Shown: piece by piece, positions 1 through 64,000 of the stretch
Layout of the letters: each line of letters begins with the position of its first letter
How positions within the stretch are numbered: the first letter of the stretch is position 1
Origin: Escherichia coli
Lineage (GTDB): Bacteria > Pseudomonadota > Gammaproteobacteria > Enterobacterales > Enterobacteriaceae
Length of the DNA: 64,000 nucleotides
Assembly (NCBI RefSeq): GCF_003334335.1
Contig: NZ_QOWQ01000003.1
Strand: one strand, 5' to 3'
Program-made: the position numbers and the translations under genes
Notes under the pieces: model-generated
The model's database searches: none
The model's input: the letters and a program-made list of their open reading frames with translations, nothing else
Told to the model about the DNA's origin: nothing

Positions 1-11092: not shown

Positions 11093-11261
11093 TGCGTGTT
11101 GCCTGAGTTGTTGTACCACATTTTTTTCTAACACGCCCATCAGAATTAAGGGCAGAATCGGCCTGTTAAAAACCGCTGAAATTGCTCATCATTATGCAGG
11201 TGAGTTTCGCGTGTTCACGTCGCGTCGACGATTTGACGCACAAAAAAGGTGAAAAGTAGTT

Positions 11262-12374
11262 ATGGTAAATGTTCGTCAGCCCAGGGATGTCGCACAAATT
11301 CTGCTTTCGGTGCTGTTTTTAGCCATCATGATTGTGGCATGTCTGTGGATTGTTCAACCCTTTATTCTCGGCTTTGCATGGGCCGGTACGGTGGTTATCG
11401 CCACCTGGCCGGTATTGTTACGTTTGCAAAAGATCATGTTTGGCCGCCGCTCTCTCGCCGTTCTGGTGATGACGCTGTTATTAGTGATGGTGTTTATCAT
11501 CCCTATTGCTTTGCTGGTTAACAGTATCGTCGACGGCAGCGGCCCGCTAATTAAAGCCATTTCCAGCGGTGACATGACGTTACCCGATCTGGCGTGGCTT
11601 AATACCATTCCGGTGATTGGCGCGAAGCTGTATGCAGGCTGGCACAACTTGCTGGATATGGGGGGGACGGCGATCATGGCGAAAGTCCGCCCTTATATTG
11701 GCACCACCACCACCTGGTTCGTTGGGCAGGCGGCGCATATCGGGCGCTTTATGGTGCATTGTGCGCTGATGCTTCTCTTCAGTGCCCTGCTGTACTGGCG
11801 CGGTGAACAGGTGGCACAAGGCATTCGCCATTTTGCAACCCGTCTGGCAGGCGTTCGCGGAGATGCCGCCGTGCTGCTGGCGGCACAGGCTATCCGCGCG
11901 GTGGCGCTGGGTGTGGTGGTGACGGCGTTAGTACAGGCAGTGCTTGGCGGTATCGGCCTCGCCGTATCCGGCGTACCTTATGCAACGTTGCTAACGGTGT
12001 TAATGATCCTCTCCTGCCTTGTCCAGCTTGGCCCGTTGCCGGTACTGATTCCGGCGATTATCTGGCTCTACTGGACTGGCGATACCACCTGGGGAACGGT
12101 ATTGTTAGTGTGGAGCGGTGTGGTTGGCACGCTGGATAACGTCATCCGCCCAATGTTAATTCGCATGGGTGCCGATTTACCGCTGATCCTGATTCTCTCT
12201 GGCGTTATTGGTGGTTTGATTGCTTTCGGGATGATCGGTCTGTTTATTGGTCCGGTTCTGTTAGCCGTTTCCTGGCGTCTGTTTGCCGCGTGGGTGGAAG
12301 AAGTCCCGCCGCCGACGGACCAACCGGAAGAAATTCTCGAAGAACTTGGCGAAATCGAGAAACCGAATAAGTAA
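11262..12374 (+). CDS. ydiK: AI-2E / PerM family inner-membrane transporter YdiK
   Basis: 370-aa strongly hydrophobic ORF with acidic C-terminal tail; matches YdiK. Confidence 0.9.
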   Translation: MVNVRQPRDVAQILLSVLFLAIMIVACLWIVQPFILGFAWAGTVVIATWPVLLRLQKIMFGRRSLAVLVMTLLLVMVFIIPIALLVNSIVDGSGPLIKAISSGDMTLPDLAWLNTIPVIGAKLYAGWHNLLDMGGTAIMAKVRPYIGTTTTWFVGQAAHIGRFMVHCALMLLFSALLYWRGEQVAQGIRHFATRLAGVRGDAAVLLAAQAIRAVALGVVVTALVQAVLGGIGLAVSGVPYATLLTVLMILSCLVQLGPLPVLIPAIIWLYWTGDTTWGTVLLVWSGVVGTLDNVIRPMLIRMGADLPLILILSGVIGGLIAFGMIGLFIGPVLLAVSWRLFAAWVEEVPPPTDQPEEILEELGEIEKPNK

Positions 12375-12559
12375 TTTCTCATCAGGCGGCTCTGCCGCCT
12401 GATTGTTAACCACCGCTAATTGATATTTGCTTGCTCTTCCCCATATTTTCCTGCTTACCGCCATTCAGCTGGTAGTACCTGTCGCAAATTCTTTACAGTT
12501 TTTAAACTAATGAGACGAATCTGATCGACGCAAAAAGTCCGTATGCCTACTATTAGCTC

Positions 12560-12666
12560 ACGGTTATAAATCAACATATTGATTTATAAGCATGGAAATC
12601 CCCTGAGTGAAACAACGAATTGCTGTGTGTAGTCTTTGCCCATCTCCCACGATGGGCTTTTTTTTA
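12560..12666 (+). ncRNA. rprA: RprA small regulatory RNA (activator of rpoS translation)
   Basis: Sequence ACGGTTATAAATCAACATATTGATTTATAAGCATGGAAATCCCCTGAGTGAAACAACGAATTGCTGTGTGTAGTCTTTGCCCATCTCCCACGATGGGCTTTTTTT matches RprA as I recall it, ending in a hairpin plus T-run terminator; sits between ydiK and ydiL as in K-12. Confidence 0.85.
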
Positions 12667-12802
12667 ACATTTTTCCGCTTCGCTACCTCGCCCCTCACTC
12701 TTTCCAATAATGTTGCACAAGATACTGTGACTCTCTTCAAGCCGTCAGCAGGCTGATAATGTTATTTATATTTTATTGTTTATTTCATGCAGCCATTACA
12801 CG

Positions 12803-13159
12803 ATGAACGCTTATGAACTCCAGGCACTCCGCCATATTTTTGCCATGACTATTGATGAATGCGCGACCTGGATTGCCCAGACCGGTGACAGTGAAAGCTG
12901 GCGTCAGTGGGAAAATGGCAAGTGTGCCATTCCTGATCGTGTAGTCGAGCAACTGTTGGCTATGCGTCAGCAAAGAAAAAAACATCTTCATGCCATCATA
13001 GAGAAAATAAATAACCGCATCGGCAACAACACCATGCGTTTTTTCCCCGACTTAACCGCATTTCAACGAGTCTACCCTGATGGCAATTTTATTGACTGGA
13101 AGATCTATCAATCGGTAGCTGCTGAATTATATGCACACGATCTGGAGCGGCTTTGTTAA
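12803..13159 (+). CDS. ydiL: Small protein YdiL (DUF1870-like, unknown function)
   Basis: ORF track gives 127 aa; start set at internal MNAYELQALRH to give 118 aa. Confidence 0.8.
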   Translation: MNAYELQALRHIFAMTIDECATWIAQTGDSESWRQWENGKCAIPDRVVEQLLAMRQQRKKHLHAIIEKINNRIGNNTMRFFPDLTAFQRVYPDGNFIDWKIYQSVAAELYAHDLERLC

Positions 13160-13258
13160 TTTTTCCACAGAAAGGAATTGTCGTTGTTACAACAATAATG
13201 AACGGATGCTGACACAACATCGCTTCACTTTTTAAAGCACCTTTGCTAAGTAGAACCT

Positions 13259-14473
13259 ATGAAAAATCCCTATTTCCCTACCGCACTTGGGTTGTATTTT
13301 AATTACCTGGTGCATGGTATGGGCGTCCTTTTGATGAGCCTGAATATGGCCTCGCTGGAGACACTTTGGCAGACTAATGCCGCGGGTGTCTCGATAGTTA
13401 TCTCATCGCTGGGCATTGGTCGATTAAGTGTCTTGCTTTTTGCAGGATTATTATCCGATCGCTTTGGTCGCCGCCCTTTTATCATGCTCGGGATGTGCTG
13501 CTATATGGCCTTCTTTTTTGGCATCCTGCAGACCAATAACATCATTATCGCTTATGTTTTTGGCTTTCTGGCGGGAATGGCAAACAGTTTTCTCGATGCA
13601 GGCACTTATCCCAGTTTGATGGAAGCTTTTCCACGCTCACCTGGGACAGCCAATATTTTAATTAAAGCATTTGTTTCCAGCGGACAATTTTTATTACCGC
13701 TAATCATTAGCCTGTTAGTGTGGGCTGAACTGTGGTTCGGTTGGTCCTTTATGATTGCTGCAGGCATTATGTTTATTAACGCTCTGTTTTTATACCGTTG
13801 TACGTTCCCACCCCATCCGGGTCGTCGCTTACCTGTCATAAAGAAAACCACCAGCTCTACGGAACATCGCTGTTCAATTATCGATTTAGCCAGTTATACC
13901 TTATATGGCTATATCTCAATGGCAACGTTTTATCTGGTTAGCCAGTGGCTGGCACAGTACGGACAATTTGTTGCAGGCATGTCATACACTATGTCGATCA
14001 AACTACTCAGTATCTACACCGTGGGTTCGCTGCTTTGTGTATTTATTACCGCTCCACTCATTCGTAATACCGTTCGCCCAACAACATTACTGATGCTGTA
14101 CACCTTTATCTCATTTATTGCTCTGTTTACCGTCTGCCTGCATCCCACATTTTATGTGGTGATAATATTTGCTTTTGTCATTGGTTTTACCTCTGCTGGA
14201 GGTGTTGTGCAAATTGGCCTGACGTTAATGGCTGAACGTTTCCCTTACGCTAAAGGTAAAGCTACAGGGATCTATTACAGTGCGGGCAGTATTGCGACCT
14301 TTACTATTCCGTTGATTACGGCTCATCTGTCCCAAAGAAGTATTGCCGATATTATGTGGTTCGATACCGCCATCGCTGCCATCGGTTTTTTACTGGCACT
14401 GTTTATCGGCTTACGCAGCCGCAAAAAAACGCGGCATCACTCGCTAAAGGAAAATGTCGCTCCGGGTGGGTAA
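13259..14473 (+). CDS. ydiM: MFS transporter YdiM
   Basis: 404-aa polytopic membrane ORF with MFS signature (SDRFGRR); paralogous to the adjacent ydiN. Confidence 0.9.
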   Translation: MKNPYFPTALGLYFNYLVHGMGVLLMSLNMASLETLWQTNAAGVSIVISSLGIGRLSVLLFAGLLSDRFGRRPFIMLGMCCYMAFFFGILQTNNIIIAYVFGFLAGMANSFLDAGTYPSLMEAFPRSPGTANILIKAFVSSGQFLLPLIISLLVWAELWFGWSFMIAAGIMFINALFLYRCTFPPHPGRRLPVIKKTTSSTEHRCSIIDLASYTLYGYISMATFYLVSQWLAQYGQFVAGMSYTMSIKLLSIYTVGSLLCVFITAPLIRNTVRPTTLLMLYTFISFIALFTVCLHPTFYVVIIFAFVIGFTSAGGVVQIGLTLMAERFPYAKGKATGIYYSAGSIATFTIPLITAHLSQRSIADIMWFDTAIAAIGFLLALFIGLRSRKKTRHHSLKENVAPGG

Positions 14474-14699
14474 TGCAATATTCTTTTCAGGTCATGCAAG
14501 ATCTTACGGATAAATAACTCTTTCTGCGCTAACTAAGGAAAATCGCGATCAAAAACAAACTATGACATGCAATATTCCTGGAAACATAAACTTTATGCCA
14601 TGTACCCAGGGAAAATCATCTTCAGTATAGTAATTATGTAAACCGTCGGAGAACAATACGTACGGTAACGAAATTATCTTTCAGCAAGGAGCTGTGAAA

Positions 14700-15965
14700 A
14701 TGTCTCAAAATAAGGCTTTCAGCACGCCATTTATCCTGGCTGTTCTTTGTATTTACTTCAGCTACTTCCTGCACGGCATTAGTGTTATTACGCTTGCCCA
14801 AAATATGTCATCTCTGGCGGAAAAGTTTTCCACTGACAACGCGGGCATTGCCTACTTAATTTCCGGTATCGGTTTGGGGCGATTGATCAGTATTTTATTC
14901 TTCGGTGTGATCTCCGATAAGTTTGGTCGTCGGGCGGTGATATTAATGGCAGTAATAATGTATCTGCTATTCTTCTTTGGTATTCCCGCTTGCCCGAATT
15001 TAACTCTCGCCTACGGTCTGGCAGTGTGCGTAGGTATCGCTAACTCAGCGCTGGATACGGGTGGCTACCCCGCGCTCATGGAATGCTTTCCGAAAGCCTC
15101 TGGTTCGGCGGTCATACTGGTTAAAGCGATGGTGTCATTTGGGCAAATGTTCTACCCAATGCTGGTGAGCTATATGTTGCTCAATAATATCTGGTACGGC
15201 TATGGGCTGATTATTCCGGGTATTCTATTTGTACTGATCACGCTGATGCTGTTGAAAAGCAAATTCCCCAGCCAGTTGGTGGACGCCAGCGTAACTAATG
15301 AATTACCGCAAATGAACAGCAAACCGTTAGTCTGGCTGGAAGGTGTTTCATCGGTACTGTTCGGTGTAGCCGCATTCTCGACCTTTTATGTGATTGTGGT
15401 GTGGATGCCCAAATATGCGATGGCTTTTGCTGGTATGTCAGAAGCTGAGGCATTAAAAACCATCTCTTATTACAGTATGGGCTCGTTGGTCTGTGTCTTT
15501 ATTTTTGCCGCACTACTGAAAAAAATGGTCCGGCCCATCTGGGCTAATGTATTTAACTCTGCACTGGCAACAATAACAGCAGCCATTATCTACCTGTACC
15601 CTTCTCCACTGGTGTGCAATGCCGGAGCCTTTGTTATCGGTTTCTCAGCAGCTGGCGGCATTTTACAGCTCGGCGTTTCGGTCATGTCAGAGTTTTTTCC
15701 CAAAAGCAAAGCCAAAGTCACCAGTATTTATATGATGATGGGTGGACTGGCTAACTTTGTTATTCCACTGATTACCGGTTATCTGTCGAACATCGGCCTG
15801 CAATATATCATTGTTCTCGATTTTACTTTCGCGCTGCTGGCCCTGATTACCGCAATTATTGTTTTTATCCGCTATTACCGCGTTTTCATTATTCCTGAAA
15901 ATGATGTGCGGTTTGGCGAGCGTAAATTTTGCACCCGGTTAAACACAATTAAGCATAGAGGTTAA
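14700..15965 (+). CDS. ydiN: MFS transporter YdiN
   Basis: ORF track starts at GTG 14694; the ATG at 14700 (MSQNKAF) with AAGGA ribosome-binding site gives 421 aa; SDKFGRR MFS motif. Confidence 0.9.
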
Positions 15966-15976
15966 AGGAGTTAATT

Positions 15977-16843
15977 ATGGATGTTACCGCAAAATACGAA
16001 TTGATTGGGTTGATGGCCTATCCTATCCGCCACAGTTTATCGCCCGAAATGCAGAATAAAGCCTTAGAAAAAGCGGGATTGCCATTTACCTATATGGCCT
16101 TCGAAGTGGATAACGATAGCTTTCCTGGAGCAATTGAAGGATTAAAAGCCCTCAAAATGCGCGGAACTGGTGTATCGATGCCGAACAAACAACTGGCGTG
16201 TGAATATGTTGATGAATTAACACCAGCTGCCAAACTGGTGGGGGCCATCAACACCATCGTTAATGATGATGGCTATCTGCGTGGCTATAACACCGACGGC
16301 ACGGGCCATATTCGCGCCATTAAAGAGAGCGGTTTTGATATCAAAGGCAAAACGATGGTGCTGTTAGGGGCCGGTGGTGCCTCAACGGCAATTGGCGCGC
16401 AGGGGGCAATTGAAGGTTTAAAAGAAATTAAACTCTTTAACCGTCGGGATGAGTTCTTCGATAAAGCCCTCGCCTTCGCGCAGCGGGTTAATGAAAACAC
16501 CGATTGTGTCGTCACGGTCACCGATCTCGCCGATCAGCAAGCCTTTGCTGAAGCCCTGGCTTCCGCCGACATTTTAACCAATGGCACAAAAGTGGGTATG
16601 AAACCCCTTGAGAATGAATCATTGGTTAATGATATCAGTCTGTTACATCCGGGACTTCTGGTCACTGAATGCGTGTATAACCCGCATATGACGAAGTTAT
16701 TGCAGCAGGCGCAACAAGCTGGTTGCAAAACGATTGATGGATACGGCATGTTGTTGTGGCAAGGGGCTGAACAGTTCACATTATGGACTGGCAAAGATTT
16801 CCCTCTGGAATATGTTAAACAGGTCATGGGGTTCGGTGCCTGA
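15977..16843 (+). CDS. ydiB: Quinate/shikimate 5-dehydrogenase (NAD(P)-dependent)
   Basis: 288-aa ORF with Rossmann GAGGA motif; shikimate dehydrogenase family; immediately upstream of aroD. Confidence 0.93.
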
Positions 16844-16873
16844 CAGGCTGACCGCGTGCAGAAAGGGTAAAAA

Positions 16874-17632
16874 ATGAAAACCGTAACTGTAAAAGATCTC
16901 GTCATTGGTACGGGCGCACCTAAAATCATCGTCTCGCTGATGGCGAAAGATATCGCCAGCGTGAAATCCGAAGCTCTCGCCTATCGTGAAGCGGACTTTG
17001 ATATTCTGGAATGGCGTGTGGACCACTATGCCGACCTCTCCAATGTGGAGTCTGTCATGGCGGCAGCAAAAATTCTCCGTGAGACCATGCCAGAAAAACC
17101 GCTGCTGTTTACCTTCCGCAGTGCCAAAGAAGGCGGCGAGCAGGCGATTTCCACCGAGGCTTATATTGCACTCAATCGTGCAGCCATCGACAGCGGCCTG
17201 GTTGATATGATCGATCTGGAGTTATTTACCGGTGATGATCAGGTTAAAGAAACCGTCGCCTACGCCCACGCGCATGATGTGAAAGTAGTCATGTCCAACC
17301 ATGACTTCCATAAAACGCCGGAAGCCGAAGAAATCATTGCCCGTCTGCGCAAAATGCAATCCTTCGACGCCGATATTCCTAAGATTGCGCTGATGCCGCA
17401 AAGTACCAGCGATGTGCTGACGTTGCTTGCCGCGACCCTGGAGATGCAGGAGCAGTATGCCGATCGTCCAATTATCACGATGTCGATGGCAAAAACTGGC
17501 GTAATTTCTCGTCTGGCTGGTGAAGTATTTGGCTCGGCGGCAACTTTTGGTGCGGTAAAAAAAGCGTCTGCGCCAGGGCAAATCTCGGTAAATGATTTGC
17601 GCACGGTATTAACTATTTTACACCAGGCATAA
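16874..17632 (+). CDS. aroD: 3-dehydroquinate dehydratase, type I
   Basis: 252-aa ORF matching type I DHQase. Confidence 0.95.
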
Positions 17633-17774
17633 GCAATAATATTTCGGCGGGAACACCCTCCCCGCCGAACTAAAAAATATATTCAATCGTATTTAATAAA
17701 AATATTTCGTGAGTCTCTGTGCGCTAATTCTCCATTTGGCGTAGGGAAAATCACATCTGAATCAGGAATTAACA

Positions 17775-19370
17775 ATGAAACCTGTAAAACCACCTCGTAT
17801 TAATGGACGAGTGCCGGTCCTGTCGGCACAGGAAGCGGTGAATTATATTCCCGACGAAGCAACACTTTGTGTGTTAGGCGCTGGCGGCGGTATTCTGGAA
17901 GCCACCACGTTAATTACTGCTCTTGCTGATAAATATAAACAGACTCAAACACCACGTAATTTATCGATTATTAGTCCAACAGGGCTTGGCGATCGCGCCG
18001 ACCGTGGTATTAGTCCTCTGGCGCAAGAAGGTCTGGTGAAATGGGCATTATGTGGTCACTGGGGACAATCGCCGCGTATTTCTGAACTCGCAGAACAAAA
18101 TAAAATTATTGCTTATAACTACCCACAAGGTGTACTTACACAAACCTTACGCGCCGCCGCAGCCCACCAGCCTGGTATTATTAGTGATATTGGCATCGGG
18201 ACATTTGTCGATCCACGCCAGCAAGGCGGCAAACTGAATGAAGTCACTAAAGAAGACCTGATTAAACTGGTCGAGTTTGATAACAAAGAATATCTCTATT
18301 ACAAAGCGATTGCGCCAGATATTGCCTTCATTCGCGCTACCACCTGCGACAGTGAAGGCTACGCCACTTTTGAAGATGAGGTGATGTATCTCGACGCATT
18401 GGTTATTGCCCAGGCGGTGCACAATAACGGCGGTATTGTGATGATGCAGGTGCAGAAAATGGTTAAGAAAGCCACGCTGCATCCTAAATCTGTCCGTATT
18501 CCGGGTTATCTGGTGGATATTGTGGTGGTCGATCCGGATCAAACCCAACTGTATGGCGGTGCACCGGTTAACCGCTTTATTTCTGGTGACTTCACCCTTG
18601 ATGACAGTACCAAACTTAGCCTGCCCCTAAACCAACGTAAATTAGTTGCGCGGCGCGCATTATTCGAAATGCGTAAAGGCGCGGTGGGGAATGTCGGCGT
18701 CGGTATTGCTGACGGCATTGGCCTGGTCGCCCGAGAAGAAGGTTGTGCTGATGACTTTATTCTGACGGTAGAAACAGGTCCGATTGGCGGAATTACTTCA
18801 CAGGGGATCGCCTTTGGCGCGAACGTGAATACCCGTGCCATTCTGGATATGACGTCCCAGTTTGATTTTTATCACGGTGGCGGTCTGGATGTTTGTTATT
18901 TGAGTTTTGCTGAAGTCGACCAGCACGGTAACGTCGGCGTGCATAAATTCAATGGTAAAATCATGGGCACCGGTGGATTTATTGATATCAGTGCCACTTC
19001 GAAGAAAATCATTTTCTGCGGCACATTAACTGCGGGCAGTTTAAAAACAGAAATTACCGACGGCAAATTAAATATCGTCCAGGAAGGACGGGTGAAGAAA
19101 TTTATTCGGGAACTACCGGAAATTACTTTCAGCGGAAAAATCGCTCTCGAGCGAGGGCTGGATGTTCGTTATATCACTGAGCGCGCAGTATTCACGCTGA
19201 AAGAAGACGGCCTGCATTTAATCGAAATCGCCCCTGGCGTCGATTTACAAAAAGATATTCTCGACAAAATGGATTTCACCCCAGTGATTTCGCCAGAACT
19301 CAAACTGATGGACGAAAGATTATTTATCGATGCGGCGATGGGTTTTGTCCTGCCTGAAGCGGCTCATTAA
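17775..19370 (+). CDS. ydiF: Acyl-CoA:acetate CoA-transferase (fused alpha/beta)
   Basis: 531-aa ORF; family I CoA-transferase fusion. Confidence 0.9.
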   Translation: MKPVKPPRINGRVPVLSAQEAVNYIPDEATLCVLGAGGGILEATTLITALADKYKQTQTPRNLSIISPTGLGDRADRGISPLAQEGLVKWALCGHWGQSPRISELAEQNKIIAYNYPQGVLTQTLRAAAAHQPGIISDIGIGTFVDPRQQGGKLNEVTKEDLIKLVEFDNKEYLYYKAIAPDIAFIRATTCDSEGYATFEDEVMYLDALVIAQAVHNNGGIVMMQVQKMVKKATLHPKSVRIPGYLVDIVVVDPDQTQLYGGAPVNRFISGDFTLDDSTKLSLPLNQRKLVARRALFEMRKGAVGNVGVGIADGIGLVAREEGCADDFILTVETGPIGGITSQGIAFGANVNTRAILDMTSQFDFYHGGGLDVCYLSFAEVDQHGNVGVHKFNGKIMGTGGFIDISATSKKIIFCGTLTAGSLKTEITDGKLNIVQEGRVKKFIRELPEITFSGKIALERGLDVRYITERAVFTLKEDGLHLIEIAPGVDLQKDILDKMDFTPVISPELKLMDERLFIDAAMGFVLPEAAH

Positions 19371-19383
19371 CAGGAGTATAATG

Positions 19384-20535
19384 ATGGATTTTTCTTTAAA
19401 TGAAGAACAAGAACTGCTGCTGGCCAGTATTCGCGAACTGATTACGACTAACTTTCCGGAAGAGTATTTCCGCACCTGCGATCAAAACGGGACATATCCG
19501 CGTGAGTTTATGCGGGCGCTGGCGGATAACGGTATTTCCATGCTTGGCGTGCCGGAAGAATTTGGTGGTATCCCTGCGGATTACGTCACCCAAATGCTGG
19601 CGCTGATGGAAGTGTCAAAATGCGGTGCTCCGGCATTTTTAATTACCAACGGTCAATGTATTCACAGTATGCGCCGTTTCGGTTCTGCAGAGCAGCTACG
19701 TAAAACGGCAGAGAGCACCCTGGAAACGGGTGATCCCGCCTATGCCCTGGCGTTGACGGAACCAGGTGCTGGCTCAGATAACAACAGTGCCACTACCACT
19801 TACACGCGTAAAAACGGCAAGGTCTACATCAACGGACAAAAAACCTTTATTACCGGTGCGAAAGAGTACCCGTATATGCTGGTGCTGGCGCGCGATCCGC
19901 AACCGAAAGATCCCAAAAAAGCCTTCACCCTGTGGTGGGTCGACTCCAGTAAGCCCGGCATTAAGATTAACCCGCTGCATAAAATCGGCTGGCATATGCT
20001 CAGCACCTGCGAAGTCTATCTCGACAACGTGGAGGTTGAAGAGAGCGACATGGTGGGCGAAGAAGGAATGGGTTTCCTCAATGTGATGTACAACTTTGAG
20101 ATGGAGCGCCTGATCAACGCCGCGCGCAGCACCGGCTTTGCCGAATGCGCCTTTGAAGATGCCGCCCGCTATGCCAACCAACGTATCGCTTTTGGTAAGC
20201 CCATTGGTCATAACCAGATGATCCAGGAAAAACTGGCGCTGATGGCGATTAAGATCGACAACATGCGCAACATGGTGCTGAAAGTGGCATGGCAAGCCGA
20301 TCAGCATCAGTCACTGCGCACCAGCGCGGCGCTGGCAAAACTGTACTGTGCACGTACCGCAATGGAAGTCATTGATGATGCGATTCAAATCGTGGGCGGT
20401 CTGGGCTATACCGATGAGGCGCGCGTCTCCCGCTTCTGGCGTGATGTCCGTTGTGAACGTATCGGCGGCGGTACAGACGAAATTATGATTTACGTAGCAG
20501 GTCGGCAGATCCTGAAAGACTATCAGAACAAATAA
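19384..20535 (+). CDS. ydiO: Acyl-CoA dehydrogenase family protein (CaiA-like)
   Basis: ORF track opens at 19330; AGGAG ribosome-binding site precedes the ATG pair at 19381/19384 (MDFSLNEEQ), giving 383 aa; acyl-CoA dehydrogenase fold. Confidence 0.9.
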   Translation: MDFSLNEEQELLLASIRELITTNFPEEYFRTCDQNGTYPREFMRALADNGISMLGVPEEFGGIPADYVTQMLALMEVSKCGAPAFLITNGQCIHSMRRFGSAEQLRKTAESTLETGDPAYALALTEPGAGSDNNSATTTYTRKNGKVYINGQKTFITGAKEYPYMLVLARDPQPKDPKKAFTLWWVDSSKPGIKINPLHKIGWHMLSTCEVYLDNVEVEESDMVGEEGMGFLNVMYNFEMERLINAARSTGFAECAFEDAARYANQRIAFGKPIGHNQMIQEKLALMAIKIDNMRNMVLKVAWQADQHQSLRTSAALAKLYCARTAMEVIDDAIQIVGGLGYTDEARVSRFWRDVRCERIGGGTDEIMIYVAGRQILKDYQNK

Positions 20536-20577
20536 TCTGCAGGCGGCGCAGCTTCTTAACAAACTGCGCCGCCAGAT

Positions 20578-21489
20578 TTATCCAACAAGACTTACCGGTT
20601 GAGGAAATTCAGATAGGATTTCTTGTTCCGCAAAACAGTTTTTAAATTGTCTACGGTAATCGCTGGGCGAACAACCGACATGGCGCAAAAACAGTTTGGC
20701 AAAGTGATCGACATTTTCATAACCCACACGCCAGGAGATCTCTGCCTGTGATAATTCAGTATTAGTGAGTGACCATTTTGCTTCCGTCATACGCCGTTGA
20801 ATAACATAGTTAATAGGGGAAATACGATACTCTTTGGTAAATTCATGGCAAATATAACTGACGCTGGCACGAAATTTTTTCGATAACTGTTCTAAAGTGA
20901 TTTTTTCGCGATAATTATTATTCAGATAGAAAAGAATATCTTTTATCAGAACATCTTTTTTAATATACCCCTGCTCCGAACGATAAGCATTTTTAAAATT
21001 TTCGTAGTAAAGAATGGCTAACGTATAGGCAAATGCATCCCATAACGAAGATGTTTGGCTATTTTTACTTTGCGGCAAAATCACACTTAGCTCATTAAAT
21101 AAGGTTTTTATGACTTCTTTTCCCTGCCCCGCGGCAATTACCGGACAAGAATGCGGTTGCAGTAGCTGATTTTCCTCAGCCCCCTGAAACTGAAAGCCGT
21201 ACAGCGCACAGGTACACGTCGTTGCCGGATCGTTAACGTCAGAGGCCACCGCATGCAGCCTGCCGCGTTCTATCACCACAATGTCATCCGCATGTGCGAC
21301 ATATAACGAAGAATCGATGGTAAACCTTGCAACCCCTTTCTTGACGTAAATCAACTCGGTTTCATTGTCATGAACGTGATGTCCGGACTCCCATTTTGGA
21401 TCATCGCTAAATGCAAAACGTGAAAGCCGTGGCGTTTTACCGGCGACAAACAGCGTTTCACTGGCGTTATCAAAACAGCGTTGATACAT
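20578..21489 (-). CDS. ydiP: AraC/XylS-family transcriptional regulator YdiP
   Basis: 303-aa ORF with cupin-like N-terminus and C-terminal AraC helix-turn-helix; divergent from ydiQ. Confidence 0.85.
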   Translation of the reverse strand: MYQRCFDNASETLFVAGKTPRLSRFAFSDDPKWESGHHVHDNETELIYVKKGVARFTIDSSLYVAHADDIVVIERGRLHAVASDVNDPATTCTCALYGFQFQGAEENQLLQPHSCPVIAAGQGKEVIKTLFNELSVILPQSKNSQTSSLWDAFAYTLAILYYENFKNAYRSEQGYIKKDVLIKDILFYLNNNYREKITLEQLSKKFRASVSYICHEFTKEYRISPINYVIQRRMTEAKWSLTNTELSQAEISWRVGYENVDHFAKLFLRHVGCSPSDYRRQFKNCFAEQEILSEFPQPVSLVG

Positions 21490-21804
21490 GACAACCTCCC
21501 TATTCCATGAGCAAGCAAAAACAATATATGCCGGATAAAATACGGCGTGTATTGCGGTTATACAACCGCGTTTAGCGAGAGCTAAACAAGATTATTTACA
21601 CTGAATGCAAGATTGTACGGTCATGGAATAACTATATTGCCGCAAATTGCACTTTTGTTTTAGCGATCGCATTTTTTTTGCAAGATTGTTGGCAAGGAAA
21701 ACAGCTTGCTCCGTCGAAAACCCCGCACCGCTATCGCACACTATTTTCAGGCCATTTTTACCTTCCATCGGAGATGGTTCCGTATGCGACTCACAGGAGA
21801 AATC

Positions 21805-22569
21805 ATGAAAATAATAACCTGCTTTAAGCTGGTGCCTGAAGAACAGGACATTGTTGTCACTCCAGAATACACCCTGAATTTCGACAATGCCGACGCCAAA
21901 ATCAGCCAGTTCGATCTCAATGCCATTGAAGCTGCAAGCCAGCTCGCAACAGATGACGATGAGATAGCCGCGCTGACCGTTGGCGGCTCATTGTTGCAGA
22001 ACTCGAAAGTGCGCAAAGACGTGCTATCCCGCGGGCCGCACAGCCTGTATTTGGTGCAGGATGCGCAACTTGAACATGCACTGCCTCTCGATACCGCAAA
22101 AGCGCTGGCGGCAGCAATTGAAAAGATCGGCTTCGATTTACTGATCTTTGGTGAAGGTTCCGGCGACCTTTATGCCCAGCAGGTTGGCTTGCTGGTCGGA
22201 GAAATTCTGCAACTTCCGGTGATTAATGCAGTGAGTGCTATTCAGCGTCAGGGCAATACACTGGTGATTGAACGCACGCTTGAAGATGATGTTGAAGTTA
22301 TTGAACTCTCTGTTCCAGCCGTGCTCTGCGTCACCTCCGATATTAACGTGCCACGCATTCCTTCGATGAAAGCCATTCTCGGCGCGGGTAAAAAACCGGT
22401 AAATCAGTGGCAGGCAAGTGATATTGACTGGAGCCAGAGCGCGCCACTTGCTGAACTGGTCGGCATTCGCGTACCGCCGCAAACAGAACGTAAGCACATC
22501 ATTATCGATAACGATTCGCCGGAGGCCATTGCCGAGCTGGCGGAACATCTGAAGAAAGCCCTGAACTGA
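21805..22569 (+). CDS. ydiQ: Electron transfer flavoprotein beta subunit (FixA-like)
   Basis: ORF track opens at 21706; true start at MKIITCFKLVPEEQD after an AGGAG ribosome-binding site (254 aa). Confidence 0.9.
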   Translation: MKIITCFKLVPEEQDIVVTPEYTLNFDNADAKISQFDLNAIEAASQLATDDDEIAALTVGGSLLQNSKVRKDVLSRGPHSLYLVQDAQLEHALPLDTAKALAAAIEKIGFDLLIFGEGSGDLYAQQVGLLVGEILQLPVINAVSAIQRQGNTLVIERTLEDDVEVIELSVPAVLCVTSDINVPRIPSMKAILGAGKKPVNQWQASDIDWSQSAPLAELVGIRVPPQTERKHIIIDNDSPEAIAELAEHLKKALN

Positions 22570-22588
22570 AGCCTACGGAGAAGAAACG

Positions 22589-23527
22589 ATGAGTCAATTA
22601 AACAGCGTCTGGGTCTTTAGCGATAATCCTGAACGTTATGCTGAACTGTTTGGCGGCGCTCAGCAATGGGGCCAACAGGTGTATGCCATTGTACAAAATA
22701 CCGACCAGGCGCAGGCAGTTATGCCTTATGGTCCAAAATGTCTTTATGTTCTTGCGCAAAACGACGCGCTGCAACGCACTGAAAATTACGCCGAAAGCAT
22801 TGCTGCCCTGCTGAAAGATAAACACCCCGCTATGTTGCTGTTGGCCGCGACGAAACGTGGTAAAGCGCTGGCAGCACGGTTAAGTGTGCAACTGAATGCG
22901 GCGCTGGTGAACGATGCCACGGCGGTGGATATTGTCGATGGTCACATTTGCGCCGAACACCGGATGTATGGCGGGTTAGCGTTCGCTCAGGAAAAGATCA
23001 ACAGCCCGCTGGCGATCATTACCCTTGCACCCGGTGTTCAGGAACCGTGCACCAGTGATACCTCTCATCAGTGCCCGACAGAAACGGTACCTTATGTTGC
23101 TCCGCGTCATGAAATTCTCTGTCGCGAACGCCGTGCGAAAGCCGCAAGCAGCGTGGACCTGAGCAAAGCAAAACGTGTGGTTGGCGTCGGTCGTGGACTG
23201 GCGGCGCAGGATGACCTAAAAATGGTCCACGAACTGGCGGCGGTGCTGAATGCTGAAGTCGGCTGTTCACGTCCAATTGCCGAAGGCGAGAACTGGATGG
23301 AGCGTGAACGTTATATCGGTGTCTCCGGCGTGTTGCTGAAATCCGATCTCTACCTGACGCTGGGGATCTCCGGGCAGATCCAGCATATGGTTGGCGGCAA
23401 CGGCGCAAAAGTGATTGTCGCCATCAATAAAGATAAAAATGCGCCAATCTTCAACTATGCCGACTACGGTCTGGTGGGCGATATCTACAAAGTCGTCCCT
23501 GCCCTGATTAGCCAGTTGAGCCGCTAA
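22589..23527 (+). CDS. ydiR: Electron transfer flavoprotein alpha subunit (FixB-like)
   Basis: 312-aa ORF; ETF alpha FAD-binding C-terminal domain. Confidence 0.9.
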   Translation: MSQLNSVWVFSDNPERYAELFGGAQQWGQQVYAIVQNTDQAQAVMPYGPKCLYVLAQNDALQRTENYAESIAALLKDKHPAMLLLAATKRGKALAARLSVQLNAALVNDATAVDIVDGHICAEHRMYGGLAFAQEKINSPLAIITLAPGVQEPCTSDTSHQCPTETVPYVAPRHEILCRERRAKAASSVDLSKAKRVVGVGRGLAAQDDLKMVHELAAVLNAEVGCSRPIAEGENWMERERYIGVSGVLLKSDLYLTLGISGQIQHMVGGNGAKVIVAINKDKNAPIFNYADYGLVGDIYKVVPALISQLSR

Positions 23528-23582
23528 TTCCCCTTTCAACCACATCTCCCGCTGTAAACGCAGCGGGAAGGGAGCATAACGC

Positions 23583-24872
23583 ATGTCGGATGACAAATTT
23601 GATGCCATTGTGGTCGGTGCGGGCGTTGCTGGTAGCGTTGCCGCACTGGTCATGGCACGAGCCGGGCTGGATGTCCTGGTGATAGAACGCGGCGACAGTG
23701 CCGGATGTAAAAACATGACCGGCGGGCGTCTTTATGCCCACACACTTGAAGCAATCATTCCAGGCTTTGCAGTATCAGCGCCGGTAGAACGCAAGGTCAC
23801 ACGCGAGAAAATCTCCTTCTTAACCGAAGAAAGCGCCGTTACCCTCGATTTTCACCGCGAGCAGCCAGATGTTCCGCAACACGCATCTTATACCGTATTG
23901 CGTAATCGTCTGGACCCGTGGTTGATGGAACAAGCCGAGCAGGCGGGCGCGCAGTTTATCCCAGGCGTTCGCGTCGACGCGCTGGTTCGTGAAGGAAACA
24001 AGGTCACTGGCGTGCAGGCTGGGGATGATATTCTCGAAGCGAATGTGGTGATTCTGGCTGATGGCGTTAACTCGATGCTTGGCCGCTCGCTGGGAATGGT
24101 TCCCGCTTCCGATCCGCATCATTACGCTGTTGGTGTTAAAGAGGTTATTGGCCTCACACCAGAACAGATCAACGATCGCTTTAATATTACGGGCGAGGAA
24201 GGTGCCGCCTGGCTGTTTGCCGGTTCCCCTTCTGACGGCCTGATGGGCGGGGGATTTCTCTATACCAACAAGGATTCCATATCCTTGGGGCTGGTTTGTG
24301 GATTGGGTGATATCGCCCATGCGCAAAAAAGCGTGCCGCAAATGCTGGAAGATTTTAAACAACACCCCGCCATTCGCCCGCTGATTAGCGGCGGCAAACT
24401 GCTTGAATATTCCGCGCATATGGTGCCGGAAGGCGGTCTGGCAATGGTGCCGCAACTGGTTAACGAGGGCGTGATGATCGTTGGTGACGCCGCAGGCTTC
24501 TGCCTGAATTTGGGTTTTACGGTCCGCGGCATGGATTTAGCCATTGCATCGGCTCAGGCTGCCGCCACAACGGTGATCGCCGCCAAAGAACGCGCGGATT
24601 TCTCCGCCAGCAGTCTGGCGCAATACAAACGTGAGCTGGAACAAAGCTGCGTCATGCGTGATATGCAGCATTTTCGCAAGATCCCGGCGCTGATGGAAAA
24701 CCCGCGCCTGTTTAGCCAATACCCACGAATGGTAGCCGACATCATGAACGAGATGTTCACCATCGACGGCAAACCAAACCAGCCGGTACGAAAAATGATC
24801 ATGGGACATGCGAAGAAAATTGGGCTGATCAACTTGCTGAAAGATGGCATTAAGGGAGCAACCGCGCTATGA
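23583..24872 (+). CDS. ydiS: FAD-dependent oxidoreductase (ETF-quinone oxidoreductase / FixC-like)
   Basis: 429-aa ORF with N-terminal FAD dinucleotide-binding motif VVGAGVAGS. Confidence 0.9.
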   Translation: MSDDKFDAIVVGAGVAGSVAALVMARAGLDVLVIERGDSAGCKNMTGGRLYAHTLEAIIPGFAVSAPVERKVTREKISFLTEESAVTLDFHREQPDVPQHASYTVLRNRLDPWLMEQAEQAGAQFIPGVRVDALVREGNKVTGVQAGDDILEANVVILADGVNSMLGRSLGMVPASDPHHYAVGVKEVIGLTPEQINDRFNITGEEGAAWLFAGSPSDGLMGGGFLYTNKDSISLGLVCGLGDIAHAQKSVPQMLEDFKQHPAIRPLISGGKLLEYSAHMVPEGGLAMVPQLVNEGVMIVGDAAGFCLNLGFTVRGMDLAIASAQAAATTVIAAKERADFSASSLAQYKRELEQSCVMRDMQHFRKIPALMENPRLFSQYPRMVADIMNEMFTIDGKPNQPVRKMIMGHAKKIGLINLLKDGIKGATAL

Positions 24873-25162
24873 GCCAGAACGCTACGGTTAACGTCGACAT
24901 CAAATTAGGCGTCAATAAATTCCATGTTGATGAGGGCCACCCGCATATCATTCTGGCGGAAAATCCCGATATCAATGAATTCCATAAATTAATGAAAGCC
25001 TGCCCTGCCGGACTTTATAAGCAGGATGACGCAGGAAACATTCATTTTGATTCCGCCGGTTGTCTGGAGTGCGGCACCTGTCGGGTGCTGTGCGGTAACA
25101 CTATTCTCGAACAGTGGCAATATCCCGCAGGCACCTTCGGTATTGATTTTCGCTACGGCTAA
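24869..25162 (+). CDS. ydiT: Ferredoxin-like protein (FixX-like)
   Basis: 97-aa ORF with Cys motif CLECGTCRVLC; start overlaps the ydiS stop (ATGA). Confidence 0.88.
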   Translation: MSQNATVNVDIKLGVNKFHVDEGHPHIILAENPDINEFHKLMKACPAGLYKQDDAGNIHFDSAGCLECGTCRVLCGNTILEQWQYPAGTFGIDFRYG

Positions 25163-25218
25163 TCATGCATCCCACAGGCCCGCATCTCGGGCCTGATGTT
25201 CTGTTTCGAGAGTCCAAC

Positions 25219-26865
25219 ATGAAAGTGACATTAACGTTTAACGAACAACGTCGTGCGGCGTATCGTCAGCAAGGGTTATGGGGCGATGCTTCGCTGGCCG
25301 ATTACTGGCAGCAGACCGCTCGTGCGATGCCAGACAAAATTGCCGTGGTCGATAATCATGGTGCATCGTACACCTATAGCGCGCTCGATCACGCCGCGAG
25401 CTGTCTGGCAAACTGGATGTTAGCGAAGGGTATTGAATCAGGCGATCGCATCGCATTTCAACTGCCTGGCTGGTGTGAATTTACCGTTATCTATCTTGCC
25501 TGCCTGAAAATCGGTGCAGTTTCCGTGCCGCTGTTGCCTTCCTGGCGGGAAGCAGAACTGGTGTGGGTGCTCAATAAGTGTCAGGCAAAAATGTTCTTTG
25601 CACCGACGTTGTTTAAACAAACGCGTCCGGTAGATTTAATCCTGCCGCTGCAAAATCAGCTTCCACAACTACAACAAATTGTCGGCGTGGACAAACTGGC
25701 TCCCGCCACCTCTTCCCTCTCATTAAGTCAGATTATCGCCGACAATACCTCACTGACCACGGCGATAACGACCCACGGCGATGAATTAGCTGCGGTGCTG
25801 TTTACCTCCGGAACCGAGGGTCTGCCAAAGGGCGTGATGCTAACGCATAACAATATTCTCGCCAGTGAGCGGGCTTATTGCGCGCGACTGAATCTGACCT
25901 GGCAGGATGTCTTTATGATGCCTGCGCCACTTGGTCACGCAACGGGCTTTCTGCATGGCGTAACGGCACCATTCTTAATTGGCGCTCGCAGCGTGTTGTT
26001 AGATATTTTCACTCCTGATGCGTGTCTCGCGCTGCTTGAGCAGCAGCGTTGCACCTGTATGCTCGGCGCAACGCCGTTTGTCTATGATCTTTTGAATGTA
26101 CTAGAGAAACAACCCGCGGACCTTTCAGCGCTGCGTTTCTTTCTTTGCGGCGGAACCACAATCCCCAAAAAAGTGGCGCGTGAATGCCAGCAGCGCGGCA
26201 TTAAATTATTAAGTGTTTATGGTTCCACAGAAAGTTCGCCGCATGCGGTGGTGAATCTCGATGATCCTTTGTCGCGCTTTATGCACACCGATGGTTACGC
26301 TGCCGCAGGTGTAGAGATTAAAGTGGTCGATGACGCACGCAAGACCTTACCGCCAGGTTGCGAAGGTGAAGAAGCCTCGCGTGGCCCCAATGTGTTTATG
26401 GGGTATTTTGATGAACCTGAATTAACCGCCCGTGCCCTGGATGAAGAAGGCTGGTATTACAGCGGCGATCTCTGCCGTATGGATGAGGCTGGCTATATAA
26501 AAATTACCGGACGCAAAAAAGATATTATTGTCCGCGGCGGCGAAAATATTAGCAGCCGTGAAGTGGAAGATATTTTATTGCAGCATCCTAAAATTCACGA
26601 TGCCTGTGTGGTTGCAATGTCCGATGAACGTTTAGGTGAACGATCATGCGCTTATGTCGTGCTGAAAGCGCCGCATCATTCATTATCGCTGGAAGAGGTA
26701 GTGGCTTTTTTTAGCCGTAAACGGGTCGCAAAATATAAATATCCTGAACATATCGTGGTAATCGAAAAACTACCGCGAACTACCTCAGGTAAAATACAAA
26801 AGTTTTTGTTAAGAAAAGATATTATGCGGCGTTTAACGCAGGATGTCTGTGAAGAGATTGAATAA
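25219..26865 (+). CDS. fadK: Short-chain acyl-CoA synthetase (AMP-forming)
   Basis: Adenylate-forming enzyme motifs (TSGTEGLPKGV). ORF track opens at ATG 25165 (566 aa), 2 nt after the ydiT stop; I chose the internal MKVTLTFNEQ start (548 aa) but cannot exclude 25165. Confidence 0.9.
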   Translation: MKVTLTFNEQRRAAYRQQGLWGDASLADYWQQTARAMPDKIAVVDNHGASYTYSALDHAASCLANWMLAKGIESGDRIAFQLPGWCEFTVIYLACLKIGAVSVPLLPSWREAELVWVLNKCQAKMFFAPTLFKQTRPVDLILPLQNQLPQLQQIVGVDKLAPATSSLSLSQIIADNTSLTTAITTHGDELAAVLFTSGTEGLPKGVMLTHNNILASERAYCARLNLTWQDVFMMPAPLGHATGFLHGVTAPFLIGARSVLLDIFTPDACLALLEQQRCTCMLGATPFVYDLLNVLEKQPADLSALRFFLCGGTTIPKKVARECQQRGIKLLSVYGSTESSPHAVVNLDDPLSRFMHTDGYAAAGVEIKVVDDARKTLPPGCEGEEASRGPNVFMGYFDEPELTARALDEEGWYYSGDLCRMDEAGYIKITGRKKDIIVRGGENISSREVEDILLQHPKIHDACVVAMSDERLGERSCAYVVLKAPHHSLSLEEVVAFFSRKRVAKYKYPEHIVVIEKLPRTTSGKIQKFLLRKDIMRRLTQDVCEEIE

Positions 26866-26889
26866 GTTTCATCTTCGGGGATCACATAA

Positions 26890-26930
26890 CCCCGGCGACT
26901 AAACGCCGCCGGGGATTTATTTTATTTCTT
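26890..26930 (+). terminator. Intrinsic terminator downstream of fadK (between convergent fadK and ppsA)
   Basis: Hairpin CCCCGGCG...GCCGCCGGGG followed by ATTTATTTTATTTC on the plus strand. Confidence 0.6.
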
Positions 26931-29300
26931 CAGTTCAGCCAGGCTTAACCAGGTTTGCACCACGGTGTCCGGGTTCAGAGACAGGCTATCGATCCCCTCT
27001 TCCATCAACCATGCGGCAAAGTCTTCGTGGTCGGACGGACCCTGACCGCAAATCCCGACATATTTGCCCTGTTTCTTCGCGGCACGGATAGCCATCGACA
27101 GCAGTGCTTTCACCGCATCGTTGCGCTCATCGAACAATTCAGACACCACGCCGGAGTCACGGTCCAGACCGAGCGCCAGCTGCGTCATATCGTTTGAGCC
27201 AATTGAGAAGCCGTCGAAATATTCGAGGAACTGCTCGGCCAGCAAGGCGTTGGACGGGATTTCACACATCATGATGATTTTCAGCCCGTTCTCGCCACGT
27301 TTCAGCCCCTGACGCGCCAGTTCTTCAACCACCGCTTTCGCCTGATCTACGGTACGCACGAACGGGATCATGATCTCAACGTTGGTCAGTCCCATGTCGT
27401 TGCGCACACGTTTCACTGCTTCACACTCCAGCGCGAAACAGTCGCGGAAGCTGTCGGAAACATAGCGGCCCGCGCCACGGAAGCCGAGCATCGGGTTCTC
27501 TTCATCTGGCTCGTAACGCTCACCACCGACCAGGTTGGCATATTCGTTCGATTTAAAATCAGAGAGACGGACAATGACGCGCTTCGGATAAAACGCGGCA
27601 CCCAGCGTCGCGATCCCTTCAGTCAGACGACCAACGTAAAATTCACGCGGAGAATCAAAACCTTTCATCATCTCGCGGATTTCGTTTTGCAACTGCGGTT
27701 CCTGATCGTCAAACTCAAGCAGTGCGCGTGGGTGGACGCCAATCATACGGTTGATGATAAATTCCAGACGCGCAAGGCCCACGCCTTCGTTCGGTAGGCA
27801 GGCGAAGTCGAAAGCACGGTCCGGGTTACCGACGTTCATCATCACTTTCAACGGCAGATCCGGCATCGTTTCTACGCTGGAGCTTTTCACGCTAAATTCC
27901 AGCAACTCCGCATAGACGTAACCGGTATCACCTTCGGCACAAGAAACAGTGACGTTCTCACCGTCTTTCATCCGTTCTGTTGCATCTCCACAGCCCACTA
28001 CCGCCGGAATGCCCAGTTCACGAGCGATGATCGCCGCGTGACAGGTACGACCGCCACGGTTGGTGACGATGGCAGATGCTTTCTTCATGATCGGTTCCCA
28101 GTCCGGGTCGGTCATGTCAGTAACCAGCACGTCGCCAGGTTCGATGCGGTTCATTTCGCTGATGTCATGGATGACTTTCACCGGACCCGCACCGATGCGA
28201 TGACCGATAGCACGGCCTTCGGCGATAATCTTACCCTGTGAATGCAGCGTATAACGCTCCATGACCTGACCGCGTGAGCGCACGGTTTCCGGACGCGCCT
28301 GCACAATGAACAGTTTACCGGTGTGGCCATCTTTCGCCCACTCAATATCCATCGGGCGACCGTAGTGTTTCTCAATTTGTACGGCCTGTTTTGCCAGTTC
28401 CTGCACTTCTTCGTTGGTCAGCGAGAAGATGTCACGCTGTTCCTGCGGTACGTCTTCGATTTTAACCTGCTTGCCGTGCTCCTGGGTCGGCGCGTAAACC
28501 ATGCGGATTTTTTTCGACCCCATGGTGCGGCGCACGATAGCCGGGCGATTCGCCGCCAGTGTCGGTTTATGCACGTAAAACTCATCCGGGTTAACCGCAC
28601 CCTGCACGACCATCTCACCAAGGCCCCATGCGGAAGTGATAAACACCACCTGGTCAAAGCCGGATTCGGTATCAATGGAGAACATCACGCCAGATGATGC
28701 GAGGTCAGAGCGCACCATCCGTTGAACACCGGCGGAGAGCGCCACACCACGGTGATCGTAACCCTGGTGCACACGATAAGAGATGGCGCGATCGTTAAAC
28801 AGAGAAGCAAATACATGTTTCACTGCCACGAGAACGGCGTCAAAACCCTGAACGTTGAGGAAGGTTTCCTGCTGACCGGCAAAAGAAGCGTCCGGCATAT
28901 CTTCTGCGGTGGCGGAGGAGCGCACCGCAAAAGAGGCGTTTTCGTCATCGGCGGAAAGCTGTGCATAGGCTTCGCGGATGGCGTTTTCCAGCTCAGGCTG
29001 GAAGGGAGTGTCGATAATCCACTGGCGGATTTGCGCGCCCGCTTTCGCAAGCTGAGTAACATCGTCAATATCCGTTTTATCCAGCAGTTCATAAATGCGC
29101 TGGTTTACGCCGCTTTGGTCCAGAAACTGGTTAAACGCGTCGGCGGTTGTGGCGAAACCATTCGGAACGGAAACACCCATTCCGGAAAGATTAGTAATCA
29201 TTTCACCCAGGGAGGCATTTTTGCCCCCAACCCTGTCTACATCATTCATGCCGAGTTGGTTATACCAAAGCACCAGCGGTGACGAGCCATTGTTGGACAT
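26922..29300 (-). CDS. ppsA: Phosphoenolpyruvate synthase
   Basis: 792-aa ORF; PEP-utilising enzyme family. Confidence 0.97.
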
Positions 29301-29386
29301 CGAACAATCCTTTTGTGATAAATGAACGGTTTGAGAAACACATTTCTGCGCATTTATCTTTGCATATTTAACCGGATGAAAAAAAC

Positions 29387-29402
29387 GGTGAATCGTTCAA
29401 GC
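29387..29402. promoter_or_regulatory. Putative Cra (FruR) operator in the ppsA promoter
   Basis: GGTGAATCGTTCAAGC in the ppsA-ppsR divergent spacer resembles the Cra consensus GCTGAAAC/GTTTCAGC; ppsA is a known Cra-activated gene. Confidence 0.45.
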
Positions 29403-29632
29403 AAATATATTTTTTTACTTTTTAAGACTGATCCCAGCGTTGCGCAAATCTGCTCTCTTCGACAATTTCCACATAAACCATCGGTATAAACGAAACCATA
29501 AAAATGAAATGCTGTTTTCATAAAAAATAAAATTGAAGGTTCATTTTATAAACCAGACATAACGTTCTACGCTTCTGTGCGTTTTTAATTTATGCTTTCA
29601 TAGAATTATGTCTGCATCACGGGAAGAACAAA

Positions 29633-30466
29633 ATGGATAATGCTGTTGATCGCCACGTTTTTTATATTTCTGATGGTACGGCAATAACTGCGGAGGTATT
29701 AGGACACGCAGTAATGTCACAATTTCCCGTCACTATCAGCAGCATCACGCTGCCGTTTGTCGAAAATGAGAGCCGTGCACGGGCAGTGAAGGATCAGATT
29801 GACGCAATTTATCACCAGACAGGCGTGCGCCCGCTGGTCTTCTACTCCATCGTGTTGCCGGAGATTCGCGCCATCATCTTGCAAAGTGAAGGCTTTTGCC
29901 AGGATATCGTTCAGGCGCTGGTTGCCCCGCTACAACAAGAGATGAAACTGGATCCAACGCCGATTGCTCATCGTACCCATGGCCTTAACCCTAATAATCT
30001 CAATAAATATGATGCGCGCATTGCGGCGATTGATTACACCCTCGCCCACGATGACGGCATTTCGTTGCGCAATCTGGACCAGGCTCAGGTGATCCTGCTC
30101 GGTGTTTCTCGCTGTGGTAAAACCCCCACCAGTCTGTATCTGGCAATGCAGTTTGGTATCCGCGCGGCAAACTACCCCTTTATTGCCGACGATATGGATA
30201 ATCTGGTGCTACCCGCGTCGCTCAAACCGCTTCAGCATAAATTGTTCGGCCTGACTATCGACCCGGAACGTCTGGCGGCGATTCGCGAGGAACGTCGGGA
30301 GAACAGTCGCTATGCCTCGCTTCGTCAGTGCAGGATGGAAGTCGCGGAAGTGGAAGCCTTGTACCGTAAAAATCAGATCCCGTGGATTAACAGTACCAAT
30401 TATTCGGTAGAAGAGATTGCCACCAAGATCCTCGATATCATGGGCCTTAGTCGCCGAATGTACTAG
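29633..30466 (+). CDS. ppsR: PEP synthase regulatory protein (bifunctional kinase/pyrophosphorylase)
   Basis: 277-aa ORF with P-loop GVSRCGKT; divergent from ppsA. Confidence 0.93.
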
Positions 30467-30477
30467 AGAACTAGTGC
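30460..30477. promoter_or_regulatory. TrpR operator of aroH
   Basis: GTACTAGAGAACTAGTGC contains the palindromic Trp repressor operator core ACTAGAGAACTAGT; overlaps the ppsR TAG stop, about 150 nt upstream of the aroH ATG. Confidence 0.7.
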
Positions 30478-30622
30478 ATTAGCTTATTTTTTTGTTATCA
30501 TGCTAACCACCCGGCGAGGTGTGACACACCTCGCACTTGAAATCAGCAGCGATTGGTTTATCGTGATGCGCATCACTTCCCGGCAGTCCTGCCGTAGAAG
30601 CAACAAATTTCTGAGACTTGTA

Positions 30623-31669
30623 ATGAACAGAACTGACGAACTCCGTACTGCGCGTATTGAGAGCCTGGTAACGCCCGCCGAACTCGCGCTACGGTATCCC
30701 GTAACGCCTGGCGTCGCCACCCATGTCACCGACTCCCGCCGCAGAATTGAAAAAATACTGAATGGTGAAGATAAGCGACTGTTGGTCATTATTGGCCCCT
30801 GCTCGATCCACGATCTCACCGCTGCAATGGAGTACGCCACCCGTCTGCAGTCGCTGCGCAACCAGTACCAGTCACGGCTGGAAATCGTAATGCGCACCTA
30901 TTTTGAAAAACCACGAACTGTTGTCGGCTGGAAAGGACTAATCTCCGATCCAGATTTAAACGGCAGCTATCGGGTAAATCACGGTCTGGAGCTGGCGCGC
31001 AAATTACTTTTACAGGTAAATGAGCTGGGCGTCCCAACCGCGACCGAGTTCCTCGATATGGTGACCGGTCAGTTTATTGCTGATTTAATCAGTTGGGGCG
31101 CGATTGGCGCACGTACTACCGAAAGTCAGATCCACCGCGAAATGGCTTCGGCACTCTCCTGTCCGGTAGGTTTTAAAAATGGTACCGATGGCAATACGCG
31201 GATTGCTGTGGATGCTATCCGCGCAGCCCGCGCCAGCCATATGTTCCTCTCGCCAGACAAAAATGGTCAGATGACCATCTATCAGACCAGCGGCAACCCG
31301 TATGGCCACATTATTATGCGTGGCGGCAAAAAACCGAATTATCATGCCGATGATATCGCCGCAGCCTGCGATACGCTGCACGAGTTTGATTTACCTGAAC
31401 ATCTGGTGGTGGATTTCAGCCACGGTAACTGCCAGAAGCAGCACCGTCGCCAGTTAGAAGTTTGTGAGGATATTTGTCAGCAAATCCGCAATGGCTCTAC
31501 GGCGATTGCTGGAATTATGGCGGAAAGTTTCCTGCGCGAAGGAACGCAAAAAATCGTCGGCAGTCAGCCGCTCACTTACGGTCAATCCATTACCGACCCG
31601 TGTCTGGGCTGGGAGGATACCGAACGCCTGGTCGAAAAACTCGCCTCTGCGGTAGATACCCGCTTCTGA
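30623..31669 (+). CDS. aroH: DAHP synthase, Trp-sensitive
   Basis: ORF track opens at 30500 (389 aa); start set at MNRTDELRTARIESL (348 aa). Confidence 0.95.
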   Translation: MNRTDELRTARIESLVTPAELALRYPVTPGVATHVTDSRRRIEKILNGEDKRLLVIIGPCSIHDLTAAMEYATRLQSLRNQYQSRLEIVMRTYFEKPRTVVGWKGLISDPDLNGSYRVNHGLELARKLLLQVNELGVPTATEFLDMVTGQFIADLISWGAIGARTTESQIHREMASALSCPVGFKNGTDGNTRIAVDAIRAARASHMFLSPDKNGQMTIYQTSGNPYGHIIMRGGKKPNYHADDIAAACDTLHEFDLPEHLVVDFSHGNCQKQHRRQLEVCEDICQQIRNGSTAIAGIMAESFLREGTQKIVGSQPLTYGQSITDPCLGWEDTERLVEKLASAVDTRF

Positions 31670-31684
31670 ATGCGTGCCCATTCC

Positions 31685-31714
31685 TGACGGAATGGGCATT
31701 TCTGCGCAACTTGT
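31685..31714 (+). terminator. Intrinsic terminator after aroH
   Basis: Hairpin TGCCCATTCC-TGAC-GGAATGGGCA followed by TTTCTG. Confidence 0.55.
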
Positions 31715-31759
31715 TGTCTTCTCAACAAATTACTGCTTGCTCTGGTCAGCCATAATATT

Positions 31760-31780
31760 GATAATAAGAATCATTGTTAT
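31760..31780. promoter_or_regulatory. Fur box upstream of ydiE
   Basis: GATAATAAGAATCATTGTTAT just upstream of the ydiE start; good match to the Fur consensus. Confidence 0.6.
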
Positions 31781-31800
31781 ATCAATTATTATTAATTTTT

Positions 31801-31992
31801 ATGCGTTATACGGATAGCAGAAAACTCACGCCTGAAACGGATGCCAATCACAAGACCGCTTCCCCGCAGCCTATTCGGCGAATTTCCAGCCAGACACTGT
31901 TAGGTCCGGATGGCAAACTGATTATCGATCATGACGGGCAAGAATATCTGCTCCGTAAAACTCAGGCTGGCAAGCTGCTGTTGACCAAGTAG
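31801..31992 (+). CDS. ydiE: HemP-like small protein
   Basis: 63-aa product from internal ATG (MRYTDSRKL); HemP/HmuP-like; Fur box upstream. Confidence 0.8.
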
Positions 31993-31995
31993 CCT

Positions 31996-33471
<1,476 letters not shown>

Positions 33472-33494
33472 TTAAACACCAGCAAACAGAAGGG

Positions 33495-64000: not shown

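Follow-up and report, generated by a model that had tools for sequence, protein, structure and literature searches.

The small RNA RprA of Escherichia coli K-12 and Salmonella reportedly goes back to the work of Majdalani et al. in 2001 and 2002. It belongs with the core-genome activators of rpoS, of which DsrA answers to low temperature and ArcZ to the Arc system, whereas the signal for RprA is Rcs. Activation of rpoS by RprA through an anti-antisense mechanism has been published (PMC3783183; PMC7547250), as have the activation of ricI and the repression of csgD, dgcM/ydaM, hdeD, fepA and narP at their translation-initiation regions, in the case of narP through RprA nucleotides 30-70 (PMC9262595; PMC11979758). 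RNase E processing yields a shorter form, RprAproc, consisting of the last 47 nt (PMC9262595; PMC6202311), and targets as well as the processed form are also documented in PMC6202311. For the promoter, a 23-mer of Salmonella PrprA, described as -33 to -53, has been co-crystallised with RcsB (PMC7913699). In what follows, the dependence on RcsB and Hfq, the processing and the effects on targets are taken from the literature, Hfq binding, RNase E processing and regulation in trans all being published (PMC9262595, PMC6202311, PMC11979758), while the computations made here cover the identity and coordinates of the gene, the anatomy of its promoter, its conservation, the covariation of its structure and the place of its complementarity to rpoS.

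The DNA analysed, referred to as the window, is a stretch of 64,000 nucleotides from E. coli, which we scanned as a whole with Rfam 15 at gathering thresholds. The RprA model RF00034 matched at 12560-12667 on the plus strand with 118.5 bits against a gathering score of 70 (E = 1.6e-16), and it did so over its full length (model positions 1-108 of 108 in cmscan), far beyond what chance would give. A sequence-only reading of the window had recognised RprA at this place and proposed a covariance-model search together with a comparison with the annotated gene; the search bears the assignment out by a wide margin, and the comparison leads to the same bases. Many E. coli chromosomes match a 421-bp query (12380-12800) at 100% identity, the RefSeq feature beneath the match is 'rprA: antisense sRNA RprA', as fits the claim of a known regulatory RNA gene, and the rprA feature of strain ER1709 maps exactly onto 12560-12667 of the window, the coordinates of the Rfam match. 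The interval of 12480-12666 that had been proposed for the gene does hold the RNA, but its first ~80 bp (12480-12559) are promoter, the RNA starting only at 12560. The proposed length of about 106 nt is a fair one, given an RNA of 105-108 nt depending on where it ends within the T-run at 12658-12665, in which the 3' end in vivo is expected to lie. As had also been stated, the gene is flanked by ydiK (11262-12374, plus strand), a 370-aa ORF for an AI-2E family transporter that RefSeq annotates as ydiK, and by ydiL (12803-13159, plus strand, likewise annotated in RefSeq), which provide the upstream and downstream context and lie outside the sRNA gene.

Taken together, we regard it as almost certain that 12560-12667 (+) is E. 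coli rprA, an independent transcription unit with a weak, RcsB-activated promoter, whose product is an anti-antisense activator of rpoS. Of 5426 complete E. coli genomes, 5424 contain the locus, as judged with the 421-bp query. Because it sits where every E. coli genome has rprA, the finding is correct but ordinary; the gene is already known, and its presence here adds no new biology. A textbook sRNA gene and the logic of its promoter were nevertheless recovered correctly by a scan blind to ORFs, and the present analysis places the promoter elements, the boundary of processing and the region that pairs with rpoS at exact coordinates. The surroundings are equally familiar, the whole 64-kb window aligning colinearly, at 99.96% identity, with the suf-ydi-pps-pheST-katE-chb region of E. 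coli ER1709, with 20 mismatches and 6 gaps in total. The first indel relative to ER1709 lies at ~29416-29450, in the ppsA-ppsR intergenic region, and the ER1709 record flags aroH and thrS as frameshifted.

Upstream of the RNA, a likeness to an RcsB box had been pointed out, and it holds up in detail. With 12560 as +1, the 14-mer TGAGACGAATCTGA at 12511-12524 (+), that is, at -49 to -36, fits the consensus TN(G/A)GAN4TC(T/C)NA and is identical to the 14-nt core of the Salmonella PrprA DNA that was co-crystallised with RcsB (PMC7913699); over -53 to -33, the window and the crystallised fragment differ in a single base. In the window as a whole, the consensus has 3 matches where 2.57 would be expected, hence no enrichment, and the box is credible because of its position and its conservation, not because of the motif match. 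For conservation we fetched 120 loci from different Enterobacterales species, all containing the invariant RprA 22-mer described below; among the 116 that were usable, 111 have an RcsB box upstream at near-constant spacing, where chance would account for ~0.002 per locus. The Edwardsiella loci (L021, L024) are without a strict box. As to the two further matches in the window, one lies at 29423-29436 and the other beside a second sRNA, with which it is discussed below.

The RcsB box directly abuts a -35-like hexamer, TCGACG (12525-12530, +), which agrees with TTGACA in four of six positions and is separated by a 17-bp spacer from the -10 hexamer TACTAT (12548-12553, +). Across 106 unique promoters, G-33, A-32 and C-31 of the -35 element are conserved in 88-99%, and T-12, A-11, A-8 and T-7 of the -10 element in 92-95%. 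A generic promoter scan of the window missed the rprA promoter because it matches only 8 of 12 consensus positions, a degree of match that would be expected of a promoter relying on an activator. The conserved layout supports a predicted dependence on RcsB, with the box placed just upstream of the -35 element.

This promoter anatomy also bears on the question of whether there is a separate gene here at all, or whether the element merely belongs to the 3' UTR or the terminator of ydiK. The RNA lies on the same strand as ydiK and 186 nt downstream of it, and ydiK stands directly upstream in the same orientation in 82 of 86 Enterobacterales rprA loci, so that a shared transcript might come to mind. 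The ydiK gene has, however, a hairpin of its own, a perfect 10-bp stem formed by ATCAGGCGGC tct GCCGCCTGAT at 12381-12403, 7 nt past the stop codon and without a T-run, which presumably marks or stabilises the end of the ydiK transcript and parts it from the rprA promoter. Moreover, the conserved RcsB box, -35 and -10 elements keep a fixed distance from the 5' end of the RNA in 111 of 116 loci, and the Rfam model and the RefSeq annotation both begin at 12560. An untranslated tail of ydiK is thus, in our estimate, exceedingly improbable as an account of the whole element.

On the other side, the RNA might be taken for a cis-acting leader or attenuator of ydiL, since it ends, as attenuators do, in a terminator and is located on the same strand, 136 nt upstream of the ydiL start codon. 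Yet ydiL is the downstream neighbour of rprA in no more than 9 of 105 loci, in contrast to the RNA, which is conserved across Enterobacterales, and it is for this reason that we do not regard RprA as a ydiL leader; the full-length match to a family of trans-acting sRNAs argues in the same direction, and we give this possibility next to no credence. The gene orders suggest that the synteny of ydiK and rprA is ancient and that ydiL is a lineage-restricted neighbour.

The fold of the RNA was assessed from its own sequence and from homologues. The minimum free energy (MFE) of the 107-nt RNA is -25.8 kcal/mol (z = -2.9 against dinucleotide shuffles). On an alignment of 31 diverse homologues from 31 species, the MFE-derived structure has 87.7% of its cells paired, compared with 36-43% in slid controls; nine pairs are changed on both sides, and none of 500 shuffles reaches the covariation score. 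Two of the predicted elements are supported by covariation. The first is an AU-rich 5' stem-loop (RprA nt 3-32; 12562-12591, +), whose core helix is 84% paired across the 31 species with four compensatory positions. The second is the Rho-independent terminator (12638-12665, +), which the sequence-only reading had named and which a terminator scan detects as well: a 7-bp stem with five GC pairs (12638-12657) followed by eight T (12658-12665), its helix 99.5% paired with three compensatory positions. The two small central hairpins lack such support, one being invariant and the other poorly paired: the hairpin inside the 22-mer never varies across species and is hence uninformative on pairing, and for the small hairpin of CAUGG with CCCUG the pairing is no higher than 62-72%. 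In place of the short 4-bp helix with which the Rfam consensus begins, and which reaches just 59% pairing over the species compared, we adopted the better supported, longer MFE stem. The product of the gene would be an Hfq-binding RNA of ~106 nt, with a stem-loop at the 5' end, a single-stranded stretch in the middle and, at the Hfq-binding 3' end, a terminator that runs into poly-U.

The same substitutions speak to a third possibility, that the element encodes a small protein. The necessary frames are mechanically present, namely a four-codon ORF within RprA (AUG GAA AUC CCC UGA, 12592-12606) and two antisense ORFs at 12455-12577 and 12564-12740. The AUG is, however, absent from homologues in Pantoea, Erwinia and Rahnella, which retain the rpoS-pairing sequence CCCCUGAG, and the substitutions preserve helices, not codons. 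Because its AUG is not conserved outside Enterobacteriaceae, the four-codon ORF is very unlikely to be coding; the antisense ORFs (40 and 58 aa) are without support. A protein product of any of these frames strikes us as almost certainly illusory, and the element is better read as the structured RNA RprA.

Between its hairpins, RprA has a central single-stranded region (nt 32-62; 12591-12621, +) that is complementary to the rpoS leader. For the duplex calculations, the leader was taken from an annotated E. coli genome and the inter-hairpin region (RprA nt ~31-62) was used as the query, since the duplex of full-length RprA with the leader was a meaningless 104-nt pairing with huge loops, equalled by 55 of 500 shuffles. 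The best duplex of the inter-hairpin region falls on leader positions -118 to -93 at -22.3 kcal/mol, an energy that is not exceptional, being matched by 86 of 1000 shuffled queries and 26 of 556 decoy targets. In the MFE fold of the leader, this same segment, -118 to -93, pairs with -18 to +6, a stretch that includes both the AUG and, at -12, the AGGA of the Shine-Dalgarno sequence. The modelled geometry is therefore consistent with anti-antisense activation, albeit no proof of it: the central region of RprA would pair with the upstream arm of the inhibitory leader hairpin and free the ribosome-binding site, and more RpoS would be synthesised. By pairing at translation-initiation regions, RprA would also act as a repressor of csgD, dgcM/ydaM, hdeD, narP and fepA.

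The 3' part of the gene corresponds to RprAproc, which maps to 12619-12665 (+). These 47 nt are made up of the 22-mer ATTGCTGTGTGTAGTCTTTGCC (12619-12640), a further 17 nt that finish the terminator hairpin and the eight T; RNase E would release them as a 3' form that itself has regulatory activity. The 22-mer, which occurs once in the window with 0 occurrences expected, is found without a single change in at least 120 Enterobacterales species (loci L002-L121), in a range that extends from Escherichia to Yersinia, Proteus, Photorhabdus, Edwardsiella and Arsenophonus. The 5' half of RprA diverges, and in Morganellaceae, Yersinia, Hafnia and Serratia it has become unrecognisable, including the rpoS-pairing region.

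Apart from rprA, the Rfam scan returned several other RNA elements in the window. The sRNA gene rydB lies at 6896-6956 (-), between sufA and ydiH (81.6 bits against a threshold of 50), and is without annotation in the RefSeq record that we compared. Three nucleotides upstream of its 5' end, the sequence TAAGAATAATCTCA (6959-6972, +) matches the RcsB-box consensus, probably by chance, since 2.6 such matches are expected per window. A match to STnc540 at 37341-37499 (-; 67.4 bits against 38) overlaps the 3' end of ihfA and the ihfA-btuC spacer and may represent an sRNA derived from a 3' UTR. ES036 (CssrF) matches at 58407-58449 (+; 55.5 bits against 37.6), ~90 nt downstream of katE, and the Phe leader of the pheST operon at 41340-41464 (-; 75 bits) coincides with the RefSeq 'Phe leader region' and pheM.

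The 22-mer is also found outside of rprA. In a scan of IMG/VR, it occurs exactly in at least 120 viral contigs of temperate phages (L126-L245), in copies that comprise the 22-mer and a terminator without the 5' half of RprA. Their likeness to RprA breaks off 2-5 nt before the 22-mer begins, which is where RNase E processes RprA. Among the matches listed, ydiK is present in none of the viral contigs and the RcsB box is absent from 116; the copies listed occur in ~30 unrelated upstream contexts, and 61 of the 64 unique phage versions among them continue with a hairpin and a U-run. In 92 of the 98 phage loci listed, the copy is preceded on its own strand by a homologue of a cI-type or HTH repressor, whose end lies 230-1777 nt away, and early-left recombination genes are located downstream of the phage copies.

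Three deposited E. coli phages (ON470579.1 and relatives) carry the module, in each case unannotated. They were found with a phage-derived query, and a megablast search with the E. coli rprA region against deposited phages gave no match, a word-size artefact, since the shared stretch amounts to 22 nt and a variable terminator. One variant of the phage module recurs in 150 of 5426 complete E. coli genomes, where it is likewise without annotation. Two lambdoid prophage immunity regions with the 22-mer (L085, L105) come from genomes that also have the canonical rprA; with these, and with the phage-plasmid L125, a further locus, L246, is listed among the phage-borne modules.

L125 is a P1-like phage-plasmid, the Enterobacter plasmid pJBIWA008_2 (NZ_CP074151.1), with genes for a pacase, a terminase and a late promoter activator. 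Its RprA-like element, at 3947-4049, scores 63.4 bits, which is just under the Rfam threshold, and has a GC-rich, unrelated 5' half; a tRNA-like match with a 62-nt insert lies ~300 nt downstream of the element. NZ_CP085744.1 (H35) is grouped with this phage-plasmid. Except for this phage-plasmid, we set the other plasmid matches aside, as they were mostly mislabelled chromosomes or chromosome-sized records. Five Klebsiella pneumoniae records labelled as plasmids (H28-H32; 110-144 kb, typed as non-mobilizable) carry a full rprA with its promoter at 92.7% identity, and may be chromosomal fragments or hybrid replicons.

How might phages have come by these copies? An att origin, with the copies serving as attP, seems disfavoured for most loci, which lie beside repressor and recombination genes and not at contig ends. 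There is, however, one att-like case. In Phytobacter massiliensis (NZ_HE578945.1), the full rprA gene has its 3' end repeated as a 69-nt copy that lies ~8.07 kb further downstream, on the other side of a phage remnant (L046 873-894, L047 1236-1257); the insert contains an ORF resembling a phage tape-measure gene, and the duplication looks like attL and attR sites left by integration into the 3' end of rprA. As for the majority of the copies, it is conceivable, although we rather doubt it, that the 47-nt module is an autonomous regulatory unit which temperate phages of Enterobacterales have copied to the 3' end of their repressor (cI) operon. From sequence, we infer for these copies both expression and a function as mimics of processed RprA; lysogens would then make such a mimic independently of Rcs signalling. 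We found no description of phage copies of processed RprA in the literature searched, a silence that is weak evidence of novelty. If the reading is true, widespread, unannotated prophage copies would allow lysogeny to rewire a part of the regulon of RprA, and the activity of RprAproc, which is still unexplained, could be approached through them.

For the chromosomal gene itself, the picture that emerges is a conventional one. RprA would be made when the Rcs envelope-stress phosphorelay is on: an RcsB dimer on the box at -49 to -36 would activate the weak sigma-70 promoter with its -35 element TCGACG and -10 element TACTAT. The logic of this promoter thus leads from Rcs envelope stress through RprA to RpoS and to biofilm and conjugation targets.

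Compared with the RprA of E. coli K-12 and Salmonella (RF00034), we see no difference; the feature in the window is that gene itself. Its sequence is identical to annotated E. coli rprA, its RcsB box is the same as in the crystallised Salmonella promoter, and the neighbours, the terminator and the rpoS-complementary region are shared, as the three-hairpin layout would be. DsrA and ArcZ resemble RprA in their dependence on Hfq and in their anti-antisense action on the same upstream arm of the rpoS leader hairpin (PMC3783183; PMC7547250), but are unrelated in sequence and are encoded at other loci, under the control of other signals. For the phage-borne modules, the nearest precedent is StxS, an sRNA of Shiga-toxin phages which, like RprA, acts at the same site of the rpoS leader (PMC7547250). 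StxS, made from PR'-tR', is a late-promoter by-product for which no sequence shared with RprA is described; the phage modules, by contrast, share the last 47 nt of RprA and are located downstream of a repressor gene.

Follow-up and report, generated by a model that had tools for sequence, protein, structure and literature searches.

Candidate hydroaromatic acid carriers: the paralogous transporters YdiM and YdiN beside ydiB and aroD in Escherichia coli

Even in the best-studied of bacteria, YdiM and YdiN have stayed functional orphans, and their genes stand beside aroD, which encodes the dehydroquinase of E. coli aromatic biosynthesis. The locus raises the question of what the two transporters carry. 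An answer would fill in how enteric bacteria take up or recycle quinate and shikimate (both are abundant plant compounds in the gut). It would also explain why industrial shikimate strains show by-products and re-uptake, and resolve the puzzling effect of ydiM on copper and bo3 oxidase. The locus was analysed within a window of 64 kb, the whole stretch of DNA under study, in which positions 13259–17632 correspond to ydiM-ydiN-ydiB-aroD of E. coli K-12 (Table 1). Over 5 kb the sequence is the same as that of MG1655 (100% identity), and a matching stretch is present in all 5426 of 5426 complete E. coli genomes, with at least 80% of the query covered at one place in 5317 of them. The tandem placement of ydiM and ydiN directly upstream of ydiB and aroD, noted in a sequence-only reading of the region, was confirmed by the ORF coordinates.

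Table 1. Positions in the window of genes and sequence features at the ydiM-aroD locus and the ydiQ promoter
Feature	Position	Strand	Description	Basis
ydiL	12803..13159	+	small helix-turn-helix protein (Aca2_YdiL)	annotation; Pfam family from homologues
ydiM	13259..14473	+	404-aa MFS transporter	ORF and annotation
ATGCAAkAT repeats	14473..14582	+	three operator-like direct repeats, ydiM-ydiN spacer	motif matches, conservation
ydiN	14700..15965	+	421-aa MFS transporter, counted from annotated ATG	ORF and annotation
ydiB	15977..16843	+	quinate/shikimate dehydrogenase	NCBIfam NF009390
aroD	16874..17632	+	type I 3-dehydroquinate dehydratase	NCBIfam TIGR01093
Hairpin 3' of aroD	17643..17669	.	G+C-rich, terminator-like, 11 pairs, 7 G-C	
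TGCAAGATTGT pair	21606..21686	+	two copies, 73 bp apart, ydiP-ydiQ divergent promoter region	motif search

The two transporter genes are co-oriented with 226 bp between them. The ORF program placed the ydiN start at GTG 14694, and an AAGGAG ribosome-binding site fits the annotated ATG at 14700. The ydiB start lies 11 nt past the ydiN stop codon, with its own AAGGAG site abutting that stop, and the gap from ydiB to aroD is 30 nt. A scan for terminators found nothing terminator-like at the ydiN-ydiB or ydiB-aroD junction. The hairpin downstream of aroD is the probable end of a ydiN-ydiB-aroD transcription unit, although we only infer termination there because the T-run on the + strand is poor. 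The three genes would form one operon, with ydiM a separate upstream unit beyond the repeat-bearing spacer. Deletions of ydiN and of ydiB give an aromatic auxotrophy phenotype (PMC2672614), read here as polarity on aroD and therefore as co-transcription, and co-induction of ydiN, ydiB and aroD by carbon limitation in a shikimate producer appears in the summary that PMC4585142 gives of Johansson and Liden (2006). A scan for sigma-70-like consensus promoters found none on the + strand of the spacer, a result that is uninformative because the scan returned fewer sites overall than shuffled sequence. The position of ydiL directly 5' of ydiM is kept in Enterobacterales (most of loci L004–L040), and a 41% YdiL homologue lies near the cluster in Frischella. 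Both enzymes scored above the model cut-offs: YdiB reached 669.9 bits against the NF009390 equivalog model (cut-off 349), and AroD 292.2 bits against TIGR01093 (cut-off 139.3).

YdiM and YdiN had been called paralogous, and pairwise alignment bore this out, with 36% identity and 59% positives over 385 aa and a single gap (BLASTP, E = 7e-86). This similarity far exceeds chance and generic MFS likeness, and the two proteins are true paralogues. The shared blocks quoted in the sequence-only reading are real, with small slips in the quoted letters: the first reads GIGRLSVLLFAGLLSDRFGRR in YdiM, and a further block aligns at the equivalent position in both proteins. The SD.FGRR portion of the quoted block is the generic MFS motif A, and alone is not specific.

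Membership of the MFS is clear for both proteins (Pfam MFS_1, E = 1.2e-22 for YdiM and 4e-29 for YdiN). Helices were counted on an AlphaFold2 model of YdiN (pLDDT 93.4), since a simple hydropathy count was too noisy, and the model contains 12 long transmembrane helices plus a C-terminal helix. In motif A (G-x-x-x-D-R-x-G-R-R/K), which lies between TM2 and TM3, 97% of 66 family members keep D73 and 97% keep R77. Every Foldseek match to the YdiN model was an MFS protein, with TM-scores of 0.63–0.77. A substrate was also sought among solved structures and curated families, and only generic MFS matches were returned (NorA, MdfA, DgoT and the SfMCT lactate carrier). Neither protein passes any curated transporter model in NCBIfam; against the ShiA-type model TIGR00883, YdiN scored 22 bits (cut-off 443).

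The subfamily containing YdiM and YdiN is small, with 665 representatives at E ≤ 0.001 among 1.84 billion. Its signature blocks, ANSxLDxGxYPxLxExFP in TM4, KAxxSxGQ in TM5 and AAGGxxQL in TM10, are carried by both proteins, which, with ydiB and aroD adjoining, places them in a hydroaromatic-associated subfamily, as outlined in PMC10588857 and in the present analysis. Polar residues are conserved within the membrane helices (N115 and D119 in TM4, K142 in TM5 and Q323 in TM10), and these would suit a polyhydroxy-carboxylate substrate with proton coupling. Some family members carry C-terminal chorismate mutase fusions.

Related loci were collected with a 15-sequence family alignment and surveyed across 80 genomes, one per species, of which 43 loci were counted outside close enterobacterial relatives. 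A YdiB-like dehydrogenase was encoded within 6 kb of the carrier in 41 of these 43 loci and a type I dehydroquinase in 37; by subfamily, the dehydrogenases next to the carrier are YdiB-related. Both enzymes are linked to these MFS carriers across Firmicutes, Orbaceae and Enterobacterales. Together with the chorismate mutase fusions, this linkage supports the proposal that the E. coli layout is a locus for hydroaromatic uptake and conversion. Also within 6 kb were a LysR regulator (37/43), a 678-aa FadH/BaiCD-type Fe-S flavoenzyme (25/43) and a flavocytochrome-like FAD reductase (14/43), with ApbE in 8. A second, divergent family member was present at the same locus in 33 of the 43.

The reading we favour, with reasonable though far from complete confidence, is proton-coupled uptake by YdiM and YdiN of hydroaromatic acids that feed YdiB and AroD. 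We infer the substrates to be the carboxylates quinate, 3-dehydroquinate, 3-dehydroshikimate and shikimate, with both proteins, as members of one small subfamily, most likely acting as proton-coupled uptake carriers. The NAD-dependent YdiB would oxidise what is imported, quinate to dehydroquinate and shikimate to dehydroshikimate, and AroD would interconvert dehydroquinate and dehydroshikimate. The same synteny could instead reflect common regulation rather than a common substrate, with the carriers moving chorismate-derived acids, aromatic acids or sugars. According to PMC10588857, TCDB places YdiM and YdiN under TC 2.A.1.15, the aromatic acid:H+ symporters. In NCBIfam the strongest of the weak matches are to the corresponding model TIGR00895 for both proteins and to the TsgA family NF002982 for YdiN, and the mutase fusions might indicate chorismate or prephenate instead of quinate or shikimate. 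The NCBIfam scores fall far under the cut-offs (39 bits for YdiM and 41.4 for YdiN against 418.55 for TIGR00895; 68.4 against 221 for TsgA), and the similarity behind the TCDB placement is weak. The neighbours that recur most are the two enzymes acting on quinate, dehydroquinate, dehydroshikimate and shikimate, in the 41 and 37 loci given above, and such other solutes are judged distinctly improbable.

The hypothesis of hydroaromatic transport is already in the literature (the 2006 work in PMC4585142, PMC2672614, PMC8788726 and PMC10588857). Descriptions of the paralogy and of the shikimate genes nearby followed in 2009 and 2023; about 75% of homologues adjoin shikimate-pathway genes (PMC10588857). 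The original observation on the ydiM-ydiN locus holds nothing beyond published work. The present analysis adds an ancient duplication with YdiM as the core type, the usual LysR and C=C reductase partners, a TGCAAkAT pair at the ydiN and ydiQ promoters, and shuffled gene orders on three metagenome contigs. The statement that the transported substrates are not established still holds: in the searchable literature, no transporter of the family is described in purified form, nor is substrate binding or movement demonstrated for any (PMC10588857), and no direct transport or binding assay was found for YdiM or YdiN (PMC10588857, PMC8788726).

As summarised in PMC4585142, Johansson and Liden proposed YdiN as a transporter of shikimate or aromatic by-products, in the sense of export, not import. 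YdiN, YdiM or both might accordingly be exporters or exchangers of hydroaromatic by-products (quinate, dehydroshikimate or hydroshikimate-like reduced products), two divergent carriers at one locus splitting import and export. Non-redundant roles of this kind would explain the second member in 33 of 43 distant loci, and many two-carrier loci also have genes for reductases, the product of which has to be exported. Against this, deletion of ydiN raised the shikimate titre 1.3-fold (PMC8788726), so that extracellular shikimate went up and not down, a result consistent with re-uptake by YdiN. The drug:proton antiporters NorA and MdfA are among the top sequence and structure neighbours, yet this efflux-pump likeness is at the level of the MFS fold only (13–18% identity). 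The increased isoprenol sensitivity of a ydiM deletion (PMC4643228) also suits export and points away from hydroaromatics, whereas a module that combines catabolic enzymes with a regulator of a type that responds to substrate (LysR) is the usual setting of an uptake carrier. Export or exchange is on balance judged unlikely.

A further phenotype that points away from hydroaromatics is the slower 64Cu uptake of a ydiM deletion, with bo3 oxidase activity abolished when the bd oxidases are absent (PMC10588857). YdiM may on this evidence be a copper importer for bo3 quinol oxidase assembly, similar to CcoA/CalT, with which it has the MFS fold and a copper-uptake phenotype in common; the shikimate neighbourhood would then be incidental or reflect a metal need of the pathway. 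The authors cite the motifs M21xxxxM26 in TM1 and M76xxM79xxxM83 in TM3 (PMC10588857), which are unconserved in the family. In an alignment of the YdiM clade (n = 70), Met occupies position 26 in 5 sequences, position 79 in 24 and position 83 in 5, and is outside the five commonest residues at position 76; only M21 (59/70) and M30 (57/70) are common, and the Klebsiella and Dickeya orthologues lack most motif residues. The CalT hallmark is absent from YdiM, and no E. coli MFS protein carries MxxxM/HxxxM (PMC10588857). A cyoB deletion control was likewise lower in copper uptake (PMC10588857), and the ydiM effect may therefore be secondary to oxidase loss. Family-wide, the neighbours are hydroaromatic enzymes, not copper or oxidase genes, and a copper importer is considered highly improbable.

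The history of the two genes was also traced. No DNA-level repeat was found between ydiM and ydiN, and the duplication is therefore old. A recent tandem duplication was ruled out by this, by the 36% identity and by the closer relation of YdiM to Firmicute proteins than to YdiN: YdiM is 45–58% identical to the core MFS genes of Firmicutes, as opposed to only 36% to YdiN, and those genes score a median of 141 bits higher with a YdiM-type HMM than with a YdiN-type HMM. On these comparisons YdiM is of the conserved core type and corresponds in E. coli, as orthologue, to the carrier flanked by ydiB and aroD in Firmicutes and Klebsiella. YdiM and YdiN represent two ancient lineages of one family, with YdiN the divergent paralogue; its close orthologues (71–97% identity) were found only in Enterobacterales, and the next relatives are at 42–46%. 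Orthology of YdiN with the second carrier of the Firmicute loci, considered when a neighbour-joining tree grouped both on one side of the midpoint root, is not claimed; by HMM these carriers are about equidistant from YdiM and YdiN (score differences of –50 to +22 bits).

Elsewhere a LysR regulator and a C=C reductase usually accompany the core module, and the E. coli locus lacks both. Their presence in most other bacteria suggests a catabolic or electron-sink use of plant hydroaromatics, and the comparative picture suggests a widespread bacterial module in which these compounds possibly serve as electron acceptors. Without regulator and reductase the E. coli locus probably serves salvage or re-uptake into the aromatic pathway, which would account for the by-products of shikimate producer strains; it may also be partly vestigial. 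E. coli is not known to grow with quinate or shikimate as its only source of carbon, which weighs against hydroaromatic uptake. In the ydiM-ydiN spacer no LysR remnant was detected by tblastn (best E = 4), and no related LysR gene is present across the whole window.

Hydroaromatic catabolic clusters of the qui/qsu type combine a QuiT/QsuA-type permease with a LysR-type regulator. The likeness to them lies in the joining of carrier, quinate/shikimate dehydrogenase, dehydroquinase and LysR in one locus (37/43 distant loci). The YdiM/YdiN loci differ in lacking the dehydroshikimate dehydratase and protocatechuate branch, save for a weak QuiC-like match in Gilliamella, and in having a C=C reductase as the usual partner; in E. 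coli both reductase and regulator are missing. ShiA, the shikimate/dehydroshikimate:H+ symporter of E. coli, likewise has the MFS fold and the same proposed substrates and uptake role, and shiA and ydiN are deleted jointly in shikimate producers against re-uptake (PMC8788726, PMC10305709). Unlike YdiM and YdiN in the searchable literature, ShiA has been assayed for transport, and its gene is unclustered with pathway enzymes, its neighbours being amn and a glycosyltransferase pseudogene. Homology to ShiA was rejected, as BLASTP matches to YdiM and YdiN (best E = 0.003 and 0.024) cover 57–80 residues in the motif-A stretch only.

Control of the locus may involve repeats in the ydiM-ydiN spacer. 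Copies of ATGCAAkAT lie at 14473, 14494 and 14567 (spacings of 21 and 73 bp), and the proximal copy extends to ATGCAATATTCCTGG, approximately 132 bp upstream of the ydiN ATG. The motif ATGCAANAT has six matches in the window, three of them in this spacer. The repeat blocks are conserved in Escherichia, Citrobacter, Kosakonia and Intestinirhabdus, and the extended block was found in 16 loci. A pair at the ydiQ promoter matches the ydiN-promoter repeats in core, spacing and position, and the pair is present in all 33 of 33 Enterobacterales loci with both genes (background frequency, 0.29 per kb). The TGCAAkAT pair common to both promoters is a candidate operator. YdiP as its proven binder was rejected: published ChIP-exo lists weak sites only, the first three being sdhC, uxaB and secG, with ydiN and ydiQ unmentioned (PMC8464067 supplement), and ChIP-seq at 15 °C highlights cspE (PMC9283627). 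Binding by YdiP consequently stays a guess.

The common repeat pair invites a wider reading, in which ydiL-ydiM-ydiN-ydiB-aroD-ydiF-ydiO-ydiP-ydiQRST-fadK would be one co-regulated system for plant hydroaromatic uptake and enoate C=C reduction, an anaerobic electron sink; as a whole we judge this unlikely. The model is cai/fix (caiTABCDE with fixABCX), which combines a transporter, a CoA transferase, a dehydratase, an acyl-CoA dehydrogenase-type reductase and ETF/ETF-QO/ferredoxin components, and by which E. coli reduces crotonobetaine as an electron sink. The ydi region offers the YdiM/YdiN carriers, AroD as dehydratase, YdiF as CoA transferase, the CaiA-like acyl-CoA dehydrogenase YdiO, the FixABCX-like YdiQRST and the acyl-CoA synthetase FadK. 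YdiM and YdiN would import the substrate, and YdiB and AroD would act on quinate in the direction of dehydroshikimate or shikimate. The CoA thioester would be made by YdiF or FadK, and YdiO with YdiQRST would reduce the C=C bond, a step for which the core of Firmicutes and Klebsiella would instead rely on the 678-aa Fe-S flavoenzyme or on a flavinylated FAD reductase. The repeat pair would be the site of a common regulator, possibly the AraC-type YdiP; in Escherichia, Citrobacter and Kosakonia this control would have taken the place of the ancestral LysR. The literature differs in assigning YdiF, YdiO and YdiQRST to anaerobic fatty-acid oxidation (PMC3967523). Gut bacteria are reported to reduce shikimate to hydroshikimate (bioRxiv 10.1101/2022.12.26.521950), which fits the electron-acceptor idea. 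The idea that YdiO/ETF genes are universally tied to hydroaromatic genes was rejected, as no case was found outside Enterobacterales; YdiO homologues in Desulfovibrio and Moorella lie beside other transporters, with no dehydrogenase or dehydroquinase genes. Several of the ydi parts do have homologues clustered in shuffled order on three enterobacterial-like metagenome contigs (L085, L086 and L087), all of which carry ydiN, ydiB and aroD with acyl-CoA dehydrogenase/ETF genes, while homologues of ydiF, ydiP and fadK each occur on only some of the three.

ORF calling placed four co-oriented genes on the + strand of the window at 13259-17632, a stretch 100% identical to that of E. coli K-12 MG1655, and their order confirmed the proposed tandem position of ydiM and ydiN upstream of ydiB and aroD. 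A 5-kb query matched all 5426 complete E. coli genomes, with a single place at a coverage of at least 80% in 5317 of them; IS1 or ISVsa5 insertions occur in the locus region of some strains (PC6, SX12 and YZ_2_2). The annotated ATG of ydiN, located 8 nt 3' of an AAGGAG site, is the more probable start; its position suits that site better than does the GTG at 14694 given by the ORF lister. The paralogy of YdiM and YdiN claimed by the sequence-only reading was borne out by end-to-end pairwise alignment (36% identity, 59% positives, one gap, E = 7e-86), a full-length match well beyond generic MFS similarity; for comparison, ShiA matched YdiM or YdiN with E = 0.003-0.02, confined to the motif A stretch. 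The shared blocks quoted in that reading were present in both proteins, with minor slips in their wording, and the SD.FGRR part is merely the generic MFS motif A.

Coordinates and contents of features in the window and in surveyed loci or contigs (L-numbers, each with its own coordinates) holding carriers of the YdiM/YdiN family
Feature	Locus	Position	Strand	Description
RprA	window	12560-12667	+	Small RNA (Rfam RF00034, 118.5 bits) between ydiK and ydiL, just 5' of the locus
ydiL	window	12803-13159		Small Aca2/YdiL-type helix-turn-helix protein
ydiM	window	13259-14473	+	MFS transporter (MG1655 annotation)
ydiN	window	14700-15965	+	MFS transporter (MG1655 annotation)
ydiB	window	15977-16843	+	Quinate/shikimate dehydrogenase (MG1655 annotation)
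aroD	window	16874-17632	+	Type I 3-dehydroquinate dehydratase (MG1655 annotation)
ATGCAAkAT copies	window	14473, 14494, 14567		ydiM-ydiN spacer (14473-14582)
TGCAAGATTGT copies	window	21606-21613, 21679-21686		ydiP-ydiQ divergent promoter region
LysR between ydiM and ydiN	L004	9289-10191	divergent	Also L024, L025, L026, L028-L031, L033
LysR adjoining aroD	L003	10039-10935		Klebsiella
~678-aa flavoenzyme	L003	5082-7115		Also L042, L044, L047, L048, L061, L062, L067-L070, L072, L076, L078-L082
Flavocytochrome-c-like FAD enzyme	L041	11994-14744		Also L051-L053, L057-L059, L063, L064, L066, L071
Shikimate kinase beside transporters	L024	6216-6731		Also L025, L031, L043, L045, L046, L049
SKI Pfam domain protein, 221 aa	L085	5570-6235		
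Metagenome contig, GC 37%	L085			YdiB, AroD, YdiO, YdiQ start (contig end), YdiP-like AraC regulator (48% identity)
Metagenome contig, GC 48%	L086			YdiB, AroD, YdiQ, YdiR, YdiS, YdiT, FadK, YdiF, YdiP-like regulator (43%)
Metagenome contig	L087			YdiB-type dehydrogenase, dehydroquinase, CoA transferase, acyl-CoA dehydrogenase, ETF subunits, ETF-QO (Pfam only)

The family pattern was scanned over one genome per species and 80 loci were kept, in which ORFs were called, neighbours clustered and clusters named with NCBIfam. The order ydiL-ydiM-ydiN-ydiB-aroD-ydiF-ydiO-ydiP-ydiQ... is kept in Enterobacterales. The 43 loci outside close enterobacterial relatives, hereafter distant loci, came from Lactobacillaceae, Enterococcus, Paenibacillus, Bacillaceae, Clostridia, Streptococcus and Orbaceae such as Gilliamella, and neighbours were counted within 6 kb of a family member. 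A YdiB-related dehydrogenase was present in 41 of these and a type I dehydroquinase in 37, in support of the suggested hydroaromatic locus. A LysR-type regulator of about 300 aa, adjoining aroD as it does in Klebsiella, was also found in 37, a 678-aa Fe-S flavoenzyme of the FadH/BaiCD/enoate-reductase kind in 25, a flavocytochrome-c-like FAD reductase in 14 and an ApbE flavin transferase in eight. The commonest order, a divergent LysR gene followed by reductase, ydiB, carrier and aroD, is shared by Klebsiella aerogenes, and in some family members the carrier is extended at its C-terminus by a chorismate mutase domain. The survey agrees with the published value of about 75% of homologues adjoining shikimate-pathway genes (PMC10588857) and adds the LysR and reductase partners, which that paper leaves unmentioned.

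The flavoenzyme gene lies directly 5' of the ydiB homologue in Klebsiella and in the 25 distant loci. Its product combines an OYE-like FMN domain with Pyr_redox_2, has BaiCD as its top NCBIfam match (431 bits, under the cut-off) and may be an enoate reductase for shikimate or dehydroshikimate. Lactobacilli instead have a FAD enzyme that resembles flavocytochrome c or fumarate reductase (576 aa in L041, about 765-796 aa elsewhere) and adjoins the ydiB-carrier-aroD core, as does the ApbE gene found beside it in eight loci; this enzyme looks like a flavinylated reductase for hydroaromatics. The shikimate kinase genes beside the transporters, of which that of L024 is AroL-like (228 bits versus a cut-off of 161) and lies between ydiL and ydiM, would fit entry of imported shikimate into the biosynthetic pathway in those species. 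Between carrier and ydiB homologue, the Gilliamella and Frischella loci (L043, L045, L046 and L049) have a gene for a 273-aa protein that weakly resembles the dehydroshikimate dehydratase QuiC (E = 1e-8, far under the cut-off); an SDR dehydrogenase is also present. These loci point to a possibly different downstream route in bee-gut bacteria.

No DNA-level repeat was found between ydiM and ydiN. With the Firmicute carrier sited between ydiB and aroD, YdiM shares 45-58% identity, against 36% with YdiN, and Firmicute-type core carriers scored a median of 141 bits higher with a YdiM-type HMM than with a YdiN-type HMM. YdiN orthologues (71-97% identity) were seen in Enterobacterales only, the next relatives being 42-46% identical. 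The two genes are therefore two old lineages, and a recent tandem duplication is rejected. A second, divergent family member was present at the same locus in 33 of the 43 distant loci. Some of these second copies cluster with YdiN in a neighbour-joining tree; they are not claimed as YdiN orthologues, their HMM scores being about equidistant from YdiM and YdiN. The recurrence of two different carriers per locus argues for non-redundant roles.

YdiM and YdiN both matched Pfam MFS_1, and the AlphaFold2 model of YdiN (pLDDT 93.4, pTM 0.91) consists of 12 long helices and a C-terminal helix. Neither protein passed a curated NCBIfam transporter model, scoring 39-41 bits against a cut-off of 418 for TIGR00895 (aromatic acid:H+ symporter); the TsgA model gave 68 bits against 221. 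Both are filed by TCDB in the aromatic acid:H+ symporter family (PMC10588857). Searches of solved structures by sequence and fold returned generic MFS proteins only (NorA, MdfA, DgoT and the SfMCT lactate carrier), and the subfamily is small, YdiN matching 665 of 1.84 billion cluster representatives at E <= 0.001. Its conserved polar residues within membrane helices are Tyr19 and Tyr22 (TM1), Asn115 and Asp119 (TM4), Lys142 and Ser146 (TM5), Tyr258 (TM8) and Gln323 (TM10), a set that would suit a polyhydroxy-carboxylate with proton coupling. That other pathway-related or unrelated solutes are the substrates is considered improbable. YdiB and AroD exceeded the cut-offs of the quinate/shikimate dehydrogenase equivalog (670 versus 349 bits) and type I dehydroquinase (292 versus 139 bits) models.

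In the best explanation, YdiM and YdiN are probably proton-coupled uptake carriers, through which hydroaromatic acids would enter together with protons and be passed to YdiB and AroD. Export or exchange has in its favour the original proposal of 2006 (Johansson and Liden, as summarised in PMC4585142), the isoprenol phenotype of ydiM (PMC4643228) and the repeated presence of two carriers at one locus. Import is favoured because of the catabolic setting, with its regulator and enzymes, and because deletion of ydiN raised shikimate titre 1.3-fold (PMC8788726); export or exchange is rather unlikely. A role of YdiM as a copper importer (PMC10588857) is very improbable. Methionine is common at positions 21 and 30 (59 and 57 of 70 YdiM-clade sequences), but the proposed Met motifs are unconserved in the family alignment, with Met in five sequences at position 26, 24 at position 79 and five at position 83, and outside the five commonest residues at position 76. 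The cyoB deletion control in the same study also had reduced copper uptake, so the effect of ydiM on copper may be indirect.

The ydiB start lies 11 nt past the ydiN stop, which its AAGGAG site abuts, and aroD begins 30 nt beyond ydiB. No terminator-like site was found at either junction, and a G+C-rich hairpin lies 3' of aroD. With such spacing and signals, ydiN-ydiB-aroD looks like a single operon. Both the co-induction of the three genes in a carbon-limited shikimate producer (Johansson and Liden 2006, in the summary of PMC4585142) and the aromatic auxotrophy of ydiN and ydiB deletions (PMC2672614), read as polarity on aroD, fit this arrangement.

Yersinia, Brenneria, Serratia, Symbiopectobacterium and Dickeya have 1.5-2.0 kb between ydiM and ydiN, a space filled by a divergent LysR gene. 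In Escherichia (226 bp in E. coli), Citrobacter, Kosakonia and Intestinirhabdus 220-490 bp separate the two genes; the LysR gene is missing there, and no trace of it was found in the short spacer. This spacer contains conserved blocks, in E. coli with three of the six ATGCAAkAT copies of the window, and the same core occurs twice between ydiP and ydiQ, where the TGCAA[GT]AT pair was present in 33 of 33 Enterobacterales loci (background 0.29 per kb). The copy nearer the start codon is about 105-150 bp 5' of it at the ydiN as well as the ydiQ promoter, and E. coli and many relatives have another copy exactly 73 bp farther upstream. This layout argues for a common regulator and suggests that the putative ydiN-ydiB-aroD operon and the ydiQRST operon are controlled together. 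The most evident candidate for that regulator is the neighbouring AraC-type YdiP, a tentative choice, since published YdiP ChIP found other, weak targets, with ydiN and ydiQ not among them (PMC8464067 supplement; PMC9283627). YdiL, kept directly 5' of ydiM across Enterobacterales and with a 41% homologue near the hydroaromatic cluster of Frischella (L043), could be a second regulator.

Paralogy, tandem position, suspected hydroaromatic transport and the unsettled substrate are all already in print (Johansson and Liden 2006, via PMC4585142; PMC2672614; PMC8788726; PMC10305709; PMC10588857), and the finding is thus already known. The transported substrates are indeed not established, since the searchable literature holds no transport assay of YdiM or YdiN; this gap is real and open to direct test. 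Three points seem to reach further than those papers and are offered as leads from sequence comparison: the old and repeatedly found layout of two carriers per locus, the partnership with a LysR regulator and a C=C reductase, both of which the E. coli locus lacks, and the operator arrangement common to the promoters of ydiN and ydiQ.

Three metagenome contigs (L085, L086 and L087) were examined, with YdiN relatives 42-60% identical to E. coli YdiN. In each, the carrier adjoins YdiB and AroD homologues and shares its cluster with acyl-CoA dehydrogenase and ETF genes, the gene order differing among all three, and homologues of YdiF, YdiP and FadK are each found in some contigs only. YdiO and the acyl-CoA dehydrogenase of L086 share only 29% identity. 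The gene for the YdiP-like regulator diverges from ydiB in L085 and L086, which also have a third YdiM-family carrier beside a second acyl-CoA dehydrogenase; no AraC regulator was found near the YdiN-like gene of L087. The set of parts on these contigs resembles the cai/fix system, in which a CoA transferase works with an acyl-CoA dehydrogenase-type reductase and an ETF system to reduce an enoate, which serves as an electron sink. Together with the C=C reductases of Firmicutes and Klebsiella and the reported reduction of the shikimate enoate by gut bacteria (bioRxiv 10.1101/2022.12.26.521950), this likeness raises the possibility, a doubtful one, that the ydi region as a whole serves to reduce hydroaromatics. 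Against it count the YdiO homologues of Desulfovibrio, Moorella and one metagenome contig, whose neighbours include other carriers but no dehydrogenase or dehydroquinase genes, and the published view of ydiFO, ydiQRST and fadK as genes of anaerobic fatty-acid oxidation (PMC3967523).

Many YdiM entries of the protein collection are shortened (320-322 aa in E. coli, 380 aa in Salmonella; P0013, P0046 and P0070), which hints at decay of ydiM in some lineages. A further metagenome contig (L089) carries ydiL followed by ydiM, ydiN and ydiB in fragments, a pseudogenised copy of the locus.

Follow-up and report, generated by a model that had tools for sequence, protein, structure and literature searches.

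The window, i.e., the whole 64,000-nt stretch of DNA that was analyzed, is 100% identical to E. coli K-12 MG1655 by sequence comparison and contains a previously known, poorly understood locus, ydiF-ydiO / ydiP / ydiQRST-fadK. RefSeq annotation and the ORF list concur in placing its eight genes at the coordinates of the initial annotation, all of its ORFs are intact, and the families proposed for the proteins from YdiF to FadK were upheld by NCBIfam and Pfam profile matches. The limits first given to the unit were incomplete: a conserved, apparently co-regulated unit begins upstream at ydiL (~12776) and takes in ydiN-ydiB-aroD. The conserved unit is ydiL-ydiM-ydiN-ydiB-aroD-ydiF-ydiO-ydiP-ydiQRST-fadK, larger than earlier described, with the following features:

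12776..13159, + strand: ydiL, Aca2/YdiL-like small HTH protein (Pfam PF08965, E 4e-61)
13259..14473, + strand: ydiM, MFS transporter by annotation, conserved within the block
14474..14578, + strand: three direct boxes 5' of ydiN, TGCAATATTCT (14474), TGCAAGATCTT (14495), and TGCAATATTCC (14568)
14700..15965, + strand: ydiN, MFS transporter by annotation, with only a weak NCBIfam match (TsgA-like)
15977..16843, + strand: ydiB, NAD(P)-dependent quinate/shikimate dehydrogenase (NF009390, 670 bits; cut-off 349)
16874..17632, + strand: aroD, type I 3-dehydroquinate dehydratase (TIGR01093, 292 bits; cut-off 139)
17643..17669, no strand assigned: stem-loop directly 3' of aroD, 11 pairs, 7 of them G-C, without a U-run on the + strand
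17775..19370, + strand: ydiF, fused alpha/beta family-I CoA-transferase (NCBIfam: family-I subunits A and B, FadX)
19384..20535, + strand: ydiO, CaiA-like acyl-CoA dehydrogenase/enoyl-CoA reductase flavoenzyme (NF008997, 782 bits)
20578..21489, - strand: ydiP, AraC-family regulator with an N-terminal cupin/AraC ligand-binding domain (Pfam HTH_18, Cupin_2, AraC_binding)
21341..21354, no strand assigned: FNR-type site TTGACgtaaATCAA, in the 5' portion of the ydiP gene, one mismatch to TTGATN4ATCAA
21585..21689, + strand: three direct boxes in the ydiP-ydiQ gap, AACAAGATTAT (21585), TGCAAGATTGT (21606), and TGCAAGATTGT (21679)
21805..22569, + strand: ydiQ, ETF beta (FixA-like) subunit (NF008998, 500 bits)
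22589..23527, + strand: ydiR, ETF alpha (FixB-like) subunit with the electron-transfer FAD (NF008884, 689 bits)
23583..24872, + strand: ydiS, FixC/ETF-quinone-oxidoreductase-like flavoprotein (NF007450, 977 bits)
24869..25162, + strand: ydiT, FixX-like subunit with Cys45, Cys65, Cys68, Cys71, and Cys75
25175..25195, + strand: stem-loop between ydiT and fadK, G+C-rich, 8 pairs, 7 of them G-C, then a T-rich tail
25219..26865, + strand: fadK (ydiD), AMP-forming acyl-CoA ligase (NF004758, 1087 bits)

The ydiP gene had been described as divergent, which it is with respect to ydiQ; with ydiO it is convergent. ydiS and ydiT do overlap by ATGA, at 24869-24872, and the same 4-base overlap occurs in E. 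coli fixC/fixX and in Desulfovibrio and Pectobacteriaceae homologues. For ydiO, ydiQ, and fadK, the longest ORF begins 5' of the annotated start; the annotated ATG of ydiO is preceded by AGGAG, and all homologues share the N-terminus MDF. The stem-loop between ydiT and fadK is a possible attenuator. YdiF is identical to PDB 2AHU/2AHV/2AHW and 85-93% identical in other genera, and the 2005 work of Rangarajan reportedly gave short acyl-CoAs, with acetate, as its in vitro substrates. The runner-up model for FadK was a cyclohexanecarboxylate-CoA ligase (417 bits, under its cut-off), while ydiM had neither an NCBIfam match nor a curated family.

Across Enterobacterales, ydiL is the first gene of a block that is kept together; it adjoins ydiM in Kosakonia, Yersinia, Dickeya, Brenneria, Serratia, and Prodigiosinella, the outer flanks being variable, and ydiN is 72-95% identical in the type I loci of other species. 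The stem-loop following aroD keeps its position in most genera, with differing sequence (-9 to -23 kcal/mol); outside it, the aroD-ydiF gap is not conserved across genera and no box was found there. In Yersinia, Dickeya, and Serratia the block includes a QuiR-like regulator, QuiR being a shikimate-binding protein. The ydiN and ydiQ promoters have a three-box arrangement in common with identical spacing (21 + 73 bp in each), box 3 lying 132 nt before the ydiN ATG and 126 nt before the ydiQ ATG. The 64 kb contain the triplet at these 2 sites only, and none of 300 simulated sequences contained it; the ydiQ boxes form a phylogenetic footprint across 12 genomes, those of the ydiN promoter are retained from Escherichia through to Yersinia, Dickeya, and Serratia, and no box was found upstream of ydiF in any genus examined, which we counted against the explanation preferred below. 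Each of the 29 long type I loci has ydiP itself. The three-box element upstream of ydiQ is, we infer, the YdiP operator. The four genes ydiQ, ydiR, ydiS, and ydiT appear together among up-regulated genes (PMC4015609). The FNR-type site falls at an FNR ChIP-chip target recorded as ydiP/ydiQ (PMC1802558); its position within ydiP is odd and was counted against the explanation preferred below.

YdiO is 48% identical to CaiA, YdiQ 56% to FixA, YdiR 45% to FixB, YdiS 61% to FixC, YdiT 62% to FixX, and FadK 29% to CaiC. The ydi locus is a sister of the carnitine (cai/fix) system, and the FixABCX/CaiA-type architecture initially proposed is borne out by the paralogy of YdiO/YdiQRST and its recurrence across five phyla. 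YdiO scores 451 bits against the crotonobetainyl-CoA dehydrogenase model; its catalytic Glu is of the isovaleryl-CoA dehydrogenase (IVD) type (E241 in NFEMERL, invariant), with Gly where medium-chain acyl-CoA dehydrogenase (MCAD) has the catalytic Glu. In a set of 26 loci that encode more remote YdiO relatives (Pseudomonadota, Desulfobacterota, Bacillota, Actinomycetota, and Campylobacterota), ETF beta was found in 25, ETF alpha, FixC, and FixX in 23 each, CoA-transferase in 24, and CoA ligase in 21. Such recurrence of the gene set argues for functional coupling of YdiO to YdiQRST. CoA ligase and CoA-transferase are present in 29 of 29 type I loci, and a hydratase, 3-hydroxyacyl-CoA dehydrogenase, or thiolase in none of them, a combination that fits a one-step redox loop.

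The whole is best explained, with a probability of roughly 0.55, by a Cai/Fix-type, quinone-linked, non-bifurcating redox module, most likely reductive. From the observed gene content, paralogy, signatures, synteny, and shared cis-elements, we infer its electron path, direction, substrate, and box-binding factor (YdiP) as follows. FadK would make the first CoA thioester at the expense of ATP, and YdiF would shift CoA from product to fresh substrate, a loop proposed to parallel CaiC/CaiB in the carnitine system. YdiO, as a CaiA-like flavoenzyme, would interconvert an acyl-CoA and its 2-enoyl-CoA, and single-electron steps would link it to the ETF YdiQR, for which a second FAD, an NADH site, and a ferredoxin branch are not expected. 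YdiQR would exchange electrons with two membrane-associated partners that resemble ETF:quinone oxidoreductase, YdiS (FAD, quinone site) and YdiT (one [4Fe-4S]), and this pair would connect to the (demethyl)menaquinone/quinone pool. It is very probable that the chain is composed of YdiS/YdiT, YdiQR, and YdiO, and the quinone-pool link is supported by the five Cys of YdiT and the ETF-QO ubiquinone-binding domain of YdiS (Pfam ETFQO_UQ-bd, E 6.5e-9), whose closest solved structures are 7KOE_C (E 6e-70) and pig ETF-QO 2GMH. YdiP (AraC-type, ligand-binding cupin) would switch on ydiQRST-fadK and, via the same three-box operator, ydiN-ydiB-aroD; ydiF-ydiO may be activated through read-through.

The physiological direction is somewhat more probably reductive, in which case electrons would flow from quinol to enoyl-CoA ("enoyl-CoA respiration") and a gut-derived unsaturated acid would serve as electron sink. 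The potential of crotonyl-CoA/butyryl-CoA is ~-10 mV and that of menaquinone ~-74 mV, and quinol-driven reduction would therefore be downhill. There is precedent for the route quinol, ETF:quinone oxidoreductase, non-bifurcating ETF, acyl-CoA dehydrogenase, enoyl-CoA (PMC8805022). Ecology also counts in favor of the preferred explanation: ydiFO, ydiQRST, and ydiP are decaying in extraintestinal Salmonella serovars (PMC3967523). The larger unit, the operator shared by ydiN and ydiQ, and the QuiR-like regulator suggest, tentatively, a shikimate-type substrate, the leading candidate being a shikimate/quinate-derived cyclohexene carboxylate. Control sites tie the ydi locus to the adjoining quinate/shikimate genes and provide a testable idea for the missing substrate. 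The in vitro substrates of FadK and YdiF are plain aliphatic acids, which we counted against our explanation.

The literature view, held in the original proposal and published genetics (PMC3967523; PMC3896788) and in the title of Gulevich 2016, is anaerobic beta-oxidation, which we consider unlikely. YdiO would replace FadE when fatty acids support growth and nitrate or a different acceptor is available, passing electrons from acyl-CoA through YdiQR and YdiST to quinone as in mitochondrial ETF/ETF-QO, while FadK activates medium-chain acids and YdiF short-chain acids from acetyl-CoA. YdiS is indeed homologous to ETF-QO, including the quinone-binding domain, and non-bifurcating signatures fit oxidative and reductive readings equally; however, the remaining beta-oxidation enzymes are missing from every type I locus, transfer from acyl-CoA to menaquinone would be uphill and need demethylmenaquinone or ubiquinone, and a dedicated AraC-type regulator with an operator common to ydiN-ydiB-aroD is unexpected for general fatty-acid degradation. 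According to a 2022 review, in vitro activity of FadK is highest on C6-C8 acids and a fadD fadK double mutant does not use fatty acids, yet neither FadR nor CRP control of fadK was found, its anaerobic induction is disputed and none is confirmed, and CaiA/FixABCX, the closest characterized paralogue, runs reductively (PMC9329746). The same review bears out the earlier statement that electron path and substrate range are not settled: the function of YdiQR is unknown and "experimental evidence is lacking" (PMC9329746).

Flavin-based electron bifurcation, raised as a possibility in the initial annotation, is highly improbable. Modelled on Bcd-EtfAB, CarCDE, and FixABCX of nitrogen fixers, it would have YdiQR, with a second FAD, oxidize NADH and split the electrons, one reaching YdiO/enoyl-CoA, or quinone via YdiST, and its partner reducing ferredoxin or flavodoxin. 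YdiR retains Ser-Arg228 of the ET-FAD site as well as the motif GISGQIQH, but YdiQ and YdiR lack both published bifurcating-ETF signatures, every signature position tested being deviant. By alignment, the zipper (YdiQ residues 121-126) is DLYAQQ, as compared with DGDTAQ in bifurcating and DDDSNQ in canonical ETFs (PMC8958531), and D-[LIVM]-Y-[AS]-Q-Q occurs in ~65 of 72 ETF beta proteins adjoining YdiO/CaiA-like genes. YdiR has Ala104/Val107 at the positions of Thr94/Thr97, which hold the second FAD in bifurcating ETFs (in the R. palustris ETF, the T94,97A mutation led to AMP bound in place of FAD), and His124 in the Arg165 column. Arg125 adjoins that column, an observation we counted against our explanation. 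These data also supplied a positive control, as the test did recognize genuinely bifurcating ETFs: an extra ETF pair in two Hungatella loci has IDGDTGQTG and HTGLTADCT. YdiT, earlier called a ferredoxin, is a FixX-type subunit and no free ferredoxin; its sole PDB relative, the two-cluster T. maritima EtfX (7KOE_D), has 9 Cys versus 5, and the YdiT set can, as predicted from these residues, hold one [4Fe-4S] cluster only. Gene order is the same as in FixABCX, the YdiQ N-terminus (MKIITCFKLVPEE) resembles bifurcating EtfB proteins, and metabolic models couple YdiO-YdiQRST to YdbK. The best solved-structure matches of YdiQ/YdiR are likewise bifurcating ETFs (6FAH, 5OL2, 7QH2, 7KOE), but canonical non-bifurcating ETFs are nearly as good for YdiR (5OW0, E 3e-35; 1EFV, E 3e-30). 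YdiQR is therefore probably non-bifurcating, as judged by motifs that derive from ETF groups 1 and 2, and a third clade might have its own way of binding a second flavin.

Finally, a cryptic or decaying cai/fix duplicate that serves no separate physiological function in E. coli K-12 would accord with the lack of a phenotype firmly linked to ydiQRST (PMC9329746), with the little effect seen in engineering studies (reverse-beta-oxidation flux barely altered by ydiO deletion or overexpression, a result that we counted against the preferred explanation, too; Vick 2015, as summarized in PMC13126070), and with the IS elements or fusions that some strains have at the locus, but it is hardly tenable given that 5,350 of 5,426 complete E. 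coli genomes carry at least 80% of the locus, that the E. coli YdiO shares 91-93% and YdiF 87-92% identity with the Yersinia, Dickeya, or Serratia protein, with neighboring genes well below, and that the promoter boxes are conserved between genera and every ORF is intact.

The ydi locus is already known, named and annotated, and its novelty as a feature is therefore low. What is added here is a signature analysis of its ETF, a view of how widely the module family is spread, a conserved block larger than the locus, a shared three-box operator and a QuiR-like regulator in related genera, and together these findings make the missing ydi substrate approachable by experiment. The 11-kb region around the locus was identical (100%) to that of E. 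coli K-12 MG1655. Of 5,426 complete E. coli genomes, 5,350 had at least 80% of this region, and GC content gave no indication of recent foreign origin. Gene positions, taken from the RefSeq annotation and the ORF list of the window, were as follows:

17775-19370, plus strand: ydiF, CoA-transferase
19384-20535, plus strand: ydiO, CaiA-like flavoenzyme
20578-21489, minus strand: ydiP, AraC-type regulator
21805-22569, plus strand: ydiQ, ETF beta
22589-23527, plus strand: ydiR, ETF alpha
23583-24872, plus strand: ydiS, FixC-like
24869-25162, plus strand: ydiT, FixX-like
25219-26865, plus strand: fadK, CoA ligase
from 26922, minus strand: ppsA, convergent with fadK

Intergenic gaps were 13 nt (ydiF-ydiO), 19 nt (ydiQ-ydiR), 55 nt (ydiR-ydiS) and 56 nt (ydiT-fadK), while ydiS and ydiT overlapped by 4 nt (ATGA), a start-stop overlap of the C and X genes that is conserved and also occurs in E. 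coli fixC/fixX. Curated family models and Pfam upheld all family assignments of the initial annotation, and YdiF is the protein of PDB 2AHU. The longest ydiO ORF begins 54 nt before the annotated ATG, overlapping the end of ydiF (window 19330-19383); since an AGGAG precedes the annotated start and M-D-F is invariant in 12 homologues, the annotated start is preferable.

Of the orphan genes of E. coli, YdiO and YdiQRST rank among the better known. They figure in metabolic models and in reverse-beta-oxidation engineering with no substrate, partner chemistry or direction defined (PMC6412132; PMC10318755; PMC13126070); ydiO has been cited as a gene with 'limited functional information' (PMC6412132). 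According to the summary in PMC13126070, deletion or overexpression of ydiO hardly altered reverse-beta-oxidation flux. Both ydiFO and ydiQRST have been placed in anaerobic beta-oxidation (PMC3967523; PMC3896788), and the genetics paper of Gulevich et al. (2016) bears a title in line with that role (cited in PMC10318755). In view of this literature, the initial annotation was fair in calling the electron path and the substrate unsettled.

The same annotation had called the electron path possibly bifurcating and proposed looking for bifurcating-ETF signatures (second FAD site) in YdiQ and YdiR. This check was run with published signatures (PMC8958531) on HMMER alignments of both proteins to solved structures. 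The EtfB zipper of bifurcating ETFs is D-G-D-T-A-Q (100% D, 95% G, 85% D, 100% T, 86% A and 93% Q among 216 sequences), and that of 449 canonical ETFs is D-D-D-x-N-Q (PMC8958531). Residues 121-126 of YdiQ read D-L-Y-A-Q-Q, facing GRQAIDGDTAQVG of 6FAH_B, 5OL2_B and 7QH2_B column for column (the aligned bifurcating DGDTAQ proteins being CarD, C. difficile EtfB and LctB). A canonical match was also lacking, as DLYAQQ aligned with DNDMNA of Paracoccus (1EFP) and DDDCNQ of human ETF (2A1T). In the large subunit, Thr94 and Thr97 in domain I of R. palustris EtfA form hydrogen bonds with the ribose of the FAD that bifurcates, and a T94,97A protein binds AMP in place of this FAD (PMC8958531). Judging by spacing, these residues would be those of the T-G-L-T register in the H/E/N-T-G-L-T-A-D-C-T motif of the four solved bifurcating large subunits (5OL2_A, 7QH2_A, 6FAH_A and 7KOE_B). 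At this site YdiR reads N-A104-A-L-V107-N-D-A-T and E. coli FixB reads K-A-A-V-S-N-D-A-S. EtfA Arg165, at the nucleotide site, is almost invariant in bifurcating and canonical ETFs alike (447 of 449 of the latter; PMC8958531); its column, an Arg in 5OL2_A, is occupied by His124 followed by Arg125 in YdiR, by His125 followed by Met126 in FixB, and by H, R or K across the wider YdiR clade. The electron-transfer FAD site of YdiR was intact, with Ser-Arg228 and GISGQIQH kept.

The small Fe-S subunit deviated as well. YdiT has five Cys (45, 65, 68, 71 and 75), E. coli FixX four and T. maritima 7KOE_D, the sole solved relative of YdiT, nine; YdiT lacks the N-terminal Cys group of two-cluster EtfX and falls short of the at least eight Cys of a protein with two [4Fe-4S] clusters. 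Considering the five Cys against nine, YdiT would carry one cluster and not two, and the FixX-like proteins of related loci mostly have 4-6 Cys. Thus the zipper, the two Thr, Arg165 and the YdiT Cys all depart from the bifurcating pattern, and the suggestion of bifurcation found no support in the sequence. Since DLYAQQ fits neither the bifurcating nor the canonical group, we conclude that YdiQR and the carnitine FixAB of E. coli, whose FixA has the same unusual DLYAQQ zipper, belong to a third ETF clade with a remodelled interface nucleotide site; the flavin-site positions of FixB deviate in their own way (AAVSNDA). Among 72 ETF beta proteins adjoining YdiO/CaiA-like genes in other genomes, approximately 65 had D-[LIVM]-Y-[AS]-Q-Q. 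The two clear exceptions belong to a second ETF pair in two Hungatella loci and read IDGDTGQTG together with HTGLTADCT, so the test does detect bifurcating ETFs where they are present. These two loci (L058 and L059, from MAGs) have two ETF pairs, one with the YdiQ-type and the other with the full bifurcating signature, and two FixC-like genes beside one YdiO-like gene.

Flavin-based bifurcation by YdiQR is therefore a minor rival. It can draw on the bifurcating FixABCX/EtfABCX systems of nitrogen fixers and T. maritima (7KOE), which have four subunits in the same order as ydiQRST; unlike in these, the FAD-site signatures are absent, YdiQR most likely lacks a bifurcating flavin, and NADH/ferredoxin chemistry would not be expected. 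The placing of this ETF by sequence in a third clade, which includes the carnitine FixAB and looks non-bifurcating, takes ferredoxin/NADH bifurcation off the list of likely mechanisms and points to the quinone pool. YdiS is a clear homologue of T. maritima FixC (7KOE_C, E 6e-70) and also of pig ETF-ubiquinone oxidoreductase (2GMH), whose quinone-binding domain is present in it. The group 1 ETF and ETF-QO of mitochondria and proteobacteria thus share with ydi a quinone-linked flavoprotein partner and one electron-transfer FAD in the alpha subunit, as in YdiR. They differ in that their canonical AMP-site zipper, DDDxNQ, is absent from YdiQ, that the FixC/FixX partner consists of two proteins, its small Fe-S subunit being separate, and that the direction in ydi is probably reversed.

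Where medium-chain acyl-CoA dehydrogenase (MCAD) has its catalytic Glu, YdiO has a Gly (IGGGTDE), as does CaiA; YdiO also has an invariant Glu241 in NFEMERL that aligns with the E of CaiA FDHERF. A Glu at this helix G position is the base in isovaleryl-CoA and long-chain dehydrogenases; by analogy, E241 would be the catalytic base of YdiO, a CaiA-type reductase with a base of the IVD type. The enzyme looks catalytically competent from these residues, and its nearest solved structure is at ~30% identity. The best-supported reading of the locus is a quinone-linked, non-bifurcating ETF chain that serves a CaiA-like enzyme in a CoA loop. Electrons would pass between the quinone pool, YdiS(FAD)/YdiT([4Fe-4S]), YdiQR(FAD), YdiO(FAD) and the acyl-CoA/enoyl-CoA couple, with FadK priming the CoA loop and YdiF recycling CoA.

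The FixABCX/CaiA-like architecture described in the initial annotation was correct, with ETF beta, ETF alpha, FixC and FixX in that order. Identities between the cai/fix and ydi products were 48% for CaiA/YdiO, 56% for FixA/YdiQ, 45% for FixB/YdiR, 61% for FixC/YdiS, 62% for FixX/YdiT and 29% for CaiC/FadK. CaiB, a family III CoA-transferase, showed no similarity to YdiF, which belongs to family I and is therefore an analogue rather than an orthologue; the loci related to ydi carry family III enzymes. The two systems have in common the logic of a ligase, a CoA-transferase, a reductase and ETF/FixCX, and in ydi the ligase and transferase of the loop, FadK and YdiF, are encoded in one locus. However, the CaiD hydratase, the BCCT antiporter CaiT and the activator CaiF were found neither in the window block nor in 29 long Enterobacterales loci with a true ydiO orthologue (type I loci). 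Since these carnitine-specific parts are absent, ydi is not a carnitine system; it also differs in having no CaiE, an AraC-type regulator in place of CaiF, and quinate/shikimate genes as neighbours. The third ETF set of E. coli was too distant for use, as YgcR gave no BLAST match to YdiQ and YgcQ was 30% identical to YdiR.

A protein search returned relatives of YdiO at 60-68% identity, above that of CaiA, from Desulfovibrio, Pectobacteriaceae, Moorella and Peptococcaceae, and their contigs carried the same gene set. From species-representative genomes we gathered 80 loci, whose ORFs were named by their BLASTP matches to reference proteins. Of the loci with more distant YdiO relatives, 26 were 18 kb or longer, and in these 26 the neighbours included ETF beta in 25, CoA-transferase in 24, ETF alpha, FixC-like and FixX-like genes in 23 each, an AMP-forming ligase in 21 and a crotonase in 10. 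Gene neighbourhood across these distant loci argues for the functional coupling of YdiO to YdiQRST that had been proposed, and is strong comparative evidence that a CaiA/YdiO-type flavoenzyme works with this ETF, FixCX and a ligase/transferase pair. The module occurs in Pseudomonadota, Desulfobacterota, Bacillota, Actinomycetota and Campylobacterota, including gut and sediment anaerobes (Desulfovibrio, Eggerthella, Hungatella and Campylobacter), and its presence in many anaerobes points to a widespread class of CoA-dependent organic-acid electron sinks. Since ydi genes are lost in extraintestinal Salmonella (PMC3967523), a role in growth in the gut lumen is suggested.

A second form of the module, which we call type II, was seen in two E. 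albertii loci (L007 and L041) and in L037, L038, L046, L048, L042, L043, L003 and L047. Besides an AraC regulator and an ACS-type MFS transporter, it has a family-III CoA-transferase, a ligase, a YdiO-like gene (62-70% identity) along with a second acyl-CoA dehydrogenase, ETF and FixCX genes, and a desulfoferrodoxin-like protein; types I and II occur together in Citrobacter youngae, Citrobacter sp. NCU1 and Prodigiosinella. The MFS transporters of related loci were considered as YdiN/YdiM orthologues and rejected, as they are not orthologous.

Both directions of the YdiO chain are chemically possible, and the reductive one is favoured on several grounds. The only characterised paralogue, cai/fix, works reductively, and crotonobetainyl-CoA reduction, which requires fixA and fixB, has been called 'a respiration process'. 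No hydratase, 3-hydroxyacyl-CoA dehydrogenase or thiolase gene was found in any of the 29 type I loci, while a CoA ligase and a CoA-transferase were present in all of them; enzymes to follow on in beta-oxidation are thus absent where the ligase and transferase are constant. The regulator is of a dedicated, ligand-binding AraC type and not FadR. In addition, menaquinol (midpoint potential ~-74 mV) can reduce enoyl-CoA (~-10 mV), and the reverse needs a quinone of higher potential. A mechanistic precedent is the enoyl-CoA respiration of Syntrophus aciditrophicus, the products of which include cyclohexanecarboxylate (PMC8805022). There, electrons pass from quinol through a membrane ETF:quinone oxidoreductase and a non-bifurcating ETF to an acyl-CoA dehydrogenase, which serves as the terminal reductase, and the same principle could by analogy hold for ydi, although the membrane enzyme (EMO) belongs to a family other than FixCX, and the organism and electron donors also differ. 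CarABCDE of Acetobacterium woodii (6FAH), with whose CarD YdiQ gave its best match among solved structures (E 1e-22), likewise joins a CoA ligase and CoA-transferase loop to a reductase of acyl-CoA dehydrogenase type and an ETF, and the substrate of this caffeate reductase is an unsaturated aromatic acid imported from outside. Unlike YdiQR, CarDE is bifurcating (DGDTAQ and TGLTADC), has an extra ferredoxin domain, lacks FixCX and is coupled to ferredoxin/Rnf rather than quinones (PMC8805022).

The serious rival is that the chain runs oxidatively, in anaerobic beta-oxidation. This is the claim of the published genetics, and FadK and YdiF take plain fatty acyl substrates: FadK is most active with C6-C8 acids, and a fadD fadK double mutant does not use fatty acids (review PMC9329746). 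However, the block holds no crotonase-family or thiolase gene, as a fad locus would, although the missing enzymes could come in trans from fadIJ. Also, transcriptome studies failed to reproduce the induction of fadK under anaerobiosis, and neither FadR nor CRP is known to control the gene (PMC9329746).

The ydi genes lie within a larger unit. Wherever an Enterobacterales genome had a true orthologue of ydiO (87-99% identity), the order was ydiM-ydiN-ydiB-aroD-ydiF-ydiO-(ydiP)-ydiQRST-fadK, and comparison with all window ORFs placed the beginning of the conserved block at ydiL (12776). The outer flanks (the ydiK/J side and ppsA) were retained only in Citrobacter and Intestinirhabdus and not in Kosakonia, Yersinia, Dickeya, Brenneria, Serratia or Prodigiosinella, so that the block is invariant in three enterobacterial families although its flanks vary. 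Between E. coli and Yersinia, Dickeya or Serratia, identity was 91-93% for YdiO and 87-92% for YdiF, with lower values for YdiR (67-71%), YdiP (62-69%), FadK (69-77%) and AroD (69-73%). At the left edge of the block, just 5' of ydiL, lies the small RNA gene rprA (12560-12667, plus strand; 118.5 bits with Rfam RF00034, whose gathering score is 70), which was the sole match, upstream of the locus, in an Rfam search that returned no RNA element in the locus itself. Within the block, ydiM (13259-14473) is tied, with yhjE and yfcJ, to active bo3 quinol oxidase production by the title of PMC10588857, a separate functional lead for this gene.

Two spacers of the block contain a common set of putative operator boxes:

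ydiP-ydiQ spacer
21585, direct: box 1, AACAAGATTAT
21606, direct: box 2, TGCAAGATTGT
21679, direct: box 3, TGCAAGATTGT, 126 nt before the ydiQ ATG
ydiM-ydiN spacer
14474: box 1, TGCAATATTCT
14495: box 2, TGCAAGATCTT
14568: box 3, TGCAATATTCC, 132 nt before the ydiN ATG

The spacing (21 and 73 bp) is identical at the ydiQ and ydiN promoters, and the contexts of box 2 (ATGCAAGATnnTACGG) and box 3 (TGCAAnATTnnTGGnAAnnnAAAC) match as well. In a 12-genome alignment of the ydiP-ydiQ spacer, only the boxes and the stretch after box 3 were conserved, from Escherichia to Yersinia, Dickeya and Serratia; the ydiM-ydiN boxes were likewise kept across genera. A search with the loose pattern [TA][GA]CAANAT at 21/73-bp spacing found the triplet at exactly these two places in the 64-kb window and in none of 300 first-order Markov simulations, in which box pairs at 21 bp averaged 0.017 per sequence. 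A 21-bp period in direct repeats is typical for dimers of the AraC family, and no regulator other than YdiP occurs in all of these blocks; we therefore infer that YdiP controls both ydiQRST-fadK and ydiN-ydiB-aroD through these boxes. None of the 12 genomes had a YdiP-type box in the aroD-ydiF gap, upstream of ydiF, and direct operator control of ydiFO is therefore unsupported. This gap has no conserved sequence; right after aroD there is a stem-loop whose structure is kept while its sequence varies by genus, and ydiFO may be read through from upstream or be under its own control. An FNR-type site, TTGACgtaaATCAA (21341-21354, within ydiP), coincides with an FNR ChIP target reported as ydiP/ydiQ (PMC1802558). 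CRP and FNR consensus scans of the window showed no enrichment above chance, and sigma-70 and terminator scans were at or under shuffle expectation, so that two strong hairpins alone were used.

The shared operator and a link to quinate and shikimate narrow the ydi substrate to a short list of compounds. Tentatively, with a probability of roughly three in ten, we propose that the whole ydiL-fadK block is one regulon for anaerobic 'hydroaromatic enoyl-CoA respiration'. YdiN/YdiM would import quinate or shikimate; YdiB and AroD would interconvert quinate, dehydroquinate, dehydroshikimate and shikimate; FadK and YdiF would form the CoA ester of shikimate or a related cyclohex-1-ene-1-carboxylate; the quinol pool, by way of YdiST and YdiQR, would supply YdiO with electrons for reducing the C1=C2 bond of this ester; and CoA transfer would free the saturated acid (hydroshikimate). 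Such a pathway, if real, would parallel the shikimate respiration by flavin reductases in Eggerthella and Sutterella, but in the cytoplasm and in dependence on CoA. In Eggerthella lenta and Sutterella wadsworthensis, respiration with the enoate bond of shikimate as acceptor is proven and uses another enzyme class (bioRxiv 10.1101/2022.12.26.521950). The known shikimate reductases are of flavocytochrome type, act on the free acid and are not CoA-dependent.

Several observations argue for the hydroaromatic proposal, among them the invariance of the block across three families with differing flanks and the identical three-box operator at the ydiN and ydiQ promoters. As in quinate/shikimate utilisation clusters, a quinate/shikimate dehydrogenase, a dehydroquinate dehydratase and MFS transporters (YdiB, AroD and YdiN/YdiM) are present and syntenic; unlike those clusters, E. 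coli has no dehydroshikimate dehydratase, and aroD is also a housekeeping biosynthetic gene. In Yersinia, Dickeya, Brenneria, Serratia and Prodigiosinella, a LysR regulator of 300 residues lies between ydiM and ydiN, divergent from ydiN:

L024 (locus from another genome), 3763-4665, minus strand: LysR regulator; equivalent position in L025, L026, L031 and L036

Its effector domain matched PDB 5TED, 'Lmo0488 protein' (E 4e-64, 220 bits over 200 residues). We take Lmo0488 to be QuiR, which binds shikimate and activates the quinate/shikimate genes of Listeria, and 5TED presumably to be the QuiR complex with shikimate. Both names, Lmo0488 and QuiR, occur in one preprint on quinate/shikimate conversion by Listeria. 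The match is unusually close for Gram-negative against Gram-positive hosts, and the gene was absent at the DNA level from all 5,426 E. coli genomes.

Related loci point the same way. In an uncultured Desulfovibrio, three genes are interspersed among those of the homologous module: one for a shikimate dehydrogenase of the AroE family (223 bits, cut-off 200), one for an MFS transporter and one for a TIM-barrel protein weakly similar to dehydroshikimate dehydratase (QuiC-like). A gene resembling aromatic-acid/H+ symporters occurs in enterobacterial type II modules and in one type I locus, where it lies inside the ydiQRST-fadK operon (L033, an Enterobacterales MAG, at the ydiT-fadK junction). After its own family, the next model for FadK was cyclohexanecarboxylate-CoA ligase, at 417 bits far under the model cut-off. 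Finally, ydiQ, R, S and T were together among the strongly up-regulated genes of one transcriptome study, in late cultures of a shikimate-accumulating strain (PMC4015609).

Other points count against the hydroaromatic proposal. The actinobacterial YdiF-YdiO-ETF-FixCX loci had housekeeping neighbours and no shikimate genes, so that the link does not extend to the family as a whole. AroD serves as the housekeeping dehydroquinase; to our knowledge, the substrates shown so far for FadK and YdiF are aliphatic only, and we know of no report of shikimate reduction by E. coli. As a variant, the substrate could be a cinnamate-type acid instead; an E. coli isolate converts cinnamate to 3-phenylpropionate by an enzyme not identified (bioRxiv 10.1101/2025.11.25.690607).

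Some further features of the locus were observed. Between the ydiQ boxes and ydiQ, loci of Dickeya, Brenneria and Prodigiosinella (L025, L026 and L036) have an extra conserved stretch, starting AACCGGAGAAAAnnATG..CAACAA, which resembles a short ORF with its own ribosome-binding site; in the 12-genome spacer alignment it was absent from Escherichia, Citrobacter, Kosakonia, Intestinirhabdus and Yersinia. Between ydiT and fadK, a G+C-rich stem-loop, CAGGCCCGcatctCGGGCCTG, with a T-rich tail (25175-25195, plus strand) may attenuate read-through into fadK. Some E. coli genomes have rearranged versions of the locus (proteins P0110, P0006 and P0001; hits H1-H4 and H9-H11): one product of 409 residues combines an ETF domain with part of YdiO, namely its N-terminal and middle domains, and P0006, from a Logan assembly, fuses a CoA-transferase domain to YdiO. 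In some E. coli genomes, IS1A or ISVsa5 insertions lie inside ydiQRS or close by.

Follow-up and report, generated by a model that had tools for sequence, protein, structure and literature searches.

Transcription of the divergent genes ppsA and ppsR in Escherichia coli raises the question of whether both are governed by one operator in the spacer that they share, or whether each has a control region of its own. A sequence-only reading of the locus had described it as a compact gluconeogenic switch, with a Cra-like site in a 332-nt AT-rich spacer from which both genes are transcribed. We analysed a window of 64,000 nucleotides from contig NZ_QOWQ01000003.1 (assembly GCF_003334335.1); "window" refers here to that whole stretch, and a window coordinate equals the NC_000913.2 coordinate minus 1,755,836. 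The two coding sequences are as follows.

26922-29300, minus strand: ppsA, phosphoenolpyruvate synthase, 792 amino acids (open reading frame, NCBIfam NF005057 and RefSeq)
29633-30466, plus strand: ppsR (formerly ydiA), PEP synthase regulatory kinase/pyrophosphorylase, 277 amino acids (open reading frame, NCBIfam NF049928 and RefSeq)

Both proteins belong to the families named, with scores above the curated cut-offs (PpsA, 1317 bits against 598 for NF005057; PpsR, 431 bits against 350 for NF049928), and the RefSeq annotation of MG1655 agrees for both genes. Beyond ppsA comes fadK, and ppsR is followed by aroH. The spacer, at 29301-29632, is indeed 332 nt long and AT-rich, with a GC content of 33% versus 49% for the whole window, and the two genes diverge from it as had been described. 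No hit came from an Rfam scan of 29200-29750 (E<=1), and the spacer contains nothing that resembles a terminator. The 1.2-kb stretch around the operator discussed below matches E. coli K-12 MG1655 at 100% identity and was found in 5424 of 5426 complete E. coli genomes.

A scan for PpsR with one genome per species provided 80 Enterobacteriaceae loci, and the spacers of 76 of them, the window itself counted, were aligned; all 76 comparison genomes come from a single family, which limits the depth of the conservation reported here. In this alignment, the most conserved block of the spacer is AAAAAC-GGTGAATCG..AAGCA, and the 16 nt at 29381-29396 reach an identity of 0.975, compared with a spacer mean of 0.63 and with 0.875 in the adjacent ppsA coding sequence. 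Two features fall in this part of the spacer.

29380-29386, no strand assigned: A-tract, AAAAAAC on the plus strand, between the Cra box and the -35 position of ppsA, nearly invariant in the 76-genome alignment
29387-29402, no strand assigned: Cra (FruR) operator, left half GGTGAATC and right half GTTCAAGC, with its dyad between 29394 and 29395

The operator was present in all 76 Enterobacteriaceae, in five close variants that are set apart chiefly by the weak right half (GTTCAAGC, GTGTAAGC or GAGTAAGC), while its TGAATCG and AAGCA were invariant (76/76). Within the species, 5359 of 5364 matched E. coli genomes share the same 40 nt around the operator, and the surrounding 1.2 kb showed some difference in more than half of E. 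coli genomes. The distance from the operator dyad to the TG of the ppsA -10 element was 31 bp in 67 genomes and 32 bp in the other 9, unlike the length of the spacer, which varies widely across the 76 genomes. For Kosakonia, Phytobacter and a few relatives, the distance to the ATG and the spacer length are overstated by 37 nt, the start having been matched at TTGGTCAT within the coding sequence; the operator-to-TG spacing is unaffected. Insertions of about 120 and 240 bp were seen in the spacers of two genomes, those of Buttiauxella sp. B2 and Intestinirhabdus alba: one interrupts the leader of ppsA, the other separates the Cra box from the KdgR-like block described below, and neither comes between the operator and the -10 element. 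Both insertions are GC-rich and palindromic, carry the motif CCCCAGGAGCTTAC...AGTAAGT...CCGGGG and look like ERIC/IRU-type repeats.

The 16-mer GGTGAATCGTTCAAGC has a single occurrence, at 29387-29402 on the plus strand, precisely the position and content given in the sequence-only reading. It fits the published 14-bp Cra consensus RSTGAAWCSNTHHW, quoted in IUPAC form in PMC5829826, at 14 of 14 positions, and the ChIP-exo/RegPrecise palindrome gcTGAAtCGaTTCAgc at 12 of 16. In form it is a Cra operator, imperfectly palindromic over 14-16 bp, strong in its left half and with CG at the centre. The ppsA site is the one match to RSTGAAWCSNTHHW seen in the 64-kb window, where 0.66 would be expected by chance. 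For an independent score, a Cra matrix was obtained by palindrome-constrained EM, run from every possible seed, on the upstream regions of 12 promoters from which ppsA was left out. These promoters, all of which we take to be Cra targets, were those of pykF, fruB, aceB, icd, pck, fbp, epd, pfkA, ptsH, edd, adhE and mtlA. The best-scoring seeds at convergence all led to GCTGAATCGATTCAGC, which is the ChIP-exo/RegPrecise motif. By this ppsA-independent matrix, the 16-mer scored 13.2 bits and ranked second among 63,985 window positions; the next-best score inside the spacer was 4.9 bits, so that matrix scoring, which had been proposed as a check of the site, places it at the top of the spacer.

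As a bare motif, the site does not exceed chance expectation. Chance alone would supply about 0.96 scores per 64 kb equal to or better than that of the ppsA site, and the probability of such a site in a 332-nt spacer of the same composition is about 0.003. The 16-mer GTTGAATCCATACAGC at 45877-45892, inside the arpB pseudogene, scored 14.35 bits with the Cra matrix, above the ppsA operator, and is probably a chance match. A search with the palindromic consensus allowing up to three mismatches found only this arpB 16-mer and missed the ppsA site, which has four. The two halves of the ppsA operator are unequal, the left one (TGAATC) being perfect and the right one degenerate, and a site of this kind is under-scored by a symmetric matrix. 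Given about one expected match per 64 kb and the arpB decoy, motif statistics alone are insufficient for a Cra call, which is decided instead by the position relative to the transcription start, by phylogenetic footprinting and by the literature.

The position relative to the start follows from two features on the ppsA side of the spacer.

29301-29349, minus strand: 5' untranslated leader of ppsA, 49 nt, with a ribosome-binding site; transcription starts at 29349 (G on the minus strand)
29356-29364, minus strand: putative extended -10 core promoter of ppsA, with TG at 29364-29363, then C, then the hexamer AAAGAT at 29361-29356

The start comes from the supplement of Kim et al. 2012 (PMC3415461), where it is mapped to 1785185 on the minus strand with 420 reads and an untranslated region of 49 nt; this corresponds to window position 29349, and the +1 base is invariant in the 76 genomes. 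The hexamer AAAGAT ends 7 nt before the mapped start, and none of the 76 Enterobacteriaceae departs from the TG, the A at -11 (29360) or the T at -7 (29356). At the -35 position (29384-29379) stands TTTTTT, a poor -35, as expected of an activator-dependent promoter. The -10 and -35 elements are predicted here from the sequence together with the mapped start. Given its extended -10 and poor -35, this promoter was missed by a simple sigma-70 scan. The plus-strand proposals of that scan, at 29331-29360 and 29504-29533, fit no mapped start and were set aside.

Measured from the mapped start, the operator dyad lies at exactly -45.5, a position suited to activation. PMC7897506 places the FruR operator of ppsA at -45.5, with class I activation via the alpha-CTD (citing Negre 1998), and cites Ramseier 1993 and Negre 1998 for the binding of Cra to this operator in vitro and its release by fructose-1-phosphate. 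Comparison with the footprinted site, also proposed as a check, thus ends in coincidence of the two positions. A reporter of the ppsA promoter was 16-fold higher on acetate than on glucose, in a study that includes a cra deletion and in which a copy with a scrambled Cra site is the Cra-independent control (PMC5555440). The ppsA Cra operator has also been reused in synthetic sensors of glycolytic flux (PMC9948231). A full-text literature search with the exact 16-mer, its reverse complement and shorter cores did not find the ppsA site. The exact consensus match, the top score in the spacer, the conservation, the fixed spacing and the -45.5 position all bear out the Cra-like assignment, and 29387-29402 is almost certainly the Cra (FruR) operator already described for ppsA in E. 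coli. Its equation with the footprinted site rests on the coincidence at -45.5 and on the published site. Between the window site and the operator of Ramseier 1993 and Negre 1998, which share genome, gene, sequence, the -45.5 dyad and the Cra consensus, no difference was found, and we regard them as the same object and not as mere relatives. The operator was already known, and nothing about it is new here.

The site differs in several respects from the operators through which Cra represses. Those of fruB, pykF, pfkA and epd have the 16-bp palindromic core GCTGAATCGATTCAGC in common with the ppsA site, but repressing operators mostly score higher (about 15-20 bits, compared with 13.2 at ppsA), although that of ptsH is similar at 13.4. 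Repressing Cra operators overlap the promoter or lie downstream of it. At ppsA, by comparison, the two halves of the site are less alike, and Cra activates from a position upstream of a promoter that lacks a -35.

A simple scheme would account for the arrangement at ppsA. When glycolytic flux is low, Cra, a regulator of the LacI/GalR family, would be free of its effector fructose-1-phosphate and would bind the asymmetric palindrome centred at -45.5. Bound there, it would help RNA polymerase to use an extended -10 promoter that has essentially no -35, and the resulting rise in ppsA transcription would direct pyruvate to PEP for gluconeogenesis. With abundant sugars, the effector would release Cra, and ppsA would fall to its basal level. 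In this scheme, Cra binding, the alpha-CTD mechanism of activation and the response to the effector are taken from the literature, while the gene identities, the motif match, the family-wide conservation, the fixed operator-to-promoter spacing and the agreement with the mapped start come from the present analysis.

Other conserved sequences accompany the ppsA promoter. The A-tract at 29380-29386 may be bendable DNA or a contact for the alpha-CTD. Just upstream of the Cra box, a T-rich block, TTTTTTACTTTTTAAGA at 29411-29428 (identity 0.74), occupies about -62 to -79 relative to the ppsA start and may be an UP-like or bending element. In the leader, positions 29301-29325 are 88% conserved in the 76 genomes, and conservation is strong around the ribosome-binding site, ACAAAAGGAUUGUUCG-AUG. 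The leader also has an ACA...GGA arrangement that could be a target of CsrA or of a small RNA, and a review lists ArcZ as a positive regulator of ppsA, acting directly or indirectly (PMC11331407).

Inside the ppsA coding sequence, there is a further candidate site.

29254-29270, no strand assigned: PdhR-box candidate AGTTGGTTATACCAAAG, within ppsA codons 11-16

This sequence is a near-perfect palindrome of the PdhR type. A genomic-SELEX study of PdhR lists a box for ppsA/ppsR that matches 11 of 14 positions at old coordinate 1785098, that is, window position 29262, and reports that ppsA mRNA is more than 2-fold down in a pdhR mutant (PMC7660256). The candidate is invariant in the 76-genome alignment; as it lies in conserved coding sequence, this invariance is inseparable from coding constraint and proves nothing about PdhR.

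On the other side of the spacer, ppsR has a promoter of its own.

29591-29608, plus strand: putative ppsR promoter, with -10 element TATGCT at 29591-29596 and transcription starts at 29603 and 29608

The starts are those mapped to 1785439 and 1785444 on the plus strand in the supplement of PMC3415461, with untranslated regions of 30 and 25 nt. They are weak, with 8 and 7 reads compared with 420 for ppsA. TATGCT is a predicted -10, read from the sequence; it lies in the block 29584-29600, with 94% conservation, and its -11 A (29592) does not vary. No good -35 was recognised in the sequence of this promoter.

Between the Cra operator and the ppsR promoter, the alignment revealed a second conserved module, at 29500-29548, which sits 60-100 bp upstream of the ppsR start and consists of AAAAATGAAA-N6-TTTCAT, an A-rich stretch and then (G)TTTCATTTT. 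It contains two elements.

29502-29522, no strand assigned: KdgR-like palindrome AAATGAAATGCTGTTTTCATA, centred at -91 from the ppsR start and at -163 from the ppsA start
29539-29548, no strand assigned: second conserved element TTCATTTT(A), with family consensus GTTTCATTTT, a block of the 76-genome alignment

In nearly all 76 genomes, the TGAA and TTCA half-sites of the palindrome are conserved and the sequence between them varies at a fixed length, as is characteristic of a site bound by protein. A clean left half is missing from two Pluralibacter, from the Cedecea davisae/neteri group and from Enterobacter sp. Bisph1. Compared with the KdgR consensus AAATGAAACAnTGTTTCATTT (PMC5559549), 29502-29522 matches at 14 of 20 positions, with the conserved TTCA displaced one base outward. 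A KdgR matrix was made from five E. coli sites located with this consensus, two at kduI and one each at kdgT, yjgK/tabA and kdgK. With it, 29502-29522 scored 17.8 bits, the top of the window (next, 11.1) and a score expected 0.03 times per 64 kb; the training sites themselves score 26-32 bits. Its right half is much like that of the kdgK site of E. coli. In E. coli, the element at 29539-29548 is a weak match to the matrix. A version of the matrix with one extra central base performed worse (8.5 bits, with 3.2 matches expected), and the standard KdgR register was therefore kept.

KdgR is said, in work by Rodionov and colleagues from 2004, to regulate ppsA and the adjacent ydiA positively in Dickeya. 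The two genes are also cited as KdgR-regulated in Dickeya dadantii in PMC6127512. Our literature search found no report of KdgR regulation of ppsA/ppsR in E. coli, where transcriptional control of ppsR appears to have been uncharacterised so far. From its sequence, 29502-29522 is a probable KdgR box in E. coli. With operators of the pectin/KDG regulon, including the ppsA-ydiA site predicted by Rodionov and colleagues in 2004, it has the AAATGAAA...TTT(T)CAT half-sites in common; it is unlike them in matching the consensus at only 14 of 20 positions and in its outward-shifted TTCA. A palindrome about 91 bp upstream of the ppsR start suits an activator, and its location some 90 bp upstream of that start, and not over the promoter, fits the positive, non-repressive effect that has been reported. 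We tentatively propose that the palindrome and TTCATTTT, about 60-90 bp upstream of the ppsR promoter, may form a separate activator module, bound by KdgR or by another regulator that recognises TGAA-N8-TTCA, which would drive ppsR and perhaps ppsA.

It is also possible, short of probable, that 29502-29522 is not a KdgR site and belongs to another operator, for example one for CRP, or to an upstream part of the ppsR promoter. Across the family, the half-sites follow TGAA-N8-TTCA, a spacing one base too wide for the KdgR consensus, from which the invariant T29518 and the conserved C29519 also depart, whereas the matrix in its standard register gives the best score of the window and the extra-base form falls to 8.5 bits. 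The half-sites TGAAA-N6-TTTCA have CRP-like spacing. The key bases recognised by CRP are the G and the C of TGTGA/TCACA. As a CRP site, the palindrome at 29505-29520 was rejected, its sequence offering no match to this critical G and C; genomic SELEX of CRP does list ppsA as a new target (PMC3105977). In favour of a promoter element, a consensus promoter scan puts a -35/-10 pair at 29504-29533, but the table of PMC3415461 contains no mapped start downstream of 29533 to go with it. The likeness of the right half to the kdgK site and the link made in PMC6127512 between KdgR and both ppsA and ydiA likewise speak for KdgR.

That a single Cra operator works in both directions, on transcription of ppsA and of ppsR alike, seems to us improbable. 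The arrangement invites such a reading, since both genes diverge from one spacer, SELEX-type studies usually credit a peak in a divergent spacer to both neighbours, joint control would make sense for two functionally linked proteins, PpsA and PpsR, and the co-regulation of ppsA and ydiA by KdgR reported in Dickeya is a precedent. Nevertheless, the transcription starts of the two genes are 254 bp apart, and the Cra dyad lies at -208.5 from the ppsR start at 29603, beyond the usual range of direct activation or repression; lying so far upstream of a weak start, the operator would serve ppsA. About 70 poorly conserved bases (identity 0.455) follow the Cra block before conservation resumes with the separate module, and the reads at the ppsR starts (8 and 7) are few compared with the 420 at ppsA. 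The literature search found no report of Cra control of ppsR, and ppsR/ydiA is absent from the main text of the Cra ChIP-exo/RNA-seq paper. The evidence supports Cra control of ppsA only, and we infer that Cra does not act on ppsR. Of the compact gluconeogenic switch, Cra control of ppsA therefore stands, while a single operator for both genes does not, given the -208.5 distance, a -10 of ppsR's own and the separate palindrome. The locus is better described as a pair of distinct promoters, with an interaction between the encoded proteins, than as one shared operator: ppsR would be read from its own weak promoter, and PpsR would then control PpsA at the protein level. The two genes are thus connected after translation, through the action of PpsR on the PpsA protein.

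It is barely credible that the 16-mer is a chance match without a regulatory role, its conservation being due to promoter architecture or to another protein: about one match is expected per 64 kb and an equally good one lies in arpB, but against this stand the probability of about 0.003 for this spacer, a block more conserved than coding sequence with TGAATCG and AAGCA invariant in 76 genomes, the fixed spacing to the -10, the exact coincidence with the published operator at -45.5 and the scrambled-site reporters described as Cra-independent (PMC5555440).

The Cra site of ppsA is a textbook case of activation by a LacI-family regulator, and as a discovery it matters little; its usefulness lies in calibration, as a true operator that was recognised from the sequence alone. 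If the separate activator module upstream of ppsR is real, it would tie the on/off protein switch of PpsA to the catabolism of sugar acids (KDG), independently of Cra.

Follow-up and report, generated by a model that had tools for sequence, protein, structure and literature searches.

The TrpR operator of aroH overlaps the stop codon of the upstream gene ppsR in Escherichia coli

Introduction

Among described systems, the closest to the site reported here is the operator of the trp operon (trpO), which is bound by the same repressor, TrpR, through the same 18-bp symmetric motif with two CTAG sequences 8 bp apart. In Escherichia coli K-12, trpO reads GTACTAGTTAACTAGTTC on one strand and lies inside a sigma-70 promoter, where it overlaps the -10 region, whereas the aroH box takes the -35 position. 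Binding of TrpR to the aroH operator and repression of aroH are established knowledge, and the range of this repression is modest. Classical mapping supports an operator-proximal promoter, with the operator placed at its -35 region. A different kind of precedent is provided by lac O3 at the 3' end of lacI, which, like the aroH box, is an operator for a downstream gene lying over the coding end of a co-oriented upstream gene. As for the mode of binding, a 1987 study by Kumamoto et al. reportedly dealt with tandem TrpR binding, as its title implies, and Klig et al. are said to have devoted a study to TrpR binding in 1988.

TrpR regulation of aroH is also stated in PMC5343134. In our literature search, neither the operator sequence nor the phrase "aroH promoter" returned a match, and aroH appeared together with ppsR or ydiA (the other name of ppsR) in incidental mentions only; a survey of CTAG in Salmonella lists a conserved CTAG between aroH and ydiA. 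The aroH operator is already known, and any annotated E. coli genome shows that it overlaps the ppsR stop. Here, we analysed this overlap and the ppsR-aroH intergenic region in a stretch of 64,000 nucleotides of E. coli (assembly GCF_003334335.1, contig NZ_QOWQ01000003.1; hereafter the window) and compared it with the corresponding loci of other Enterobacterales.

Results

The aroH operator includes the ppsR stop codon

The window derives from the E. coli chromosome. Over positions 30300-30700 it matches, at 100% identity, many complete E. coli genomes annotated with ppsR followed by aroH, and the ppsR-aroH stretch is identical to that of K-12 MG1655. The genes and the elements recognised between them are summarized in Table 1. 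A comparison of the intergenic region with Rfam returned no family, the sole match (BsrG, E = 5.6) being at chance level.

Table 1 Genes and sequence elements of the ppsR-aroH locus, in window coordinates
Feature	Position	Strand	Description
ppsA	26922..29300	-	ORF list and annotation
ppsR (ydiA) CDS	29633..30466	+	277 aa; ends ATG TAC TAG (Met-Tyr-stop); ORF list, RefSeq annotation
Terminator-like element, ppsR RNA	30453..30493	+	Hairpin 30453-30483 and U-tract UUAUUUUUUU 30484-30493
Extended operator region	30457..30482	.	Outer palindrome AATGTACTAG/CTAGTGCATT and overlapping second palindrome
Core 18-bp TrpR operator of aroH	30460..30477	.	GTACTAG-AGAA-CTAGTGC; two CTAG motifs 8 bp apart
ppsR TAG stop	30464..30466	+	Within left operator half-site
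Predicted P1 extended -10	30493..30501	+	TG 30493-30494, one base, TATCAT 30496-30501
Perfect 10-bp hairpin GCGAGGTGTG-a-CACACCTCGC	30514..30534	+	Between P1 and P2; inverted-repeat search
P2	30537..30572	+	-35 TTGAAA 30537-30542, 16-bp spacer, -10 TATCGT 30559-30564, TSS A30572
Palindrome GTGATGCGCATCAC	30563..30576	.	Across P2 -10 and start site
Hairpin CGGCAG-tc-CTGCCG	30581..30594	+	P2 5'UTR; inverted-repeat search
aroH CDS	30623..31669	+	Trp-sensitive DAHP synthase, 348 aa; ORF list and annotation

The sequence over the end of ppsR runs ...CGA ATG TAC TAG AGA ACT AGT GC..., in which the left operator half-site GTACTAG is made up of the G of the ATG codon, the TAC codon (Tyr) and the TAG stop. 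Read directly from the sequence, GTACTAGAGAACTAGTGC occupies 30460-30477 and the 14-nt ACTAGAGAACTAGT occupies 30462-30475, with the two CTAG motifs at 30463 and 30471. The window contains no other copy of the 18-mer GTACTAGAGAACTAGTGC when up to three mismatches are allowed (0.04 occurrences expected). When the window was scanned with the idealised TrpR consensus GTACTAGTTAACTAGTAC, again with up to three mismatches, the aroH box was the sole match and 100 dinucleotide-preserving shuffles gave none. The box agrees with this consensus at 15 of 18 positions. The same scan applied to the TrpR-target promoters of K-12 found 1 mismatch for the trp operator, 3 for aroH, 4 each for trpR and mtr, and 5 for aroL, which makes the aroH box the second-best of the five; by this measure, it is a typical and relatively good member of the K-12 TrpR set. 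Furthermore, the operator lies upstream of aroH, a gene of aromatic amino-acid metabolism, and falls within the predicted promoter P1 described below.

The symmetry extends beyond the core motif. A second palindrome, centred on ACTAGT, has the arms CTAGAGAACTAGT and ACTAGTGCATTAG (30463-30475 and 30470-30482), and a third, degenerate TTAG lies 8 bp beyond the second CTAG, giving three xTAG motifs at 8-bp intervals. This periodicity fits tandem TrpR binding, as suggested by the title of the 1987 study. We consider it very probable that 30460-30477 is the classical aroH TrpR operator, long known as such, with TrpR binding taken from the literature and the consensus match and symmetry established here. 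The palindrome was also considered as a mere RNA hairpin, and this reading was rejected: its arms are invariant and do not covary, its centre is variable, and it matches the TrpR consensus.

The register of the overlap is conserved within Enterobacteriaceae

We scanned one genome per species for the ppsR locus, which provided 80 Enterobacteriaceae loci; Klebsiella was added and, with the window counted, the set came to 82. In 78 of the 82 loci, a box of the form GTACTA[A/G]-NNN-[A/G]CTAGTNN begins precisely 4 nt ahead of the first stop base, with the same register on ATG-TAC-TAx, although these are related species and do not amount to 78 independent observations. The original prediction had placed a TrpR palindrome over the ppsR TAG and had proposed that the regulatory DNA of aroH starts within the 3' end of ppsR. 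Both claims are borne out: the stop at 30464-30466 lies inside the palindrome, in its left half-site, and the arrangement recurs across the family in this one register.

The overlap is accompanied by a distinctive codon usage at the end of ppsR. All 78 box loci use TAC as the final Tyr codon, whereas two Arg codons and a Leu codon just upstream of it are each written with four to six synonymous codons over the same loci. TAT does occur for the last Tyr where the box does not overlap the stop, namely in two Enterobacteriaceae loci (L033 and L036) and in Erwinia and Dickeya. This pattern indicates that the operator overlap constrains the synonymous site of the last ppsR Tyr codon.

A further regularity links the stop codon with the right half-site. 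The stop is TAA in 63 of the box loci and TAG in 15. The right half is imperfect (GTGC, GTAT or GTTC) in every one of the 15 TAG loci, while a perfect right half, CTAGTAC, is present in 54 of the 63 TAA loci, and in none of the 78 are both half-sites perfect. The pattern is suggestive of selection for an intermediate operator strength, with weak statistics given that TAG arose in about three clades.

Four loci depart from the common arrangement, and two of them show how box and stop can be separated. In L070, a complete box, GAACTAGTAAGCTAGTAC, stands 20 nt after the ppsR stop, and in L033 about 200 bp lie between the stop and an intact GTACTAACAAGCTAGTAC, which is followed by TATGAT. That the box is kept apart from the stop in these two loci implies selection on the box for its operator function itself. 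In L040, aroH has been lost downstream of ppsR, and in L036 the left half-site is degraded and PpsR is one residue longer.

The gene order is older than the operator

The order ppsA(-)/ppsR(+)/DAHP synthase(+) is kept in Erwinia, Pantoea, Dickeya, Serratia and Yersinia, with a synthase that shares 71-80% identity with E. coli AroH along its entire length. No TrpR box was found after ppsR in any of these five genera, the best match having at least 8 mismatches. The C-terminal residues of PpsR are ...RRMY in Erwiniaceae and Pectobacteriaceae and ...RRMF in Yersiniaceae, and a GC-rich hairpin follows the ppsR stop in Erwinia and Serratia. The operator appears to be an innovation at the family level that made use of terminal codons already present in ppsR. 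Most simply, the operator and P1 would have arisen within the Enterobacteriaceae lineage, with the ATG-TAY-TAA end of ppsR used as a half-site; a pre-existing Met-Tyr-stop sequence (GTAYTAx) would probably have been recruited as one half of the palindrome, a case of exaptation. The phylogenetic limit agrees with that of a RegPrecise-type reconstruction of the TrpR regulon in Proteobacteria (PMC5343134), which confines TrpR control of aroH to closely related Enterobacterales.

An operator-proximal promoter, P1, is predicted from a fixed -10-like element

Downstream of the box, the element TG-T-TATCAT begins 16 nt after its end and forms an extended -10 whose hexamer matches TATAAT at five of six positions. 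With a 17-bp spacer, the corresponding -35 falls on the right operator half-site (approximately 30472-30478); it is poor, AGTGCA, with 2-3 of 6 matches. The start of P1 is predicted at about 30505-30509. Most loci have a TAnnnT hexamer at a constant distance from the box, 31-33 nt past the first stop base, and in an alignment of 24 genera T30496 is invariant and A30500 nearly so, the surroundings being otherwise variable. Tryptophan-bound TrpR at the operator would exclude RNA polymerase from P1 by occluding the -35 region.

Published start-site maps were consulted for P1. Kim et al. 2012 sequenced TEX-enriched 5'-RACE products from cells grown in M9 glucose and dropped start sites below 50% of the strongest signal. 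In the part of their genome-wide list covered here, no aroH start is given at P1, and no start of the Klebsiella aroH orthologue is found among the matches listed in their tables. The SMRT-Cappable-seq supplements have no entry for the ppsR-aroH region, and the Cappable-seq tables contain no matching coordinates. Cells in minimal medium still make tryptophan, which bears on the absence of P1 from the Kim et al. 2012 list.

A second, better conserved promoter lies downstream

The covered part of the Kim et al. 2012 supplement gives one start site for aroH, position 1786408 of NC_000913.2, which is backed by 414 reads and leaves a 5'UTR of 51 nt. This position corresponds to 30572 in the window, approximately 100 nt downstream of the palindrome and 8 nt past the -10 of P2, a site that our promoter scan had flagged independently. 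P2 has the hexamers, the 16-bp spacing and the mapped start of a sigma-70 promoter. For the original prediction, under which the aroH start was expected near the palindrome, the outcome is mixed: the sole listed start is the distant one, and the 50% filter leaves room for an operator-proximal promoter in addition.

P2 is the best-conserved block of the ppsR-aroH intergenic region. Its geometry (TTGAAA/T, 16-bp spacer, TAnnGT) is found in 62 of 74 anchored loci, and it also occurs in Erwinia, Pantoea, Serratia and Yersinia, all of them box-less. Its presence in box-less genera implies that P2 is ancestral. As judged by position, at approximately 100 nt beyond the operator, P2 should be outside the reach of TrpR occlusion. 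The aroH gene is probably served by tandem promoters, a TrpR-controlled P1 and a TrpR-independent P2. A second promoter outside TrpR control would make repression of aroH partial and would account for its modest range.

These same data could be taken to mean that aroH is transcribed essentially from P2 only, with the palindrome some 100 bp upstream being a weak or vestigial site and not an operator within a promoter. The single listed start and its read count favour this, as does the conservation of the P2 -35, -10 and spacing, which exceeds that of the P1 region, together with the greater age of P2 relative to the box. On the other hand, the start-site list was filtered relative to the strongest signal, the box and the -10-like hexamer at its fixed offset are maintained throughout the family, even where they are separated from the stop, and TrpR regulation of aroH is established (PMC5343134). 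We regard transcription from P2 alone as improbable and retain the tandem arrangement.

Further elements surround P2. The palindrome across its -10 and start site has the form GTGAT-N4-ATCAC; its arms are near-invariant, being retained by 72 of the 74 anchored loci, and its 4-bp centre varies. The overlapping cGTGATGCGCATCACt (30562-30577) agrees with the CRP motif TGTGA-N6-TCACA at 8 of 10 core positions, and the CRP-like palindrome is unique in the window (0.03 expected); it may represent a candidate CRP site. Upstream, the perfect 10-bp hairpin at 30514-30534 occupies the same place as the GC-rich hairpin that follows ppsR in Erwinia and Serratia, and it is without a U-tract. In 50 of 74 loci, the 48-nt segment preceding the P2 -35 folds at -8 kcal/mol or lower, the structure being kept while the sequences differ between genera. 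Downstream, the hairpin at 30581-30594 shows apparent compensatory changes in other genera, by eye only, and RNAalifold gave no consensus.

A terminator-like hairpin and read-through from ppsR

In the ppsR RNA, the operator palindrome takes the shape of a terminator. Together with two outer G-C pairs, it folds over 30453-30483 into a hairpin of 12 pairs (dG -13.7 kcal/mol, z -3.38), the U-tract UUAUUUUUUU starts directly after the last pair of the hairpin, and the 5' arm at 30457-30466 comprises the final 10 nt of the ppsR ORF, stop included. This combination of hairpin and U-tract is limited to Escherichia and the Citrobacter freundii group.

The operator palindrome might double as the stem of an intrinsic terminator of ppsR in E. 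coli, with the T-run of the P1 spacer as its U-tract. The ppsR transcript would then end at about 30490-30493, before the P1 -10 and start, insulating aroH, and this function would add to the operator role. The stability of the hairpin and the U-tract that follows it agree with such dual use, as do a terminator scan that flags 30457-30480 with AGCTTATTTT, the sharing of the geometry by other Escherichia and the Citrobacter freundii group, and the invariance of the T-run among sampled E. coli. However, the stem is rich in A-U pairs (3 G-C pairs within its 10-pair core and 5 among all 12), its stability is an automatic consequence of a palindromic operator, and the terminator scan found 1 site against 2.0 expected from shuffles. 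Most genera, among them Enterobacter, Kluyvera and Leclercia, lack the U-tract, and a terminating ribosome would hinder folding of an arm that lies inside the end of the ORF. Moreover, no 3' end at the U-tract is present among the Adams 2021 Term-seq and TERMITe entries listed, for a gene that is weakly expressed; the sole Adams 2021 Term-seq entry listed near ppsR is an antisense 3' end inside ppsR. The dual use is, in our view, a tentative proposal, somewhat doubtful on this balance.

The original prediction had also raised the possibility that ppsR read-through interferes with aroH control. In the part of the Kim et al. 2012 data covered here, the ppsR start has 7-8 reads against 414 for aroH, approximately 50-fold fewer. 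With start signals of this size, read-through would probably contribute little to the transcription of aroH, and interference with aroH is probably small, as judged from the reads and the terminator-like geometry.

A different consequence of the overlap would be an action of TrpR on ppsR itself. TrpR at the operator might act mainly as a road-block to elongating polymerase a few codons short of the ppsR stop, yielding stop-less mRNA and tmRNA-tagged PpsR and coupling tryptophan status to PEP synthetase control. The geometry is suitable, the operator starting 4 nt before the ppsR stop, and a metabolic link is at hand in that PpsA makes the PEP that AroH consumes. There is precedent in LacI bound at O3 at the end of lacI, for which a road-block with stop-less mRNA and tmRNA tagging has been reported. 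Nevertheless, ppsR is weakly transcribed, the box persists off ppsR in L033 and L070, and TrpR operators are bound relatively weakly and transiently. We consider a road-block on ppsR as the main role of the site highly improbable, and keep to the reading of the site as the operator of aroH.

Discussion

The analysis places the classical TrpR operator of aroH on the last codons of ppsR. The more far-reaching aspects of the locus, that is, the conservation of the register, the constraint on a synonymous site, the family-level origin of the operator and the conserved P2 with its CRP-like palindrome, may be undescribed, in a search that was made outside RegulonDB, EcoCyc and the subscription literature. 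The portion of PMC5343134 covered here contains no account of the ppsR stop overlap, the conservation of its register or the second promoter, all of which are described in this study.

The locus can be seen as a natural example in which the half-site of a transcription factor constrains the choice of a synonymous codon and of a stop codon across a bacterial family. There is also a practical side. The second promoter of aroH matters for the engineering of aromatic amino-acid flux and for tryptophan sensors based on aroH. In genome recoding, the replacement of the ppsR TAG by TAA necessarily alters the operator, which would call for caution: TAA is the natural stop in most Enterobacteriaceae, but it is paired there with a perfect right half-site that E. 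coli does not have.

The separate readings could also be combined. The overlap would then be DNA in triple use, as the end of ppsR, as half of the operator and, in Escherichia and Citrobacter, as a terminator arm; it would have been exapted in the ancestor of Enterobacteriaceae upstream of an older promoter independent of TrpR and possibly under CRP control, with the operator held at sub-maximal strength, and possibly with feedback on ppsR. As a whole, this composite seems unlikely. If it were true, road-blocking of ppsR by TrpR would tie tryptophan status to the supply of PEP.

Compared with trpO, which has one mismatch to the consensus against three for the aroH box, the aroH box is distinguished by its overlap with the coding end of an upstream gene and by the second promoter downstream. 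The sites of trpR, mtr and aroL are weaker TrpR boxes (4-5 mismatches) at their expected promoters, and the aroH box is closer to the consensus. The trpR box in K-12 resembles the aroH box in following an upstream gene (slt) after a short gap; nevertheless, none of the trpR, mtr and aroL boxes was seen to include an upstream stop codon, unlike the aroH box. The likeness to lac O3 concerns position and does not extend to function, since O3 is an auxiliary operator that serves looping and overlaps the gene for its own repressor, whereas the aroH site is the primary operator and lies on ppsR, a gene unrelated to TrpR.

Conservation and activity of the second aroH promoter

Downstream of the inferred operator-proximal aroH promoter (P1), the ppsR-aroH spacer contains a second promoter (P2), accompanied by two hairpins and a palindrome. 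The transcription start site of P2 was mapped at 30572 with 414 reads (Kim 2012). Our cross-species comparison showed that P2 is more conserved than P1, and in Erwinia, Pantoea, Serratia, and Yersinia it was present with the TrpR box absent. Loci of the Citrobacter freundii group (L007, L008, L010-L013, and L016) have lost approximately 30 bp, located about 40-70 nt past the ppsR stop, which eliminated both the hairpin between P1 and P2 and the -35 element of P2, and shortened the intergenic region to 125-126 nt (versus 156 nt). The P2 -10 region of these loci reads TGaTATTGT, and, judging by this motif, a switch to an extended -10 promoter is possible.

Features of the ppsR-aroH spacer (window coordinates)
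Feature	Position	Sequence	Location
Inter-promoter hairpin	30514-30534	GCGAGGTGTG/CACACCTCGC (perfect, 10 bp)	Between P1 and P2
P2, second aroH promoter	30537-30572	TTGAAA-16-TATCGT	
Palindrome	30563-30576	GTGATGCGCATCAC	Spans P2 -10 and start site
Leader hairpin	30581-30594	CGGCAG-tc-CTGCCG	+10 to +23 of P2 transcript

The inter-promoter hairpin, which has no U-tract, is the positional counterpart of a GC-rich post-ppsR hairpin in Erwinia and Serratia, and a different hairpin occupies the equivalent place in other genera (e.g., CGGGGCG...CGCCCCG in Enterobacter). It possibly serves as a stabilizer of the mRNA 5' end or represents the remnant of a ppsR terminator. For the leader hairpin, reading by eye only, we noted apparent compensatory changes in E. 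albertii (UGGCA/UGCCA), Kluyvera (CCAG/CUGG), and Leclercia (CGGUAA/UUACCG); RNAalifold run on the cross-genus alignment returned no consensus for it.

Transcription of ppsR

The ppsR start sites at 29603 and 29608, which sit 25-30 nt 5' of the ATG, were represented by 8 and 7 reads, respectively, and those of ppsA and aroH in M9 glucose by 420 and 414 reads (Kim 2012). Transcription of ppsR in M9 glucose is very weak compared with that of ppsA and aroH. Furthermore, Term-seq placed a strong antisense RNA 3' end inside ppsR, at NC_000913.3 1787648 on the minus strand, corresponding to window position 29836 (Adams et al. 2021).

Variation around the operator and the ppsR stop codon

Within E. 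coli, polymorphisms of the spacer were concentrated at 30478-30488, the approximately 10 bp from the operator core to the T-run on its 3' side, and the sampled strains showed no variation in the operator core or T-run, in either -10 element, or anywhere in the P2 block. One locus, L094 (E. coli A39, NZ_CP028737.1), carries a 2-bp TA insertion directly 5' of the T-run, within this polymorphic segment, and the annotation of this strain lists aroH as a pseudogene with a frameshift.

Two natural variants have the TrpR box at a distance from the ppsR stop, namely 20 nt in L070 (3332-3400) and approximately 200 nt in L033 (3330-3560), and both retained a -10-like hexamer 3' of the box. As the stop codon (30464-30466) lies in the left CTAG of the operator, genome-wide recoding of TAG to TAA would necessarily alter the G of this CTAG, and the E. 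coli operator would be expected to be left with two imperfect half-sites, a combination that only a minority of species carry in nature.

A CRP-like palindrome at P2

A limited literature search turned up no account of aroH being regulated by CRP. The GTGAT/ATCAC arms of the P2 palindrome were retained in 72 of the 74 anchored loci, with a variable 4-bp center, and the palindrome matches the core of the CRP consensus.

Follow-up and report, generated by a model that had tools for sequence, protein, structure and literature searches.

The gene ydiE (b1705, also annotated as hemP) is found on the plus strand at positions 31801-31992 of a 64,000-nucleotide stretch of Escherichia coli DNA, the whole of which was analysed and is referred to here as the window. 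It begins with an ATG at 31801, ends with a TAG at 31992 and encodes 63 amino acids. The genes ppsR (29633-30466) and aroH (30623-31669) precede it, while selO, also called ydiU (31996-33432), ydiV, also called rflP (33495-34208), and then nlpC follow on the minus strand. The spacer between aroH and ydiE contains a terminator hairpin behind aroH, a promoter and a Fur box at 31760-31778. RefSeq mostly gives the gene product the name "hemin uptake protein HemP", with the MG1655 entry reading "PF10636 family protein YdiE".

The window DNA is K-12-like: its first 50 kb differ from MG1655 (NC_000913.3, from 1757813) at 11 positions, none of which falls within 20393-35483. Published data given in the older NC_000913.2 coordinates can be placed on the window by subtracting 1755836, a conversion fixed by the published start-site table. 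Of 5426 complete E. coli genomes, 5423 contain the 1-kb stretch around ydiE. Orthologues were collected from one genome per species, which gave 12 usable loci and, together with the window, a set of 13 sequences. The 12 loci come from Escherichia (four, covering divergent E. coli genomes, an Escherichia sp. and E. whittamii), Citrobacter (six) and two subspecies of Salmonella, and the order ppsR-aroH-ydiE-selO-ydiV is identical in all of them and in the window. A further ydiE sequence, 100% identical to that of E. coli, was found on a 417-bp contig with a coverage of 0.8 that is labelled Streptomyces sp. NTH33, and this is almost certainly E. coli contamination of that assembly.

The YdiE protein

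YdiE is a true member of the HemP/HmuP family by its sequence, its motifs, its size of 63 aa and its fold. The first-pass annotation, made from the letters of the DNA, had called the ORF HemP/HmuP-like, and the Pfam family PF10636 (hemP) does match it with E=3.1e-15, residues 27-63 aligning with all 37 positions of the model. The NCBIfam equivalog NF007559 scores 136 bits with a cutoff of 77, and the protein is identical to PDB entry 4YNX, deposited as "Structure of YdiE from E. coli". The family is characterised by a C-terminal His and Tyr, which have been proposed as haem ligands, and by a KLILxK tail. In YdiE these correspond to His44 and Tyr49, both invariant in 18 aligned homologues, and to the C-terminal KLLLTK formed by residues 58 to 63. 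In an alignment with RPA2121 (PDB 2JRA), all three features fall on its His, Tyr and KLILTK; this is a distant relative of low overall similarity, for which phmmer returns E=0.06.

The two halves of the protein are of different character, with a disordered, fast-evolving N-terminal part and a strongly constrained, three-stranded C-terminal part. The HemP domain (residues 27-63, encoded at 31879-31989) consists of three beta strands, for which AlphaFold gives a pLDDT of 87-95, compared with values below 50 for residues 5-18; in 4YNX only about 40 residues are ordered. Among the 13 orthologues, the last 38 residues include 28 that never vary, and the first 22-25 residues are almost unrelated. 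Synonymous codon changes far exceed non-synonymous ones, for example 22 against 5 in the comparison with C. sedlakii.

Searches by structure returned significant matches to 4YNX, 2LOJ and, weakly, 2JRA only, and no DNA- or RNA-binding fold from outside the family of YdiE was matched. A word-based protein search found relatives only in Escherichia, Salmonella, Citrobacter and Phytobacter, and the match of YdiE to PHROGs was insignificant.

The Fur box upstream of ydiE

The primary Fur box, GATAATAAGAATCATTGTT at 31760-31778, agrees with the 19-bp consensus GATAATGATAATCATTATC at 15 of 19 positions, and its 3' end lies 22 nt from the ATG of ydiE. This bears out the earlier description of a strong Fur box just upstream of a 63-aa ORF. 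A second register, AATATTGATAATAAGAATC at 31754-31772, overlaps it with a shift of 6 bp and is a weaker match (14/19, 11.6 bits). Across the 64 kb, agreement of 15/19 or better occurs three times, once at the ydiE box and twice in the overlapping pair at sufA (6615 and 6621). A consensus search that tolerated up to three mismatches returned the sufA box as the sole match in the window and missed the ydiE box because the latter carries four.

For the weight-matrix scoring which the first-pass annotation had proposed, a symmetrised 19-bp matrix was built from the best site in each of 12 established Fur-regulated intergenic regions of MG1655 (fepA-fes, fepD-entS, fepB-entC, fhuA, fiu, cirA, tonB, exbB, fecI, fhuE, feoA and fhuF), with ydiE and suf excluded. 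The ydiE box scores 15.64 bits and ranks second over all positions of the window, behind sufA with 16.77 bits. Training sites, when each was left out in turn, score between 7.2 and 20.5 bits, which places the ydiE box in the middle of the range. The significance of the score depends on the background chosen: a value of 15.64 bits or more occurs somewhere in 11.5% of dinucleotide shuffles of the whole window, in 0.18% of shuffles of the 131-bp aroH-ydiE spacer (local p=0.002) and in 1% of shuffles of the spacer core, which is 82% A+T. The matrix score by itself is suggestive and not decisive, and the case for the box rests beyond it on position and conservation.

These numbers also bear on a different explanation of the site, namely that the box is a chance match in an AT-rich promoter which is in truth controlled by H-NS or simply set by its own strength. 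Besides the composition of the core and the 1% of its shuffles that score as well, this explanation can draw on genomic SELEX, in which H-NS was reported for the aroH-ydiE spacer and the promoter was classed as "constitutive", and on matrix matches of 13-14 bits elsewhere in the window, such as those at 12755 and 60533, that are without ChIP support.

Conservation does not agree with a chance match. In all 13 loci the best upstream Fur site is found at the homologous position, with scores of 15.2-17.5 bits. A 21-bp core, ATTGATAATAAnAATCATTGT, is invariant across the 13 orthologues except for the single variable base n, and is thus kept over three genera while its flanks have diverged and contain insertions and deletions. 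By comparison, the constrained C-terminal coding region of ydiE differs at 4-33% of its nucleotides in the same genomes. The second register is the second- or third-best upstream site in 10 of the 12 other orthologues (6.8-17.0 bits), and falls outside the top three in the locus L013.

Within E. coli, an 81-bp promoter segment was recovered from 5401 of the 5426 genomes with an identity of at least 90%. One natural disruption was found in strain 20220828076, where an IS1A element (at about 1720-2500 of locus L028) has inserted into the Fur box and duplicated a 9-bp target, TAAGAATCA, corresponding to window positions 31765-31773. This rare event parts the -35 and -10 elements from ydiE. The IS1 of strain NCCP 13717 was considered as another promoter insertion and rejected, as the element sits in selO.

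Promoter and transcription start

The transcription start of ydiE was mapped by Kim et al. 2012 (PMC3415461) in MG1655 grown in M9 glucose, using 5' RACE-seq enriched for primary transcripts. Supplementary file 2 of that study lists it at NC_000913.2 1787609 on the plus strand, with 184 reads and a 5' UTR of 28 nt, and the upstream sequence printed there ends in ...GATAATAAGAATCA. This start is an A at window position 31773. It follows that the primary Fur box covers -13 to +6 and that the second register covers -19 to -1.

The mapped start is consistent with a -10 hexamer GATAAT at 31760-31765, which agrees with TATAAT at five of six positions, ends 7 nt before +1 and is at the same time the first hexamer of the Fur box. 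A -35 hexamer TTGCTC is found at 31737-31742, 17 bp upstream of GATAAT, and also fits the mapped start. The Fur box therefore overlaps the core promoter, with the -10 hexamer inside it and +1 covered. When all -35/-10 pairs were enumerated, TTGCyn-17-GATAAT was the only one present in every sequence, and it has the same spacing in 13 of 13 orthologues. A generic promoter scan reported no plus-strand promoter for ydiE, since this promoter scores 8/12 and the threshold was 9/12; the same scan reported no terminator either. The supplements of the Cappable-seq work contain no entry at the ydiE locus.

Two other promoter arrangements were considered. The pair TTGATA-16-TATCAA, taken from the genomic SELEX work, was rejected: TATCAA is not conserved, and it is located downstream of the mapped start at 31773. 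The pair TTAACA-17-TATTAT, located 7 bp upstream of the E. coli promoter, matches at 10/12 in Citrobacter, and its -35 element has decayed to 2/6 in E. coli. It is connected with a block, ATTAnCACTTGC, that is conserved upstream of the box (31728-31741 and the orthologous positions); in Citrobacter and Salmonella this block gives a second and stronger promoter with up to 10/12 matches, the corresponding -35 in E. coli being TTACTG. Judged by these sequences, the start site of ydiE may differ between genera.

The ydiE transcription unit

Behind aroH, a hairpin of the form GCCCATTCC-TGAC-GGAATGGGC, followed by ATTTCT, occupies 31677-31699 on the plus strand. It folds with -21.4 kcal/mol (z=-4.0; none of 200 shuffles was as stable), and every orthologue retains the stem, with changes in both arms. 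In published wild-type expression data the signal of aroH is about 280 and that of ydiE about 10, a gap of about 25 times. The strength of the hairpin and this gap in signal indicate that ydiE is a transcription unit of its own.

The 5' UTR (31773-31800) has 2 G/C among its 28 nt (7% G+C) and no Shine-Dalgarno sequence, which is absent before the start codon in the orthologues as well. The first 78 nt of the mRNA fold more weakly than their shuffles (z=+1.65), 195 of 200 of which are at least as stable, and Rfam has no known RNA element in 31500-32200.

At its other end ydiE converges on selO, the two stop codons being 3 bp apart (31990-31998) with no recognisable terminator in between, and the pair appears in a published tool and list as a candidate excludon, that is, a pair with overlapping transcripts. 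Together with the poor T-run of the aroH terminator, this arrangement would suit a Fur site that acts chiefly on the neighbours, as a roadblock to read-through from aroH or by modulating the convergent selO, with ydiE being incidental. Such a role is very improbable given that ydiE has its own mapped start within the box, that aroH and selO respond only slightly to the loss of fur and in a direction which varies from strain to strain, and that the ydiE coding sequence is under clear selection at the level of a protein which has been crystallised.

Regulation of ydiE by Fur

Published ChIP-exo data place Fur on the box. The MG1655 peak P53 (1787605-1787617) is flagged "R" for binding under iron-replete conditions only and maps to 31769-31781 of the window, which is -4 to +9 relative to the transcription start. 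The peak P67 of W3110 is its equivalent. In the literature surveyed no in vitro Fur footprint on the ydiE promoter was found, and Beauchene 2015 makes no mention of ydiE.

Among nine E. coli strains, ydiE is part of the core Fur regulon, and its expression is raised in the fur deletion mutants of eight. The log2 change between mutant and wild type is 2.87 in MG1655 (p=1.9e-14) and 8.14 in W3110, and 5.24, 2.91, 7.08, 3.20, 2.23 and 5.16 in the other six, corresponding to a derepression of 5- to 280-fold over the eight strains. It is also a member of both Fur iModulons. The homologue in Salmonella Typhimurium is derepressed 7.4-fold in a fur mutant. In iron-poor egg white ydiE is induced about 4-fold, and it is one of the genes that uropathogenic E. 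coli express more highly during urinary tract infection. The first-pass annotation had pointed to fur mutants and iron limitation as the places where its proposal of Fur control could be checked, and the published results from both agree with it: ydiE rises by 2.2-8.1 log2 units in eight of nine strains and about 4-fold when iron is poor, so that the contrary outcome, an absence of Fur-dependent regulation, is not what these data contain.

BL21 is the lone exception, as ydiE changes by -1.10 log2 in its fur mutant. The BL21 promoter differs from that of the window by one base, at 31756, which is 45 nt before the ATG and outside the primary box, and the fall is not accounted for by the promoter sequence. 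The ydiV gene of BL21(DE3) is annotated as frameshifted.

These data settle the case of the chance match controlled by H-NS or by promoter strength. A core that is kept over three genera, a peak on the box that is present only in iron-replete cells and the strong derepression in fur mutants all speak against it, and the ChIP-exo and fur-mutant results, already published, refute it; as an account of this site it has next to no credibility. Occupancy, iron dependence, transcription start and derepression are all taken from published experiments which were mapped onto the window.

Other Fur sites in the window

The window was claimed to contain two separate iron-responsive units, suf and ydiE, and both hold. 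The suf operon (1062-6574, minus strand) carries an overlapping pair of Fur boxes at 6615-6639, 41-65 bp upstream of the sufA start at 6574. These match the consensus at 16/19 and 15/19, score 16.8 and 14.5 bits and take ranks 1 and 3 in the window, and the ChIP-exo peak P52 maps to 6637-6649 at sufA. The number of two is a minimum, because ydiV, 2.4 kb from ydiE, is also induced by iron deficiency and has Fur ChIP-exo peaks.

Expression of ydiV has been reported to rise up to 23-fold upon iron deficiency, with the mechanisms described as "unknown". The gene shows no derepression in fur mutants, and the YdiV protein is reported to inactivate Fur. A Fur-like box, GAGAATCTTTATCATTCTG, is located at 34175-34193 inside the start of this minus-strand gene (codons 6-12) and scores 12.9 bits. 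At the same place the score is 17.7 bits in E. coli E69, 16.4 in C. koseri and 15.4 in C. sedlakii, and 0.6 bits in Salmonella. As the box encodes the conserved residues L-(E/D)-N-x-Y-H-S, protein coding may explain its presence. The W3110 peak P68 maps onto this internal box; the MG1655 peak P54, bound both with and without iron, is about 110 bp upstream of it (34288-34318).

Two further matches to the matrix are found at 12755-12773 (13.6 bits, 30 bp upstream of ydiL) and at 60533-60551 (13.4 bits). No ChIP-exo peak of MG1655 coincides with either, and both are probably false positives, which mark the noise level of the matrix.

A model of ydiE repression

The regulation of ydiE is already known in its parts, as its membership of the core Fur regulon, its start site, the Fur peak and the structure of the protein have all been published. 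The present analysis assembles these into a full anatomy of the gene: a -35 element, a -10 element within the Fur box, the +1, a leader without a Shine-Dalgarno sequence, a disordered N-terminus and a constrained HemP domain.

With high confidence, the site is a sigma-70 promoter repressed by holo-Fur which serves the single-gene transcription unit ydiE. A box that covers -13 to +6 and includes the -10 hexamer suggests classical promoter occlusion. Fe2+-Fur dimers bound to the overlapping registers would keep RNA polymerase off the -10 element and the +1, and once iron drops and Fur leaves, an mRNA with the AU-rich leader of 28 nt would be made and translated despite the missing Shine-Dalgarno sequence. 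The physical exclusion of the polymerase by bound Fur is the step that we infer here. Polymerase exclusion is the standard mechanism for Fur sites placed like that of ydiE. The first-pass annotation had spoken of a Fur box driving ydiE; Fur control holds, and "repressing" is the better word for it, since the -10 hexamer and the transcription start both fall within the box.

Function of YdiE and comparison with related systems

In the characterised members of the family the gene is linked to one for a TonB-dependent haem receptor or to an operon for hemin transport, as with hemPRSTUV of Yersinia, chuPRSTUV of Chromobacterium and the hmu clusters of rhizobia and Burkholderia. No haem receptor or transporter gene was found within 3 kb on either side of ydiE, in the window or at any of the 12 orthologous loci, so that linkage to a cluster of the hemR/chuA and hemSTUV type is not a feature of ydiE. 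The name "hemin uptake protein" is unsupported by gene context.

The name could nevertheless be correct if Fur control is real and YdiE is literally a hemin-uptake component that serves the chu/shu haem system where a strain has one and is idle in K-12. Apart from the PGAP name "hemin uptake protein HemP", the place of Yersinia hemP as the first gene of hemPRSTUV and the requirement for HemP/HmuP proteins in the expression of haem receptors in several bacteria are compatible with this. It is an unlikely role all the same, since nearly every complete E. coli genome (5423 of 5426) has the gene. These presumably include K-12-type strains, which are without chuA. Salmonella has ydiE as well and is described as not using host haem, and the gene always has aroH and selO as its neighbours and never a receptor gene. 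The strong purifying selection in lineages that have no dedicated haem system argues for another or a wider role. YdiE is probably not a transport component.

An alternative is suggested by its relatives. The HmuP proteins of Ensifer meliloti and Bradyrhizobium japonicum and the HemP proteins of Burkholderia multivorans and Stenotrophomonas maltophilia belong to the same family and are small regulators of genes for TonB-dependent receptors, and some characterised members bind haem. By analogy with them and with ChuP, for which haem binding and control of a TonB-dependent receptor gene are likewise known, YdiE may be a small cytoplasmic haem-binding regulator or adaptor which tunes iron-acquisition genes in trans, an assignment that is tentative and that we would put somewhat below an even chance. 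The mechanisms reported for the relatives disagree: they include direct transcriptional activation, post-transcriptional activation via a HmuP-responsive element in the 5'-UTR, which has been reported to be absent from gammaproteobacteria, and, in Stenotrophomonas, repression. For this reason the reading is kept to the general form of a small, probably haem-binding, trans-acting regulator or adaptor which iron limitation induces.

One published experiment connects YdiE with a receptor. In a screen by overexpression, BL21 became strongly resistant to the phages T5 and CEV2, for which FhuA is the receptor, when it received genomic fragments that include ydiE. The authors of the screen listed ydiE beside feoB and suggested increased Fur repression of fhuA. 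The resistance hints that FhuA or iron status is affected, and is the opposite of the effect expected if extra copies of the box titrated Fur. A more specific proposal is that YdiE is an orphan HemP-family regulator, freed from a haem operon and acting in trans on the expression of siderophore receptors or on the iron-sensing circuit; under iron limitation it could, for example, lower FhuA. This proposal is quite unlikely. If it is true, the fixed place of ydiE 2.4 kb from ydiV, whose product is reported to inactivate Fur, might not be accidental.

A comparison with known systems shows which parts of ydiE are shared and which are its own. The hemP of Yersinia enterocolitica (in hemPRSTUV) and the chuP of Chromobacterium violaceum (in chuPRSTUV) likewise encode small PF10636 proteins with the His, the Tyr and the KLILxK tail, and are transcribed from Fur-repressed promoters. 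Both lead operons for haem receptors and transport, in contrast to ydiE, which stands alone with no iron-transport neighbour. The ydiE of Salmonella Typhimurium (STM1346, PDB 2LOJ) is much closer, with the same position between aroH and selO, the same Fur box (15.9 bits), the 7.4-fold derepression in a fur mutant and a C-terminal domain in which 33 of 38 residues are identical. It differs in the N-terminal 22-25 residues, where 4 of 22 are identical, and in a distance from box to start codon that is 9 nt longer. At the level of the promoter, ydiE resembles the canonical holo-Fur promoters of E. coli (fhuF, fepD-entS, fepB-entC, cirA and fiu) in its 19-bp inverted repeat of the GATAAT type, in the overlapping registers, in the location of the box on the core promoter and in the binding of Fur only when iron is replete, and its 15.6 bits are mid-range. 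The one peculiarity of ydiE is the double use of the first GATAAT in the box, which also serves as the -10 hexamer; otherwise there is no difference of substance.
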